A stretch of DNA of 64,000 nt from Candidatus Tayloriibacteriota bacterium (GCA_031384385.1 JANNAN010000017.1:3020-67019); one strand, 5' to 3'; positions 1 to 64,000 are shown, counted from the stretch's first letter. Notes: a model not told the origin generated them from the sequence alone. Numbers and translations: made by a program.

Positions 1-290
1 TTAAACCAAACACAATGAATTTTTCCACTTTCGTCTTCAATCCAAGCATCAGCCATTGCTATTTTTGTTTTGAACCCTTTACTAGTTTTTAATTTAGAAA
101 TTTTTCCAAAAATAACTGCAGTATCACCTTTTCCCAATGAAGAAATATTTCTAGTTTCAGAAATATCACCATAACGAGAAGGGAAATGATATAGCAAATC
201 CATAATGGTTTCTAAACCAAGTTTTTTAAGTGCAATTTTTTGCGGTGGTATAAGTCGTGAATGATCTGTGATTAGTGAATCGTATTGCAT
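1..290 (-). CDS. recG: ATP-dependent DNA helicase RecG, N-terminal fragment. The gene continues past the window edge.
   Basis: The reverse-strand translation from ATG at 290 reads MQYDSLITDHSRLIPPQKIALKKLGLETIMDLLYHFPSRYGD... This matches the RecG N-terminal wedge/HhH region motif (LGI.TV.DLL.H.P.RYED). No stop occurs before position 1. Confidence 0.55.
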   Translation of the reverse strand, partial: MQYDSLITDHSRLIPPQKIALKKLGLETIMDLLYHFPSRYGDISETRNISSLGKGDTAVIFGKISKLKTSKGFKTKIAMADAWIEDESGKIHCVWF

Positions 291-322
291 TTGCTCATTA
301 TACGATATAATCTAAGAAGAAT

Positions 323-410
323 GGAATCGTGGTGGAGTGGTCTAACATACCTCTTTGCTAAAGAGGCAGGCCCTTTAAAGGTCTCGAGGGTTCGAATCCC
401 TCCGATTCCG
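323..410 (+). tRNA. tRNA-Ser (GCT), type II with a long variable arm
   Basis: Acceptor GGAATCG/CGATTCC. Anticodon stem CCTCT/AGAGG with loop TTGCTAA. Variable-arm hairpin, T-loop GGGTTCGAATCCC, discriminator G. CCA is not encoded. Confidence 0.8.
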
Positions 411-412
411 CA

Positions 413-545
413 ATGATCCACGAAGAAGCCTGAATGGCTTCTGAGTTGGAGCGTCTTGGGAATACCGAGGAGATGAGAAGACCGGACTGAGCGAAGGCGA
501 AGGAGGCGGGGTCGAGGAAATTTCCAGCAGGAAATTATCCGTGAC
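413..545. repeat. GC-rich trailer downstream of tRNA-Ser, family A (aaggcgaagg ... ggcgggg ... ggaaatttcc). Related trailers are at 1888-1965 and 27534-27650.
   Basis: GC content is about 55-60% in a roughly 33% GC genome. It contains hairpin AGAAGCC-tgaat-GGCTTCT and the palindrome GGAAATTTCC. It shares motifs with the trailers of two other tRNAs. Confidence 0.45.
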
Positions 546-648
546 CGAATCCCTCTTTTTGAAACAATAAATCTATTTACACAATAGTGTCTTATTATTC
601 TTACATGATATTATTTATTCATATTTAATCTAATCAATAAAAATTATC

Positions 649-1203
649 ATGAATAAAAATAATAAGATTTCGATTTTTGAAGAAAGGGGAATAAAAAAAC
701 ATTGGGATGGGAGTAAAGAATTATGGTACTTTTCAGTGGTGGATGTTATCGCCACTCTTACAGACAGTGATAATCCACAAGTCTATTGGAGAGTTTTAAA
801 AAAACGCTTGTTAGATGAAGGTTTAAATGAAACCGTTACAAAATGTAACGGTTTGAAAATGATTGCAGAAGACGGAAAAATGAGAGAAACAGATGTTGCT
901 GATACAGAAACTTTGCTTAGACTTATTCAATCAATTCCATCGCCAAAAGCAGAGCCTTTTAAATTATGGCTTGCTAAGATTGGTTATGAAAGACTTGAAG
1001 AGACAGCTGATCCAGAGTTGGTTATAAATAGAGCGCTAAAGACATATTTACAAAAAGGGTATAGTTCACAATGGATAAACCAGAGACTTAAAAGTATTGA
1101 AATCAGAAAAGAATTAACTGATGAATGGGAGAAGAGAGGAGTTAAAGATGGGCTTGAGTTTGCGATACTTACGAATGAAATTACAGAAAGAATAATTTAT
1201 TGA
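649..1203 (+). CDS. Bro-N / DNA-damage-inducible protein D (DinD)-like protein, shorter than E. coli DinD
   Basis: The N-terminus (KKHWDGSKELWYFSVVDVIATLTDSDNPQVYWRVLKKRL) parallels the E. coli DinD Bro-N region (FWSARELAPLLDYRDWRNFQKVLARA). The C-terminus EFAILTNE resembles DinD FAIFQNH. Confidence 0.55.
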   Translation: MNKNNKISIFEERGIKKHWDGSKELWYFSVVDVIATLTDSDNPQVYWRVLKKRLLDEGLNETVTKCNGLKMIAEDGKMRETDVADTETLLRLIQSIPSPKAEPFKLWLAKIGYERLEETADPELVINRALKTYLQKGYSSQWINQRLKSIEIRKELTDEWEKRGVKDGLEFAILTNEITERIIY

Positions 1204-1224
1204 AATAATATTCAATAACTCACA

Positions 1225-1782
1225 ATGAACAACTTAAAAACATTCATCAAACAATCTGTCAAAAATTTCATTGAAGTTGGGGCTATTTTACCTAGCTCAT
1301 CTTTTCTTGCAAGAAGAATGATAAAAAATATAAAAAGCCCTATTATTCTTGAGCTTGGTCCTGGTACGGGTGTTTTTACAAAAGAGATACTTAAGAAATT
1401 GCCAAAAGATGGAATATTGATTTCAATTGAATCTAATACAGAGTTTTATAATCATTTAAAAAGTAAGATAAAAGATTCAAGATTGAAGCTCTATAATGGT
1501 GATGCTTTATTGATGAATGAATTTCTTCAGAAAAATAATATAAATAAAGTTGATTGTGTCATTTCTGGATTGCCACTAGGTCATTTCAAGAATGAATTTA
1601 GGGATAAAATATTAAATGAAATATCCTTATCTTTAAATGAAAATGGTGATTATATTCAATTTCAATATATTCTTGCGGATATAGTGGGTATAAAGAAAAT
1701 ATTTTCTAATATAAAAATTAGTTATGAATTATTTAATTTCCCTCCAGCTTTTGTAATAATGTGCAAAAAAAGTAAAAAATGA
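1225..1782 (+). CDS. Class I SAM-dependent methyltransferase (COG3963 'phospholipid N-methyltransferase'-like)
   Basis: GAILPSSSFLARRM plus SAM motif I ILELGPGTGVFT. This pattern is typical of COG3963 / RrnaAD-like methyltransferases. Confidence 0.6.
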   Translation: MNNLKTFIKQSVKNFIEVGAILPSSSFLARRMIKNIKSPIILELGPGTGVFTKEILKKLPKDGILISIESNTEFYNHLKSKIKDSRLKLYNGDALLMNEFLQKNNINKVDCVISGLPLGHFKNEFRDKILNEISLSLNENGDYIQFQYILADIVGIKKIFSNIKISYELFNFPPAFVIMCKKSKK

Positions 1783-1798
1783 TAAGCTAGACAACAAT

Positions 1799-1885
1799 GG
1801 AGAGATGGGTGAGTGGTTTAAACCAGCGGTTTACTAAACCGCCGTTCCTTAATCGGAACCGCGAGTTCGAATCTCGCTCTCTCCG
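1799..1885 (+). tRNA. Type II (Ser-like) tRNA whose anticodon loop reads UUACUAA, giving anticodon ACU
   Basis: Acceptor GGAGAGA/TCTCTCC. D-arm GGT..ACC. Anticodon stem GCGGT/ACCGC. Long variable hairpin GTTCC-ttaatc-GGAAC. T-arm GCGAG-TTCGAATC-CTCGC. Discriminator G (the Ser identity element). The loop differs from the Ser-GCT loop (TTGCTAA) by one base. Confidence 0.65.
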
Positions 1886-1887
1886 CA

Positions 1888-1965
1888 AAAAACCAGAAAC
1901 CTCGGAATCGGCGAAAAACGGAGAAAGAATCGCAGAATGTGGAGGGCTAAGCAAGCACATATAGA
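1888..1965. repeat. GC-rich tRNA trailer, family B (gaatcggcgaaaaacggagaaagaatcgcagaatgtggagggc)
   Basis: About 80% identity over about 48 nt with the trailer after tRNA-Gln at 27546-27595. On the minus strand it encodes ..PPHSAILSPFFADSE.., similar to the tail of the serine recombinase. Confidence 0.5.
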
Positions 1966-2006
1966 TTTGTTTACACTTTGATTTTAAAATATGATAAAAT
2001 AATCCC

Positions 2007-2177
2007 ATGCCTTACTTAACCATAGGTATTCATTACCCTAAACTGGAGCATGGAGAAGAAATTTTGAGTACAATCAAGAGTGTGGCTGATACAGCTCGTA
2101 CTTTACCTGGACTTATTGAAACAGGAGCGTGGTATGATCAATCAGCAGACAGGCTTATGGGATCGCAAGTCGAGTGA
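2007..2177 (+). pseudogene. Short ORF (56 aa) resembling the N-terminal half of an ABM (antibiotic-biosynthesis monooxygenase-like) domain. It may be a gene remnant.
   Basis: MPYLTIGIHYPKLEHGEEILSTIKSVADTARTLPGLIETGAWYDQ fits the ABM pattern (V.V.P..eeF......A....PG.L.y.ly.D) but is truncated. Local GC is higher than in surrounding DNA. Confidence 0.25.
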
Positions 2178-2263
2178 AAACTTTTTGGGTCTTAAGCAAG
2201 TTGTTTAATACAATATTGTGTTATCATATTAACTATAGAATAATTCATTTTTAATTAAAATCT

Positions 2264-2680
2264 ATGAAAAAAATAATCATAATTACTGTCTCCATATATT
2301 TAGTTTTGATAGTTGCGAAGTCTTTTTATGTAGCATTTAAAGATACTACAGAACAGAGATCTGCAGTATCTTATATTGTTGATACAACAATAAATAAAGA
2401 TCAATTAGTTGCCTCATCAGTAAGTGGAAAATCTGCATCTGGGATAATCGATACTAGAACCTCTTCATCTCCTACAGCAATAAATCCAATAAAATTATCA
2501 AAGGCTGAATATGATAAACTTTCACCTTCACAAAAAAGCTTATGGACATGGATAGTAGACTTTGTTGTTGGGGGGTATTTTATACCAGTTGTATCTAGGG
2601 GTATTCCAAAAAGTTTTGGTGGCAATCCAAATGATTCAAGGGGATGGACCATTGGCTTTACTTTTAGTAAGAGATTCTAG
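2264..2680 (+). CDS. Hypothetical secreted or membrane-anchored protein
   Basis: N-terminal hydrophobic segment IIIITVSIYLVLIVA. No recognisable domain. Confidence 0.4.
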   Translation: MKKIIIITVSIYLVLIVAKSFYVAFKDTTEQRSAVSYIVDTTINKDQLVASSVSGKSASGIIDTRTSSSPTAINPIKLSKAEYDKLSPSQKSLWTWIVDFVVGGYFIPVVSRGIPKSFGGNPNDSRGWTIGFTFSKRF

Positions 2681-2753
2681 TTTTGGTATCTATTAACACT
2701 AAAATACTAGTTATGGTAGTATTTAGCTATAGTAACCATTAATATAAAATAAT

Positions 2754-3008
2754 ATGCCAAAAGCAAATTCAGCATTCATGAAGCCATTAAGTGTTAGTGC
2801 AGACCTAGAAGCAGTTGTAGGAAAAGGTCCTATGCCAAGATCAGAGGTTGTAAAGGCTCTATGGGTTTATATAAAAAAGAATAATCTTCAAGATCCAGCT
2901 AAGAAAAGAAATATTGTTGCAGATGAACCTCTTAAAAAAGTTTTTGGTGGTAAGGCTGTAGTAGATATGTTTGAAATGACGAAGTTAGTTTCAAAGCATC
3001 TTTCATAA
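2754..3008 (+). CDS. Standalone SWIB/MDM2 domain protein
   Basis: RSEVVKALWVYIKKNNLQDPAKKRNIVADEPLKKVFGGKAVVDMFEMTKLVSKHL matches the SWIB/MDM2 consensus. Confidence 0.7.
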   Translation: MPKANSAFMKPLSVSADLEAVVGKGPMPRSEVVKALWVYIKKNNLQDPAKKRNIVADEPLKKVFGGKAVVDMFEMTKLVSKHLS

Positions 3009-3014
3009 TTTACT

Positions 3015-3317
3015 ATGATAAATTTATTTGCAAATTCATATAGTTCACTCCCTTTGGGTATCGGGAATTGGGGACTAGGATTTCTTACTCTTGGTGCTAT
3101 ATTGCTATTCGCTATAGCCCTAGGTCTGATTGCATTAAAAGGTTATTGTCTTTGGACGGCAGCAAGAAGAAATGAAAATGGATGGTTCGTGGCGATACTT
3201 CTTGTTAATACATTAGGTGTTCTAGAATTAATCTATCTATATTTTATTGTAGAAAAATGGAAGAAAAATAAAATAGAGAAGACAGAAACAACAACGACAA
3301 CACCTAGTGTGCAATAG
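3015..3317 (+). CDS. Small membrane protein with two predicted TM helices
   Basis: Two hydrophobic helices and a Thr-rich C-terminus. Confidence 0.35.
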   Translation: MINLFANSYSSLPLGIGNWGLGFLTLGAILLFAIALGLIALKGYCLWTAARRNENGWFVAILLVNTLGVLELIYLYFIVEKWKKNKIEKTETTTTTPSVQ

Positions 3318-3942
3318 TTAGACACTCTACATTCCGATAATCATTTAAAAGAAGCTCATCACGGGCTTCTTTTAGTGTACTTCCAGTCGTAGTTACATCA
3401 TCAATTATTATTATTTTTTGATTTGTTTTTAGTAATTTACTTACCTTAAAGATATTTTTTGCATTACCTATTCTTTCGTCTCTATTTTTAAAAGTTTGTT
3501 TTTCTATATCCTTTTGGCGTATTAAAATATTAAAATCCTTAATAAATACATTTTTACAATCTAATTTAATTATTTCATCGATTATCAATTCGGCCTGATT
3601 GTATCCTCTTTCTTTTCTGCGTTTCTTGGAAATTGGTATTGGTATAAGTATGATCTTATCTAGATTTAATTTAACTAATTCATTATATAAAGCATAGCCA
3701 GCACACCTTAATGCATGCTTATTCTTTTTATATTTAATTTGCCAAATCATTTCACGAATTATTGGATTTTTATACGAAAATATCGAAGAAATGAAGGGGA
3801 ATTCAGTCTTAGTTGATCTGGGTGCATTTTCTAGTAATTCTTCAGAAGAAATATTACGAAGCTCTATTTCCTCTGGTTTTGGTGGGAAAATGAAATCGAT
3901 AATGTAATTAAATATATTCTGCATTATATTATTATACAGCAT
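3304..3942 (-). CDS. comFC: ComF family competence protein with a phosphoribosyltransferase domain (ComFC-like)
   Basis: PRTase motif IIIIDDVTTTGSTL, plus YNQAELI. Adjacent to the pilus/competence locus. Confidence 0.7.
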   Translation of the reverse strand: MLYNNIMQNIFNYIIDFIFPPKPEEIELRNISSEELLENAPRSTKTEFPFISSIFSYKNPIIREMIWQIKYKKNKHALRCAGYALYNELVKLNLDKIILIPIPISKKRRKERGYNQAELIIDEIIKLDCKNVFIKDFNILIRQKDIEKQTFKNRDERIGNAKNIFKVSKLLKTNQKIIIIDDVTTTGSTLKEARDELLLNDYRNVECLTIAH

Positions 3943-3968
3943 AGTATTCTCTGTGATATAATGTTTCT

Positions 3969-5087
3969 ATGTCTTTTTTGACTGATATTTTTTTAAATTT
4001 ATTTTCTAAACAAAGCCAAAGCGTTCTTGGTATTGATATTGGATCATCAGCCATAAAAGTTGTTCAAATAAAGAAAAAACGAGGAAGAGCTGTATTAGAA
4101 ACATATGGAGAACTTGCTCTCGGTCCTTATGCAGATACAGAGGTTGGTAGAGCAACTAGTCTTTCTGTCGAAAAAACAATAGAAGCTCTAAAGGATATTT
4201 TAAGAGAATCAAAGACCACGACTATTTCATCTGGAATTGCTTTGCCATTATCTTCAAGTCTAATTTCTTTTATTACAATTCCTATTGTTCCAGAAAAACA
4301 AGTAGCAGAGGTCATATCTCTTGAAGCAAGAAAATATATTCCAGTTCCAATGAGTGAAGTTTCTTTAGATTATTCTCTTATTCCAAAAGAAGATTCGTAT
4401 TCCTATACAGATGAAAAAGGAATAGATACAGCCCAAAAACAAACTCAAGATGCATTGGTTGTTGCCATTCACAATGAATATTTAAATAATTATCAAGCTA
4501 TTAGTGTAGGAACTGGCCTTCAGCCAGCATTTTATGAAATTGAGATTTTTAGTTCAATTCGTGCTGTTGTAGAGCAGGGAATACAAGCAGTTATGATTAT
4601 TGATATGGGTGCAAGAGTTACAAAACTTTATATTATTGAAAGAGGAATTTTGCGTGCTTCACATATTATTAATAGAGGTTCACAAGATATTACTTTAGCT
4701 ATTTCTAAATCTTTAAGTATTAGTGTAAATGAAGCAGAAAATATGAAAAGAACCTATGGATTGAAGGGTGGGCCAGAATATAAAGAGCTTACAGAAATAA
4801 TTACGGTAAATTTAGATTTTATTTTTTATGAATCTAATGCAACTATGTTAAATTATCAAAAAAAATACCAGAAGAATATTAGTAAGGTTATTTTGACTGG
4901 TGGAGGAGTGCTTTTGAAAGGATTTACAGATTTGGCTCGTATAAGTTTTCAAACAGAAATTGTTTATGCCGATCCATTTAGTCATTTGGAGACCCCGGCA
5001 TTCCTTTCAGAGCAATTCGCCCAAGCTGGACCAGAGTTCGCTGTTGCTATCGGTTGTGCATTGCGTAGAATTTCAGAATTAGAATAG
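3969..5087 (+). CDS. pilM: Type IV pilus assembly protein PilM (actin-like ATPase)
   Basis: N-terminus LGIDIGSSAIKVVQI. Size 372 aa. Operon context with pilN/pilO. Confidence 0.8.
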   Translation: MSFLTDIFLNLFSKQSQSVLGIDIGSSAIKVVQIKKKRGRAVLETYGELALGPYADTEVGRATSLSVEKTIEALKDILRESKTTTISSGIALPLSSSLISFITIPIVPEKQVAEVISLEARKYIPVPMSEVSLDYSLIPKEDSYSYTDEKGIDTAQKQTQDALVVAIHNEYLNNYQAISVGTGLQPAFYEIEIFSSIRAVVEQGIQAVMIIDMGARVTKLYIIERGILRASHIINRGSQDITLAISKSLSISVNEAENMKRTYGLKGGPEYKELTEIITVNLDFIFYESNATMLNYQKKYQKNISKVILTGGGVLLKGFTDLARISFQTEIVYADPFSHLETPAFLSEQFAQAGPEFAVAIGCALRRISELE

Positions 5088-5142
5088 ATATACACAGTCA
5101 GGCACTTCTTATTTATCTATTGTTCTAGTATAATTTAAATAA

Positions 5143-5766
5143 ATGGAAACTAAATTTCAAACATCGTTCATTCCTAAAAAACCTTTGATATCAGATTCAA
5201 AGACCCACTCTTCTGGTGGTGGCACAAGTGTATTGATGATTATTGGATCTTTGATATTTGTATTCTCTCTTGCTGGAGCTGTCTTTACTCTTATTTGGCA
5301 AAATGTATTAAATAAGGATCAAGTAGCTTATAAGGCTCAACTAGCAGATAGTGAAAAGAGATTCAATACTACTTTGATTAAAGATCTAAAAAGATCAAAT
5401 ACAAAAATAGATTTTAGTAAAAAATTATTAAATGATCATCTTGCTGCATCATCAATTTTCTCTATAATCAGTGCCTTGACAATAGAGGGAGTTAGGTTTA
5501 ATAGTTTTGATTTTACGGCTCCAGGAAAAGATTCCGATGGGGTAAAGATTTCTATGAGAGGGGTGGGGAGTAGTTTTAGTGCCATTGCTTTTCAATCTAG
5601 TGTATTTGGTGAATCAGAAAAATATGGTTCAAATAAGATTTTAAAAAATCCTGTTCTTTCAGATCTTTCTCTTGATCAGAATGGTAATGTTGGATTTACT
5701 TTTACATCTACTATAAATCCAGCAGAAATTTCTTATGATAAGATTTTAAATTCTACAACAAAATAA
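5143..5766 (+). CDS. pilN: PilN-like inner-membrane pilus assembly protein
   Basis: Single N-terminal TM helix then a periplasmic domain. Position after pilM. Confidence 0.55.
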   Translation: METKFQTSFIPKKPLISDSKTHSSGGGTSVLMIIGSLIFVFSLAGAVFTLIWQNVLNKDQVAYKAQLADSEKRFNTTLIKDLKRSNTKIDFSKKLLNDHLAASSIFSIISALTIEGVRFNSFDFTAPGKDSDGVKISMRGVGSSFSAIAFQSSVFGESEKYGSNKILKNPVLSDLSLDQNGNVGFTFTSTINPAEISYDKILNSTTK

Positions 5767-5770
5767 TTCT

Positions 5771-6346
5771 ATGAATAAAAACCTAACACCAATAATACTT
5801 GTGATACTAGCAGTCGGAATATATTTTACTTTTACTGCTGGAAAAATCGATGAATTAAAATCTATTCAGTCTGTTAATGCTGGATATCAACAAGCTTTAA
5901 ATAATTCAGAAAAGCTAATCAAGGTTCGTGATACTGTTTTGAAAAATTATAATAATATTTCTGAAGAAGATCGTGCTCGTCTTGATAAAATGTTGCCAGA
6001 TAATGTAGATAATGTTCGTCTAATTATTGATGTTAATGGTGTTGGGGCTAGGCACGGTTTATTTTTAAAAAATATAAAAACAAATGCAACCAATATAATT
6101 CCGACGGCAGAAATTACAAAGGGAAGTATTATTACAACAAAAAATAATGTAAATGGTTCTCAAGGGTATGAAACAGTAACTCTTTCATTTAATGTAACAA
6201 CAGACTATCAAACATTCATTGATTTATTGAAGGATTTAGAAATGAGTTTAAGAATTATGGATATTTCAAAAATTACACTTAATGCAAATGATGGTAAAAA
6301 TTATGAATACAGTGTTGAGTTAAAAACATATTGGTTAAAACAATAA
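5771..6346 (+). CDS. pilO: PilO-like pilus assembly protein
   Basis: N-terminal TM helix, coiled-coil region and operon position. Confidence 0.5.
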   Translation: MNKNLTPIILVILAVGIYFTFTAGKIDELKSIQSVNAGYQQALNNSEKLIKVRDTVLKNYNNISEEDRARLDKMLPDNVDNVRLIIDVNGVGARHGLFLKNIKTNATNIIPTAEITKGSIITTKNNVNGSQGYETVTLSFNVTTDYQTFIDLLKDLEMSLRIMDISKITLNANDGKNYEYSVELKTYWLKQ

Positions 6347-6350
6347 TTAT

Positions 6351-6701
6351 ATGAATAATAATAAATCATCATCAACTAAGTCAATAATTATTTTTATAGC
6401 TGTTATCGTTGTTGCTGGTTTATTATTCTTCTATTTTTTGGGCAATAAAACTCCAGATTCTAATTCTTCAATAGATACAGAGGGTGGTTCATCAGAAACT
6501 CAAATTGCTGGTGCAAGAGTTCTTACTTTATTAAATCAAGTCTCTTCTTTAAAAATTGATAAAAGCCTATTTGATAGCGCAAGTTACAGATCTTTAGTCG
6601 ATTATACTGTTAATATACCAGAACAGAATGTTGGTAGACCAAATCCATTTGCACCTATTGGTGGTATAACCAATGGTACAAGTACAGCAAAAGGGCGTTA
6701 A
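6351..6701 (+). CDS. Small membrane-anchored pilus-associated protein (PilP-like?)
   Basis: N-terminal TM segment. Translationally coupled within the pil operon. Confidence 0.35.
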   Translation: MNNNKSSSTKSIIIFIAVIVVAGLLFFYFLGNKTPDSNSSIDTEGGSSETQIAGARVLTLLNQVSSLKIDKSLFDSASYRSLVDYTVNIPEQNVGRPNPFAPIGGITNGTSTAKGR

Positions 6702-6713
6702 TTTAATTTTTAT

Positions 6714-8426
6714 ATGAGTATAATCGATATACTACTTTCAAAAAATCTTATAGGTAAAGATGATGTCACTGAATTAAGACAAAGAGTTTCCAAAGGAGAA
6801 TCTTTGGATCAAGTTTTAATTGAAAAAGGAATAGGACCTGATGAAATTTTATCTGCGCATGGTGAATTTTTAAATATCCCAATACGCGCATTGGGAGATA
6901 CTATTGTTCCTTTTGAAGCACTTGATTATATTCCTGAAGAATCAGCTACTCATTATAAATTTGTTCCAATTGCAATTAAAGCTGGAGTTCTTGAGGTAGG
7001 AATTGTTGATCCAGACAATATTGAAGCTCGTGATGCTTTAAATTTTATTGCCGCAAAGAAAAATATTCCTTATAAAGTTTTTCTTATAAATATAGATGAT
7101 TTTAACAAAGTAATTGAATCGTATAAAGGAATTGGCGGAGAGGTGTCCAAAGCTCTTACTGAACTTGAATCTGTGCTCTCTGTTGATACGGGTGATTCAA
7201 TTGATTTAAAACAAGCAAAAACTGACGATTCAGATGCAATCATTATTGAAGATGCGCCGGTAGTAAAAATCGTTGCTTCTATTGTTAGATATGCTACAGA
7301 AGGAAATGCTTCTGATGTACACATAGAACATATGAGAGACAAAATTCGTGTGCGTTTTCGTGTCGATGGTATTTTAAATACAAGTTTAGTTCTTCCTCCA
7401 CAAGTTCATGGAGCTGTAGTTTCTCGTATTAAAATTCTTTCAAATATGAAACTTGATGAAAAACGCAAGCCGCAAGACGGTCGTTTTTCTGCAAGAATTG
7501 ATGGAAGAAAAATAGATTTCCGTGTTTCAACCTTTCCAGCTTATTATGGAGAGAAGGTTGTGATGCGTATCCTTGATCAAGAAAAAGGTGTTAAAAAAAT
7601 AGATGATTTGGGCATGACATCAAAAAATCTAGCCCTTTTAAAAGAAGCAATTCAAAGACCATACGGGTTGATACTTTTGACTGGTCCGACTGGTTCAGGA
7701 AAATCTACTACTCTCTATTCTATGTTAAATGAAGTAGATAAAGAAAGTTATAATGTGCTTTCTCTAGAAGATCCTATTGAATACAATATGGACGGTGTAA
7801 GTCAATCACAAGTTCGTCCAGAAATTGGTTATACATTCGATTCAGGACTTCGTACTACTCTTCGTCAAGATCCAGATATTATAATGGTGGGAGAAATTCG
7901 AGATAAGGAAACTGCGCAGCTTGCTGTGCAAGCTGCGCTTACTGGTCACCTTGTATTTTCTACACTCCATACAAATAATGCTGCAGGCGTGATCCCTCGT
8001 CTTATAGATATGGGTGTTGATCCTTTCCTTATCGCTCCCACACTTATCTGTGCGATTGCCCAGCGTCTAGTTGGAACATTACCACCCGGTGCGGGAAAAC
8101 CTCTGCCAGTTGAGGGTAGTATAAAAATGATGATAGATAAACAATTTTCTGATCTCCCAGAACAATATAAAAAAGATATTCCTTTTTCAGATACAGTTTA
8201 TGGAATTGCACCAACAGCAGAATGTCCAAGAGGTACTAGAGGGCGTATGGCTGTATTTGAAGTATTTAAAATGGATAAAGAAATTGAAAATGCAATTCTT
8301 ACAAATCCAACAGAGCTTGAAATCAGCAGACTGCTTCGCCAAGAGGGTATGATAACAATAAAAGAAGATGCAATGATTAAGGCATTTCAAAAACTTGTTC
8401 CTTTTGAAGAAGTTAATAAGCTTTAA
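6714..8426 (+). CDS. pilB: Type IV pilus assembly ATPase PilB (GspE family)
   Basis: N-terminal GSPII_E_N-like domain. Walker A LTGPTGSGKSTTLYSML. His box GHLVFSTLHTNNAAG. Confidence 0.85.
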   Translation: MSIIDILLSKNLIGKDDVTELRQRVSKGESLDQVLIEKGIGPDEILSAHGEFLNIPIRALGDTIVPFEALDYIPEESATHYKFVPIAIKAGVLEVGIVDPDNIEARDALNFIAAKKNIPYKVFLINIDDFNKVIESYKGIGGEVSKALTELESVLSVDTGDSIDLKQAKTDDSDAIIIEDAPVVKIVASIVRYATEGNASDVHIEHMRDKIRVRFRVDGILNTSLVLPPQVHGAVVSRIKILSNMKLDEKRKPQDGRFSARIDGRKIDFRVSTFPAYYGEKVVMRILDQEKGVKKIDDLGMTSKNLALLKEAIQRPYGLILLTGPTGSGKSTTLYSMLNEVDKESYNVLSLEDPIEYNMDGVSQSQVRPEIGYTFDSGLRTTLRQDPDIIMVGEIRDKETAQLAVQAALTGHLVFSTLHTNNAAGVIPRLIDMGVDPFLIAPTLICAIAQRLVGTLPPGAGKPLPVEGSIKMMIDKQFSDLPEQYKKDIPFSDTVYGIAPTAECPRGTRGRMAVFEVFKMDKEIENAILTNPTELEISRLLRQEGMITIKEDAMIKAFQKLVPFEEVNKL

Positions 8427-8449
8427 TTTTCTTGTGATATAATAAATAT

Positions 8450-8854
8450 ATGGATACATCAAATACAAATAAAAAACTTTCCATACTCTTCGTTGACGAT
8501 GATCAATTTTTGCTTGATATGTATTCTCTGAAATTTTCAAATAATAATTTTGATGTTCATATTGCAAGAAATCCAGAAGAAGCTTTGAAAATACTTAGAA
8601 ATAATTTTATTCCAGATATTATGTTACTTGATGTTGTGATGCCTGGAATGGATGGTATTGAACTTCTGACTATTATTCGCAATGAAAATTTGGCAAAGGG
8701 AAGTGTAGTCATAATGCTTACAAATCAAGGTCTCCCAGATGATGTGATTAAGGCCAAAAAACTCAATGTAGATGGCTATTTAATAAAAGCCACTACTATT
8801 CCTTCCGAAGTTTTATCTGAGGTAAATAAAATTTATTCAAATTTAAGAAAATAA
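8450..8854 (+). CDS. Single-domain response regulator (CheY-like receiver), between pilB and pilT
   Basis: LSILFVDDD...DIMLLDVVMPGMDGIELL receiver motifs. No output domain. Confidence 0.7.
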   Translation: MDTSNTNKKLSILFVDDDQFLLDMYSLKFSNNNFDVHIARNPEEALKILRNNFIPDIMLLDVVMPGMDGIELLTIIRNENLAKGSVVIMLTNQGLPDDVIKAKKLNVDGYLIKATTIPSEVLSEVNKIYSNLRK

Positions 8855-8857
8855 TAT

Positions 8858-9916
8858 ATGGATTATAGAAAAGATATAGAACAGCTTGTAAATATGGTAA
8901 TAAATGAAGGTGCTTCAGATTTGCATCTTTCTGAAGCGCGTAATCCTGTTATTAGAGTTGCTGGTGTCCTTATTCCGATTACAAAAAGATCTGTTTTGAC
9001 CAAAGAAGATTTGAAAGGTTTTTTAAATGAATTTTTGAGTGAAGAAAATAAGGTTTTATTACAAAAAGATCGTGATGTAGATTTTTCATATAGCCTTACA
9101 AATGCTAGATTTCGTGGAAATATATATTATCATCAAGGTGAGCTTTCAATTGCCCTAAGACTTATTCCAAAGAAAATTAGTACACTTCAAGAATTAAATT
9201 TACCTCCAATTCTTGAAACATTTACTCGACACCAGCAAGGATTCTTTTTGGTAGTAGGTCCTATTGGACAGGGCAAGTCTACAACACTGGCTGCTCTTAT
9301 TGAAATGATAAATCAGACAAGAACAGAACATATTATGACCATTGAAGATCCTATTGAATATCTGTATGAATCAAAGAAATCAATTATAGATCAAAGAGAG
9401 GTTAGGATAGATACTCCAGATTTTAAAGATGCACTTATTGCAATGTTCCGTCAGGATATCGATGTAGCTTTGGTAGGAGAAATGCGCGATTCAGAAACTA
9501 TGGCAACTGCTGTTACAGCAGCAGAAACTGGTCACCTTGTATTTTCTACACTCCATACAAATAATGCTGCACAAACCATAAATCGTATCATTGATTCATT
9601 TCCAGCATCTCAACAAGATCAAATCCGTATTCAATTGGCAAGTAGTTTGACTGGTATTTTTTCTCAAAGACTAATACCTAGAATTTCTGGAGGTCTAATT
9701 CCAGCTTATGAGCTTTTGATAAATAATAATGCTGTTTCAAATTTAATTCGTGAAAAAAGAATTCATGAAATAAATAGTGTTATAGAAACAAGTTCTGGTG
9801 ATGGAATGATAGATATGAATCGTTCACTAGCAGAATTAGTTCGTTCAGGTGAAATAACAGTAGAAAATGCTTATTTAAATTCTAATAATCCCAAGACATT
9901 AGAGCGTCTTGTCTAA
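8858..9916 (+). CDS. pilT: Twitching-motility / pilus retraction ATPase PilT
   Basis: Walker A VVGPIGQGKSTTLAALI and GHLVFSTLHTNNAAQTINRIID. Size 352 aa. Confidence 0.85.
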   Translation: MDYRKDIEQLVNMVINEGASDLHLSEARNPVIRVAGVLIPITKRSVLTKEDLKGFLNEFLSEENKVLLQKDRDVDFSYSLTNARFRGNIYYHQGELSIALRLIPKKISTLQELNLPPILETFTRHQQGFFLVVGPIGQGKSTTLAALIEMINQTRTEHIMTIEDPIEYLYESKKSIIDQREVRIDTPDFKDALIAMFRQDIDVALVGEMRDSETMATAVTAAETGHLVFSTLHTNNAAQTINRIIDSFPASQQDQIRIQLASSLTGIFSQRLIPRISGGLIPAYELLINNNAVSNLIREKRIHEINSVIETSSGDGMIDMNRSLAELVRSGEITVENAYLNSNNPKTLERLV

Positions 9917-9925
9917 TATATTTAT

Positions 9926-11134
9926 ATGTTATTTATTTATAAAGCTGTAGATGAAAAAGGGGAACAAAGATCTGGATCAGTAGATGCAGTAAATATAGAT
10001 GTAGCTATTGCCTCACTCCAAAGAAGAGGATTTGTTATCACAACAATAAATGAAGAGGGTGTTAATAAATCATTCCTATCAACAAATATATCTTGGCTTG
10101 AAAGAGTTTCCAATAAAGATGTAGTTATTCTTTCTAGACAACTTGCTACATTGTTTGAAGCTCAGGTTTCTGCGCTTCGTATTTTTAGACTTCTTGCTGC
10201 AGAAACAGAAAATGTTGCATTAGCAAAAAAATTAGTAATGATATCAGATGATTTGCAGGCAGGTAGTCAGATTTCAGCTGCTTTGGCAAAACATCCAAGA
10301 GTGTTCTCAGATTTTTATGTCAGTATGGTAAAAGCAGGTGAAGAATCTGGTAAATTAGATGAAACTTTCAATTACCTTGCAGATTATCTTGATCGTACAT
10401 ATGAATTAGTTTCAAAAGCCAAAGGAGCTCTCGTTTACCCAGCATTTGTTGTTATTACCTTTGTTACTGTTATGATTCTAATGTTCACAATGGTTATTCC
10501 AAAAATTAGTGGAATTCTAGTAGATTCCGGTCAAGAAATTCCATTCTATACAAAAATCATTCTTGGTATAAGTAGTTTTTTGGTAAGCTATGGTTTTATT
10601 CTTCTTGCTATTGTTGTGGTGGGTGGATTCTTCTTGATACGCTATATTCGTACTCCGTCAGGCTCTATTATTTTTGATAATTTTAAATTGAGTATTCCAT
10701 ATATAAGTAATCTATTTAGAAAGCTTTACTGGTCACGCTTGGCAGACAATATGAACACGATGCTTATTTCTGGTATCCCCATGATTCGTGCATTAGATCT
10801 GACTTCTTCTGTTATAAACAATTCTATCTATCGTAAAATAATTGCTGATTCTGTAGAATCTGTAAAAGCAGGTAAGGCATTGTCCGAAGCTCTTTCTGGA
10901 AACGATGAAATACCTGGAATTATGATTCAGATGATTAAGGTGGGTGAAGAGTCTGGAGAGCTCGGTGCTATTCTTAAAACTCTAGCTAAATTTTACGCTA
11001 GAGAAGTAGTTACTGCTGTTGATGCTCTTGTAGATCTTATTGAACCTTTGATGATTGTTTGTTTGGGTGCTGGTGTGGCTATACTTCTAGCTTCTGTACT
11101 TATTCCTATTTACAATGTAGCTAGTTCACAATAG
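9926..11134 (+). CDS. pilC: Type IV pilus platform protein PilC (GspF family)
   Basis: Two repeated GspF-like domains, each with TM segments. Size 402 aa. Confidence 0.8.
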   Translation: MLFIYKAVDEKGEQRSGSVDAVNIDVAIASLQRRGFVITTINEEGVNKSFLSTNISWLERVSNKDVVILSRQLATLFEAQVSALRIFRLLAAETENVALAKKLVMISDDLQAGSQISAALAKHPRVFSDFYVSMVKAGEESGKLDETFNYLADYLDRTYELVSKAKGALVYPAFVVITFVTVMILMFTMVIPKISGILVDSGQEIPFYTKIILGISSFLVSYGFILLAIVVVGGFFLIRYIRTPSGSIIFDNFKLSIPYISNLFRKLYWSRLADNMNTMLISGIPMIRALDLTSSVINNSIYRKIIADSVESVKAGKALSEALSGNDEIPGIMIQMIKVGEESGELGAILKTLAKFYAREVVTAVDALVDLIEPLMIVCLGAGVAILLASVLIPIYNVASSQ

Positions 11135-11153
11135 AGCTTGGTTAATTAAGTCT

Positions 11154-11264
11154 AAAAAGTATATTGTCCGACTCAAGAGGTTTTACATTGATTGAATTGC
11201 TAGTAGTTATAGCTATTATTGGTATTCTGTCATCTGTAGTGTTGGCGTCATTATCAACAGCGAG
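11154..11264 (+). repeat. Pilin 5' cassette, copy 1: 5'UTR plus the conserved N-terminal coding region. About 110 nt near-identical to the copies at 12070-12180 (inverted) and 12496-12606.
   Basis: Identical string aaaaagtatattgtccgactcaagaggttttacattgattgaattgctagtagttatagctattattggtattctgtcatctgt. Confidence 0.85.
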
Positions 11265-11598
11265 GACAAAAGGAAAGGATGGATCTGCAAAAGCTAGTAT
11301 GAGTTCACTGAGAACTCAAGCAGAACTTGCGGTTGATGCAAGCGGAAATTATCACAGTGCGATCTGTACCGCGGCTGGAAATGCAGCCACACCAGGTCTT
11401 TTAACTTTAATCACTGGTATTAATGCTCAAGTTCCAACCGCAAATGCAGCTGACTGCGATGTTTCTGCATCTCCATATTCTGCATGGGCAGTGGGCGTAA
11501 CATTAAATGATGCCACATTTTTTTGTGCAGACAGCACTGGATTTAGTGGAAAAACAGCAGCTATAAAGGGTGCAACAGCTACAGTTTGTACTCCATAA
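11164..11598 (+). CDS. Type IV major pilin (prepilin), paralogue 1, TTG start
   Basis: Leader MSDSRG followed by FTLIELLVVIAIIGIL (class III signal, Glu5). Variable C-terminal domain with Cys pair. Confidence 0.8.
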   Translation: MSDSRGFTLIELLVVIAIIGILSSVVLASLSTARTKGKDGSAKASMSSLRTQAELAVDASGNYHSAICTAAGNAATPGLLTLITGINAQVPTANAADCDVSASPYSAWAVGVTLNDATFFCADSTGFSGKTAAIKGATATVCTP

Positions 11599-11642
11599 TA
11601 ACTTAATAGTCTAATTACAAATTTAGTTAGTAAAAAACCATC

Positions 11643-11673
11643 TTAACAAAAGATGGTTTTTTAAATCTGCGGT
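11643..11673. terminator. Bidirectional Rho-independent terminator between the convergent pilin genes
   Basis: AAAAAA-CCATCTT-aacaa-AAGATGG-TTTTTT. Confidence 0.7.
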
Positions 11674-11693
11674 AATTATTTAAGAAATTATAA

Positions 11694-12194
11694 TTACAGA
11701 CACACTGTTGTTGCAGCTGCGATTGAACTTGTTAGTGTAGTTGTATAATCTGCACCTGAACTATTAGACTTTCTTGAAACTCCAGTACTATCAACACACC
11801 AAGCCCCTGTTGATGTGACCGCTGATACCGCCCAAGCAGAGCCGTTAGATGAAGGATTGCCAGTAGCTGAGGCACATCTTACATTTGCTAAAGTAAGTCC
11901 ACCACCCAAAAGATTTCCTAAGCCACTGTTAGCTGTATCAAATAATGTTCCACTTGTTGCCGCACAAGGAGTAACAGCTGTAACAGCAGTACCATTTGCT
12001 GTATATAATTCAGCTTGTGCTCTCATTGATGCTAGTTGTGATTGTATTTTTGCATCATTCCCCTTACTTCTAGCAGTAGATAATGACGCCAACACCACAG
12101 ATGACAGAATACCAATAATAGCTATAACTACTAGCAATTCAATCAATGTAAAACCTCTTGAGTCGGACAATATACTTTTTGTGTTTCTTTTCAT
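11694..12194 (-). CDS. Type IV major pilin (prepilin), paralogue 2, inverted orientation
   Basis: MKRNTKSILSDSRG then FTLIELLVVIAIIGILSSVVLASLSTARSKG. The N-terminal 110 nt is identical to paralogues 1 and 3. The C-terminal domain is divergent. Confidence 0.8.
   Translation of the reverse strand: MKRNTKSILSDSRGFTLIELLVVIAIIGILSSVVLASLSTARSKGNDAKIQSQLASMRAQAELYTANGTAVTAVTPCAATSGTLFDTANSGLGNLLGGGLTLANVRCASATGNPSSNGSAWAVSAVTSTGAWCVDSTGVSRKSNSSGADYTTTLTSSIAAATTVCL
12070..12180 (-). repeat. Pilin 5' cassette, copy 2, on the minus strand. It forms an inverted repeat with copy 1.
   Basis: Reverse-complement identity to 11154-11264 over about 110 nt. Confidence 0.85.
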
Positions 12195-12495
12195 AACAAA
12201 ATAAATTAACTTAATAAATAATAAAAATAAAACTTATAACATAAGTATATCAAAAATAGAAAGAATAGCTTCATAGTGGATATGTGGATAACTTTTAGTG
12301 TTGCAAAATATGGCTATTTTAGTGATTAAAAATAAAATTTGTCTTAATTTAATAAAAGAAATCGTATGATCTTAAGCTGTTCTATATTTAAATATAAATG
12401 AGTAAAATATTTAATCGATATTTAATTTAGATAAAAATTAGCAAATAACTAGGTTTTTAATATAAATACGCATATTACAGACATAATCTTGGTCT

Positions 12496-12606
12496 AAAAA
12501 GTATATTGTCCGACTCAAGAGGTTTTACATTGATTGAATTGCTAGTAGTTATAGCTATTATTGGTATTCTGTCATCTGTGGTGTTGGCGTCATTGAATAC
12601 AGCGAG
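12496..12606 (+). repeat. Pilin 5' cassette, copy 3
   Basis: Identical to copy 1 apart from 1-2 mismatches over about 110 nt. Confidence 0.85.
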
Positions 12607-12970
12607 AGGAAAAGGTGCGGACACAGCCATTAAGGGGAATCTAGCCGGCATTAGAACACAAGCCGAAATATATTACGATGGAAATTCAAATTCATATGGT
12701 ACTCAAGCTTCAAGCACTATTACATCTTCAACTGGTGTTTGTGGAGGAGCGGGTATATTTAGTGATGCTAATGTTACAGCCGCGCTTAAATCAGCAATGT
12801 CACAGACAGGAGATACTGCAAAAGGGTATTGTGTAGCGAATGGCACTTATTGGTCAATTGCTGTACCTTTAAAAACAGATAATACATCATCTTGGTGTGT
12901 GAGTTCAGCTGGAAAGGCACAATCAATAACTACTGCCGCAACTGCTGCTGCATTCGTAGGTTGTTTATAA
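12506..12970 (+). CDS. Type IV major pilin (prepilin), paralogue 3, TTG start
   Basis: MSDSRG then FTLIELLVVIAIIGILSSVVLASLNTARGKG. Divergent C-terminal domain. Confidence 0.8.
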   Translation: MSDSRGFTLIELLVVIAIIGILSSVVLASLNTARGKGADTAIKGNLAGIRTQAEIYYDGNSNSYGTQASSTITSSTGVCGGAGIFSDANVTAALKSAMSQTGDTAKGYCVANGTYWSIAVPLKTDNTSSWCVSSAGKAQSITTAATAAAFVGCL

Positions 12971-12997
12971 TAAAATTAGTTTTATTTATTTTTCTCA

Positions 12998-13035
12998 AAA
13001 CCCCTCGCCACTCGGCGGGGGTTTTTGTGTTTTTA
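12998..13035 (+). terminator. Rho-independent terminator after pilin paralogue 3
   Basis: AAAACCCCTCGCC-actc-GGCGGGGG followed by TTTTTGTGTTTTT. Confidence 0.65.
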
Positions 13036-13478
13036 CTTCAGCATTATACTGAAGAAGTGTTTACTATTGTCTTTGATTTGTCTAATAACAACTGTAATTT
13101 CTTGATTGTCTATTTTCCCAGTAAATGATCAGAAATTAGTAAAATTTTTGTCTTTGATATTTTTATTAAAATCTTTAATTTTCTTACTAGGACTCACTAT
13201 TTTGGGTGCATATTTAATTAAATTTAGTCTTCTGATTTGCTCATGTATTTTTCTTTATTTTCTGTATGAATATTTTGTGTTTTTTGTTAAGCATTAGACA
13301 ATTTTAACAAAGCCCAGATAAAGATCTGATAAAGAAGTTCTAAAGAAATGATAAAGATTTTTTGTGAATAAAATGAATATAGCCGTAGAATACAAATTTT
13401 AGCCACATGTTAATAGAATTTATATTCTGTGGACTTCTCTTGTATAAAAATTATGATTTTATTGCTATAATTGATTAT

Positions 13479-13979
13479 ATGAATATTAACTATACAAGAT
13501 TTAAAAAAGGTTTTACATTAGTAGAGCTAATGATAGTGATTGCTATTATTGGAATTTTAACAGCTATTGTTACTTCAAATTTTTCTCAATCAAAAGCAAA
13601 ATCAAGAGATGCTAAGCGCATTTCTGATCTTGCGCAAATTCAACTAACATTAGAATTAGCTTTTGATAGATGTAATGCATATCCAGCTAATATAAACGAT
13701 ACAAACACAGTTGTATGTTCGGGCTATCCTTTAAGTTATTTTATTTCAGTAATTCCAAAAGAGAATTCAACGACTGGTTATGATTATATTACGAATGTAG
13801 CATCTACAGACTATGTTTTGGGGGCTAAATTAGAAACAAATAGCAGTGCATTAGTAGATGCGATAACAGCTTTTCCATCTAGCTTTGGACCTACTATTAC
13901 TAGTTTTACAAGTGGTAATAATAACTGCACTCATAGTAATCCAGCTGGTCCATTCTATTATTGTGTTCAACCAAAATAA
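13479..13979 (+). CDS. Pilin-like protein with a prepilin-type N-terminus
   Basis: MNINYTRFKKG then FTLVELMIVIAIIGILTAIV. The upstream N-terminal extension in the ORF track is unlikely. Confidence 0.65.
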   Translation: MNINYTRFKKGFTLVELMIVIAIIGILTAIVTSNFSQSKAKSRDAKRISDLAQIQLTLELAFDRCNAYPANINDTNTVVCSGYPLSYFISVIPKENSTTGYDYITNVASTDYVLGAKLETNSSALVDAITAFPSSFGPTITSFTSGNNNCTHSNPAGPFYYCVQPK

Positions 13980-13983
13980 ATAA

Positions 13984-14781
13984 ATGCCAACATTCTTCTT
14001 AATTTATTCGTTTGTAATTGGTGCAATAGTCGGTAGCTTTTTGAATGTTGTTGCTTTGAGATATAACACTGGCATGACATTGAAGGGAAGATCAAAATGT
14101 TTTTCTTGTGGTAAAAATCTAAATTGGCGTGAACTTGTACCAGTTTTTAGTTTTCTATTTCAAAAAGGTAAATGTAAAAATTGTAAAAGTAAAATTTCTT
14201 GGCAATATCCTCTTGTTGAAATAATGGCTGGAATTTTATTTATAATGATTTTCTTTGTTTTTCCACCTACAACTATTCAAGAAAGTTTCACTACTCTATT
14301 TTATATTTTTGTAACTTGCTTGCTTTTGATTATTACAATTTATGACATAAAACATAAAATTATTCCTGATTCTATGTCATATACTTTTAGCGCTGTGGCT
14401 TTAGCTCATCTATTTATTGGTTCAGATTTATCTTTTATTATTCCAAATTGGACTCAACTATTAGCTGGCCCGCTTCTATCTTTGCCTTTTGTATTAATGT
14501 TCTTAATTTCAAAAGGTACTTGGATGGGTCTTGGTGATGCAAAACTTGTTCTGGGAATTGGATGGATACTGGGTATTTCAGCTGGAATATCAGCTATAGT
14601 TCTAGCCTTCTGGATAGGTGCAGTTATAAGTATAATGTGGATGTATATTATTTTTAGAAAAATTAAATCTAGATATGAAATACCATTTGGACCATATTTG
14701 ATTTTGGGTATGTATATTGTTCTTTTGTTTGAAGTTAAAATAATTGATCTTAGACCTTTTTATGAAATATTCTTTAAATAA
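13984..14781 (+). CDS. pilD: Prepilin peptidase PilD (A24 family leader peptidase / N-methyltransferase)
   Basis: N-terminal CxxC...CxxC (CFSCGKN...CKNCKS) Zn-binding region and a multi-TM A24 peptidase body. Confidence 0.8.
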   Translation: MPTFFLIYSFVIGAIVGSFLNVVALRYNTGMTLKGRSKCFSCGKNLNWRELVPVFSFLFQKGKCKNCKSKISWQYPLVEIMAGILFIMIFFVFPPTTIQESFTTLFYIFVTCLLLIITIYDIKHKIIPDSMSYTFSAVALAHLFIGSDLSFIIPNWTQLLAGPLLSLPFVLMFLISKGTWMGLGDAKLVLGIGWILGISAGISAIVLAFWIGAVISIMWMYIIFRKIKSRYEIPFGPYLILGMYIVLLFEVKIIDLRPFYEIFFK

Positions 14782-15331
14782 TACAAAAGGATTTACACTT
14801 GTAGAACTAATGATTTCTGTAGGCATTTTTGCAATGATGACTGCACTTCTTCTTGCAAAATTCGGAACTTTCAATCAAGGTATTCTTCTTTCAAATTTAG
14901 CTTATGATGTTGCTCTTACTATTCGTAATGCTCAATCTTATGGATTAAATGTAAAAAGTGCCGATAGAGCAACTAATGTTTTTGATTATCCTTACGGAGT
15001 TCACTTCGTAGCTGGAGAATCTAAATTTACATTTTTTGCTGATGTTAATTCTAGTGGAGTTTATGATAGTGGTGATGATAGTATTCCAACTCAAATTACA
15101 AATATCAAAAGAGGAAGTAAAATATTAAAAATTTGTTTAAATTCAGATTGTACACCTCCACCAACACCTCCAACAACTCTAGACATAACTTTTAAAAGAC
15201 CAGATCCAAATGCTTTGATACGCATAGATGGAGGAACGAAATCTTATGCTAAAATTGTTCTAGAAGCTACCGATGGTTCAATAAGAAATATTGTCGTGAG
15301 ATCAACTGGTCAGATAGCGGTTGAAGATTAA
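14762..15331 (+). CDS. Minor pilin / pseudopilin
   Basis: MKYSLNNTKG then FTLVELMISVGIFAMM prepilin signal. Start chosen at the internal Met. Confidence 0.65.
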   Translation: MKYSLNNTKGFTLVELMISVGIFAMMTALLLAKFGTFNQGILLSNLAYDVALTIRNAQSYGLNVKSADRATNVFDYPYGVHFVAGESKFTFFADVNSSGVYDSGDDSIPTQITNIKRGSKILKICLNSDCTPPPTPPTTLDITFKRPDPNALIRIDGGTKSYAKIVLEATDGSIRNIVVRSTGQIAVED

Positions 15332-15336
15332 AAATT

Positions 15337-15972
15337 ATGAATAAAGCCCAATACAAAAAAGGATTTACTTTGATAGAAATGATAGTATCATTGGGGATTT
15401 TTACTATTGTAGCTTTGGTGGCTGTTGGTGCATTGATAAAAGTTATGGATGCAAATAAAAAATCAATTGCATTAAAAACTGCTATAAATAATATGAATTT
15501 TACTCTAGAATCAATGTCTCGCGAAATGAGAGTGGGGAGCGAGTATCATTATTATAATACCAGTTCTCCTAGTATATTAACAACATTTTCGGCTGGTTCA
15601 GAAACTGGTGGTGTATCAGGCGAAGATGGAATGACTTCATGGACAATTGCTTTTAATTCATCAAAAAGACATTCAAAAACTACTCCAGACACAGGATCAT
15701 GTCATCTTATTTATGCATATAGATTTATTTATAATATCGCTGGAAGTAAATTACAAAAAGCTCAGCAAACAGATTGTGAGACAGCTTCAGATGATAATTC
15801 TTTTGAAGATCTGATTTCTCCAGAAGTAAAAATCACAAAATCTTTAGTTGAGGTTAATACTGAAGGACAACCCTATGTTTCTTTCTTTTTTAAGGGATAC
15901 AGTGGAGCTAGAGCTAGAGAACAAGCAGAATTTACTGTACAGTCTTTGGTTTCTCAAAGATTACCAAATTAA
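15337..15972 (+). CDS. Minor pilin / pseudopilin
   Basis: MNKAQYKKG then FTLIEMIVSLGIF. Confidence 0.65.
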   Translation: MNKAQYKKGFTLIEMIVSLGIFTIVALVAVGALIKVMDANKKSIALKTAINNMNFTLESMSREMRVGSEYHYYNTSSPSILTTFSAGSETGGVSGEDGMTSWTIAFNSSKRHSKTTPDTGSCHLIYAYRFIYNIAGSKLQKAQQTDCETASDDNSFEDLISPEVKITKSLVEVNTEGQPYVSFFFKGYSGARAREQAEFTVQSLVSQRLPN

Positions 15973-15975
15973 TTT

Positions 15976-16455
15976 ATGCATAATTTAATTAAATTAAAAA
16001 ATAATAAAGGATTTACAATTATAGAAACTCTTGTAGCTGTAGCTATTTTAATGATTTCTATTGCTGGCCCACTAACTATTGCACAAAAAGGTTTAACCGC
16101 AGCTATTTATGCGAGAGATCAGATTACAGCTGCATTTTTGGCACAAGAAAATATGGAATTGATAAGATCTAATATAGATAGTCTAAATTTGGCAAATTTT
16201 ACGACTAATGTTGTTGACCAGAATTTTTGTTCATCAAGTAATACTTATGGCCTTTTAAATATTCAAACCACTGATGGTAAATATGGTTCTTTGGATGGTG
16301 TTCCTAGTCGTTTTTCTCGTCTTTTCTGTTTTAAGAGAATGGCAACTGATGATGTAAATTATGAAAATGAATTCACTGCAGTAGTAAAAGTAAAATGGTC
16401 AAATGGAACTGTTGAAAATGAAGTTATTCTGGAGAATGAATTATTTAAAATATAA
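15976..16455 (+). CDS. Minor pilin / pseudopilin
   Basis: MHNLIKLKNNKG then FTIIETLVAVAIL. Confidence 0.65.
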   Translation: MHNLIKLKNNKGFTIIETLVAVAILMISIAGPLTIAQKGLTAAIYARDQITAAFLAQENMELIRSNIDSLNLANFTTNVVDQNFCSSSNTYGLLNIQTTDGKYGSLDGVPSRFSRLFCFKRMATDDVNYENEFTAVVKVKWSNGTVENEVILENELFKI

Positions 16456-16457
16456 AA

Positions 16458-17006
16458 ATGATAAAATATAATATATTAAAAAATAATAGAGGGTATACAT
16501 TACTTTTTGCAGTTCTAGTCTCTTCTATTGTTTTGGCGGTTGGTATTTCGATTCTAACAATTAGTAAAAAAGAATTTTTACTCTCATCATCTGCTCGAGA
16601 TTCTATTGTTGCATTCTATGCAGCTGATAGTGGATTGTCATGCGCTATTTTTAGTATTGAACAAAATCCAGGAAATTTTTCTACCACTACAGCAAGTGCT
16701 AATATTCGCTGTATGCAAAAAGATTTTAGTACAATAGCAATATCGCCAGCTACCCCCTCGATTATTTTTAATCTTAATGATGATACTTTTACTTTTCATT
16801 TAAAAATTAGTCAAGATAGTAACAGTAAGGTATGTGCTGTTATAGAAGTTAAAAAATTCTATGAATATGATACTGACTTTGCACAAAATATTCTCATGAC
16901 AACTATTATTTCAAAAGGATATAATCTTGGTTGGAATGATTCATCAAATACTTGTTCAGCCCCTAGCCCTCGTCGTGTAGAGCGTGCCCTAGAATATACT
17001 TTCTAA
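16458..17006 (+). CDS. Minor pilin-like protein (PilX/GspK-like)
   Basis: NNRG then YTLLFAVLVSSIVLAV hydrophobic N-terminus. Last gene of the pilin block. Confidence 0.5.
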   Translation: MIKYNILKNNRGYTLLFAVLVSSIVLAVGISILTISKKEFLLSSSARDSIVAFYAADSGLSCAIFSIEQNPGNFSTTTASANIRCMQKDFSTIAISPATPSIIFNLNDDTFTFHLKISQDSNSKVCAVIEVKKFYEYDTDFAQNILMTTIISKGYNLGWNDSSNTCSAPSPRRVERALEYTF

Positions 17007-17025
17007 AACAATATGATATCCTTAG

Positions 17026-19020
<1,995 letters not shown>

Positions 19021-19040
19021 TTTTGCTATACTATAAATCT

Positions 19041-19334
19041 ATGATAACTGTAAAGGAAATTGAAAATCTAGCCAATCTTGCACGAATTAAATTGAATGAT
19101 GATGAGAAGCAAGGTCTTACAAAAGAAATTGATTCTATATTAACTTATATTGATCAAATAAAATCAGCGAAGGTTGATATGGATCAATCAGCTAGTGTCG
19201 GCGTGAATCGTAATATTTTCCGTGAAGATATTTCAGAAGATTCTACTCCTGAAGAGCGTGAAGGTATATTGGCTGAAGCCCCAAATAGAGAAGGTGATTT
19301 TATTGCTGTTAAGAAAATAATTGCACAGGATTAA
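19041..19334 (+). CDS. gatC: Asp/Glu-tRNA amidotransferase subunit C
   Basis: MITVKEIENLANLARIKLNDDEKQGLTKEIDSILTYIDQI matches GatC. Start chosen at the ATG rather than the upstream TTG. Confidence 0.75.
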   Translation: MITVKEIENLANLARIKLNDDEKQGLTKEIDSILTYIDQIKSAKVDMDQSASVGVNRNIFREDISEDSTPEEREGILAEAPNREGDFIAVKKIIAQD

Positions 19335-19338
19335 TTTT

Positions 19339-20751
19339 ATGATTGATTTATCAAAACTTACAATTACAAAAGCTCATGAGGATTTGAAAAGTGGAAAATA
19401 TTTTGCCGTAGATCTTGCTCAGGCTTATCTTGATGAAATCGCAAATAAAAATAAAGAAATAAATGCATATTTGGAAATTTTTTCTGATGTAATAGAACAA
19501 GCCAAAGAAGCTGATAAAAGATTCAAAGATGGCACAGCCACTATTTTAACTGGAATTCCATTTGCGATTAAAGATAATATTTTGATAAAAGGACGAATAG
19601 CTAGTGCCGCTTCAAAGATTTTAGAAAATTATCATGCAATCTATGATGCTACCGTAATTGAAAAATTAAAAAAAGAAGGAGTTGTTTTTATGGGTAGAAC
19701 AAATATGGACGAATTCGCTATGGGTGGCTCTACAGAGAATTCTTCTTTTGGAGTTACAAAGAATCCTTATGATATTTCAACTGTTGCAGGTGGTTCTTCT
19801 GGTGGCTCTGCTGCAGTTTTGGCAATGAATGGCGCATTAGCAGCTCTGGGAACAGATACTGGGGGCTCTATTCGTCAGCCAGCAAGTTTTTGTGGCCTTG
19901 TTGGCCTGAAGCCCACTTATGGTCGTGTTTCTAGATATGGAGCAATGGCTATGGGTTCTTCATTGGATCAAATTGGTCCATTTGGGAAAACAGTTGAAGA
20001 TACTGAAATAATTTATAATGCGATTAAAGGAAAAGATATAAAAGATAGCACAACTATTTCTGATGAAACTTATTCAATTAAAAATTCCGGTAAAAACTTT
20101 GTTATTGGTGTTCCTAGACATTTTCTCGGTGGTGACGGAATTAAAAAAGATATAATTGATAATTTCAATGAATCAATTGAAAAATTTAAAAAACTTGGTT
20201 ATGAAATAAAAGATATTACTTTACCAAATATAGGATATTCTTTGGCTGTTTACTATGTGATTATGCCCGCTGAAGTTTCTTCAAATCTCGCTAGATTTGA
20301 TAGTGTAAGATTTGGTCTTCATAAGGATGGAGATAATGGTATAGATGATTATTTTGTAACTCGTGGTCTTGGTTTTGGTAAAGAAGTCAGAAGAAGAATA
20401 TTGCTTGGAACTTATGTTCTTTCATCTGGATACTATGATGCTTATTATAATCGTGCCAATGCTGTAAGAAAAATAATTACTGATGATTTTGTGAAAGCTT
20501 TTGAGAATGTTGATATAATACTAACACCTACAACTCCAGCACCGGCTTTCAAAATTGGTGAAAAGACTTCTGATCCAGTTGCAATGTATCTTGAAGATAT
20601 ATTTACAGTTACAGCAAATCTTACCGGAATGCCAGCGATTTCAATTCCATCTGGTTTTAGTGGGCCACTTCCAATTGGACTTCAATTGACTGCAAATCAT
20701 GGTAACGAAGATTTATTATTTAAAGTTTCAAAAGAATTTTTAGCTGAATAA
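19339..20751 (+). CDS. gatA: Asp/Glu-tRNA amidotransferase subunit A (amidase signature family)
   Basis: Amidase signature GGSSGGSAAVLA...GTDTGGSIRQPA. Confidence 0.85.
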   Translation: MIDLSKLTITKAHEDLKSGKYFAVDLAQAYLDEIANKNKEINAYLEIFSDVIEQAKEADKRFKDGTATILTGIPFAIKDNILIKGRIASAASKILENYHAIYDATVIEKLKKEGVVFMGRTNMDEFAMGGSTENSSFGVTKNPYDISTVAGGSSGGSAAVLAMNGALAALGTDTGGSIRQPASFCGLVGLKPTYGRVSRYGAMAMGSSLDQIGPFGKTVEDTEIIYNAIKGKDIKDSTTISDETYSIKNSGKNFVIGVPRHFLGGDGIKKDIIDNFNESIEKFKKLGYEIKDITLPNIGYSLAVYYVIMPAEVSSNLARFDSVRFGLHKDGDNGIDDYFVTRGLGFGKEVRRRILLGTYVLSSGYYDAYYNRANAVRKIITDDFVKAFENVDIILTPTTPAPAFKIGEKTSDPVAMYLEDIFTVTANLTGMPAISIPSGFSGPLPIGLQLTANHGNEDLLFKVSKEFLAE

Positions 20752-20761
20752 TTTAAAAAAT

Positions 20762-21364
20762 ATGGAAGAAAAAACAGCAGAATTGATAACAGTTCCAACA
20801 TACGATATAGCACATTTTTTTAATGTCATTATCGATTTTTTTGTAAATTATTTTCCACAAATCATTTTTGGATTTAAAAGTTTATTAGGGTATATTATTG
20901 CCTTATCTATTGTAGTTTCTTTAGTTTTATTTCTTGGAATAATATTTTCAGTTGAAAGTTTAAAAGCTATTCGTAGAAGAGAAAGTGAAATATTAGATGC
21001 AAAAGTCGATATGGGATACGAGACGGTAGTTAAAGGAGGTGATCCTGAATTGACTAATAGATGGAAAAGGATTACTCAAAAAATTGAATCCATAAATGAA
21101 AGTGATTGGCGTCAGGCTATTATTGAAGCTGATGTAATTCTTGCTGATCTTTTAACAAAAATGGGATATAAAGGTAATGGTGTTGGTGAACAATTAAAAA
21201 GAGTTGTAAGAGGGGATTTTGAAACAATTGATCAAGCTTGGGAAGCTCATAAGGTTAGAAATGATATTGCTCATGGTGGTTCAGAAATTGTTTTGAATCA
21301 AATGGAAGCCAGAAGAGTAATAAATTTATATAGGCAGGTATTCGAAGAATTCTACTATATCTAG
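20762..21364 (+). CDS. Membrane-anchored HEPN-domain protein
   Basis: N-terminal TM helix. C-terminal HEPN motif R-x4-H (KVRNDIAHGGSEIV). Confidence 0.5.
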   Translation: MEEKTAELITVPTYDIAHFFNVIIDFFVNYFPQIIFGFKSLLGYIIALSIVVSLVLFLGIIFSVESLKAIRRRESEILDAKVDMGYETVVKGGDPELTNRWKRITQKIESINESDWRQAIIEADVILADLLTKMGYKGNGVGEQLKRVVRGDFETIDQAWEAHKVRNDIAHGGSEIVLNQMEARRVINLYRQVFEEFYYI

Positions 21365-21409
21365 CCATTATTGCTTTTTTATGTCTGTATGATATTATAA
21401 TATTTACAT

Positions 21410-21481
21410 AGCGGGGTAGGGTAACGGTAACCCGTCAGGCTCATAACCTGAAAATTGGCGGTTCGATTCCGCCCTCCGCAA
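21410..21481 (+). tRNA. tRNA-Met (CAT), initiator-like with an unpaired 1-72 position
   Basis: Anticodon loop CTCATAA. Acceptor positions 2-7 GCGGGG pair with CTCCGC. A1 opposes A72. T-loop GGCGG-TTCGATT-CCGCC. Confidence 0.7.
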
Positions 21482-21492
21482 CAAGTAAAATG

Positions 21493-21518
21493 AAAAGTGG
21501 CGCGATTCGCCATTTTTT
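21493..21518 (+). terminator. Hairpin with T-run between the two CAT tRNAs
   Basis: AAAAG-TGGCG-cgatt-CGCCA-TTTTTT. Confidence 0.5.
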
Positions 21519-21535
21519 GTTATATTTTATTTTAT

Positions 21536-21606
21536 GTCGGTGTAGTTCAATGGTAGAACGAAGGACTCATAAGCCTTAGACAATGGTTCGATTCCATTCA
21601 TCGACA
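21536..21606 (+). tRNA. tRNA with CAT anticodon (elongator Met or lysidine Ile2)
   Basis: Acceptor GTCGGTG/CATCGAC. Anticodon loop CTCATAA. T-arm ATGG-TTCGATT-CCAT. Confidence 0.7.
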
Positions 21607-21684
21607 CAAATTTTTTCAAACGTTTTTTAATTGCAGACATTTTTTCTTGCCTTTTCTGTATTTTTTGATACATTTATCAGTATT

Positions 21685-21758
21685 GCGATCGTAGCTCAAC
21701 TGGTTAGAGCACCCGCCTGTCACGTGGGAGGTTACGGGTTCGAGCCCCGCCGATCGCG
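21685..21758 (+). tRNA. tRNA-Asp (GTC)
   Basis: Acceptor GCGATCG/CGATCGC. Anticodon loop CTGTCAC. Discriminator G. Confidence 0.8.
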
Positions 21759-21773
21759 CATAAATAAAATATT

Positions 21774-21983
21774 ATGGATACAGAAAATTTTGAAGGTATA
21801 TTTGTAGATGATAATAGGTCAAAAGTTTTGGCTATAAGAGATCAGGTTTTTGCTATGGGAAATAATGATTCAGAGAAATCTCGTTTTGATGAAATTTTGG
21901 CTGGACTTGAAAATGATTCTATAAGTGGTGACAAAGCAATAGAGGAAGCAAATAGCATTCTTAATAGTAAGATAATGAGATAA
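21774..21983 (+). CDS. Small acidic hypothetical protein (69 aa) embedded in the tRNA array
   Basis: Intact ORF with ATG start between tRNA-Asp and tRNA-Thr. No recognisable domain. Confidence 0.3.
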   Translation: MDTENFEGIFVDDNRSKVLAIRDQVFAMGNNDSEKSRFDEILAGLENDSISGDKAIEEANSILNSKIMR

Positions 21984-21997
21984 TTGAATTTTATTGT

Positions 21998-22073
21998 GCC
22001 GACGTAGCTCGGTTGGTAGAGCACTCCATTGGTAATGGAGAGGTCATCGGTTCGATCCCGATCGTCGGCTCCA
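21998..22073 (+). tRNA. tRNA-Thr (GGT), with encoded CCA
   Basis: Acceptor GCCGACG/CGTCGGC. Anticodon stem CTCCA/TGGAG with loop TTGGTAA. 3' TCCA. Confidence 0.85.
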
Positions 22074-22078
22074 GTGTC

Positions 22079-22143
22079 GCCAAAGTAGCTCAGTTGGTAG
22101 AGCATCACTTTCGTAAAGTGAGGGCCTCCGGTTCGATCCCGGA
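22079..22143 (+). tRNA. tRNA-Thr (CGT)
   Basis: Acceptor GCCAAAG/CTTTGGC. Anticodon stem TCACT/AGTGA with loop TTCGTAA. Confidence 0.8.
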
Positions 22144-22303
22144 CTTTGGCTCATTTAAGAATATATGCTATAATAGTTTTTAACCGAGATGGAAGTTGTG
22201 GTCAATTAATGTCCTAGGACATTTGATGATATGGTGAGACATCCGTCTCTTTTTTCCATTCATCTTCTACCCACTACGACCCCACTCGGTTTTCTTTTTA
22301 TAT

Positions 22304-23185
22304 ATGGATAAGCAAAAAACAGAATTAAGAATACAAGAAATTGAAATAGCAATGCAAGCAGGAGATTTTTGGTCTGATAAAAATAAAGCTCAAGCAACAC
22401 TGAAGGAACTGCAAGATTTAAAAAATAATCTTGAAGGAATTGGTAAATTTGATAAAGGAAATGCCATCATGACTATTTTTTCTGGTGCAGGAGGAGATGA
22501 TGCGGAAGATTTTTCTGCAATTTTATATAGAATGTATAGAAAATTTTGTGAGAAACAAGGATGGGGAATGGAATTAATTCACGAAAATGTTAATGATCAT
22601 GGTGGTTTTAGAAATATTACAGTCGAAATAACTGGTAAAAATATTTATGGAACTTTAAAAAATGAAAGTGGAGTTCATCGTCTTGTTCGTATCTCTCCAT
22701 TTAATGCTAAACAACTTCGGCACACTTCATTTTCAATGGTTGAAATTATTCCAAAATTTGAAAAGATAAACAGTATTGATATGGAATTATCAGAAAAAGA
22801 CATTGAAATTTCAATTGCAAAATCAGGAGGTCCTGGAGGACAGAACGTCAATAAAAGAGAAACTGCAGTTAGGATTGTCCATAAACCAACAGGACTTTCG
22901 GTGCATGTAACTTCAGAAAGATCCCAAGCCCAAAATAAAGAAAAAGCATTAGATATTTTGAAGGGTAAATTATTTAAGCAAATGGAAGATGAGAGAATCG
23001 CCAAAGAAAAAGGAATGTATATTAGTAAGTCTACATCTATTGAATGGGGCAATCAAATTCGATCATATGTATTTCACCCTTATAAAATGGTAAAAGATCA
23101 TAGAACCAATGTAGAAACAAATCAAGTTGAAAAAGTTCTCGAGGGAGAATTGGAGGATTTTCTTGAAGCAGAGAAGGTATTATAA
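22304..23185 (+). CDS. prfB: Peptide chain release factor 2, N-terminally short. No programmed frameshift site is apparent.
   Basis: SPF tripeptide motif (SPFNAK) and GGQ motif ([20 protein letters not shown]). The N-terminus aligns with the post-frameshift portion of canonical RF2. Confidence 0.8.
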
Positions 23186-23212
23186 AAAGAGTTTTTTTGT
23201 TATAATAACTGC

Positions 23213-23893
23213 ATGATTTATTTTGATAAAGTTTCAAAAATATACCCAGACGAATCGATGGCTCTTGACGGAGTTAGTTTTGGAATAAAACCCAATGAAT
23301 TCGTGACTATTGTTGGTCATTCAGGAGCAGGAAAAACTACACTTATAAAAATGCTAATCGCCGAAGACAGACCGTCAGAAGGTGCTGTTTTTTTTGAATC
23401 AGCAAATATTCATAAATTAAAAAAGGGAGAAATGAATAAATTGCGAAGACGCATTGGAACTATTTTTCAAGACTTTCGTTTGATTCCAAATAAGACAGCA
23501 TACGAAAATATTGCATTTGCTATGGAGGCTTCTGGATGTACAGATGGAGAGATAGCATCTGATGTTCCTCATGTTTTAGAGCTTGTAGGTCTTGGTCATA
23601 AGATTTGGAGTTTTCCGCATGAACTTTCTGGTGGTGAAAAACAACGCGTGGCTATTGCGAGGGCAATTGTAAATCAGCCAGATATTATTATTGCAGATGA
23701 ACCTACTGGAAATCTTGATCCAATAAATACTTATGAAATTATAAAAATTCTTCAAAAAATTAATGAATTGGGAACTACTGTTTTGCTAACAACTCATAAT
23801 AAGGGTGTTGTAGATACAGTAAACAGTCGAGTTATTACAATGGAAAAGGGTAAGATTATCCGTGATGATAAAGATGGGAAGTATGTTTTATAA
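23213..23893 (+). CDS. ftsE: Cell-division ABC ATPase FtsE
   Basis: Walker A GHSGAGKTT, LSGGEKQR signature, and an adjacent ftsX. Confidence 0.8.
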   Translation: MIYFDKVSKIYPDESMALDGVSFGIKPNEFVTIVGHSGAGKTTLIKMLIAEDRPSEGAVFFESANIHKLKKGEMNKLRRRIGTIFQDFRLIPNKTAYENIAFAMEASGCTDGEIASDVPHVLELVGLGHKIWSFPHELSGGEKQRVAIARAIVNQPDIIIADEPTGNLDPINTYEIIKILQKINELGTTVLLTTHNKGVVDTVNSRVITMEKGKIIRDDKDGKYVL

Positions 23894-23910
23894 TTAATTA
23901 CTTATTAAAT

Positions 23911-24867
23911 ATGATTTTTACTAATTTAAAAAGAATAACTAGAACAGGATTTATAAATTTTTGGCGAAATGGTTTTCTTTCATTTTCTGCAATGGTTGTC
24001 ATTACGCTTTCGCTTTCAGTTTTCGGAGCTTTGATTTTTGGAAGTGCATTTGGAAGAGCTCTTCTTAAGGAGGTTAAAAATAAAGTCGATATAAATGTAT
24101 ATTTCGTACTAGATTCTCAAGAGACAGACATTTTGGCTTTGAAAAAAATAGTAGAAAGTTTACCAGAGGTTGATAAAATCGAGTATGTTTCTCGTGAACA
24201 ATCATTGATTGATTTCAAAAATAAATGGAAAGATAATACGCTAATTTTACAGGGTCTTGATGAAATTGGGGATAATCCTTTTCCTGCTGTTTTAAATATA
24301 AAAGCAAAAGAACCATCACAATATTCTGGTATTACTCATTTTCTTGATAGTAAAAGTGCACTTTCAAAAGGCGGTACAAATATTATAGAAAAGATAAATT
24401 ATAATCAGAATAAATTAATTATTGATAGGCTTGGTAGAATTATTCCAGCAGCTGAAAAGACTGGATCACTTATTGCGATACTTTTTGTAATTGTGGCTAT
24501 TGTTATTACATTCAATACTATTAGACTTATTATTTTTACAGCAAAAGATGAAATTTCAGTTATGAAATTGGTAGGTGCATCAAATCTTTATATCAGAGGA
24601 CCATTCGTTGTTTCTGGAATAATGTACGGAGTTTTTTCTGGAATTCTAACACTCATAGTTCTTGGTGGATTTGCATATTATAGCGATACTTTAATTATGA
24701 GATTTGCTGGAGTTCGTGGAGCTCAAGATTTCTCACTTCTTATAAATGTTTTCTCAAGTTATTTTATTCAAAATTTTGGTCAAATATTTGCAATTATAAT
24801 GGGATCAGGAATTGTCCTTGGAGGTATATCAAGCTACTTATCAGTTAAAAGATATTTGCGAATATGA
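23911..24867 (+). CDS. ftsX: Cell-division permease-like protein FtsX
   Basis: N-terminal TM helix, a large extracellular loop, three C-terminal TM helices. Located downstream of ftsE. Confidence 0.75.
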   Translation: MIFTNLKRITRTGFINFWRNGFLSFSAMVVITLSLSVFGALIFGSAFGRALLKEVKNKVDINVYFVLDSQETDILALKKIVESLPEVDKIEYVSREQSLIDFKNKWKDNTLILQGLDEIGDNPFPAVLNIKAKEPSQYSGITHFLDSKSALSKGGTNIIEKINYNQNKLIIDRLGRIIPAAEKTGSLIAILFVIVAIVITFNTIRLIIFTAKDEISVMKLVGASNLYIRGPFVVSGIMYGVFSGILTLIVLGGFAYYSDTLIMRFAGVRGAQDFSLLINVFSSYFIQNFGQIFAIIMGSGIVLGGISSYLSVKRYLRI

Positions 24868-26531
24868 AAAAGAAAAATCATCATAAATATATCTTTGTTG
24901 TTGGAGGAGTTATGTCTGGAGTTGGAAAGGGAATCGCCACTTCGTCTATTGGAACTCTTCTTCAAGCAAAAGGTTTTGATGTAAATCTAGCTAAGGTTGA
25001 TCCATATTTGAATGTCGACGCAGGAACAATGAACCCCACCGAACATGGTGAGGTTTTTGTTTTGAATTCTGGGCTCGAAACAGATCAGGATATGGGGAAT
25101 TATGAAAGATTTTTAAATAGAGATTTAATTCATGAAGATTATATTACTTCTGGAATGGTCTATAAGCATGTAATTGATAAAGAAAGAAATTTAGGATTTA
25201 AAGGTAAATGTGTAGAAGCAGTACCACATATTCGTGATGAAATTGTTGGTAGATTTGAAAATGCTGCAAAATTAAATAAAAGTGAAATCTCGATAATTGA
25301 AATTGGTGGTACAGTTGGTGATTATCAAAATATTATGTTTATTGAAGCTGCCCGTGTTTTGAAAATCAATCATCCAGATGATGTAGTATTTATTATGGTG
25401 AGTTATCTTCCAATTCCTTCAAAAATAGGTGAAATGAAAAGCCGACCAACTCAAAATGCTGTTCATCAGCTTGCTGGCTACGGCGTTACAACTGATATTA
25501 TAATTGCTCGTTCTGAAGCCGTGGTTGATCAAAAGAGAAAGGAGAAAATTGGTATTGCATGTAATATTCCTGAACAAAATGTTATTTCAGCGCCTGATAT
25601 TGATTCTGTTTATGATGTTCCATTAAATTTTGATAAAGATGGACTCGGCGATATTTTATTAAAATCTCTAAAATTAGAAAAAAGAAAAGGTAAAGGATTG
25701 GGTAATTGGAAGAAATTTGCTCACAATATTAAAAATTCTGAAAAAGAAATTAATATTGCAATTGTTGGTAAATATTTTAATACTGGTGACTTCGTTCTTA
25801 CTGATGCATATCTTTCTGTTCTTGAAGCAATTAAATACTCAGCTTGCGTTCATAAAGTAAAAGCAAAAATTCATACTGTAAATTCTCGTGATTTTGAAAT
25901 TAAAAATCCTGATTATTCTTCTCTAAATAAATTTGATGGTGTAATTGTGCCAGGTGGATTTGGCGAAACTGGAATTGAAGGAAAATTGAATGTAATTAAA
26001 TATGTTCGTGAAAATAAAATTCCATATTTTGGACTTTGTTATGGAATGCAATTGATGACTATTGAATATGCAAGAAATGTTCTTGGTCTTGAAAACGCTC
26101 AAACTGCTGAAATAAATCCAAAAGCTGAGCATTTGATTATCGATATTATGCCCGATCAAAAGAAGAAATTACTTGAAAAGGACTATGGTGCAAGTATGAG
26201 ACTTGGTTTATACACTGCAAAAATTAGAAAAGATACTATTGCATTTAATGCCTATAAAACAAATACAATTCATGAAAGACATCGTCATCGTTATGAGGTG
26301 AATCCAAAATATATTGAAAGATTGGAAAAAGGAGGACTAGTATTTTCTGCTACATCACCAAATGGTACTCTTATGGAGATTGCTGAACTTCCACAAGGAG
26401 AAGGTGAGGGTCAGCATCCATTTTTTCTTGGAACACAATTCCATCCAGAATATTTAGCTAGACCATTAAGACCACATCCATTATTTACGGAATTTATTAA
26501 GGTAGCGAAGAATAGGAAGAGTAAGATATAA
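24864..26531 (+). CDS. pyrG: CTP synthase
   Basis: N-terminal synthetase domain (IFVVGGVMSGVGKGIATSS) and C-terminal class I glutamine amidotransferase (GLCYGMQL). Confidence 0.9.
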   Translation: MKKKNHHKYIFVVGGVMSGVGKGIATSSIGTLLQAKGFDVNLAKVDPYLNVDAGTMNPTEHGEVFVLNSGLETDQDMGNYERFLNRDLIHEDYITSGMVYKHVIDKERNLGFKGKCVEAVPHIRDEIVGRFENAAKLNKSEISIIEIGGTVGDYQNIMFIEAARVLKINHPDDVVFIMVSYLPIPSKIGEMKSRPTQNAVHQLAGYGVTTDIIIARSEAVVDQKRKEKIGIACNIPEQNVISAPDIDSVYDVPLNFDKDGLGDILLKSLKLEKRKGKGLGNWKKFAHNIKNSEKEINIAIVGKYFNTGDFVLTDAYLSVLEAIKYSACVHKVKAKIHTVNSRDFEIKNPDYSSLNKFDGVIVPGGFGETGIEGKLNVIKYVRENKIPYFGLCYGMQLMTIEYARNVLGLENAQTAEINPKAEHLIIDIMPDQKKKLLEKDYGASMRLGLYTAKIRKDTIAFNAYKTNTIHERHRHRYEVNPKYIERLEKGGLVFSATSPNGTLMEIAELPQGEGEGQHPFFLGTQFHPEYLARPLRPHPLFTEFIKVAKNRKSKI

Positions 26532-26539
26532 TAATCATT

Positions 26540-27415
26540 ATGTTAGCCACAGGAATAGTTCTTGCAATAATAGCCATGCTCTCTTGGGGTTTTGGTGATT
26601 TTCTTATTCAAAAAAATACTAGAAAAATTGGTGATTGGGATACTTTATTTTTTATAACATTATTTGGTTCGGTAATACTTTTACCATTTTGCTATAAACA
26701 AGTTTGGGATTTAATGAATCATTTTAATAGTGAGACATTGATTCTCTTGGTCGCATCAGTTACTCTATTTTTTGCGGCGATTATAGACTTTGAAGCTTTG
26801 AGAAAAGGGAAGCTTTCAATAGTTGAATCAATTTGGTCATTTGAAATTCCAATGACATCATTTTTGGCCTTTTTTATTTTAAAAGAAACTATTTCAGTAA
26901 CTGAATTTATTTTAATTGCATTACTTTTGATCTGTCTCGTTCTTGTTGCTTTTAATGAAAATAAATTTACTAAAAAATTCTTCTTAGAAAAAGGTGTAAT
27001 CTTTGCTTTGCTTTGGGCTGTACTGATGGGGTCTGCTAACTTTTTTATAGGCTGGGGTGCAAGAGTTACCGATCCAATTACAATTAACTTTATTACAGAT
27101 ACATTTTTAATGTTGATTTGTTTGATCGTACTTTTATTTAAAGGTAATTATAAAAAAACAGTAAAAGATATTAAAAATAATTTAGGTACACTTTTACCAA
27201 TGTCTATTGCTGATAAAGTAGCATGGCTAGCCTTTGCCTATGCAATGGTTCTAACTCCGATAGCGATTGCAACAGCTTTAAGTGAAAGTTATATAATTGT
27301 GGCGGTTATGCTCGGAGTTTTTATTAATAAAGAGAAATTATATAAACATCAAAAAATTGGAATTGTGGGGGCGGTGGCATTTGCAATAACTTTGGCAGTG
27401 ATTAGTTCGAATTAA
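26540..27415 (+). CDS. EamA/DMT-family membrane transporter-like protein
   Basis: About 10 predicted TM helices in two repeated halves. Confidence 0.45.
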   Translation: MLATGIVLAIIAMLSWGFGDFLIQKNTRKIGDWDTLFFITLFGSVILLPFCYKQVWDLMNHFNSETLILLVASVTLFFAAIIDFEALRKGKLSIVESIWSFEIPMTSFLAFFILKETISVTEFILIALLLICLVLVAFNENKFTKKFFLEKGVIFALLWAVLMGSANFFIGWGARVTDPITINFITDTFLMLICLIVLLFKGNYKKTVKDIKNNLGTLLPMSIADKVAWLAFAYAMVLTPIAIATALSESYIIVAVMLGVFINKEKLYKHQKIGIVGAVAFAITLAVISSN

Positions 27416-27460
27416 TTTAGCTTGAATAAACTCAATTTTTAAGGTATTTTGTAAGGACAT

Positions 27461-27532
27461 TGCCAGATCGTCTAACGGTAGGACGTCGCTCTCTGAAAGC
27501 GAAAATTTTGGTTCGATTCCAAGTCTGGCAGC
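27461..27532 (+). tRNA. tRNA-Gln (CTG)
   Basis: Acceptor TGCCAGA/TCTGGCA (U1-A72 as in bacterial tRNA-Gln). Anticodon stem TCGCT/AGCGA with loop CTCTGAA. T-arm TTTGG-TTCGATT-CCAAG. Confidence 0.8.
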
Positions 27533-29085
27533 AATTTCGCAAAAATCGCAGAATCGCCGAAAAAAGGCGAAGGGGTCGCAGAATGAGGAGGGCGGGGCGG
27601 AATTCCCCCCTGAAACACCCCTTCCGCCCCGCCCGCTTCCTTGTTGGCGTTTTTGGGAATTTTCGTTACAAATGCAAAAGGAAAATGCGGAGAAAAAATG
27701 AGGGTGCGGTTGTGGACGAGTGGGTTCGAACCGACTTTTTCAAAGAATGATCGAATTTTCGTAGCATCAGTACTCTCTGCCAAAATAGTGGCTTGTTTAC
27801 AGTCGTTTAGGAAATTTATGATAGGTTCGAACCGATTGCTAGAAACTTTGCCGAAAGCAGTGATTTTGTCTTTCAAAACCTGCTTTTCGGTCACCAATTT
27901 ATTCTTTGTTTCTTGATACTCTTCAAGAGTTAGGGCATTGCCAAGATATGCTGACATAAGTTTTTCTAATTTAGCGTCAACGGCTAGTGCCTCACTATTT
28001 ACTTTCTGAATCTGATTTTTTGAGGAATCATCGTCTTTAGATCGATCTTTCTCTACTTCCGCAATAAGCCAGTCGGCCACTTCACTAGACAGTGATACTT
28101 TTCTGATCTCATCCTGGATGAGTGTCGTCATAGCTTCCTCACGGACATACTTTTGAGAGCATGGGCCTTTGCGTTTGGTGCAGCGTAAATAGTTATGACC
28201 TTTTTGTGTCTCAATAGTAAGGCAACAGCCACATTCAGCGCATTTGAACAGTCCGCGATAAACATATGGTTTCAAATCACCGTCATGTTGTGGTTTACTT
28301 TTTTTGGTCATGACTTCCTGGCATATATCAAAAATTTTCTTGGTGATAATCGGCTCATGCTTGCCTTCATAAAATTCACCATGAAAAAGTATGAGTCCAT
28401 GATAAAGATTATTTTTGAGTAGATACTGATAATTTGAAATGGAAAGCTCCTTGCCTTTGTGTCCAGTCAAGCCAAGTTCACCTATACTTTTGCGGAGGGC
28501 TGATAAAGTATAATTTCTGGTAGCATATGTTTCAAAAGCTTTCTTGATGAAAGGAGCTTTTTCAGGATCGACTACAATGAGTTTTGTTTTCTTGTCGTTA
28601 AGATATCCAATCGGCGCTTTCTGTGGCCAGATGCCGTTCTTCAATTTTTGTTTGTAACTCCTCTTAACATTTTCGGAAAGATTGTCTACATAATATTTCG
28701 ATTGAGAAAAAGAGATGGAAAGCATAAATTTTCCCTGCGGAGTTGCGTCAAACCAGAAAGTTGGAAATTTTAAATCAGTAATTACACCAGTATCAACCAT
28801 GTAAATGATTTTTCCACCATCAACCGAGTTACGAGCGAGCCTGTCGGGATGCCAAGCCAAAATCCCTGAAGCCTCGCCAGCTTCTATGCGCTCCAACATC
28901 TCCGCGAAAACAGGTCTACCGGGAGTTTTGGCAGTTTGCTTCTCGATAAATACATCTACAACCTCCAGTTGCTCTTTTTTGGCGAGCTCGCGTAGCTCGG
29001 AGAGCTGGTCGGCAAGACTTCGGACTTGTCGATCCTCGGTATCGGTAGATTTGCGGGTGTAAATAAAATATTTCTTGTCGCTCAT
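27472..29085 (-). CDS. Large serine recombinase (resolvase/invertase N-domain, recombinase domain, zinc ribbon). The ORF reads through the GC-rich trailer into tRNA-Gln.
   Basis: N-terminus YTRKSTDTEDRQVRSLADQ (catalytic Ser region). Cys cluster CAECGCC...CTKRKGPC. Size 537 aa. The last ~20 codons overlap tRNA-Gln on the opposite strand. Confidence 0.8.
   Translation of the reverse strand: MSDKKYFIYTRKSTDTEDRQVRSLADQLSELRELAKKEQLEVVDVFIEKQTAKTPGRPVFAEMLERIEAGEASGILAWHPDRLARNSVDGGKIIYMVDTGVITDLKFPTFWFDATPQGKFMLSISFSQSKYYVDNLSENVKRSYKQKLKNGIWPQKAPIGYLNDKKTKLIVVDPEKAPFIKKAFETYATRNYTLSALRKSIGELGLTGHKGKELSISNYQYLLKNNLYHGLILFHGEFYEGKHEPIITKKIFDICQEVMTKKSKPQHDGDLKPYVYRGLFKCAECGCCLTIETQKGHNYLRCTKRKGPCSQKYVREEAMTTLIQDEIRKVSLSSEVADWLIAEVEKDRSKDDDSSKNQIQKVNSEALAVDAKLEKLMSAYLGNALTLEEYQETKNKLVTEKQVLKDKITAFGKVSSNRFEPIINFLNDCKQATILAESTDATKIRSFFEKVGSNPLVHNRTLIFSPHFPFAFVTKIPKNANKEAGGAEGVFQGGIPPRPPHSATPSPFFGDSAIFAKLLPDLESNQNFRFQRATSYR
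27534..27650. repeat. GC-rich tRNA trailer, family C, with a perfect 12-bp inverted repeat (GGCGGGGCGGAA ... TTCCGCCCCGCC at 27590-27632)
   Basis: Shares gaatcgccgaaaaaaggcgaaggggtcgcagaatgaggagggc with trailer B (about 80% identity). TCGCAGAAT occurs twice. Hairpin with a 19-nt loop. Confidence 0.55.
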
Positions 29086-29240
29086 GGATGTATTTTACCA
29101 AATTTTTCAGAAAGCAAGAAATATTTTTTACATAAATCAGTGCATAAACAGTTAACAACTATACTTTCATTGAGAAGCGGTCGACTTTTGCTTCCCTCAC
29201 TGGACATTGTTCACCCTATCACATATCTGTATGTCGGATG

Positions 29241-29274
29241 CTTCCCACGGTTGCAATGAGTAACCGTGGGAAGC
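29241..29274. repeat. Perfect 12-bp inverted repeat hairpin within the GC-rich region upstream of the recombinase
   Basis: CTTCCCACGGTT-gcaatgagt-AACCGTGGGAAG. The surrounding 29100-29560 is about 50% GC with a further stem GAAGCGG-aagtgag-CCGCTTC. Confidence 0.6.
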
Positions 29275-29597
29275 GCGGGAGCCGTTCGGATATGCGTCTG
29301 GAGCGCCACAGACCTACTAGAAGCGGAAGTGAGCCGCTTCGAGTCACTGTAGCCTGTGATTTGTGATGTGTGATTGCGTTCAAAAATGAAAAGTAAAAGG
29401 AGGTGAGTACCCATCTGGTCCGCAACCGCACCCTCGTTTTTTCACCACGCTTGCCCTATGCCCTCGTCACGCACATTCCCGGAAAAATAAGGATTTATGC
29501 GGGCGGGTGATGGGGTTTGATTCTACTAAAGGAAAACGTAAATTATGTGTAAAGGCAGGACTTTTAAAATTGACTAAAACATAGTATTATTACCTGT

Positions 29598-32500
29598 ATG
29601 TTTGAAGGACCTCATATACCTAATGACGAATTGGAGAAAGATAAAGTTGAATCATCTGCATCAGATGCATTAGAGGCTCCTCTAGAAGATTGGAAAAATA
29701 GAGCATATTTTCGTATAAATCTCGGTGTTCATCGAGAAAGGATTGATCGAATAGTGGAACCTCTCAAAGAGACTCATCCGGAGTGGTTCAGATCTTTTAA
29801 AAATAAAACTGGGATGGGTGAGTATTTCTCCCCCGAGCTTGTTTCGATAGTTAGAGAAGAACTTGAAAAATATAAAAAGGCACCGGAAGGCTGGGAAGTC
29901 ATTAGTACTCTAGAGGAGTTAACTGGTAAATCAGGTGGTTTTATAAGTAAGACTATTGAACCATATAGAGAAACTCATCCCGAGTGGTTTAAAGATTATC
30001 TAAGTAAGAGGTCTAAGATTCTTGAACATTACGCACCTGAACTTATAACAATATTAAAAAAAGAATTTCAAAGTTATGAATATGCTCCTGAAGGATGGAA
30101 AACAAGAAATTCTGTGGCAAAGTCACTGAATGCTACAGATTTTATAGTTCAAAAAATTGTTAATCAGTTTGAACAAATTCATCCAGAGTTGGTAAAAGAT
30201 TACATGACAAAATCAGGTGTACTCACGCATTTTTCACCAGAATTAATCCTGATTATTGAAGAAGAACTGCTAAAAGAAGAAAAAGCACCAGAAGGGTGGG
30301 AAGTGATAAGTATGTTAGCTGAATTAACTGACAGAAGTCCTTTATTAATCAGAAGAACCATTGAACCATATAGAGAAACTCATCCCGAGTGGTTTAAGAA
30401 TTATAAGACTAGATCTGGTTTATTTGAACATTTTTCTCCTGAGTTAGTTGCGGTTATTAAAAATGAATTTTTAAAAGAAGAAAAACCACCAGAAGGGTGG
30501 ATGAATAGAAATGAATTGCATGATTCTTTGGGAATCAGTTATAAGAAACTTAATCGAATGGTAGCAACTCAGAAAGAAATTCATCCTGAGTGGTTTAAGT
30601 TCTTTAAGGGCAAGGCATTAGTTACGGAGTATGTATCCCCAGATGCTATTTTATTTTTTAAGGATATCGTAGTAAAAGAAGAGGAACCTCAAAAAGGTTG
30701 GATGAGTCCAGGGGAGTTAGGAGATTATTTGAAAGTTGCTTTTAAAACTATCAAAAAGGTAGCTGTAGAGCATAAAAAAAGTAATCCAGAGTGGTACAAA
30801 CTTTATAAATCAGATAATGCGAATATGACGGAGTACTATTCTCCCGAGTTGGTTATGATCCTGGAGGATAGATTTTTAAAGCCTCCACCACCTCTGGATT
30901 GGAAGACTATAAAATCATTTGCTGTTTCTAGAAATAGTGCCGTTAAGACAATTGAGAAACTTGTAGAATCGTATAGGGAGACAAATCCAGAATGGTTCAA
31001 GAATTATCGAACAAATAATGGTGTACACGAGCATATTTCTCCCGAACTGATTTCAGTAATAGAAAATTATTTTTCTAAGCAAAGCCCCCTTAAAGGATGG
31101 GAGGTTTTACAGTCATTGATTGTTTCCACGGGAAGATCGAATAAATTCATTGAGAAATTAATATTACCTTATAGAGAAACACACCCTGAATGGTTTAAGG
31201 AATTCAGAAGTGAAGATGGCAATTTGCGAAAATATTATTCTCCAGAATTAATTTCAATAATCAAGAATGAACTTTCAAATACTGAGTTTGTTCCAGAAGG
31301 ATGGGTGACTAGGAATTTCTTCTCCAAATCTAAGGGAGTAGATGTTGATATGATCGAGGACATAATAGCGCCGTATAAAGAAAAAAATCCAGAATGGTTT
31401 AGAAAGTTTGTATCAAAAAATGGTGGACAGAAGGTGGAGTATCTTTCACCGGAGCTAGTTTCCATTTTACAAAAAGAATTGGTAGATAATATAGCTCCAG
31501 AAGGTTGGAAGGTCTTGAGAGCCCTAAGATTTTCTATTGGTATTTCAGGATCTCCAATTAAGAAAATAGCCGAACCATATAGAGATTCTAATCCTGAATG
31601 GTTTAAAACTTTCAGAAGCGAAGATGGTAATTTACGCGAATATTTTTCTCCAGAATTAGTCTCGATTATAGAAACTGAACTATTAAAAGAAGGTGAGGCG
31701 CCAGAAGGATGGTTGAGAAATACTACTATAGCCAATTCACTTGAAGTAACAAAAGAAAAAACTAAGAAACTTGCAGATCAAAGTAGGGAAGCACATCCAG
31801 AATGGTTTAAAGATTTTAGGGGGAAAGAAGGTATATTCGAGTACTATTCACCCGAATTAATTTTGATTATTAAGAATTCTATTTTTATAGAAGAAAATGA
31901 GGCGCCTGGTGGCTGGGAGACCAATAAAGGTTTACAAAATAAAACGAATTTTTCTTACTACCTTCTCGAAAAAATTGAAGAACCTTACAGACTTACTCAT
32001 CCAGAATGGTTCAAAAACTTCAGAAGCAAGACAGGTGTGTATGAGCACCTTTCACCAGAACTGGTCTCAATTATTAAAGAAGAGGCTGAAAGACGACAAA
32101 GCTATGAGAGTGAAATTTTGAATAGAGAAAATTTCGATAAAAACCTTGTCGGATTTCTTAAAGGTGTAGACTCCTCAAAAGAAGGTATCGAATTCAAAGA
32201 CCTTATCAGTGTTTTCGGCTCGTCATCTGTTTTAGATATATTGTATGCAACGCACCCAGAATTCAAAGCAGTTCCTGTTGAACGTGTAAAATCTGTTATT
32301 GCTGAATATCTTGGAAATTACTTATTGTCGCCAGGTGCTTTTTCATTAGATTCGGTTAAAAATAATTTGTCATATCTTAAAGAAGAAAATATAAAGAATG
32401 GACTGGTTGAAGTGGTGAAAGATCATTGTCTGACGTATTTTTTAGAATATAAAAAGGCTAACCATGATAAAGATGATCAACAAATATTTACCGAATATTT

Positions 32501-35066
32501 TGCTCAGTTGGAAGATCAAACAAGTAGTTTTAATAATGCTGATCTTGATTCTGTGATCAAAGAGATAACTGAATACTATCAATCTATATTCAATCTAGAA
32601 AAGGGTGAACATCTCATTGAATCGTTAAACTCCGGAAGAAGCTTCCCGGATATTTATCAGAGTATCAATATAAAGGAAATTTCTGATAAGAAAAGATTGT
32701 TGATTGCCGATGAAATGGGTGTAGGTAAGAGTGCTTCAGCAATAATTGCAAAGGAATCTCTCGGCTCAAAATTGGCGCTAGTGGTTGTACCAAGTAATGT
32801 AGTAAATACATGGGAAAAATATCTGTCTGACACAGTCGGAGAAGATGCTAAAAAGATTGGATATTTCAAGAGTGGCGAAGCGCCTCGTGTTTTGGTTGTG
32901 AATGATATAGAAGAACTGAATAATATTGATCAAAATTTATACGATTATATTCTCATTTCTCATGAGAAACTTACTGGAAAATATACTGGAGCACTTGATG
33001 TCTTGGACTACGACATGCTCATTGTCGATGAAGTTCATAAGTTTAAGAATCTCAGTAGTGCAAAACGTCCAGAACAGCTCATTAGATTAGCTGAAAAGAT
33101 ACAAGGTGATGATAAATATCTTGCACTTCTATCGGGTACGCCAGTGCCAAATAAGATTGAGGATGTGGCATTACTCTTGAGACTCCTCCATCCAGATCGT
33201 TTCGAGGACCAAGATAATAAGCAAATTGTATCAAGTGTGCTCAATGGCAACCTTTCTGATATTCGAGCTTTGCTTGTGCCATATATGCAGAGAAAAGATC
33301 TGCGAGATCACATTGAGATGCCAAAACTTGATGAGGAAGTCATACCAGTTACACTTACTGGATCAGAGAAGGATGTATACGAAGTTTTGCTTGAAGAAGA
33401 TGAACTTACTCCAACTGAAAAAATGATTACCTTGCGTCGTTTCCTTATGAACCATGAGACACTGGATATTACACCAAATATACAAAGTAGTAAGGTTGAG
33501 ACCTTGAAAGGAAAGCTCACTGAAACTTTTGAATCAAAAGATAAGGTTGTTTTGTTTGTGAATGATTATGTGAAAGGTGTGATTGAAGGCGATAATTCAA
33601 TATTGTCTAATCTTGAATTACCAGAAGATGTTGAGATTAAGGTTGTCTACGGTGAAGTGTCTCAAGCCGAGAGAGTCTCTATTCAAGAAGAATTTAATAC
33701 TGAAAACGGTAAGAAAATATTATTGGTTGTTAGTGGTCAGACTGCTGGCGTCGGAGTTGATTATACTGGTGGAGAACACATATATTTCTATAATGAACCA
33801 TGGACAAAGGCGGACAGCGATCAACAAAAAGCTCGAGTATATAGACCTGGACTTAAACACGATATCCAATCAGAGACTCTGATTACAAAAGATACAATTG
33901 AGGAAGGTATACATCGATATGTTGAGTTGAAACACCAAGCAGTCAATAAGCTTCTGAATGGTATTCCAATTACAGAATTTGAAAAAGAACTATTGGAGAA
34001 GAGTGAACAATCAGAGGGCAATCTTGAAGTGAATCCAGAACTAGCTAACTATTATTTCTCATCTTTTGATAAGATGAATAGAATTTTTGCAGCGGTTAAA
34101 GAAATGGGTGAAGAAAATTTTTGGGATTTCATTGAGAAGCATGGCGCAGAATATGCTGATTGTTACTTTGAACTTGGTAATAGAAGCTATCAAGCCAATG
34201 CAAGTCGAGTCTGTGCCACATTGATTGATTCAATGATCAAAGCAGAAAAGTCTGATCCAAAAGATCTCAAAATTATCGATATTGCATCTGGTCCCGAGAT
34301 GCTTCGCCGTCACAGTAAAGAAGATGTTCAATCTGCTATTGTCAGTGCGGATATAAACATCAATCATTTCATCAATCGAGGCACGAAGGATGCGGTAGTC
34401 GCTGGCTTTACTGAATTACCATTCCCAGATAATAATTTTGATTATGCTAATTTTTCGCTCGCATTTCATTATAGTAAATTCTTACCAAGTAAAAATGAGT
34501 ATGAACGCGCAGAAGTATTAAAGGAAATTAATCGCGTTCTCAAAGTTGATGGCACAGCTGTTATTAATATGATTTATAGTCTTGATTTCAAGGACGTTGA
34601 TAAGTTTAAAAAGCTTGTTGGTTCTTTTGGTTTTGATGTTGTAGAAGGTTATTCCGGTGAAGTGGAATCTTCGGATAATTATAGATCAAGAGTTATTACA
34701 CTTAGAAAAAATAGTGATATAGAGCAATCAGCAGAAGAAGTGCTGAAAGATATGACCAGAGAAGAAATGGATGGTTTGAAGTTTGTTAGAACGACAGAAG
34801 GCCTCAAGGATTCAAGAAAGATTGTTTCTGATTTCAAACTCAATGGTAAAAGTTTTCATATTGATTTCAATGATTCAGATAAAATAGTCGTAAGAGAGGA
34901 AAAAGGTATTTTGGAGGACGGTAAAAGACTAAAAGATAAATATGGTTCAATCAAGGATATATCAAAGGAGGAGGTTGTGAATAATAATTTTGTCAGATTG
35001 TTGGTAGGGGAAAAGCATATTCTTTTCAAGAAGCTTTCAAAAGGAGGGGTGGTTTTGGTGAGATAG
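29598..35066 (+). CDS. Giant multidomain protein (1822 aa). It has an N-terminal array of 12 tandem ~68-aa repeats, an SNF2-family helicase/translocase, and a C-terminal class I SAM-dependent methyltransferase (Methyltransf_11-like).
   Basis: Repeats have the form W..L...IEPYRETHPEWFK.Y....G..EHYSPELISII..E...APEG. SNF2 motifs DEMGVGKS (I), LIVDEVHKFKN (II, DExH), LLSGTPVPNKIEDVALLLRLLHPDRF (III) and QQKARVYRPG (VI). MTase motifs IIDIASGPEML and LPFPDNNFDYANFSLAFHY. Confidence 0.8.
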   Translation: MFEGPHIPNDELEKDKVESSASDALEAPLEDWKNRAYFRINLGVHRERIDRIVEPLKETHPEWFRSFKNKTGMGEYFSPELVSIVREELEKYKKAPEGWEVISTLEELTGKSGGFISKTIEPYRETHPEWFKDYLSKRSKILEHYAPELITILKKEFQSYEYAPEGWKTRNSVAKSLNATDFIVQKIVNQFEQIHPELVKDYMTKSGVLTHFSPELILIIEEELLKEEKAPEGWEVISMLAELTDRSPLLIRRTIEPYRETHPEWFKNYKTRSGLFEHFSPELVAVIKNEFLKEEKPPEGWMNRNELHDSLGISYKKLNRMVATQKEIHPEWFKFFKGKALVTEYVSPDAILFFKDIVVKEEEPQKGWMSPGELGDYLKVAFKTIKKVAVEHKKSNPEWYKLYKSDNANMTEYYSPELVMILEDRFLKPPPPLDWKTIKSFAVSRNSAVKTIEKLVESYRETNPEWFKNYRTNNGVHEHISPELISVIENYFSKQSPLKGWEVLQSLIVSTGRSNKFIEKLILPYRETHPEWFKEFRSEDGNLRKYYSPELISIIKNELSNTEFVPEGWVTRNFFSKSKGVDVDMIEDIIAPYKEKNPEWFRKFVSKNGGQKVEYLSPELVSILQKELVDNIAPEGWKVLRALRFSIGISGSPIKKIAEPYRDSNPEWFKTFRSEDGNLREYFSPELVSIIETELLKEGEAPEGWLRNTTIANSLEVTKEKTKKLADQSREAHPEWFKDFRGKEGIFEYYSPELILIIKNSIFIEENEAPGGWETNKGLQNKTNFSYYLLEKIEEPYRLTHPEWFKNFRSKTGVYEHLSPELVSIIKEEAERRQSYESEILNRENFDKNLVGFLKGVDSSKEGIEFKDLISVFGSSSVLDILYATHPEFKAVPVERVKSVIAEYLGNYLLSPGAFSLDSVKNNLSYLKEENIKNGLVEVVKDHCLTYFLEYKKANHDKDDQQIFTEYFAQLEDQTSSFNNADLDSVIKEITEYYQSIFNLEKGEHLIESLNSGRSFPDIYQSINIKEISDKKRLLIADEMGVGKSASAIIAKESLGSKLALVVVPSNVVNTWEKYLSDTVGEDAKKIGYFKSGEAPRVLVVNDIEELNNIDQNLYDYILISHEKLTGKYTGALDVLDYDMLIVDEVHKFKNLSSAKRPEQLIRLAEKIQGDDKYLALLSGTPVPNKIEDVALLLRLLHPDRFEDQDNKQIVSSVLNGNLSDIRALLVPYMQRKDLRDHIEMPKLDEEVIPVTLTGSEKDVYEVLLEEDELTPTEKMITLRRFLMNHETLDITPNIQSSKVETLKGKLTETFESKDKVVLFVNDYVKGVIEGDNSILSNLELPEDVEIKVVYGEVSQAERVSIQEEFNTENGKKILLVVSGQTAGVGVDYTGGEHIYFYNEPWTKADSDQQKARVYRPGLKHDIQSETLITKDTIEEGIHRYVELKHQAVNKLLNGIPITEFEKELLEKSEQSEGNLEVNPELANYYFSSFDKMNRIFAAVKEMGEENFWDFIEKHGAEYADCYFELGNRSYQANASRVCATLIDSMIKAEKSDPKDLKIIDIASGPEMLRRHSKEDVQSAIVSADININHFINRGTKDAVVAGFTELPFPDNNFDYANFSLAFHYSKFLPSKNEYERAEVLKEINRVLKVDGTAVINMIYSLDFKDVDKFKKLVGSFGFDVVEGYSGEVESSDNYRSRVITLRKNSDIEQSAEEVLKDMTREEMDGLKFVRTTEGLKDSRKIVSDFKLNGKSFHIDFNDSDKIVVREEKGILEDGKRLKDKYGSIKDISKEEVVNNNFVRLLVGEKHILFKKLSKGGVVLVR
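29688..32136 (+). repeat. Twelve tandem ~204-bp coding repeats inside the giant gene. They are divergent at the nucleotide level.
   Basis: Periodic recurrence of HPEWF(K/R), YSPEL and APEGW every ~68 aa. Confidence 0.8.
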
Positions 35067-35108
35067 TAAAATCTTGCTAAAAATGATGATAAGTGAGATT
35101 ATCAGGCT

Positions 35109-35819
35109 ATGAAAAAGTTTGTTAAATTATTACAAAATCATGTTATCCTCGGTGCACTTGTTGCAACTATTTTGTTATTAGTTTTGTATTTATCTTGTAC
35201 AAATTTTAGGATTTACCTTTCAAATCATCAAATTGATCCAAATTTCATCATTGGATTTTTTACTGTGATCGCACTCCTCTTGAGTCTTATTCAGACATCA
35301 AAAGACAAGAGATACGCTTATAATCTACAACTAGTTAAATCTATAGAAGATAAAGGGCTTCTGGTTATTGCAAAGCTGATAAGTATAAAAGGTAGAAGCT
35401 TGGTTTATGTTGGCACTATAAAACAATTAAAATCCGTCTTTGGAACAAATCGGATATATCGGGATACAAATGAAGTTCTTTCTAAAACAGAAATCGAAAA
35501 AGGCATGGAACTTGTTGCGACTTATTTAGACACTTTTTTCCCTGCAATTAAAGAAAAATGGAATGATCTAACCGACAGATTAAGTGAACTTGGTACTATA
35601 AGCACGAATATCATTATTAATTATAATGAAAACTATAATCTGATTGGTACAAAAGGTTTTACAAATATTGCGTTAGATAATATAGATGCAAGTATCAAGA
35701 GAGCGGATGTATTAAATCAAGAAATTGATCAGATTACTCTTGAAATGAGAGATTCGATCGTTGGAAAAATAAATGAGTCGACGGGTGAATTTAAAAATAC
35801 TTTTGACTTTAGTTTCTAA
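35109..35819 (+). CDS. Hypothetical membrane protein (two N-terminal TM helices with a cytoplasmic helical domain)
   Basis: Hydrophobic N-terminus. No recognisable domain. Confidence 0.4.
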   Translation: MKKFVKLLQNHVILGALVATILLLVLYLSCTNFRIYLSNHQIDPNFIIGFFTVIALLLSLIQTSKDKRYAYNLQLVKSIEDKGLLVIAKLISIKGRSLVYVGTIKQLKSVFGTNRIYRDTNEVLSKTEIEKGMELVATYLDTFFPAIKEKWNDLTDRLSELGTISTNIIINYNENYNLIGTKGFTNIALDNIDASIKRADVLNQEIDQITLEMRDSIVGKINESTGEFKNTFDFSF

Positions 35820-35846
35820 GTAATAATTTTTGACTATAATCAAATT

Positions 35847-36323
35847 ATGAAATCATTTGGTGGAGGAAAAATTACACCATTACAGCTTTTACGGGAGGGA
35901 AAGGTATGGTTAGAAATATGGGAGAATACATCAAAAAAAACAACAAGTCTCCTACCTGCAACTTACTGTCTTTTTACAGCGTTAGAATTATATCTGAAGG
36001 CGTATCTTGTCCTTGAAAATAGTGAATATGCAGACGTTAAAAAATTAAAGAAACTGGGACATAACCGGGCTGAGAAAGCAGACACGGTCATATTTTTAGA
36101 CTTCTCCAGACGAGTTGTATATTGGAGGGTCTTAAAAAGGTACCTGGGAGATTTTAAAAACATCATTGATAACTTTTCAAATACATTGGGAATATTTAAG
36201 TATGTTTGGAAATTTCCACGAATGGAAATACTTTCTACTCTTGAAAAGTACAAGGAAGGTAAACGAATACTCATTTTACATAATCAAACAGAAGTTAGAA
36301 GTCTTCTAAAGCTTTCATCTTAG
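35847..36323 (+). CDS. Hypothetical protein, possibly HEPN-like
   Basis: ALELYLKAYLVL...KKLGHNRAEK helix pattern reminiscent of HEPN. Weak. GC-richer composition than the flanking genes. Confidence 0.3.
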   Translation: MKSFGGGKITPLQLLREGKVWLEIWENTSKKTTSLLPATYCLFTALELYLKAYLVLENSEYADVKKLKKLGHNRAEKADTVIFLDFSRRVVYWRVLKRYLGDFKNIIDNFSNTLGIFKYVWKFPRMEILSTLEKYKEGKRILILHNQTEVRSLLKLSS

Positions 36324-36332
36324 AATCTATAA

Positions 36333-36539
36333 ATGAACATCATGAAAAACCTTTCCATCAACAAAATAATCCTCTCAGACAGAGACGCCTACAAAACCAT
36401 CTACTGCATGAGCCCAGAGTATAAACGAGGAGCAGAAAAAGCCCTGGATGTTGAACACGCATATTACTCGAATGCTTTGGAAGGCTGTAAGATTGACCGA
36501 ATAGAATTTGAAAAGCTGGCAGAAAGCATAGCGGCATAG
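36333..36539 (+). CDS. Small hypothetical protein (68 aa)
   Basis: Intact ORF with atypical C-rich third positions suggesting foreign origin. Confidence 0.3.
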   Translation: MNIMKNLSINKIILSDRDAYKTIYCMSPEYKRGAEKALDVEHAYYSNALEGCKIDRIEFEKLAESIAA

Positions 36540-36622
36540 AAAATTTGTTGACTCAAACTATTCTGGTATACTATCAACACTACGGCTTCGGCCCGACTCC
36601 GCCTCAGCGGGGGTAAAAACAA

Positions 36623-37177
36623 ATGGAAAATAAAGAACTTAAAAATATAGCTTTCATAGACGGACAAAACCTGTATATGAATACTGCCAAAAAGGAAAAG
36701 AATTCTTGGCTCATCGACCTTGCCCGTTTTCACGTTTATTTACAGAAGAAATATAATGTCGATAAGGCATACTACCACCTCGGTTACGTGCAGCCTGAGA
36801 ACAATGACCTTTATGAAGAAATTCAAAAGACTGGATTCATCCTACTTTTCCGTTTACACAATCCTGCCATGGTCGGTAAAAAGAAAGGCAATGTAGATTC
36901 GGACATCATCTTCAATGTTATGAAGAGGCTCTACAAAAAGGAGGAATTTGATAAAGTCGTGCTTGTTTCAGGTGATGGAGACTACAAGCTACTGGTTGAT
37001 TTTCTTATTGAAGAAAATAGATTTGAAAAAATACTCTTTCCAGATAGGCAGTACAGATCATCTCTCTACAAAGAACTCACTAACCTATACTTTGCATATT
37101 TGGATGATGAGGATATAAAAAGCAAAATTATCAAAATTAAAGAAGAGGATTCGGATAAAAAGAAAAGGGTGCCTTAG
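36623..37177 (+). CDS. NYN-domain (LabA-like) predicted RNase
   Basis: AFIDGQNL, VDSDI and LVSGDGDY acidic motifs typical of the NYN/PIN-like fold. Confidence 0.6.
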   Translation: MENKELKNIAFIDGQNLYMNTAKKEKNSWLIDLARFHVYLQKKYNVDKAYYHLGYVQPENNDLYEEIQKTGFILLFRLHNPAMVGKKKGNVDSDIIFNVMKRLYKKEEFDKVVLVSGDGDYKLLVDFLIEENRFEKILFPDRQYRSSLYKELTNLYFAYLDDEDIKSKIIKIKEEDSDKKKRVP

Positions 37178-37520
37178 GTAGTTAGCCGTTTGGACCCCTT
37201 TTCGTCTGAATACCTATATCTTAGCATGGAGGTTCTCGAAAAGTCAATCGCCAAAATAACCTTATCACGTCTTCACTATCCTGAACCAATTGAGATCAGA
37301 TATGCTCATAAGTGAGGTTCTAACATCGTCCAAGCCCGGTAGCCAAGTTGAATGTTTCAAAACTAGCGTCTGCGGATGCTGTTTTATTCGAAAGCAAAAC
37401 AATTTATAGTTAAAATAATTCTAAGTATATTTTTTAAACTAGTCGGGCACTCCGTACTTTGTCTTCTTGTATGTAAAGTCGTCTTTACATACTGTATTCT
37501 TATATGTATAATCAAAGCTT

Positions 37521-37733
37521 ATGCAAGAGAAAATAAAAAATGATGTAAGTAAATATAGAATAGAGGTAGGTGTGACACAAGAGGATCTTGCATCCAAGGT
37601 CAGTGTGAGTAGGCAGACTATCATTGCCTTGGAGAAGGGAAACTATACACCTTCAATTTTACTAGCTCTTAAAATCGCTGGTTTCTTCAAGATGCCTGTC
37701 GAGAAAATATTTAAAATTTCTTATGAAAAATAA
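37521..37733 (+). CDS. XRE-family helix-turn-helix transcriptional regulator
   Basis: VGVTQEDLASKVSVSRQTIIALEKG is an HTH_3 motif. Confidence 0.7.
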   Translation: MQEKIKNDVSKYRIEVGVTQEDLASKVSVSRQTIIALEKGNYTPSILLALKIAGFFKMPVEKIFKISYEK

Positions 37734-38085
37734 TCTAAAAGAATCTATTGTTACTGTTGGCCTTGTCATCACAGCGGTATTACTTTTGAATCCATTTCAT
37801 TTTTGGATGCCGGATATGATGGTGATGAGCATGCTCGCTATAATTCTCGTTCTTTTCGCTATATTTGCAAGTTTTATTCTTAGAGAAAAAACTATTGATG
37901 AAAGAGATACTCAGCATCGAACACTTGCTGGTCGGAATGCTTTTCTGGCAGGATCTGCAGTACTCATCCTTGGTATCCTTGTTCAGGGATATTCACATAA
38001 AGTTGATGAATGGTTGATAGTCGCTCTTATATTCATGATAGTAGCTAAAATAGGTACTCGTATTTGGAGTGACAGAAATCTTTAA
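37723..38085 (+). CDS. Small membrane protein co-encoded with the XRE regulator
   Basis: Three TM helices. Overlaps the XRE gene stop. Confidence 0.4.
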   Translation: MKNNLKESIVTVGLVITAVLLLNPFHFWMPDMMVMSMLAIILVLFAIFASFILREKTIDERDTQHRTLAGRNAFLAGSAVLILGILVQGYSHKVDEWLIVALIFMIVAKIGTRIWSDRNL

Positions 38086-38169
38086 AATCTGATGTAAAGT
38101 ATACTTTACATTTATTTTGTTTCATATATAATAGTATGTATATAAGTAATTAATAAATAACAATATTTT

Positions 38170-38736
38170 ATGAATAAAAAAATAGGAATTATTATTGGGG
38201 TTATAGCATTAGTAATAATAGCTGGAGGAATTTATGCATCTCAGAATTCAAAAGAAAATGCAATGATGGCTAAAGAAAAAATGGAACAGGCGGGTGTGGT
38301 AGATCCAAATATGTCTGCAGAAAAGGCTATGATGGAGAAAAAGGTTATGGAAGAAAAAAGTGTAATGATGAAAGCTGACACTACAAAAACCGACACAATA
38401 ATAAAGGCAGATAGTATGATGAAGGTTGGTTCATACGAAGCTTATACACCAGAAAAAGTAGCTCTTGCTTCCGCTACTCATCATGTAGTTCTATTTTTCA
38501 GAGCAAGTTGGTGTCCGACATGTATTTCTCTTGATAAAGATATAAAATCAAATCTTAGTAAGATTCCTTCTGACTTATCAATTCTAGATATTAACTATGA
38601 CAATTCATCCGAACTAAAGAAAAAATATGGTGTAACATATCAACATACATTTGTACAAGTTGATAAAGATGGAAACTTAATCAAAAAGTGGAGTGGTAGT
38701 CCAACTCTCACTGTACTCGTAGGAGAAGTAAAATAA
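38170..38736 (+). CDS. Thioredoxin-fold protein (membrane-anchored, WCPTC)
   Basis: N-terminal TM helix. FFRASWCPTC active-site motif. Confidence 0.6.
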   Translation: MNKKIGIIIGVIALVIIAGGIYASQNSKENAMMAKEKMEQAGVVDPNMSAEKAMMEKKVMEEKSVMMKADTTKTDTIIKADSMMKVGSYEAYTPEKVALASATHHVVLFFRASWCPTCISLDKDIKSNLSKIPSDLSILDINYDNSSELKKKYGVTYQHTFVQVDKDGNLIKKWSGSPTLTVLVGEVK

Positions 38737-38737
38737 T

Positions 38738-40534
38738 ATGTTGCTCCTCCTGATCTCATTTATCGCTGGAGTATTGACGGTGCTTGCACCATGTATTCTT
38801 CCACTTCTTCCTGTAATTATCGGAGGATCACTTTCTGATGGTGGGACAGGAGGATTTAATAAAAAGAAAGCTTTCACTATTATTGTATCTCTCGGTGTAT
38901 CGGTTATTGTTTTTACGCTTCTTTTGAAAGCAAGTACACTTTTTATTGATATACCAGAATATGTTTGGAAGTGGATTTCAGGTGGCATCGTCTTATTTTT
39001 AGGTCTTGTTACTCTTTTTCCATCTCTTTGGGAAAGTTCACTACTAGCAAAACTTAGTTCAAAATCAAATGTTCTCATGGGTAAGGGTTATCAGAAAAAG
39101 AATTTTTGGGGCGATGTAATTATTGGGGCATCTCTCGGTCCTGTATTCTCAACATGTAGTCCTACTTATTTTATTGTCCTAGCAACAGTATTACCTGTAA
39201 ATCCTGCTATTGGCATAGTCTATCTCCTGTCTTATACCATAGGACTATGTCTCTCATTGCTCATTGTATCTATTGTTGGTCAAAAAATAATGAATAAGCT
39301 TGGCGTCGCAGCAGACCCGAAAGGCTGGTTCAAGAAAACCTTAGGAATTATATTTATTATTGTTGGTATAGCGGTCATCGGTGGATTTGATAAAAAGACC
39401 CAGCTATTTTTATTAAATTCAGGATTTTTTGATGTAACAAAAATTGAGCAAAAGCTTTTAGAAAAAAATAATGCTCCGGTTTTTATCCCATCAAGTATTT
39501 CATCAACTACCTTACAGATTGATTCACAAATGCAAAATGAATCGACAACTGAAAAAACAATTATGAAAAAAAGTGAAATGGTATATCTAAGTCAGGAGCA
39601 AAAACAGGCGAAGTTTAAAAAAGTTCCAGAACTCAGTTCTATTGATGGATATATAAACACTGATGGAAAAAGGATAACCCTTGACTCACTAAAAGGTAAG
39701 GTTGTGCTGTTAGATATATGGACATACAGCTGTATCAATTGTCAGCGAACATTGCCTTATATAAATGATTGGTATGGAAAATACAAAGAGCAGGGACTTG
39801 AGATCGTTGGTCTTCATACGCCAGAGTTTGCATTTGAAAGAGTAATATCAAATGTTGAAAAGGCAGTAGAAAAATTTGGTATCAAGTATCCCGTTGTCTT
39901 GGATAATGATTATTCAACATGGCAAGCGTTAGGTAATCAATTTTGGCCAAGAAAATATCTTATTGATATTGATGGATATATTGTTTATGACCATATTGGT
40001 GAAGGAAATTATGAAGAAACAGAAAAAGCTATTCAAGAAGCTCTAAAGGAGCGTTCTTCTCGAATGGGTATGCAGGATAAAATATCTGAAAGTATTTCAA
40101 AACCTAACAATGTTGTGTCTGTAGATTCACACCAAGTCAAAAGTCCAGAAACCTACTTCGGCTCTGCACGAAATAGTCTACTCACGAATGGGAAAAGTGG
40201 GATAACTGGAGAGCAGACACTTTCTGTACCATTGGGCATCTCTCCAAACAGATTGTATCTTGATGGTACATGGAATATGACATCTGAATATGCTGAAAAT
40301 AAAAGTGTTGGAAGTATAGTTTTTAACTATGAAGCAAAAAATGTCTATATTACTGGAGGCTCGAAGGAGGGTATTGAGATTGAAATCTATAAAGATGATG
40401 TATTTTTAAAGAAAATAATGATCAAAGATGAAACACTATATACTCTTATTCAAGATGCAGAGTATGGAAAACACGATCTTCGAATTGTAATACCAAAAGC
40501 TGGACTACAAGCATTCACTTTTACATTCGGTTAG
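38738..40534 (+). CDS. Fusion protein with an N-terminal CcdA/DsbD-type thiol-disulfide transporter domain and a redoxin/TlpA domain (SCINC), plus a C-terminal beta-rich domain
   Basis: N-terminal multi-TM region with LAPCILPLLP (a CcdA hallmark). DIWTYSCINCQRTLP redoxin motif. Confidence 0.6.
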   Translation: MLLLLISFIAGVLTVLAPCILPLLPVIIGGSLSDGGTGGFNKKKAFTIIVSLGVSVIVFTLLLKASTLFIDIPEYVWKWISGGIVLFLGLVTLFPSLWESSLLAKLSSKSNVLMGKGYQKKNFWGDVIIGASLGPVFSTCSPTYFIVLATVLPVNPAIGIVYLLSYTIGLCLSLLIVSIVGQKIMNKLGVAADPKGWFKKTLGIIFIIVGIAVIGGFDKKTQLFLLNSGFFDVTKIEQKLLEKNNAPVFIPSSISSTTLQIDSQMQNESTTEKTIMKKSEMVYLSQEQKQAKFKKVPELSSIDGYINTDGKRITLDSLKGKVVLLDIWTYSCINCQRTLPYINDWYGKYKEQGLEIVGLHTPEFAFERVISNVEKAVEKFGIKYPVVLDNDYSTWQALGNQFWPRKYLIDIDGYIVYDHIGEGNYEETEKAIQEALKERSSRMGMQDKISESISKPNNVVSVDSHQVKSPETYFGSARNSLLTNGKSGITGEQTLSVPLGISPNRLYLDGTWNMTSEYAENKSVGSIVFNYEAKNVYITGGSKEGIEIEIYKDDVFLKKIMIKDETLYTLIQDAEYGKHDLRIVIPKAGLQAFTFTFG

Positions 40535-40626
40535 AAAATATTGAAATACAATCTAATGATTGAACTAAGGCTATGTTATAGTATTAGTATTGTTTTTAAA
40601 TTTAATTTAAATAGATAAACTATAAT

Positions 40627-40995
40627 ATGAAAAAATACAAAATAATTTTTTGGGTAACTACGGGTATTATATTTTTAATGGAAGGTGTACTACCTGCTTT
40701 TACTTCGCAAAGTAAAATGGCAATTGAGGGAATTACTAGTTTAGGTTATCCAGTATATTTTAGTGGTATGCTGACCGTATTTAAAGTATTTGGATCATTA
40801 TCATTAATAATTCCGCAAATATCATCTCGCATAAAAGAGTGGGCATATGCAGGTTTTGGAATTGATTTTATTTCAGCATTTGTGAGTATTTGGATTGTTG
40901 CTGGTTTTAGAATAATGTTAATTCTCCCTGTTATTTTTATGATCTTGCTTGTGCTTTCATACATCTCTTATCATAAAATAAAAATGATAAATTAA
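40627..40995 (+). CDS. DoxX-like small membrane protein
   Basis: Four TM helices. Position in the redox cluster. Confidence 0.35.
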
Positions 40996-40997
40996 AT

Positions 40998-41354
40998 ATG
41001 AATTCTCTCACTCCTGAAGAAAAAAGAATAATAATCAATAAAGGTACAGAAGCTCCATTTTCTGGTGAATATGTTAATAATAAAGAAACTGGAATTTATG
41101 TTTGTAGACAATGCGAAGCGCCACTTTATAATTCAAAAGATAAATTTGAATCTGATTGCGGTTGGCCAAGTTTCGATGATGAGATAGAAGGTTCTGTTAA
41201 AAAAAGTATTGATGCTGATGCTCAGAGAACAGAAATAACTTGTGTTAAATGTGGAGGACATTTGGGCCACTTATTTTTTGGAGAAAATTTAACTCCTAAA
41301 AATACTAGATATTGTGTTAATTCTATATCAATGAAATTTATACCAGGGAAATAA
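40998..41354 (+). CDS. msrB: Peptide-methionine (R)-S-oxide reductase MsrB
   Basis: CxxC...CxxC zinc sites ([20 protein letters not shown]) and the catalytic RYCVNS. Confidence 0.85.
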
Positions 41355-41355
41355 T

Positions 41356-41844
41356 ATGATAAAGAAAATAATATTAGCAGGTGGTTGTTTTTGGGGATTA
41401 CAAAATTTAATCAGAAAACAAAAAGGAATTATAAATACTCGAGTTGGTTATACTGGTGGTAAAAATGAAAATCCGACCTATGAAAATCATCCGGGGCATG
41501 CTGAAGCGATAGAAATTGAATATGATTTAGAAAAAACTTCTTATAAAAATTTATTAGATTTTTTCTTTCAAATTCATAATCCCACTACCATCAATCAACA
41601 AGGCAATGATATTGGTACTTCTTATAGATCTGCAATTTTTTATTCTAATGAAGAAGAAAGAAAAGAGGCAAATGATTTTATTAAAATTGTAAATAAATCT
41701 GATCGCTGGAAAAATCCTGTAGTTACGACGATTGAGCCATTTATTAAATTTTATCTTGCAGAAGATTATCATCAAAATTATCTACAAAAAAATCCAAATG
41801 GATATACATGTCACGCTATATGGTTTGATAGTTATCTAAAGTAG
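41356..41844 (+). CDS. msrA: Peptide-methionine (S)-S-oxide reductase MsrA
   Basis: GGCFWG active site and [10 protein letters not shown]. Confidence 0.85.
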
Positions 41845-41860
41845 TGTTATTCTCTAATTC

Positions 41861-43321
41861 ATGTCTAAGAACGATACAGTACTAAGTTTTGACGAAGTTT
41901 CATTTGAATATGGTCATAATAAGCCTATTTTACAAGAGGCTTCTCTTTCTATACGCGAAGGTATGAAGGTTACTCTAATGGGTCAAAATGGGGCTGGAAA
42001 GACTACTATATTCGATTTGATTACTAAAGAGTCAGAGCCAGAATCAGGAGATATCCATATTCACAATGGAGTTTCGATTGCTATTGCTCGTCAGGTTATT
42101 GCTCGTGATCAGCTCGATCTTACAATGAAGGAATTTTTTGAAAACTGTTTTAAAGAAAAAATTTATGATATTGATGTGAAAATTGAAGAAGTTTTAGAAA
42201 TTGTAAATTTTCATGCGCCACATAACAGAATAATTCGTTCGTTTTCTGGTGGACAACAAGCCCGTCTTTTACTTGCTTCTGCAATTATTCAAAATCCAGA
42301 TTTGCTTTTACTCGATGAGCCAACAAATAATCTAGATAAAGCTGGCATTGAACATTTAACTATATTTCTTAAAAATTATGAAAAAACTGTAATTGTCATT
42401 TCCCACGATGCCGATTTCTTGAATTCATTTACAGATGGAGTTCTTTATTTAGATATTTATACAAAGAAAATAGAACAATATTTCGGTAATTATTTTGATG
42501 TGAGAGAACAGATACGAATTCGTCTTGAAAAAGAAAATATGAAGAATGCTCAATTGGCAAAAGAAATTCAAGAAAATAAAGATAAGGCAGGATTTTTTGC
42601 AAATAAAGGCGGTCAAATGCGTCTTGTTGCAAAAAGAATGCGTGAAAAAGCAGAAGAACTTGAAGAAGAGATGGTTGATGTTAGAAGAGAGGATAAGACT
42701 ATTCGTCCTTTCGAAATTCCAGCACAACCAGAATTACTTGGCGAAATAATTAAAATAAATTCATATAAAGTAATTAGAAATCATGAGGCAACAAGTCGTA
42801 AGGTTAGTATCTCATTAAAAAGAAATAACCATTTACTTTTAAAAGGACCAAATGGAATTGGTAAAAGTACATTATTACAAACAATTGCAGAAGGTGGTTC
42901 TGGCTCAGTAATTGCATCTGATGTTCGTGTTGGATATTATCGTCAGGATTTCTCAACTTTGAATTTTGAAGATTCAGTATATGAATCTTTGATTGAAGTT
43001 GTAAAAAAAAGAACAAGCCATAATACAGAAGAGGAAATGAGATCTGTAGCTGCAGGATTTCTTATAACTCGTGATGTTATGGATACAAAGATTGGTAGTT
43101 TATCAGAAGGACAAAAAGGTCTTGTTGCATTTGCTAGGCTAGTTCTTGAAAAACCAGGTTTACTTATTCTAGATGAACCGACAAATCATATAAATTTTCG
43201 CCATCTTCCACTCATCGCTGAAGCATTAAATAATTATAAGGGTGCAATGATATTAGTCTCTCATGTTCCAGAATTTGTTGGAAAGATTAGAATTGATGAA
43301 GTTTTGGATTTAGATAAATAA
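41861..43321 (+). CDS. ABC-F family ATPase with two ABC domains and no TM domain
   Basis: Two Walker A sites (GQNGAGKTT, GPNGIGKST), two LSGGQ-like signatures (FSGGQQ, LSEGQK), and a linker between them. Confidence 0.75.
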   Translation: MSKNDTVLSFDEVSFEYGHNKPILQEASLSIREGMKVTLMGQNGAGKTTIFDLITKESEPESGDIHIHNGVSIAIARQVIARDQLDLTMKEFFENCFKEKIYDIDVKIEEVLEIVNFHAPHNRIIRSFSGGQQARLLLASAIIQNPDLLLLDEPTNNLDKAGIEHLTIFLKNYEKTVIVISHDADFLNSFTDGVLYLDIYTKKIEQYFGNYFDVREQIRIRLEKENMKNAQLAKEIQENKDKAGFFANKGGQMRLVAKRMREKAEELEEEMVDVRREDKTIRPFEIPAQPELLGEIIKINSYKVIRNHEATSRKVSISLKRNNHLLLKGPNGIGKSTLLQTIAEGGSGSVIASDVRVGYYRQDFSTLNFEDSVYESLIEVVKKRTSHNTEEEMRSVAAGFLITRDVMDTKIGSLSEGQKGLVAFARLVLEKPGLLILDEPTNHINFRHLPLIAEALNNYKGAMILVSHVPEFVGKIRIDEVLDLDK

Positions 43322-43365
43322 AACGACCTTTGCGCATTAAATTATTTTCTGTATAATGATTATCT

Positions 43366-43500
43366 ATGGCAAAAAGACAAAGTGCGAGTACGAATATGAA
43401 AACTTCTCGTTCTCACAAGACAAAAAAGCGTTTGGCAGTAAAACACGCTCGTCTTAGTGCGAAGAAGGCAAAGAAGGGAGGAAAACGTACAAAGAAATAA
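43366..43500 (+). CDS. rpmH: Small basic protein (44 aa) resembling ribosomal protein bL34
   Basis: MAKRQSASTNMKTSRSHKTKKRLAVKHARLSAKKAKKGGKR versus L34 [38 protein letters not shown]. Followed by a hairpin and T-run. Confidence 0.45.
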   Translation: MAKRQSASTNMKTSRSHKTKKRLAVKHARLSAKKAKKGGKRTKK

Positions 43501-43538
43501 AAACTAGCCACTTGAGATAATCCCTCAGGTGGCGGTTT

Positions 43539-44789
43539 TTATTTATTATTAATATTATTTCCCGCCACAAATCCTGTAGTCCAACAAAGTTGCAGACTAT
43601 AACCTCCAGAAGGTCTATCAATATTTAAAATATCTCCAACCAAATAAAGATTTGGAATTATTTTTGATTGCATCGTTTTAAAATCTACTTCAGTTAAATC
43701 TACACCCCCAGAAGAAACAATAGCCTTATCTGCTCCCAATAAGCCTGAAACATTCATTGGTATACCCTTGATTATTTCTATAAGTTTCAATCTTTGTTCA
43801 CGATTTATACTGTTATTTGGAATGTTCCCATCAATATTGGAAAGTTCTAAAACAATATCAACCAAAGATGATGAGATAAAAGATCCAAGAGAATTCTTTA
43901 TTTTCTTTTTATTATCAAGTAAAAATAATTCCTGAAGTCTTGAATTCATCATTCCATGATCTAGAGAGGGAAGAAGATCAAGCCTGATCTCGACTTCTCC
44001 ATATTTTAGAAGTTCACTAATATCTTTGCTCATATTTAAAACAGTTGGTCCGCTAATTCCAAAATGTGTAAAAAGCAATCTTCCTTTTTTTATTTCTTGT
44101 TTTTGATTATTTTGAAATGTTGTTAATTTTATATCTTGTAGTGTTACTCCGGATAATCCTTTTACCCATTTATCTGAAAGTGTTATAGGTACAAGAGCAT
44201 TTTCTGAAGCTATAACCTTATGACCCAAATCTTTTAGCCAAGAGAAACCATCACCAGTAGAACCAGTTTCTGGTCTAGAAGTACCACCAGTTGCGAGTAT
44301 AAATCTCTTGGCTAAGATTTTTTTATTATCTTTTAATTTAACTAAATTAATTAAATTATTTTCTTTTTCAAAACCAATAACCGTAGCTTCATTCATTATT
44401 TCTACTTTTCCTCTTTTAATATATTCAATTAGAACATTCCAGACTGATTGTGCGCTATCACTTACTGGAAATACACGGTTCTCAGCTTCAATTTTTGTTT
44501 CCATTCCTCTGGAATTAAAAAATTCCAAAGTATCTTTTACACTAAATTGTGAAAAAGCAGAAAAAAGGAATTTGTCACTATCTTTGTATTTATTTAAAAA
44601 TGTACGCACATTAAACTCTGCATTCGTAACATTGCATCTTCCTCCCCCAGTTATTAGGAGTTTTACACCTAAGGTGGAATTTTTTTCAAGAATAATAACT
44701 TTCTTACCAAGCTCAGCTGCACGCCCAGCAGACATTAATCCTGCAGGCCCTCCACCAATTATTGCTATATCATAAATAATTTCATTCAT
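43539..44789 (-). CDS. HI0933-like NAD(P)/FAD-dependent oxidoreductase (aminoacetone-oxidase / BaiN-like flavoprotein)
   Basis: N-terminus DIAIIGGGPAGLMSAG with a dinucleotide-binding fold. GGGRCNVTN motif. Confidence 0.7.
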   Translation of the reverse strand: MNEIIYDIAIIGGGPAGLMSAGRAAELGKKVIILEKNSTLGVKLLITGGGRCNVTNAEFNVRTFLNKYKDSDKFLFSAFSQFSVKDTLEFFNSRGMETKIEAENRVFPVSDSAQSVWNVLIEYIKRGKVEIMNEATVIGFEKENNLINLVKLKDNKKILAKRFILATGGTSRPETGSTGDGFSWLKDLGHKVIASENALVPITLSDKWVKGLSGVTLQDIKLTTFQNNQKQEIKKGRLLFTHFGISGPTVLNMSKDISELLKYGEVEIRLDLLPSLDHGMMNSRLQELFLLDNKKKIKNSLGSFISSSLVDIVLELSNIDGNIPNNSINREQRLKLIEIIKGIPMNVSGLLGADKAIVSSGGVDLTEVDFKTMQSKIIPNLYLVGDILNIDRPSGGYSLQLCWTTGFVAGNNINNK

Positions 44790-44962
44790 ATACTAAATTT
44801 CTTGCTGTTCTTTATATGGTATCACAATGCTTATAAATATGACTAACTTCAGATACATATAACTAACCTCACATACATATTGCATTAAAATATATTTAAA
44901 TATATAATCTAAAGGTGTGAGTACTAAATAAAGCATTTTGCTTAGTTGTTAGTACAATCCAA

Positions 44963-44990
44963 AATAAAATGTCTACATAAGGTCCTGCCT
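44963..44990 (+). terminator. Orphan Rho-independent terminator on the + strand with no upstream + gene
   Basis: TCCTGC-ctcg-GCAGGA then TTTTGTGTTTTT. Confidence 0.5.
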
Positions 44991-45015
44991 CGGCAGGATT
45001 TTGTGTTTTTAAATA

Positions 45016-45060
45016 TTAAATTTTGCAAAATAAAAACCGCAATGATGAATCATCGCGGAG
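45016..45060 (-). terminator. Terminator for the minus-strand gene 45089-45427
   Basis: On the minus strand: CCGCGATGA-ttc-ATCATTGCGG followed by TTTTT. Confidence 0.55.
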
Positions 45061-45088
45061 AAAGGGTAACCTTTCATTGGTTGAGGGT

Positions 45089-45427
45089 TTAGCCATGAAT
45101 AGCAGATTCAAGCGCCCCGGCGAAGACTCCAGTGTGGAATCCTTGAGCACTTTGATGAGCTTGACGGATGATAATCTCAGCCTCGCGAGATTTGGCATGG
45201 ATCATGCGAGAACCATTTTCCGTGATGATTCCCTCGACATCTTTCAGTGAATATTTCCTGATCTCGACTTCGTTAGAAGTCTGTGGTTCCGGTATGATAA
45301 ACACCTCGATGTGAGAATGTTTGTTGAAGAAGTCCAACACGCTTTGTAAGGCGTCGTTGTTTTTTTGTTTGACATATTCAACATAAGTATTCAAAACCGA
45401 ATAGGGTACTATTTTGTGGGCACTCAT
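45089..45427 (-). CDS. Hypothetical protein (112 aa) with GC-rich, foreign-looking composition
   Basis: Intact ORF at about 45% GC versus about 32% for neighbouring genes. No recognisable domain. Confidence 0.4.
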   Translation of the reverse strand: MSAHKIVPYSVLNTYVEYVKQKNNDALQSVLDFFNKHSHIEVFIIPEPQTSNEVEIRKYSLKDVEGIITENGSRMIHAKSREAEIIIRQAHQSAQGFHTGVFAGALESAIHG

Positions 45428-45587
45428 TTAATTTATTCCTCTGTATTTTACTACTGTATTTTTTGTTTGACTGCATCTTTCAGGGCACTTCCTCGGTGCA
45501 CTGAATAATACAATCAAAAACAGTATTTTGAAGATCAGTTTATCTTGATATATCGTAACATATATACCCACTGATGTCAACGAAAAA

Positions 45588-46256
45588 TTAATTATCAACT
45601 ATATATCCTCGTCCTGGAATATTTCTTATCATTTCATCTTCATTTTGAATATTGATCTTTTTTCTTAAATTTACAATATGAGACTCTACAGTATTTGAAA
45701 ATGGATCACTTTCTGCATTCCATACATGCTCCATAATTATTCCACGAGACAAAACCATACCTTTGTTTTTTAATAAATACTCAAGAAGATTATATTCTGT
45801 GCGTGTTAAATATATTGGAATATTTCCGCGAGAAACTACTTGTTTTTTTGTATCTAAAACTAAATTTCTACAATACAATAAAGAGCTTTCGATTTTCTTG
45901 GGTCGCCTTTGTAATGCTTTTATTCGAGCATTTAATTCTTCAAATGAAAAAGGTTTGGTTAGATAATCATCAGCACCAGCTTCGAGACAAGCAATTTTGT
46001 GTTGGGTACTGTGATTCATACTTAGAAATATTATAGGAGAATTTGAGCCAGATGATCGTATTTCTGTACAAACAGTGAAGCCATTTTTTTCTGGTAGAGA
46101 ATAATCAAGAACAATAATATCATAAGCATTTGTCCTTGCCATATAAGAACCATCAGCACCATTTGTAGAAGTATCTACAGTATGTGAAATATTTATAAAA
46201 CTATTTTTTAAAAAATCTAAAATTTCTGAATCATCTTCAATTATTAAAATTTTCAT
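45588..46256 (-). CDS. OmpR/PhoB-family response regulator (REC plus winged-helix). Orphan: no histidine kinase nearby.
   Basis: MKILIIEDD...DIIVLDYSLPEKNGF receiver. C-terminal RTEYNLLEYLLKNKGMVLSRGIIMEHVW winged helix. Start set at the internal Met, so the long N-terminal extension in the ORF track is rejected. Confidence 0.75.
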   Translation of the reverse strand: MKILIIEDDSEILDFLKNSFINISHTVDTSTNGADGSYMARTNAYDIIVLDYSLPEKNGFTVCTEIRSSGSNSPIIFLSMNHSTQHKIACLEAGADDYLTKPFSFEELNARIKALQRRPKKIESSLLYCRNLVLDTKKQVVSRGNIPIYLTRTEYNLLEYLLKNKGMVLSRGIIMEHVWNAESDPFSNTVESHIVNLRKKINIQNEDEMIRNIPGRGYIVDN

Positions 46257-46348
46257 GAATAAAATTATATCATAAAGATAAAATTTAGTTTTATATAAAA
46301 AAATTTGACATACTAATAATTTTAGTATATTATGTAGTTCAATAAAAT

Positions 46349-47593
46349 ATGTATAAAAATAAAGGAAATTACGGCTCAAAACCATCATTTAATTCATCAA
46401 GTCCCTCTTCTGGAAGGTCTCGTTTTTCTTCCGGAAGACCACCACACCGTAGTGGGGGAAATAGAACAAAAAATAGAGGTCCACAGGGAGAAAATATTTC
46501 ACATGCTCGTTTTATAAATAAAGCCACCATTACTGAAGAGGTAGAACATTTTGTTCCAGAGCATAAATTTGCTGATTTTGTAATTGAAGAAAATTTAAAA
46601 GCTGGAATTATTAAAAAAGGTTATACATTACCAACACCAATCCAAGACAGATCAATTCCACATATATTAAAGGGTCAAGATATTGTTGGTATTGCCAATA
46701 CAGGAACAGGAAAGACAGCAGCATTTCTTATTCCTCTTATTGATAAGGTGCTAAAAAATAGAAAAAATAAAATATTGATAGTTGTTCCAACTCGTGAACT
46801 TGCTATTCAAATTCAGAATGAACTTATTGGTTTTACTCCCGGCATGAAAATATTCTCAGTTTGTTGTGTGGGAGGTGCTTATATAGGTAAACAACTTTCT
46901 GAACTTCGTTATAATAATGAATTTATAATTGGAACTCCCGGTCGTCTAAAAGATCTTATCGAAAGAAAGGCTATTCGTCTTAATGAATTTTCTACAATTG
47001 TTCTTGATGAAGCTGATAGAATGCTGGATATGGGTTTTGTGAATGATATGAGATTTTTGATGGCTGGTATGCCAAAGCCTCGTCATACATTATTCTTCTC
47101 TGCGACTATCTCTTCAGAAATTGAAAGAATGATCGGTGAATTTTTACACGAACCAGTTAGAATTTCTGTAAAAACTCGTGATACATCAAAAAATGTCGAA
47201 CAAGATATTGTTAGGGTTTCTAGAGGTCTAAACAAAATAGATGTTTTGGGTGAATTACTTGCAAAAGAAGATTTTAATAAAGTTATTATTTTTGGACGCA
47301 CTAAGCATGGAGTAGAAAAACTGTCAAAAGCACTTATTGCTAAAGGATTTAAGGCTGAATCAATTCATGGTGATAAAAATCATAGTCAAAGACAAAGAGC
47401 ATTGAAAGGATTTAAAGAAAATGTTGTTCAAATTCTTGTGGCGACTGATGTTGCGGCTAGAGGTCTTGATATTCCTGATGTAAGTCATGTTATTAACTTT
47501 GATATTCCAGCTACCTATGATGATTATGTTCACAGAATTGGACGAACTGGAAGAGCAAATAAAAAAGGAAAGGCTTTAACTTTTGTAGAGTAA
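46349..47593 (+). CDS. DEAD-box ATP-dependent RNA helicase with an N-terminal RG/S-rich low-complexity region
   Basis: Q motif region PTPIQ. Motifs TGTGKT, VLDEADRMLDMGF, SAT and HRIGRTGRA. Confidence 0.85.
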   Translation: MYKNKGNYGSKPSFNSSSPSSGRSRFSSGRPPHRSGGNRTKNRGPQGENISHARFINKATITEEVEHFVPEHKFADFVIEENLKAGIIKKGYTLPTPIQDRSIPHILKGQDIVGIANTGTGKTAAFLIPLIDKVLKNRKNKILIVVPTRELAIQIQNELIGFTPGMKIFSVCCVGGAYIGKQLSELRYNNEFIIGTPGRLKDLIERKAIRLNEFSTIVLDEADRMLDMGFVNDMRFLMAGMPKPRHTLFFSATISSEIERMIGEFLHEPVRISVKTRDTSKNVEQDIVRVSRGLNKIDVLGELLAKEDFNKVIIFGRTKHGVEKLSKALIAKGFKAESIHGDKNHSQRQRALKGFKENVVQILVATDVAARGLDIPDVSHVINFDIPATYDDYVHRIGRTGRANKKGKALTFVE

Positions 47594-47619
47594 AATATCT
47601 TATGTGCTATAATCATTCT

Positions 47620-48060
47620 ATGAAGAAAATTCTGATTATTTCATTGTCTATTTTTGTTATTGTTTTAATTATCCTTTTTTCTTTTAAATTTTATAAATCA
47701 TCAAATATTTTTAAAATAATAAAACCAAGTGATAAGTCTGATTTCATAATTATTTCCTCACCCGTAAAAGATTCTCAAATTTCTTCACCATTGAGTATAA
47801 CCGGACGAGCTAGAGGAGGATGGTTTTTTGAAGGTAGTTTTCCAATTACTTTGCTTGATAGTTATAAAAATGTTATTGCCGAAGGTCATGTTACTGCACA
47901 AGGAGAATGGATGACAGAAGATTTTGTTAAATTTATAGGGAATATTCAATTTAATAATTATATAAAAGGCGCAAAGGGCTTCCTTGTTTTAAAGAAAGAC
48001 AATCCATTTGGTCTATCAGAAAACGATGCTTCTATAGAAATACCAATCACATTTAAATAA
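47620..48060 (+). CDS. Gmad2 immunoglobulin-like domain protein (membrane anchored)
   Basis: SPLSITGRARGGWFFEGSFPITLLD matches the Gmad2 Ig-like motif (SPL.I.G.ARG.WFFE.SFPV.L.D). Confidence 0.55.
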   Translation: MKKILIISLSIFVIVLIILFSFKFYKSSNIFKIIKPSDKSDFIIISSPVKDSQISSPLSITGRARGGWFFEGSFPITLLDSYKNVIAEGHVTAQGEWMTEDFVKFIGNIQFNNYIKGAKGFLVLKKDNPFGLSENDASIEIPITFK

Positions 48061-48065
48061 TTTTT

Positions 48066-49070
48066 ATGACAGATATTGTTAGAAAACTTGCACCAGAAAT
48101 TTTGGCAGAAATTAAGAAATCAAAAAATATTCTTTTACATTGCCATCCATCGCCAGATCCAGACAGTGTAGGTTCTGCATTGGCAATGAAATTAGCACTT
48201 GAACAATTGGGTAAAAAGACAACTTTAATAAAAGGAGATAGTAATATTCCTAAAGCATTTCAATTTCCATCTATTGAAACTATTTTAAATAAATCATACG
48301 CAGAAATTGATATAAAAGAATTCGATTTGTTTATCATTTTAGATAGTGGTTCTATAGAAATGATTTCTGCTAAAAATGAAATTATTTTCCCAGAAAGATT
48401 GATGACAATTGTAATTGATCATCATGCATCAAATAAGGGATATGGTGAATTAAATTTAGTCGACTCTACATATCCAGCCACAGCCCAACTCCTCTTTGAT
48501 TTATTTAAAGAAATTGGAATTAAATTAAATCATGATATTGCCCTGAATCTTTTTATGGGTATTTATAGTGATACTGGAGGATTTAGATTTGGTAATACAA
48601 TTTTAGAAACCTTCGAAATAGTTGTAGAACTTGTTAAATTAGCACCAGATTATACAAAGACAATTTCTATTATGGAGAATAGTAAGAGAAAAGAAGGCTT
48701 AATTTTTGAAGGAATAGCTCTTTCTTCAATGCAAACATTTTTTGATGGAAAATTTGCAATATCTTTTGTAAAATATGAAGATTTAAAAAAGAATAATATT
48801 CAAGAAGAAGATATTTCTACGGGTTATATTTCAAGTAAAATAAAATCAATTATCGGTATAAATTTATCAGCAACTTTAATTGAGTCAGCGCCTAATAAGA
48901 TTAAAATAAGTTTTCGAACTCGTGATTCTGAAAAATATGATGTATCAAAATTAGCAGTAGCACTTGGAGGAGGTGGTCATGTAGGTGCTGCTGGAGCTAA
49001 ACTTAATATGACCATGGAAGAGGCAATTGATAAAGTAGTAAAAAAAGTTAAAGAAATATATAATTTATAA
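48066..49070 (+). CDS. nrnA: DHH-family phosphoesterase (NrnA-like oligoribonuclease / pAp phosphatase)
   Basis: [13 protein letters not shown] and VIDHHASN (DHH). GGGGH in the DHHA1 C-terminus. Confidence 0.75.
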
Positions 49071-49072
49071 AT

Positions 49073-49687
49073 ATGAATAAAAATACATATATCATTGCAA
49101 GTGTGGCGATTTTAATTTTACTAGGTATTTATTTCATTTTTCCAGAAAAAAAGATGAATCAAAAATTATCAAATTTATCAACCTCAACTTCATTAACATC
49201 AATAAAATCTATGCATACAGTAACAATTGAAACAAATAAGGGTACTATAGTTTTTGAAACATATGATCAGGACGCACCAAAAACAGTAGAAAATTTTATT
49301 AAATTAGCCAATAATGGTTTTTATAATGGAATAATTTTTCATAGAGTAATTAATAGTTTTATGATACAGGGAGGTGATCCTACAGGAACTGGTAGAGGTG
49401 GACCTGGCTATACTTTTGATGATGAATTAAATTTGGAAACAGAATCATACAAAATAGGTTATAAGCGTGGAGTTGTGGCAATGGCTAATGCAGGTCCAAA
49501 TACGAATGGTAGTCAATTCTTTATTATGCACAAAGATACTCCATTACCACACAATTATACTATTTTTGGTCGGGTGATTTCTGGAATTGAAGTTGTGGAT
49601 TCTATAGAAAGCGTAAAGACTGATGCCTCTGATCGACCTATTGAGAAAATTATAATGAATAAAGTTACTATTGCAGATAAGAAATAG
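49073..49687 (+). CDS. ppiB: Cyclophilin-type peptidyl-prolyl cis-trans isomerase with an N-terminal membrane anchor
   Basis: [30 protein letters not shown] and [23 protein letters not shown]. Confidence 0.85.
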
Positions 49688-49705
49688 AAGAGTATAATTA
49701 TTATT

Positions 49706-50020
49706 ATGAATAATAATTTACAGTTTATTTTAGTTTTGATATCTCTTATTATTGGCACATCTTCAGCTTTCTACTTCTATTTATCTACAGAGATTTTTAT
49801 TAATTTATTACAAAAGCCACTAAAACTAATCTCTTCTGGAATGATTATTATATCTTTCGGAGTTTTAATGGCTGTATTTATTTCATTCTATCAAAATCAG
49901 GGATATTCAATTTCATTTATGAGTATTCCTATTTCAGCATTCTTTTTCTTGATGTATATTGTAGGCTCTTTAATGATTTTAGCTGGCTCTAGACAATTTT
50001 CTAAAAAACCAATTAGATAA
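49706..50020 (+). CDS. Small membrane protein (three TM helices)
   Basis: Hydrophobic profile only. Confidence 0.35.
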   Translation: MNNNLQFILVLISLIIGTSSAFYFYLSTEIFINLLQKPLKLISSGMIIISFGVLMAVFISFYQNQGYSISFMSIPISAFFFLMYIVGSLMILAGSRQFSKKPIR

Positions 50021-50032
50021 TTTTTCTTTAAA

Positions 50033-50881
50033 ATGCCAAAAGATCCATACAGTGCTATTTGGGTTTCTCATTCATCTATCGGTGATTTTTTGAAATGTCC
50101 CCGTGCTTATTATTTGCATAATGTTTATAAAGATCCAAATACTAAAAGAAAAATAAATATTGTAAATCCAGCACTTGCTTTGGGTATTGCTGTACATGAA
50201 GTTGTTGAGGGATTAGCCAATTTTAAAACAGAAGAGAGATTCGTTCATTCACTTTTAAATGATTTGAATAAGACTTGGAAAAAGGTAAGTGGTAAATGGG
50301 GAGGTTTTAATTCTATGGAAGAGGAATTAGAAGTTAAGACTAGAGCGGAAGCTATGATAAAAAGGGTTGAGAAAAATCCTGGATTATTAGCTATGAAAGC
50401 TGTAAAAATTAAAGAAAATGAAAGTGGAATGCCGCCACATTTTTATTTGTCAGAAGAAGAAAATATTATCCTTTGTGGAAAAATAGACTGGTTAGTCTGG
50501 AGACCAGAAGACGATAGTGTACATATTTTAGATTTTAAAACTGGTAAAAATGAGGAAAATAAAGATTCTCTTCAATTACCAATTTATCAATTACTTCTTA
50601 AAAATCTACAAAACAGAAAAGTTACGGGCGCTAGCTATTGGTATTTAGATAAAGATGATGCTCCAATAGAGGTTGATTTGCCAAATTTAGATGAATCATA
50701 CAGAAGGGTATTTGATATTGCTAAACAAATTAAAGATGCGCGTCAAAAAAAGGAATTCAAATGTCCAGAAGGTGAAGATGGATGTTTCTATTGCAGACCT
50801 TTTGAAAAAATTCTTAACGGAGAAGCGGAATATATTGGAAAAGGAGAGATGAATCAGGATCTTTATATGATAAGTAAATAG
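50033..50881 (+). CDS. Standalone PD-(D/E)XK nuclease with a Cas4-like four-Cys iron-sulfur cluster arrangement
   Basis: N-terminus SHSSIGDFLKCPRAYYL (first Cys). Central DFKTGK. C-terminus CPEGEDGCFYC (C-x6-C-x2-C). Confidence 0.6.
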   Translation: MPKDPYSAIWVSHSSIGDFLKCPRAYYLHNVYKDPNTKRKINIVNPALALGIAVHEVVEGLANFKTEERFVHSLLNDLNKTWKKVSGKWGGFNSMEEELEVKTRAEAMIKRVEKNPGLLAMKAVKIKENESGMPPHFYLSEEENIILCGKIDWLVWRPEDDSVHILDFKTGKNEENKDSLQLPIYQLLLKNLQNRKVTGASYWYLDKDDAPIEVDLPNLDESYRRVFDIAKQIKDARQKKEFKCPEGEDGCFYCRPFEKILNGEAEYIGKGEMNQDLYMISK

Positions 50882-50900
50882 ACTTTGTATCTCTGTATAA

Positions 50901-52235
<1,335 letters not shown>

Positions 52236-52244
52236 CTATGACAT

Positions 52245-53012
52245 ATGGACAAAAAAGACACATCATGGGGAAAGGTAGCTGATTGGTACGATGAAATGCT
52301 TGAGAATAAAGACGGAACTTATCAAAAAGAAGTTATTTTGCCAAATCTTAAGCGTCTAATTAATCCTCAGAAAGGAGAATTGATACTTGATATCGCTTGT
52401 GGTCAAGGTTTTTTTTCTCGTGCTTTAGATGAAATTGGTGCAAAAGTTACCGGAGTAGATATTGCCAAAGAACTTATTGGACTTGCCAAGTTACATTCTC
52501 CCAAAACTATTCAATTTGAAGTTGCACCAGCAGATTCATTGATTTTTTCTAAAAATAATTCCTTCGACAAGGCTTTAATAGTTCTTGCATTACAAAATAT
52601 TGAAAATTTACATGGAACTATTCACGAAGCGTATAGATCTTTAAAATCTGGTGGTAGCTTTTTTATTGTATTGAATCATCCGGCATTTCGTATTCCCAAA
52701 AACTCTAGTTGGCAGTGGGATAATGAAAATCAGACACAATATCGTCGTATAGATTCTTATATGTCAGATATGAGAAATAGAATTGAAATGAATCCAGGAG
52801 CAATAAATATTCAGGATAAGAAATTTACAGTTTCATTTCATAGACCATTACAAGTATATTTTAAAGCTCTAGCAAAAGCGGGTTTTGTTGTTAGTCGCCT
52901 AGAAGAATGGGTTTCTCATAAAGAAAGTAAGGCAGGTCCAAGATCAAAAGAAGAGGATAGAATACGCAAAGAAATACCTATGTTCTTAATGCTTGAAGGA
53001 AAGAAAATATAA
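52245..53012 (+). CDS. Class I SAM-dependent methyltransferase
   Basis: Motif I LDIACGQGFFS and a post-I acidic residue. Size 255 aa. Confidence 0.6.
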   Translation: MDKKDTSWGKVADWYDEMLENKDGTYQKEVILPNLKRLINPQKGELILDIACGQGFFSRALDEIGAKVTGVDIAKELIGLAKLHSPKTIQFEVAPADSLIFSKNNSFDKALIVLALQNIENLHGTIHEAYRSLKSGGSFFIVLNHPAFRIPKNSSWQWDNENQTQYRRIDSYMSDMRNRIEMNPGAINIQDKKFTVSFHRPLQVYFKALAKAGFVVSRLEEWVSHKESKAGPRSKEEDRIRKEIPMFLMLEGKKI

Positions 53013-53014
53013 TA

Positions 53015-54187
53015 TTAATTTGTGTCGTGAAGAGTTGCTATTGGGTAAAGTGTTATTAGCAAGATTGCTCCTATTATTAGAAATAAATAAGGAATATCTA
53101 CATATACAAGAGCAACTGTGGTTATCAATGGTGCAATAAAGAATGATAGCGGACGAGTTGTTCTGAATAAACTTAATATTTCTGGATCTTCATCTGATAT
53201 CTTTTTAAAGAAATAAGTTTCTATCATTATTTCTGCTGCGGCTGCTCCAATACGAGTTAGGAATAATAATGCTGACCACAATAGTACACTTTTAAATGTA
53301 AATAACATTAGAGAAGCGGTAGTTATACCGAGAATTATAAAGGCAATAGCCATTATTTCTTTCTCACCCCACTTTTTATCTGCCAACTTTCCAAGTGGAA
53401 TTTCTACAAGAATAAAAGGAACTAACATTATTGTAAAAATAATACTAATTTCAGTCCAATTAAAACCTATATTATTGTATAAATATATTGGCATATAAAC
53501 AGTCATCCATGCATAAAAAGTCTGAAGAACAATGTTTATTATAAAAATTCTAGTAGTACATTTACTTCTAAGAATTCGCATAGTCGTCTGTCTGGTGGAG
53601 ATTTTAGTGTATGTAGAATCTTCAAAATTTTTGAAATTTTTGTATACAAGATAAAGTAATGGAAAAAGTAAAACAAAAGCAATAACGAAAACATTTTTAT
53701 AATTATTTCCAGCTATAAGCATTCCTCCAAGTAGTGGTGAGAATACCCATGCCATATTTATAATTGTCATATAATGTCCTCGAATACTTCCTGTATTTTT
53801 TGAAGAACTACTTTTTTGTAAGAAAATATCAAGAGTAAGAGATATAAAACTAACAATACACATTTCAATTATGAAAAGAGCTGTAACAATATCAGGATTT
53901 GTTTGTGTGATTAGACCATAAAATGTAATTATTTGAATTAGAATTAATAAAATAGCTAATTTAAAATTTCCTATTTTTTTTAGAATACTATGTATCGATA
54001 GGAAGCCTATTATAGTTAAAGCTGAAATGATAAGATAAATAAAACTTACCATCTTTTCGTCTAAAAAAGTCCTAAGAAAACTAGAATTAAAGTAGTTTGG
54101 TATTGCTGAATGTAAGGCATAAAAAAAACCAATAACACCAAGTGAATAAAGTGCTACTGGTTTTTCTACACTGTGATGATGTTTCAT
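53015..54187 (-). CDS. MFS-type transporter-like membrane protein
   Basis: About 12 predicted TM helices. Confidence 0.45.
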   Translation of the reverse strand: MKHHHSVEKPVALYSLGVIGFFYALHSAIPNYFNSSFLRTFLDEKMVSFIYLIISALTIIGFLSIHSILKKIGNFKLAILLILIQIITFYGLITQTNPDIVTALFIIEMCIVSFISLTLDIFLQKSSSSKNTGSIRGHYMTIINMAWVFSPLLGGMLIAGNNYKNVFVIAFVLLFPLLYLVYKNFKNFEDSTYTKISTRQTTMRILRSKCTTRIFIINIVLQTFYAWMTVYMPIYLYNNIGFNWTEISIIFTIMLVPFILVEIPLGKLADKKWGEKEIMAIAFIILGITTASLMLFTFKSVLLWSALLFLTRIGAAAAEIMIETYFFKKISDEDPEILSLFRTTRPLSFFIAPLITTVALVYVDIPYLFLIIGAILLITLYPIATLHDTN

Positions 54188-54211
54188 TACAGTATTATAA
54201 CATTAGAATAT

Positions 54212-56086
54212 TTAGATCGTTAATAGTACGGGGATAACTATGGGTCTTTTGGCTGTCTTTTGCATTAGAAATTTGCTTACATTATCAGATATATTGGCTT
54301 TAACATAATCAATATTTATTGGATTCTGACCTTTTGTCGATTCTTCAACTGTATTTTTGATTATGATACGAGCTTGATGTAGAAGTTCTTGTGATTCACG
54401 CAAATATACAAATCCTCTTGAAATAATGTCTGGAGATTTCTTTAATTTTCCTGTTTGAGCGTTTACTATTGCAAAGACAATGAATATTCCATCTTGTGCA
54501 AGCATTTGTCTGTCACGAATAACAACATCTTGAATATCTCCGACAGAGAATCCATCAACCATAACTATTCCTGATGGTGCTTTTTCTTTTAATTTAATTA
54601 TTTTCTCACCATTATTTTGAATTTCTATAATTGAACCATTATCTGGAATAATTATCTGATCATCGGTAAGACCATTTGTATCTCGTGCAATCTCACCGTG
54701 AACACGCAACATATAATGATATCCGTGAACTGGCATAAAGAATTTCGGATTGATTTTTTTATGAATCCAAGCAGTTTCATCTCTGTTGGCATGACCAGAT
54801 GAATGAACATCAGCAATACGGTAGTGAATAATATTTGCCCCTTGTCTTGAAAGATTGTCTTTTAATTTTTGAACAGCTCTTTCATTTCCTGGAACAATCG
54901 ATGATGAAAGTAGAATAGTGTCTCTTTTATTTATTTTGATGTATTTATGTGTCTTATTTGAAATTCTCATCATGGCTGCGAATTCATCTCCTTGAGCACC
55001 TGTTGCAAGGACAACAATTCTTTCTGGTGGAAAATCATTTATTTCTTCAACTGTTATGAGCGTGTCTTTCTTTGGTTTAAGAAGTCCAAGATGACGACAA
55101 ATTTCTATATTTGTTTTCATACTTCTTCCTTCAACTACAACTTTCTTACCATATTTTTCAGAGTAGTCTATTATTTTAAGCATTCTTTCTAAAAGAGAAG
55201 CGAATGTAGCAATGATAAGTCTTCCTTTTGCATTTTTTATGATTTCCTCGATATTTCTATGAACTGTTTTTTCTGGAATTGAAAATCCAGGATTCTCCAC
55301 ATTTGTAGAATCAGCCATAAGTAAAAGAACTTTCTCTTTTCCAAAAGCACGATCAAATTCTGATACTTCTTCATCAGTAGGGATTCCATTATCGTGATCA
55401 AGTTTTAAGTCACCCGTATGCACTATTGATCCATGAGGTGTTTGCACAATGATACCCATTGCATCTGGAATTGTATGAGTTACAGCAAAAAATTTAATTT
55501 TTAATGAACCAAGAGTAATTGTCTCATCTTTTTCAACAATTTTGATATCTAATGCTGGAAATTGTGGGAATTCTTCCTGACGCTTTTTTATCATCACAGA
55601 TGTAAGCATTCTTGTATAAAGTGGTGGATTACCAATACGGGGCATGACATAAGGAATACCTCCAATATGGTCTAAGTGACCATGAGTAATAATTACAGCC
55701 CGTACCCTGTCCTTTCTTTCCTCTAAATATTTCGTATTAGGAAGAATGTAATCAATTCCTGGTGTATTTTCATCTTTAAATTGAAAACCAATATCAATAA
55801 CAATAATGTCATTGCCGTATTCAATCATTGTCATATTTTTACCAATTTCCTCTACTCCTCCTAATGGAATTATTCTAATTGCATCAGGTGAAAGTACAGG
55901 TATAGTATCTTCAATTTTTTTATGTACCTGTGTGGCTTCTGGTGGTCTTGCTGGTCTCATTCCATGAGAACGCATCGCATGTCTTGGTTTAGGACTATGT
56001 GTATGTGGTCTACTGGCAACGATTCCTGAAGGTGTTTTATTTACTGAAACTTCTACTTCTTTCTCTGTTTGTTTTACTTCATTCAT
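54212..56086 (-). CDS. rnj: Ribonuclease J (metallo-beta-lactamase / beta-CASP) with an N-terminal basic extension
   Basis: HxHxDH motif ITHGHLDHIGG and beta-CASP motifs. Size 624 aa. Confidence 0.85.
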   Translation of the reverse strand: MNEVKQTEKEVEVSVNKTPSGIVASRPHTHSPKPRHAMRSHGMRPARPPEATQVHKKIEDTIPVLSPDAIRIIPLGGVEEIGKNMTMIEYGNDIIVIDIGFQFKDENTPGIDYILPNTKYLEERKDRVRAVIITHGHLDHIGGIPYVMPRIGNPPLYTRMLTSVMIKKRQEEFPQFPALDIKIVEKDETITLGSLKIKFFAVTHTIPDAMGIIVQTPHGSIVHTGDLKLDHDNGIPTDEEVSEFDRAFGKEKVLLLMADSTNVENPGFSIPEKTVHRNIEEIIKNAKGRLIIATFASLLERMLKIIDYSEKYGKKVVVEGRSMKTNIEICRHLGLLKPKKDTLITVEEINDFPPERIVVLATGAQGDEFAAMMRISNKTHKYIKINKRDTILLSSSIVPGNERAVQKLKDNLSRQGANIIHYRIADVHSSGHANRDETAWIHKKINPKFFMPVHGYHYMLRVHGEIARDTNGLTDDQIIIPDNGSIIEIQNNGEKIIKLKEKAPSGIVMVDGFSVGDIQDVVIRDRQMLAQDGIFIVFAIVNAQTGKLKKSPDIISRGFVYLRESQELLHQARIIIKNTVEESTKGQNPINIDYVKANISDNVSKFLMQKTAKRPIVIPVLLTI

Positions 56087-56104
56087 ATTAATTAATTATT
56101 ATTT

Positions 56105-57850
56105 TTATTTTACAAATATTTTCCAAACATTATCTGTTGCTATATAAGATTTATTCATGCTGTACCATCTGTCTGAAGGATTGGTAATTGGTCCAAAATT
56201 CATACCTAGTAATTTATTTGGAACAATATATATATATTCTGGCGAATAAAGGAATATGGCTGGTACTTCTTCTTTTATTATCTTTTCAAAAGATAAATAT
56301 TTGCTCTCTTTTATTTTTTCATCTGAAGTTGATCTCGCTTCCTCTAAAAGTTTATCTGCTTTGCTATTTACATACATTGATATATTCAATCCCGGATAAT
56401 TTCTTTGTGATGAATGCCAGAATGCATATAAGTCTAAATCTTTTCCTATAAATTCACCGAAGAGCAGAGAATCATATTTTCTAGTTTTTATAATATTTTG
56501 TGAAAGATCACCATATTCAAATATTTTTATTGAAATTTGAGCACCTATACTTTCCCATTCTGACTTTACAATTTCTGCTGCTTGTTTTAAATCTGGTATA
56601 TCTGCGGTTGAAATTGAGAATGAAAGAATTTGACTTGATTTTTTATCTTTTTTCTCTAGAATACCATCTTTATTAATTAACCAACCCGCTTTTGCTAATA
56701 TCATTTTTGCAGATTCTTTATTTGATACCGACTCATTTTTTATTTTTTTATTAGAGATACTTACTGGAATTGGACTATCTATACTTAATCCATATCCATA
56801 AAGTATTTGATTTACTAATTTATCTTTATCAATTGCTAAATTTAAAGCTGTTCGTACTTCTTTATTGGCTAAAACTGGTGCATTATTTTGATTTAAGAAA
56901 ATACCAAATATTCTTGGAATTGGAGTATTTAAGACATTGATTTCATTGTTTGATATAGAAGAAATTTTCGATGTTTCTAGTGCAGAAATTCCAGCAATAC
57001 TTTCTATTGTACCTGAATTGTATGCTTCAATGGCCATTGATTCACTTTGATAAAAATTTAGAACTAAAGATGAAATATAAGCCTCACCATCATAAAATCT
57101 ATTAAATGAAGTCAAATTGTATGTTTGAGGAATACCACCACTATCTCTTTTTATACTGCCTATCTTATAAGGACCAGAACCTATTGGTTCAATATTGTAT
57201 TGACTAAAAATAAATTGATCGGCATCTACATTTTTCCAAATATGTTTTGGTAGTATTCCAATGGTTGTATTTGATAAAAACGGTGAATATGGCTGTTTAA
57301 GAATAAATTGAATTTGATTTGAACTTATTTTTTTTACAGTAACATTTGCCCAATCAGCACGGCGTGGACTTTTCAGAGCGCTGTCTTGGATTTTTTGTAT
57401 TGTAAATTCAATATCGTCTGCTGTAAGGGGAGTTTTATCATGAAAACGAATATCATTTTTTAAAGTGAAGGTATAATTTAATCCATCATCTGAAATTGTA
57501 TATTTTTCTGCAATATCTCCAATAATTTTGCCATTTTCATATTTCATTAGACCAGAATATATAAGCGTCGTAAGATCTTTATCCGCATCTGTAAAAGCTA
57601 GTACTGGATTTATTGAGCGTGGAAGTCCAATTATTCCTTCAATTAAAGAACCTCCATGTGCTGGGACCTCAATTAGGAATGACTTGTTGACTCTAAAGGC
57701 CATAGTTAAAGCACTTATAATTGCTATTATAATTAATATAGCAAATATAACTCTTTCCGTAGCAGAAAAATGTTTAATTAAATTTAGGATTTTTTCCCCA
57801 CCTTTAATTGTTAATTCTCTTTTAAATTTAGATGATTTTGAATCTTTCAC
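56105..57850 (-). CDS. ABC transporter substrate-binding protein, family 5 (oligopeptide/nickel type), membrane anchored
   Basis: N-terminal TM helix then an SBP_bac_5-like domain. Size 581 aa. Confidence 0.65.
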   Translation of the reverse strand: MKDSKSSKFKRELTIKGGEKILNLIKHFSATERVIFAILIIIAIISALTMAFRVNKSFLIEVPAHGGSLIEGIIGLPRSINPVLAFTDADKDLTTLIYSGLMKYENGKIIGDIAEKYTISDDGLNYTFTLKNDIRFHDKTPLTADDIEFTIQKIQDSALKSPRRADWANVTVKKISSNQIQFILKQPYSPFLSNTTIGILPKHIWKNVDADQFIFSQYNIEPIGSGPYKIGSIKRDSGGIPQTYNLTSFNRFYDGEAYISSLVLNFYQSESMAIEAYNSGTIESIAGISALETSKISSISNNEINVLNTPIPRIFGIFLNQNNAPVLANKEVRTALNLAIDKDKLVNQILYGYGLSIDSPIPVSISNKKIKNESVSNKESAKMILAKAGWLINKDGILEKKDKKSSQILSFSISTADIPDLKQAAEIVKSEWESIGAQISIKIFEYGDLSQNIIKTRKYDSLLFGEFIGKDLDLYAFWHSSQRNYPGLNISMYVNSKADKLLEEARSTSDEKIKESKYLSFEKIIKEEVPAIFLYSPEYIYIVPNKLLGMNFGPITNPSDRWYSMNKSYIATDNVWKIFVK

Positions 57851-57883
57851 GATAGTATACGCCCGAAATATTTGATTTGGATA

Positions 57884-58114
57884 TTAGATAAGATTTATAA
57901 GTGCAGAAACAGCAAAAAGTATAGCTACTATTATAGTTATAATGAAGAGAGTCTTTTCAAATCCACGACGCGTATGAAATGCAGAGCTGAAATTGTCACT
58001 ACCACCAAAAGCTCCACCGATCTGAGCACCAGTTCGTTGAAGTAGTATTGCAGTTACAAGGATAACGGCAAGTACAATCTGTATGTACGGAAGTATGGAG
58101 GTAATAATCTTCAT
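57884..58114 (-). CDS. secG: Preprotein translocase subunit SecG
   Basis: MKIITSILPYIQIVLAVILVTAILLQRTGAQIGGAFGG. Two TM helices with a Gly-rich loop. Confidence 0.7.
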   Translation of the reverse strand: MKIITSILPYIQIVLAVILVTAILLQRTGAQIGGAFGGSDNFSSAFHTRRGFEKTLFIITIIVAILFAVSALINLI

Positions 58115-58172
58115 TGCTAGATAGTCTAGCATATTGATATAAGGAGTCAAGATATGCTACAATATTTCTACT

Positions 58173-58835
58173 ATGAAAAAAATTATCGCTTTATTTATTG
58201 TGGTATTAATAATAGGTCTAGTTATTTGGAAATTTAATTCAGGTATTTCAATTCCTGAAAGTGCTTATAAAGAGTCTACTACAACTATTTCCACAAGTCA
58301 GACAGTTAAAGTATCTGATAAATTATCAGAATATAAAAATGATGAACTTGGTTTTTCAGTAAAATATCCAACATCATGGGAGAGTTTAGAATCATCTTCA
58401 AATGTTGCATTCGTTATTTCAACAAATGAAACTACAGAAAAAAATACGATTGGTAAATTAGAAGCCAAGATTGATGTTATCTCTGCTACTTGTACATTTC
58501 CACCAGTTACTACTATAAAGGAAAGAAATACTATAAAAGTTGGAGATTTATCATTCAATATGATTTCAATGTCGAACACTGTTCAAGGACGAAATTATTT
58601 TAATAGAATGTATTCATTACAAAAAGATTCTATTTGTTATTATTTTACATTTAGCTCAATTACATCAAGTCCAACAAATAAAGGATATACAGGTGCTGAT
58701 GCACAAAAAGTTGGAGCTAGAAACTTAAGTCTTGTCGATATGGCGGATTCACAATTTAAAGATATGGTAAAGTCATTCACATTCGTTATTGGTCCAACTG
58801 GAAAAGATGAGACCACTGTCTCTCCTAATAAATAA
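58173..58835 (+). CDS. Hypothetical exported protein (N-terminal anchor)
   Basis: Signal or anchor helix. No recognisable domain. Confidence 0.4.
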   Translation: MKKIIALFIVVLIIGLVIWKFNSGISIPESAYKESTTTISTSQTVKVSDKLSEYKNDELGFSVKYPTSWESLESSSNVAFVISTNETTEKNTIGKLEAKIDVISATCTFPPVTTIKERNTIKVGDLSFNMISMSNTVQGRNYFNRMYSLQKDSICYYFTFSSITSSPTNKGYTGADAQKVGARNLSLVDMADSQFKDMVKSFTFVIGPTGKDETTVSPNK

Positions 58836-58845
58836 TTTAAAAAAT

Positions 58846-59400
58846 ATGAAAAAAATATTAATTATAATTGGAATAGTTGTTCTTTTAATAGTATTGTTTT
58901 GTTTTACTACTTACAATAGTCTTATAACATTAAATATTAATGCTGATGCTCAATGGAAACAGGTAGAAACAGATTATCAAAGACGCTTTGATCTTATTCC
59001 TAATCTTATAGAATCTGTTAAGGGAATAATGAAACAAGAGCAGTCTGTATTTACAGCAATTGCAGATGCTCGTACAAAATATTCTGGCGCTACAACAGTA
59101 GATGCAAAAGCTAAAGCAGCAGGACAAGTAGAAAGTGCATTAGGAAGACTTCTTGTAATTACAGAAAATTATCCACAATTAAAATCTTCAGATACTGTTC
59201 AAACTCTGATGTCTCAATTAGAAGGAACTGAAAATCGTATTAGTGTTCAAAGAATGAGATTCAATGATTCTGTTAAAGAATACAATTTGAAAGTAATGAG
59301 AATTCCAAGTTCAATTATTGCATCTATATTTGGTTTTGAACAAAAATCATATTTTGAAGCTGTTAAGGGTTCAGAAACAGTTCCACAAGTTAAATTCTAA
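58846..59400 (+). CDS. lemA: LemA family protein
   Basis: N-terminal TM helix then YNSLITLNINADAQWKQVETDYQRRFDLIPNL. Start chosen at the internal Met. Confidence 0.8.
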   Translation: MKKILIIIGIVVLLIVLFCFTTYNSLITLNINADAQWKQVETDYQRRFDLIPNLIESVKGIMKQEQSVFTAIADARTKYSGATTVDAKAKAAGQVESALGRLLVITENYPQLKSSDTVQTLMSQLEGTENRISVQRMRFNDSVKEYNLKVMRIPSSIIASIFGFEQKSYFEAVKGSETVPQVKF

Positions 59401-59403
59401 TTT

Positions 59404-60246
59404 ATGAAGCGAGCTATTCTACTCGCAGTTAGCGCTTTCTTTTTAAGTACAATTTTTGTTTATGCATATACAAGTCCTGGCAAACCTCAGGGTTTTGTAA
59501 ACGATTTTGCAAAAATCCTAAATCCAGAGGCTAAAGGTGTATTAGAAGAAAAATTAAATAATTTTAATTCATCTTCCACTATTCAGATCGCTGTTGTTAC
59601 TGTTTCGGGTCTTGGAGATGAAACAATAGATACTTACTCGGTAAAACTCTTTGAGGATTGGAAAATTGGTGAAAAAGGGAAAGATAATGGAGTTTTATTT
59701 CTTATTGCACTAACAGAAAAGAAAGTAAGAATAGAAGTTGGGTATGGTCTTGAAAGTGTGCTTACGGATGCTCAGTCAAATGGAATAATTCAAAAAATAA
59801 TTCTGCCGGAATTTAGGGGTGGAAATATTCAGAAAGGAATTTTGAATGGTACTGATGCAATTATTTCAGTTGTGTCTGGTCAGGCAGATTATTATCAAAA
59901 AAATAATAATAAATCCTTTAAATTTAATTTTGAATTTGTACTGATACTTTTAGGTATAATAATAAGTATACTTGCAAGTACAAAATCTTGGTGGCTCGGA
60001 GGTGTATTCGGTGGTATTGCTGGAATAATTATTGGATTCGTTACCATTTCATTAATTACAGGAATTATTTCAACGATAGGTTTAATATTGCTCGGATTAT
60101 TGATTGATTTCTTGGTTTCAAAAAATACTGGAAAGGGAGGTGGAGGCTTTTGGGGTGGATTTGGAGGTGGTAGTTTCGGCGGTGGAGGCTTTGGTGGATT
60201 CGGAGGTGGTTCATCTGGAGGAGGAGGTTCAAGTGGAAGTTGGTAA
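59404..60246 (+). CDS. TPM-domain (YgcG-like) protein with a Gly-rich C-terminal tail
   Basis: GFVNDFAKILNPEAKGVLEEKL...GVLFLIALTEKKVRIEVGYGLE is a TPM phosphatase fold. It has a TM helix and the tail GGGFGGFGGGSSGGGG. Confidence 0.75.
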   Translation: MKRAILLAVSAFFLSTIFVYAYTSPGKPQGFVNDFAKILNPEAKGVLEEKLNNFNSSSTIQIAVVTVSGLGDETIDTYSVKLFEDWKIGEKGKDNGVLFLIALTEKKVRIEVGYGLESVLTDAQSNGIIQKIILPEFRGGNIQKGILNGTDAIISVVSGQADYYQKNNNKSFKFNFEFVLILLGIIISILASTKSWWLGGVFGGIAGIIIGFVTISLITGIISTIGLILLGLLIDFLVSKNTGKGGGGFWGGFGGGSFGGGGFGGFGGGSSGGGGSSGSW

Positions 60247-60264
60247 TATGTTACAATATATTTT

Positions 60265-60756
60265 ATGACATATACAATAATATTAATTATTTCTTCTCTG
60301 TTGCTTATTCCAGGAATTATTATGGCTTTTATTCCCGGTATTCCAAATCTTGTATATATGTTCGCGATTGCGATATTTTTTGGATTATATGATAACTTTT
60401 TTAATATTACCCCAATGAATATTTTGACTTTAGCAATTATTTCAATGATTGCTATGTTGATTGATTTTATTTCAGGAATTATTGGCGCAAAATGGGGAGG
60501 TGCTCATTGGTCATCTATCGCTTCTGGTATCATTGGTCTTATTATCGGTTCAGTCTTTATTCCAGTTCCAATATTGGGAAGTCTAGTAGGAATGTTTCTC
60601 GGCGTATTTTCTTCAGAATATTATCGTACTCATAATTTAAAAAAGGCAGAGAAGGCTGCGTTAGGTAGTTTTTTAGGATTTATAGCTGGAACAGGAGTTC
60701 GTATTATTGCTTCTATAGTTTTCTTTGTTTTATTTATAGTTTTTGCTTGGAATTAA
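60265..60756 (+). CDS. Membrane protein of a DUF456-like family
   Basis: Four TM helices, co-operonic with the LemA/TPM genes. Confidence 0.4.
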   Translation: MTYTIILIISSLLLIPGIIMAFIPGIPNLVYMFAIAIFFGLYDNFFNITPMNILTLAIISMIAMLIDFISGIIGAKWGGAHWSSIASGIIGLIIGSVFIPVPILGSLVGMFLGVFSSEYYRTHNLKKAEKAALGSFLGFIAGTGVRIIASIVFFVLFIVFAWN

Positions 60757-61212
60757 ATGCTAAAATCCCTCTTAAAATTCATAATTCTAATCATTATCTT
60801 CACTAGTTTAATTTTCTTGTTCTCAAAATCAAAAAATATCAATCAAAATCCTAAATATATTCTAAATATAGCAAATAAAGAGATAAATTTAATTATCGCA
60901 AACACAGAAGAATTAAAAACTAAAGGTTTGGGCGGTATAGAGTCTTTGTCTGAAAATACTGCCATGCTTTTTACTTTTGACAAAAAAGATTTTTATGGAA
61001 TTTGGATGAAGGATATGAAAATTTCATTAGATATTTTTTGGTTAGATGAAAATGGAAAAATAATTTCCCTTGAAGAAAATATTTCACCCAATACTTATCC
61101 AAAGATCTTCTATCCGGTGGGAAAAGGTTCATTTATACTTGAAACAAACGCTAATTTTGCCAAAAAGAATAATCTGCTAGTGGGAAAAGTTTTAGATTTA
61201 ACTCTAAAATAG
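60757..61212 (+). CDS. DUF192 domain protein
   Basis: MLFTFDKKDFYGIWMKDMKISLDIFWLDENGKII matches DUF192. Confidence 0.6.
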   Translation: MLKSLLKFIILIIIFTSLIFLFSKSKNINQNPKYILNIANKEINLIIANTEELKTKGLGGIESLSENTAMLFTFDKKDFYGIWMKDMKISLDIFWLDENGKIISLEENISPNTYPKIFYPVGKGSFILETNANFAKKNNLLVGKVLDLTLK

Positions 61213-61366
61213 CTTTATTTATCAGTCTGTATCAAGGGCTCGTTTTACATTGTTCTAAATTTATTTCTTATTGCTAAATTTTGTTGAAAAATATTTTTTT
61301 GATAAGAATTTTTAGTGTACAATGAGTATATTACAAAATTTTATTAAAATAATTTATTGAATTTAT

Positions 61367-63697
61367 ATGATGATGGCAAAAGTCAAAAAGGTTTCCGGAA
61401 AGTCAGGTAGGTCTGTAGAGTTCGTACAGTCTATTCTTAAGAGAGATGGAAGAGTTGTTCCTTTTGATATAGAAAAAATTGCCAATGCTATTTTTAAGGG
61501 CATGTCTACAACAGGTGAAGGTTCACAAGAAGAGTCTGCGCTTGTGGCCAATAAAGTTTATGGAGAACTTGTTAGAATTGCCAAGAAATTTAAGAATTTC
61601 GTACCTACAGTTGAAGGAGTTCAAGATGTCGTAGAAGCAGAACTTATGCGTTCTGATTATATAAAAACAGCCAAACATTATGTTCTATATAGACAAGAGC
61701 GTTCAAAAATTCGTGCTGAAGGTTTGGAAGTTCCAGAAAATATAAAAAAACTTGCTGTTGATAGTAAAAAATATTTCAGAAATCCATTAGGAGAATTTGT
61801 TTATTATAGAACATATTCAAAATGGATTGATGCAGAAAATCGTAGAGAAACTTGGATAGAGACTGTTGAGCGTTATATTGGATTCATGAAAGAAAATCTT
61901 GGAAATAAACTTACAGAGAAAGAATATTCTGAAGTTCGTGAATCTATTTTGAAACAAGAAGCAATGCCATCAATGAGATTGCTACAATTCGCTGGTCCAG
62001 CAGCTCGAACAACAAATGTATGTGCATACAATTGTTCATTTATTGCCCCAAGTTCATTTCAGGATCTTGCAGAAATAATGTATGTATCAATGTGTGGAAC
62101 TGGAGCGGGATTTTCTGTAGAAAGTAATGCAGTACAAAAATTTCCACAAATTGAAATTCAAAATGGTGAAAAAGTTCCAACACATTTAATTCCAGATAAT
62201 AAAGAAGGGTGGGCGGACTCACTTTCTTTTGGAATGAAGACTTGGGCTTCGGGAAAGGATATAGATTTTGATTTTTCAAAGTTACGTCCAGCCGGTGCTC
62301 GTCTGAAAACTATGGGTGGAAAATCATCAGGACCAGAACCATTACGCCGTCTCCTGTCATTTACTCGTGAAATTATGCTTGCAAGACAAGGTAGACGCCT
62401 TAGAAATATAGATGTTCATGATATTGCTTGTATGATTGGGGACTGTGTGGTCTCTGGAGGCGTTAGAAGAAGTGCTCTTATTTCATTGTCAGATCTTGAC
62501 GATTCTGATATTCGAGATGCAAAGAAAGGCGCATTTTATATGACTCATCCACATCGTGCTCTAGCAAATAACTCCGCTATTTATCTAACCAAACCAAGCA
62601 ATGAGGAATTTTTGAAGGAATGGATGGCTCTTATAGAAAGTAAATCTGGAGAAAGAGGAATATTCAATAGAGGTTCTCTTGCTAAAACTCTCCCAGAAAG
62701 AAGATTAAAACTGCTGAAGCAATATAAAGGATATTTTGATGCAACGGGAAGTACAATTGTAGGAACAATGGGAACAAATCCTTGTGGAGAAATCATACTT
62801 CAGTCAAAACAATTTTGTAATCTTTCAGAAATTGTAGCTAGATCAGATGATGATGAAAAATCACTTATTAGAAAAATGAGAATCGCCACAATTATTGGTA
62901 CTTATCAATCATCTCTTACAAATTTTCCATATCTTTCAAAAGAATGGAAGGAAAATTGTGAGAAAGAAAGATTGCTTGGAGTTTCTATTACAGGACAATG
63001 GGATTCTCCAGCCGTAAGAAAACCAGAAGTTATGAGAAAGTTGAGGGCAGAGTCAATTAAAATAAATAAAGAATTTGCAAAGAGATTCGGAGTCAATGAG
63101 TCAACATGCATCACCGCAGTTAAACCATCAGGGACTCTTTCACAAACTGTAGATTGTTCTTCTGGAATGCATCCACGACATTCAAAATATTATATTCGAA
63201 GGATTCGTATCGCAGCAACAGATACATTATTTAAAATGTTGAAGGATCAAGGAGTTCCATATGCACCAGAAGTTGGTCAAACTAAAGAGAATGCCACAAC
63301 TTATGTTCTTGAGTTCCCAGTAAAAGCTCCAAATGGTTCAATCTTCAAGAATGATCAAACAGCCATCGAACAATTAGAATATTGGAAAATGGTTAAGGAA
63401 AATTATACAGAGCACAATCCGTCAATCACAATTTCAGTTGGAAATAATGAATGGATAGAAGTTGCAAATTGGGTCTATAAAAATTGGGATATTGTTGGAG
63501 GTCTGTCATTTCTTCCAAGAGAAGATCATATATATCAACTTGCTCCATACGAAACAATTGATGAAAAGAGATATAAAGAACTTGCCAAAAGACTTGAACA
63601 TATTGATTATTCAAAGATCATTACTTATGAAAAGCAGAATGAACTTGATTTAAAGAAGGAATTAGCTTGTGTAGGAGGAGTTTGCGAGGTTATGTAG
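61367..63697 (+). CDS. nrdJ: Class II (adenosylcobalamin-dependent) ribonucleotide reductase with an N-terminal ATP-cone
   Basis: ATP-cone VEFVQSILKRDGRVVPFDIEKI. Class II hallmark TNPCGEI. C-terminal Cys pair CVGGVCE. Confidence 0.85.
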   Translation: MMMAKVKKVSGKSGRSVEFVQSILKRDGRVVPFDIEKIANAIFKGMSTTGEGSQEESALVANKVYGELVRIAKKFKNFVPTVEGVQDVVEAELMRSDYIKTAKHYVLYRQERSKIRAEGLEVPENIKKLAVDSKKYFRNPLGEFVYYRTYSKWIDAENRRETWIETVERYIGFMKENLGNKLTEKEYSEVRESILKQEAMPSMRLLQFAGPAARTTNVCAYNCSFIAPSSFQDLAEIMYVSMCGTGAGFSVESNAVQKFPQIEIQNGEKVPTHLIPDNKEGWADSLSFGMKTWASGKDIDFDFSKLRPAGARLKTMGGKSSGPEPLRRLLSFTREIMLARQGRRLRNIDVHDIACMIGDCVVSGGVRRSALISLSDLDDSDIRDAKKGAFYMTHPHRALANNSAIYLTKPSNEEFLKEWMALIESKSGERGIFNRGSLAKTLPERRLKLLKQYKGYFDATGSTIVGTMGTNPCGEIILQSKQFCNLSEIVARSDDDEKSLIRKMRIATIIGTYQSSLTNFPYLSKEWKENCEKERLLGVSITGQWDSPAVRKPEVMRKLRAESIKINKEFAKRFGVNESTCITAVKPSGTLSQTVDCSSGMHPRHSKYYIRRIRIAATDTLFKMLKDQGVPYAPEVGQTKENATTYVLEFPVKAPNGSIFKNDQTAIEQLEYWKMVKENYTEHNPSITISVGNNEWIEVANWVYKNWDIVGGLSFLPREDHIYQLAPYETIDEKRYKELAKRLEHIDYSKIITYEKQNELDLKKELACVGGVCEVM

Positions 63698-63714
63698 TTT
63701 GTGGTATAATAGTA

Positions 63715-64000
63715 TTACATATCAGACAATCGCTGTTGGAACAATAGTTCTAATAGAGGAAAGTCCGAGCACTGGCTATACGAAATTATAGACAGAAGGG
63801 TAGCGGGTAATTCCCGTCCACCGTGAGGTGTGAGGTGCGAACAGAGACGCCAAAGTCGAAAGGCAATGGCATCCTACGCAAGTAGGATGAGTTGTAAAAG
63901 TAATTTTACAATTGCAACGGCAAAATCCTTACTTCAGTGCAAGGCCGTGCCGATGAAAGTCGGAGTGCCGCTTGAGGGATGGTGTAAATCATCTCCCAGA
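63715..64000 (+). ncRNA. rnpB: RNase P RNA, bacterial type, 5' portion. It continues past the window end.
   Basis: P4 hallmark AGAGGAAAGTCCGAGC. Downstream ACAGAAGGGTAGCGGGTAATTCCCGTCC and TGCGAACAGAGACGCCAAAG match conserved rnpB regions. Confidence 0.75.

What the first reader, a model, noticed from the sequence alone, without database searches (positions are those of the whole stretch)
35109..37177. Block of small foreign-composition genes (membrane protein, HEPN-like protein, 68-aa protein, NYN RNase) downstream of the giant gene
The genes at 35847-37177 have visibly higher GC and C-ending codons (for example 36333-36539) than native genes. One is a NYN/LabA-type predicted RNase with an intact acidic triad. 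Another has a HEPN-like helix pattern.

NYN and HEPN RNases are recurrent effector domains in toxin-antitoxin and abortive-infection systems. Their placement on the putative integrative element, just after the SNF2-MTase giant and before an XRE regulator with a tiny membrane protein, suggests a cargo defence or addiction module.

A sigma70-like promoter (TTGACT ... TATACT, 36548-36575) and a GC hairpin precede the NYN gene.
Basis: partly seen in the sequence, partly recalled or inferred. Interest (0 to 1): 0.55.

Follow-up and report, generated by a model that had tools for sequence, protein, structure and literature searches.

The report
NYN RNase with antisense RNA partner
The four genes are not one defence module: one is a scar made by fusing two broken genes. 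The NYN RNase is a conserved Patescibacteria gene that always carries a predicted, undescribed ~57-nt antisense RNA gene over its 3' end.

Summary
The ORFs exist, but they are not a four-gene cargo module.

- **ORF1 (35109-35819):** an intact two-TM helical protein. Its relatives sit in unrelated contexts.
- **ORF2 (35847-36323):** an in-frame deletion fusion. The first 73 codons come from a ~233-aa family that is only weakly HEPN-like. The last 85 codons come from a ~150-aa P-loop kinase whose Walker A motif is lost.
- **ORF3:** a real 65-68-aa protein (dN/dS about 0.2), but it is absent from 79 of 80 NYN loci.
- **NYN (36623-37177):** intact and under strong purifying selection.

Related genomes place NYN beside the same tRNA-Gln without the ~9-kb serine-recombinase/SNF2 block. 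NYN is therefore resident, not cargo.

The main result is a ~110-nt element over the NYN stop codon. It was detected in all 80 genome loci. In a motif-only metagenome scan, 61 of 65 testable hits had NYN directly upstream.

On the minus strand the element reads as a sigma-70 promoter, a covarying hairpin and a U-tail. This predicts a ~57-nt antisense RNA (37211 to 37155). It is absent from Rfam and from the searched literature.

The most likely role is antisense control of NYN, similar to a type I toxin-antitoxin system. No transcript or toxicity has been shown.

The parts
27461..27532 (+). tRNA-Gln(CTG). Its 3' end is the left boundary of the ~9-kb insertion.
   Evidence: ARAGORN and Rfam. 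In L018 the same tRNA is followed directly by the NYN unit, and in L021 by ORF3-NYN after 0.8 kb.
27472..29085 (-). Large serine recombinase. Its last 61 nt overlap tRNA-Gln on the opposite strand.
   Evidence: Pfam Resolvase, Recombinase and Zn_ribbon_recom domains. PHROG integrase, E 2.5e-77. GC3 0.41.
29598..35066 (+). 1822-aa SNF2 helicase plus methyltransferase, with N-terminal repeats of about 67 aa. It is part of the inserted block.
   Evidence: Pfam; repeats. It is absent between tRNA-Gln and NYN in L018 and L021.
35109..35819 (+). ORF1: an intact 236-aa protein with two N-terminal TM helices and a helical bundle. It belongs to a small family seen only in Patescibacteria-type contigs. 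Function unknown.
   Evidence: 21 homologous clusters, all 221-251 aa except one 138-aa fragment, with no Pfam domain. AlphaFold pLDDT 84, all helical. Foldseek against PDB gives only generic helical bundles. Contexts are unrelated: after uvrB, or next to Pirin genes. SLATT hits are only E about 0.05.
35847..36065 (+). ORF2, N-terminal part: the first 73 codons of a ~233-aa family that is questionably HEPN-like and has a C-terminal CxxC...CxxC motif. Truncated here.
   Evidence: 74% identity to residues 1-74 of P0008 and P0005. Full-length copies lie about 6 kb from a serine recombinase gene in L001 and L002.
36066..36323 (+). ORF2, C-terminal part: the last 85 codons of a ~150-aa P-loop kinase (AAA_18 / 'DNA topology modulation protein'-like). 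Walker A is missing. The fusion junction lies at the microhomology ATAAC, 36061-36065.
   Evidence: 83-92% identity to the C-terminal halves of P0002 to P0004. NCBIfam NF005994, E 1.1e-10, for residues 74-155 only. Codon-level junction.
36342..36539 (+). ORF3: a conserved 65-aa protein (68 aa if translated from the ATG at 36333). Function unknown. It follows the intact kinase gene in L005 and L006 and precedes NYN in L008 to L011 and L021.
   Evidence: 8 clusters at 90% identity and 16 representatives among 1.8 billion proteins. dN/dS 0.14-0.27 for most pairs, 0.08 for the near-identical L008/L009 pair. No Pfam or PDB relative. Only 1 of 80 genome NYN loci has it.
36564..36572 (+). Extended -10 promoter box TGGTATACT of NYN.
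   Evidence: Invariant or nearly so in the window, L008 to L012, L018, L021 and L023, even where the upstream DNA differs.
36579..36622 (+). NYN 5' leader. It has a GGCUUCGGCC hairpin (36584-36593) and a second hairpin (36597-36612) whose 3' arm holds the G-run Shine-Dalgarno sequence.
   Evidence: Fold. The two hairpin types are conserved or swapped among close relatives. The transcription start is inferred from the position of the -10 box.
36623..37177 (+). NYN (LabA-type, COG1432 group) RNase, 184 aa, intact.
   Evidence: Pfam. Conserved Asp residues. Closest solved structure is 2QIP, E 2.5e-7. At least 138 species representatives. dN/dS about 0.06 against L012 and L013.
37155..37211 (-). 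Predicted ~57-nt cis-antisense small RNA.
- 8-nt 5' tail.
- Hairpin with arms 37192-37203 and 37162-37173.
- U-tail at 37157-37161.
- It overlaps the NYN stop codon (37175-37177) and the last 7 codons.
   Evidence: Covariance model hit at 37148-37216 (-), 77.9 bits, E 1.6e-15; the plus orientation scores 17 bits. Covariation exceeds 0 of 500 shuffles in two sets. G-U asymmetry of 59 against 19 favours the minus strand. Fold -14.3 kcal/mol.
37218..37247 (-). Sigma-70-type promoter of the antisense RNA: TTGACT (37247-37242), 18-nt spacer, TG-n-TAAGAT (-10 at 37223-37218).
   Evidence: Promoter scan. The same promoter sits at a fixed distance from the hairpin in 70 of 74 and 74 of 78 independent sequences, against 17% of shuffles reaching the same score.

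Best explanation
The 35109-37177 block is a junction between two unrelated things, not one module.

**Left side.** This is the distal end of a block of about 9 kb (27533 to about 36060) holding the serine recombinase, the SNF2-methylase giant and ORF1. It lies between tRNA-Gln and a resident locus.

**The fusion.** A later deletion between two ATAAC microhomologies fused a gene of the inserted block (the ~233-aa family that is questionably HEPN-like) in frame to a resident P-loop kinase gene. This produced ORF2. ORF2 lacks Walker A and most of the other fold, so it is most likely a non-functional scar. The same deletion probably removed the right attachment site of the element.

**Right side.** This is resident.
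- ORF3 is a small conserved protein that normally follows the kinase gene.
- A self-contained NYN unit runs from about 36560 to 37250.

**The NYN unit contains:**
1. An extended -10 promoter and a leader whose hairpin buries the ribosome-binding G-run.
2. An intact LabA-type NYN RNase gene.
3. A convergent minus-strand gene for a ~57-nt hairpin RNA that overlaps the NYN stop codon and 3' end.

**Proposed mechanism (inferred, not shown).** The small RNA is made constitutively. It pairs, starting through the conserved loops, with the complementary hairpin at the 3' end of NYN mRNA. The duplex is then cut (RNase III type) or the mRNA is otherwise destabilised. This keeps the RNase low. Loss of the short RNA would release NYN expression.

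This is the architecture of type I toxin-antitoxin pairs with 3' overlap, but the protein is a 184-aa nuclease instead of a membrane peptide. The loop sequences are conserved beyond what antisense pairing needs. The hairpin may therefore also, or instead, be bound by the NYN protein.
For: **Shown: ORF2 is a chimera.**
- Its two halves have different full-length homologue families.
- The junction is resolved at codon level.

**Shown: insertion and synteny.**
- L018 has tRNA-Gln joined directly to window position 36554.
- L021 has FtsX, CTP synthase, tRNA-Gln, ORF3 and NYN in order.
- L013 has NYN next to the FAD-oxidoreductase homologue of 43539-44789.

**Shown: there is no quartet elsewhere**.

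**Shown: linkage of the 3' element and NYN.**
- nhmmer detected the element in all 80 NYN loci from GTDB species.
- A metagenome scan with the DNA motif alone returned at least 120 stretches. Of 65 testable, 61 have NYN directly upstream.

**Shown: the conservation is not due to coding.**
- Mean pairwise nucleotide identity is 0.77. The NYN CDS scores 0.63 overall and 0.42 at third positions.
- The NYN stop codon sits at variable positions relative to the element.

**Shown: minus-strand promoter.**
- A score of at least 9 of 12 is reached in 70 of 74 and 74 of 78 sequences, with a fixed offset of 12-14 nt before ACGAAAAGG.
- Only 17% of shuffles reach that score.
- The nearly invariant columns are TTG, TA and the start AT.

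**Shown: hairpin.**
- 94-96% of cells are paired.
- 9 and 6 pairs show compensatory changes, and 0 of 500 shuffles reach the observed values.
- G-U against C-A asymmetry is 59 against 19. The minus strand pairs better in 35 sequences and the plus strand in 13.
- The hairpin is followed by a U-run.

**Shown: specificity.** The covariance model gives a single hit in the window. It gives none in control loci without NYN.

**Shown: not previously described in the sources searched.** Not in Rfam. No matching literature was found.

**Precedents for the 3'-overlap architecture.** bsrG/SR4 (PMC3834814), yonT/SR6 (PMC5848175) and RNase III dependence (PMC3531473).
Against: - No transcript data exist. 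The promoter, start site and terminator are all inferred from sequence.
- NYN toxicity is unknown.
- NYN looks like a long-resident, strongly constrained gene. dN/dS is about 0.06. dS is saturated against the syntenic L021, L018 and L023 copies. Composition generally matches the host. This fits a housekeeping RNase at least as well as a toxin.
- Type I toxins are normally small hydrophobic peptides.
- The loop sequences are conserved far more than cis-antisense pairing requires.
- The hairpin also folds on the plus strand (-17.7 kcal/mol), so it may simply act as a bidirectional terminator.
- The right end of the inserted block is not mapped. No att repeat was found. Assigning ORF1 and the gene that gave the ORF2 N-part to the element rests on comparison with L021, L018, L001 and L002 only.
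Confidence: 0.55

Rival explanations
1. NYN is a housekeeping RNA-processing or RNA-decay enzyme of Patescibacteria. The conserved 3' element is then a cis-regulatory 3'-UTR or bidirectional terminator, or an autoregulatory site bound or cut by NYN itself. The short antisense transcript would be incidental or only fine-tune expression. No toxin or addiction logic is involved.
For: - Strong purifying selection and long residence at the tRNA-Gln locus.
- Presence in at least 138 species across many Patescibacteria classes, including a cultured one.
- NYN GC3 usually tracks that of the host.
- Loop sequences are conserved beyond the needs of antisense pairing.
- The hairpin also folds on the plus strand.
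- The literature implicates bacterial NYN genes in tRNA or rRNA processing on the basis of gene neighbourhood (PMC5499597).
Against: - Gene contexts are highly variable.
- Some genomes hold two copies: L013/L024, L014/L015, and two copies in L020.
- Truncated, frameshifted or deleted NYN genes occur with the element retained: L011, L065, L075, L005 and L111.
- The minus-strand promoter is positionally conserved.
- The G-U asymmetry favours the minus-strand RNA.
Confidence: 0.3
2. ORF1, the HEPN-like gene, the 68-aa gene and NYN together form a defence or addiction cargo module of the integrative element.
For: - All four genes are co-oriented with short spacers and lie downstream of the recombinase/SNF2 element.
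- ORF3 and NYN have atypical composition.
- There are weak PADLOC hits: HEC-09 at E 7e-4 and NYN at E 0.006.
Against: - The quartet is not found together anywhere else.
- ORF2 is a truncated fusion.
- NYN and ORF3 lie outside the insertion by comparison with L018 and L021.
- NYN has its own promoter.
- No significant defence-system model matches.
Confidence: 0.04
3. ORF3 and NYN form a type II toxin-antitoxin pair, with the small protein as antitoxin and the PIN-like RNase as toxin.
For: - ORF3 lies directly upstream of NYN in the window, L008 to L011 and L021.
- ORF3 is under purifying selection.
- Its small size and position resemble VapB-VapC-type pairs.
Against: - 79 of 80 genome NYN loci lack ORF3.
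- ORF3 persists with the kinase gene where NYN has been deleted (L005). It has been deleted where NYN persists (L012).
- NYN has a separate promoter between the two genes.
- ORF3 has no similarity to known antitoxins.
Confidence: 0.06
4. The conserved hairpin is a DNA-level recombination site, similar to an attC or transposon end, that mobilises the NYN gene as a cassette.
For: - The element lies at the 3' end of the gene and is an imperfect palindrome.
- NYN contexts vary.
- Other genes are inserted precisely next to it in L008, L009, L012 and L005.
Against: - The element has no integron core sites.
- No integrase is linked to it.
- The adjacent promoter-like boxes sit at a fixed distance and are explained by transcription.
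- The motif gives 0 hits in 2.9 million viral contigs.
- NYN is stably syntenic in the window's lineage.
Confidence: 0.04

Closest known systems
Type I toxin-antitoxin systems with convergent 3'-overlapping antisense RNAs (Bacillus subtilis bsrG/SR4, yonT/SR6, txpA/RatA)
   Same: - A protein gene and a small RNA gene are transcribed convergently.
- The RNA has its own promoter and terminator and overlaps the 3' end of the mRNA.
- The mRNA 5' region sequesters the ribosome-binding site.
- The expected effect is duplex-triggered decay (PMC3834814, PMC5848175, PMC3531473).
   Different: - The protein here is a 184-aa cytosolic NYN nuclease, not a hydrophobic peptide of less than 60 aa.
- The RNA is only about 57 nt and is essentially one hairpin.
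- Its sequence is conserved across classes of a whole phylum-level group.
- Neither toxicity nor the transcript has been shown.
Type III toxin-antitoxin systems (ToxIN, CptIN)
   Same: An endoribonuclease is paired with a small structured RNA. Strong conservation of the RNA sequence would fit protein binding.
   Different: - There are no tandem RNA repeats.
- The RNA gene is convergent and downstream, not upstream on the same strand.
- The nuclease fold is different.
LabA-like NYN proteins, group NYN.COG1432 (structure 2QIP, VPA0982)
   Same: Same Pfam family, the same conserved acidic residues and a stand-alone single-domain architecture.
   Different: The group has no established biochemical function. 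No associated antisense RNA has been described in the sources searched.
VapBC and other PIN-domain type II toxin-antitoxin pairs
   Same: A PIN-like RNase sits next to a small upstream gene (ORF3) in the window.
   Different: The small gene is not co-conserved with NYN, being present in only 1 of 80 loci. The two genes are not in one operon.
HEPN-MNT and other HEPN RNase toxins
   Same: The full-length relatives of the ORF2 N-part have a helical N-terminal domain with an invariant His. They also show weak HEPN hints.
   Different: - There is no Rx4-6H motif.
- The hits are below threshold.
- No MNT partner is present.
- The window copy is cut after residue 73.
Large-serine-recombinase integrative elements at tRNA genes
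   Same: A recombinase with Resolvase, Recombinase and Zn-ribbon domains lies directly next to a tRNA gene. It is followed by a DNA-modification/helicase gene that lies within the inserted block.
   Different: No att repeats or right end are identifiable. The right end was probably deleted when ORF2 was formed.

Membership tests
NYN domain (PF01936, LabA-like COG1432 group) | Profile match above the curated cut-off | tested here: met
   53 bits against a cut-off of 24.2, E 6.8e-14, residues 11-139. PDB 2QIP matches at E 2.5e-7.
NYN domain (PF01936, LabA-like COG1432 group) | Conserved acidic metal-binding residues (four according to PMC5499597) | tested here: met
   D13, D92, D94, D118 and D120 are invariant in alignment A2.
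NYN domain (PF01936, LabA-like COG1432 group) | Ribonuclease activity | not testable with these tools
   This needs an enzyme assay. The group has no characterised member.
HEPN domain RNase | Profile match above the curated cut-off | tested here: not met
   ORF2 has no hit. The full-length relative P0008 scores 15.7 bits against a cut-off of 22, E 0.017, and only 1 of 8 members hits.
HEPN domain RNase | Rx4-6H catalytic motif | tested here: not met
   The family has an invariant KLK...H with variable spacing and no Arg.
HEPN domain RNase | HEPN helical-bundle fold | tested here: inconclusive
HEPN domain RNase | Complete domain present in the window copy | tested here: not met
   Only residues 1-73 of about 233 are kept. 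The rest of ORF2 is the kinase C-terminus.
Type II toxin-antitoxin pair (ORF3 + NYN) | Antitoxin gene co-conserved with, and in one operon with, the toxin gene | tested here: not met
   ORF3 lies upstream of NYN in 1 of 80 genome loci. A conserved NYN promoter lies between the two genes.
Type I toxin-antitoxin system | Antisense RNA gene overlapping the toxin gene | tested here: met
   Met at sequence level only. The minus-strand promoter, hairpin and U-tail are conserved in more than 150 loci. The transcript has not been observed.
Type I toxin-antitoxin system | Toxin is a small hydrophobic peptide | tested here: not met
   NYN is a 184-aa soluble nuclease-fold protein.
Type I toxin-antitoxin system | Toxicity of the protein and its neutralisation by the RNA | not testable with these tools
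   This needs expression experiments.
Type III toxin-antitoxin system | Tandem RNA repeats upstream of the toxin gene | tested here: not met
   No tandem repeats in 35000-37600.
Known anti-phage defence systems (PADLOC-DB) | Significant match to a system component model | tested here: not met
   The best hits for the four proteins are E 7e-4 (HEC-09, partial) and E 0.005-0.05.
Cargo of the serine-recombinase element | The gene lies inside the segment that is absent from related genomes at the same site | tested here: not met
   Not met for NYN and ORF3, because L018 and L021 keep them next to tRNA-Gln without the element. For ORF1 and the ORF2 N-part the test is met, but the right boundary is not mapped.
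Rfam families | The 3' element or leader matches a described RNA family | tested here: not met
   Only tRNAs were found at gathering thresholds in the window; 14 loci gave tRNAs plus one L10 leader away from the NYN 3' element. Nothing real was found at E up to 10 in 36480-37560.

The most novel reading that the evidence does not exclude
The NYN gene plus its convergent ~57-nt hairpin RNA is a new, Patescibacteria-wide RNase/RNA-antitoxin module. It would be a hybrid of type I and type III logic. The conserved small RNA neutralises a LabA-type NYN nuclease by mRNA pairing, by protein binding, or by both. This would give the first function and the first regulatory partner for the large uncharacterised NYN.COG1432 group. 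It would also define a new structured-RNA family with several hundred members.
Probability: 0.3. Interest if true: 0.75.

Novelty: new variant of a known kind. Interest (0 to 1): 0.6.

Why it matters
**Annotation.** A 158-aa ORF that looks like a small 'HEPN' effector is in fact a fusion scar. Neighbourhood-based defence calls at the edge of an island can therefore be wrong.

**Biology.** LabA-type NYN proteins are abundant and have no known function. Patescibacteria have very few described regulatory RNAs.

A small RNA gene linked to NYN in more than 150 independent loci gives a concrete hypothesis. The RNA has its own promoter and a covarying hairpin. It is more conserved than the protein-coding sequence. 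The hypothesis can be tested in a cultured host, Minisyncoccus archaeiphilus, or in existing metatranscriptomes.

If the RNA controls or binds the nuclease, it defines a new RNA family and a new way of restraining a PIN-like RNase.

Tried and rejected
1. **ORF3 as a VbhA- or Fic-type antitoxin.** Suggested by the SxxxEG-like motif 'SNALEG'. There is no support from Pfam on all 8 members or from a PDB profile search.
2. **ORF1 as a SLATT 2TM effector.** Only E about 0.05 in PADLOC and NCBIfam. Foldseek gives generic helical bundles.
3. **att repeats of tRNA-Gln at the right end of the insertion.** None found.
4. **The 220-nt region after NYN as one structured plus-strand RNA.** z-score -0.11. 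Only the first ~60 nt carry the hairpin.
5. **ToxI-like repeats.** None.
6. **Integron or attC reading of the gene arrays in L008 to L011.** No core sites were seen; not pursued.
7. **Phage carriage.** The motif gives 0 hits in viral contigs. The four proteins have no PHROG hits.
8. **Enrichment of tRNA genes next to NYN units.** 5 of 60 loci have a tRNA within about 350 nt. I judged this too weak to use.
9. **Recent horizontal transfer of NYN, tested through dS.** dS is 0.87 against L013, compared with 1.54 for the neighbouring FAD oxidoreductase. This is not low enough to claim recent transfer.
Full report
**1. What is at the coordinates**

The window is AT-rich (about 32% GC) and looks like a Patescibacteria genome, judging from where the relatives come from. 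The four ORFs exist as described:
- ORF1, 35109-35819, 236 aa.
- ORF2, 35847-36323, 158 aa.
- ORF3, 36333/36342-36539, 68/65 aa.
- NYN, 36623-37177, 184 aa.

Upstream lie tRNA-Gln (27461-27532), a large serine recombinase on the minus strand (27472-29085) and an 1822-aa SNF2 plus methyltransferase protein. Downstream lie an XRE regulator with a DUF2178-type membrane protein, then thioredoxin, DsbD and Msr genes.

Only NYN has a Pfam domain, at E 6.8e-14. Its Asp residues D13, D92, D94, D118 and D120 are invariant among relatives.

**2. Composition**

I compared against 57 background genes (GC3 0.186 ± 0.050).
- ORF3 (GC3 0.51, C3 0.33) and NYN (GC3 0.41) are clear outliers. So is the recombinase (GC3 0.41).
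- ORF1 is not an outlier.
- The ORF2 halves are only mildly shifted.

The 'foreign composition' therefore applies to 36333-37177, not to the whole block.

Across 67 other loci, NYN GC3 usually tracks the host. In the window's close clade, NYN and ORF3 keep GC3 of 0.34-0.50 whatever the host GC. The window copy is thus atypical for its very AT-rich genome.

**3. ORF2 is a fusion scar**

A database search splits ORF2 cleanly.
- Residues 1-73 match the N-termini of 230-236-aa proteins at 50-74% identity. These proteins carry a C-terminal CxxC...CxxC motif.
- Residues 74-158 match the C-termini of 149-159-aa P-loop kinases at 83-92% identity. These are AAA_18/AAA_17 proteins, and NCBIfam 'DNA topology modulation protein' hits residues 74-155 at E 1.1e-10.

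At codon level the two parents meet at ...GGA CAT AAC | CGG GCT.... The shared ATAAC lies at 36061-36065.

The fusion lacks the kinase Walker A motif and about 160 residues of the other family. No other genome has this 158-aa protein: its cluster has one member.

**4. Is the N-terminal family HEPN?**

The evidence is inconclusive and leans negative.
- Pfam HEPN is reached only at E 0.017, below the cut-off, for 1 of 8 members.
- There is no Rx4-6H motif.
- The AlphaFold model is good (pLDDT 86). Foldseek against PDB finds nothing at E below 1, and HEPN toxins appear only at probability 0.2.

Full-length copies in L001 and L002 lie about 6 kb from a serine recombinase gene. This fits a gene carried by such elements.

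**5. ORF1 and ORF3**

ORF1 belongs to a family of 21 clusters, nearly all about 236-251 aa. Its model shows two N-terminal TM helices and a helical bundle, with no informative fold match. Its relatives sit after uvrB in Taylorbacteria or next to Pirin genes. None lies near NYN, the kinase or the HEPN-like family.

ORF3 is a genuine small protein.
- It forms 8 clusters at 90% identity and 16 representatives among 1.8 billion proteins, nearly all 48-112 aa.
- dN/dS is 0.14-0.27 for most pairs.
- It has no Pfam or PDB relative.
- It follows the intact kinase gene in L005 and L006.
- It precedes NYN in L008 to L011 and L021.
- It is missing from 79 of 80 genome NYN loci.
- It has been lost where NYN persists (L012) and kept where NYN is deleted (L005).

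ORF3 is therefore not an obligate partner of NYN.

**6. NYN is resident, not cargo**

- L021 (a Taylorbacteria MAG) is syntenic with the window: FtsX (53% aa identity), CTP synthase (61%), tRNA-Gln, then a 115-aa ORF, ORF3 and NYN within 0.8 kb. It has no recombinase or SNF2 gene.
- L018 joins the 3' end of the same tRNA-Gln directly to window position 36554, the NYN promoter.
- L013 places the NYN unit next to the homologue of the FAD oxidoreductase at 43539-44789.

Relative to these genomes, 27533 to about 36060 is an insertion. The simplest history has three steps:
1. The element integrated beside tRNA-Gln.
2. A deletion then ran from inside a gene of the inserted block to inside the resident kinase gene.
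3. This created ORF2 and probably removed the right attachment site. No att repeat is detectable.

NYN shows dN/dS of about 0.06 against L012 and L013. Its dS against L021, L018 and L023 is saturated.

**7. The NYN unit, 5' side**

Close relatives share an invariant TTCTGGTATACT, an extended -10 box at window 36564-36572. The leader that follows has a GGCUUCGGCC hairpin and a second GC hairpin. The 3' arm of the second hairpin holds the G-run before the AUG.

It is not listed by the scan. In more distant relatives the -10 box lies 5-9 nt from the start codon, which suggests leaderless mRNAs.

**8. The NYN unit, 3' side: the main finding**

The DNA around the NYN stop codon is conserved at nucleotide level in every NYN locus examined. 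Mean pairwise identity is 0.77. The CDS scores 0.63 overall and 0.42 at third positions. The stop codon falls at variable positions relative to the element, so the conservation is not due to coding.

Read on the minus strand, the element has three parts.

*Promoter.*
- The form is TTGAC(A/T), a spacer of 16-18 nt, then TATAAT. In the window this is TTGACT, 18 nt, TG-n-TAAGAT at 37247-37218.
- A score of at least 9 of 12 is reached in 70 of 74 genome sequences. It is reached in 74 of 78 independent metagenome sequences.
- The promoter always ends 12-14 nt before ACGAAAAGG.
- Only 17% of shuffles reach that score.

*Hairpin.*
- 94-96% of cells form standard pairs.
- Compensatory changes occur in 9 and 6 pairs. 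No shuffle out of 500 reaches the observed values, and slid controls are far lower.

*U-run.* A run of U residues follows the hairpin.

G-U pairs number 59 on the minus strand. On the plus strand there would be 19, so the structure is better on the minus strand.

The predicted RNA in the window runs from 37211 to about 37155, about 57 nt. It overlaps the last 7 NYN codons and the stop.

A covariance model finds one hit in the window, at 77.9 bits and E 1.6e-15. The opposite orientation scores 17 bits. It finds no hits in control loci without NYN.

Of 65 testable instances, 61 have NYN directly upstream, and one exception is a truncated NYN.

The motif is absent from 2.9 million viral contigs. 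Rfam 15 has no matching family. Literature searches found nothing on NYN with Patescibacteria or with type I systems. The reference classification calls this NYN group 'function unknown' (PMC5499597).

**9. Mechanism**

*Shown:* the sequence features and their linkage to NYN.

*Inferred:* the minus-strand RNA is made, pairs with the complementary hairpin at the 3' end of NYN mRNA, and lowers NYN expression. Precedents are bsrG/SR4 and yonT/SR6, where the antisense RNA overlaps the toxin mRNA 3' end and RNase III is involved (PMC3834814, PMC5848175, PMC3531473).

*For an accessory, toxin-like unit:*
- variable contexts;
- two copies in some genomes;
- broken or deleted NYN genes with the element retained.

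*Against it:*
- very strong purifying selection, long residence and breadth of distribution;
- loop conservation that suggests protein recognition.

I therefore rate the existence of the antisense RNA gene at about 0.75. I rate antisense control of NYN at about 0.45 and a true toxin-antitoxin function at about 0.3.

**10. Verdict**

- The interpretation as a four-gene cargo module with NYN and HEPN effectors is not supported.
- One of its elements survives in a different form: an RNase restrained by a linked neutraliser. The neutraliser is a predicted, previously undescribed small RNA.

Noticed in passing
window 37261-37345: A second conserved non-coding block of about 85 nt lies downstream of the NYN unit, with 57 invariant columns across 7 loci. 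In L008, L009, L012 and L005 an extra gene (171 aa, DUF5677 or DUF3800) is inserted precisely between the antisense promoter and this block. In L008 the insertion is flanked by a 12-nt duplication. The function and the relevant strand are unknown. A terminator-like hairpin follows at 37364-37381.
   Followed up: partly
window 29770-32080: The N-terminal half of the 1822-aa SNF2/methyltransferase protein consists of at least 10 tandem repeats of about 67 aa, with a period of 198-204 nt. The repeats share the motifs HPEWF and SPEL.
   Followed up: no
window 27472-27532: The serine recombinase ORF runs 61 nt into tRNA-Gln on the opposite strand. Its last ~20 codons are therefore the antisense of the tRNA.
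   Followed up: no
window 27650-27720 and 29415-29485; also 27582-27642: A 71-nt inverted repeat, 75% complementary, brackets most of the recombinase gene and the region upstream of the SNF2 gene. A GC-rich 21-nt palindrome lies inside the 3' part of the recombinase gene. This might mark an invertible segment or the ends of the element.
   Followed up: no
window 37250-43540 compared with L013: In L013 the NYN unit abuts the homologue of the FAD oxidoreductase at 43539-44789. The XRE/DUF2178, thioredoxin/DsbD, Msr and ABC-F block of the window is therefore also variable between relatives.
   Followed up: partly
window 37484-37733 and 37723-38085: The XRE gene has a strong promoter match, TTTACA-17-TATAAT (11 of 12), at 37484-37512. 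It overlaps the start of the DUF2178-type membrane protein gene by 11 nt, which suggests a separate two-gene unit.
   Followed up: no
window 1799-1886: ARAGORN calls a tRNA-Ser with anticodon ACT. This is unusual for bacteria, where A34 is normally restricted to tRNA-Arg (the rule is from my own knowledge).
   Followed up: no
L101 (metagenome contig ORMF011855349.1), excerpt positions 1009-1401 and 1501: One of the four orphan copies of the antisense-RNA element lies about 100 nt downstream of a gene. By eye that gene looks like a PemK/MazF-type toxin (…REVWWCALGTNVGSEQDGKR…). No profile search was run.
   Followed up: no
upstream regions of NYN in L031, L045, L052, L071, L072, L079, L083 and others: In many distant relatives an extended -10 box (TGnTATAAT) lies only 5-9 nt before the NYN start codon. 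This suggests leaderless NYN mRNAs, unlike the 44-nt structured leader in the window clade.
   Followed up: no
L008-L011: The contigs that carry ORF3-NYN are arrays of small, unrelated, co-oriented genes with short spacers. They include Ser hydrolase, DUF1697, SOUL, dCMP deaminase, CYTH and NUDIX genes.
   Followed up: no
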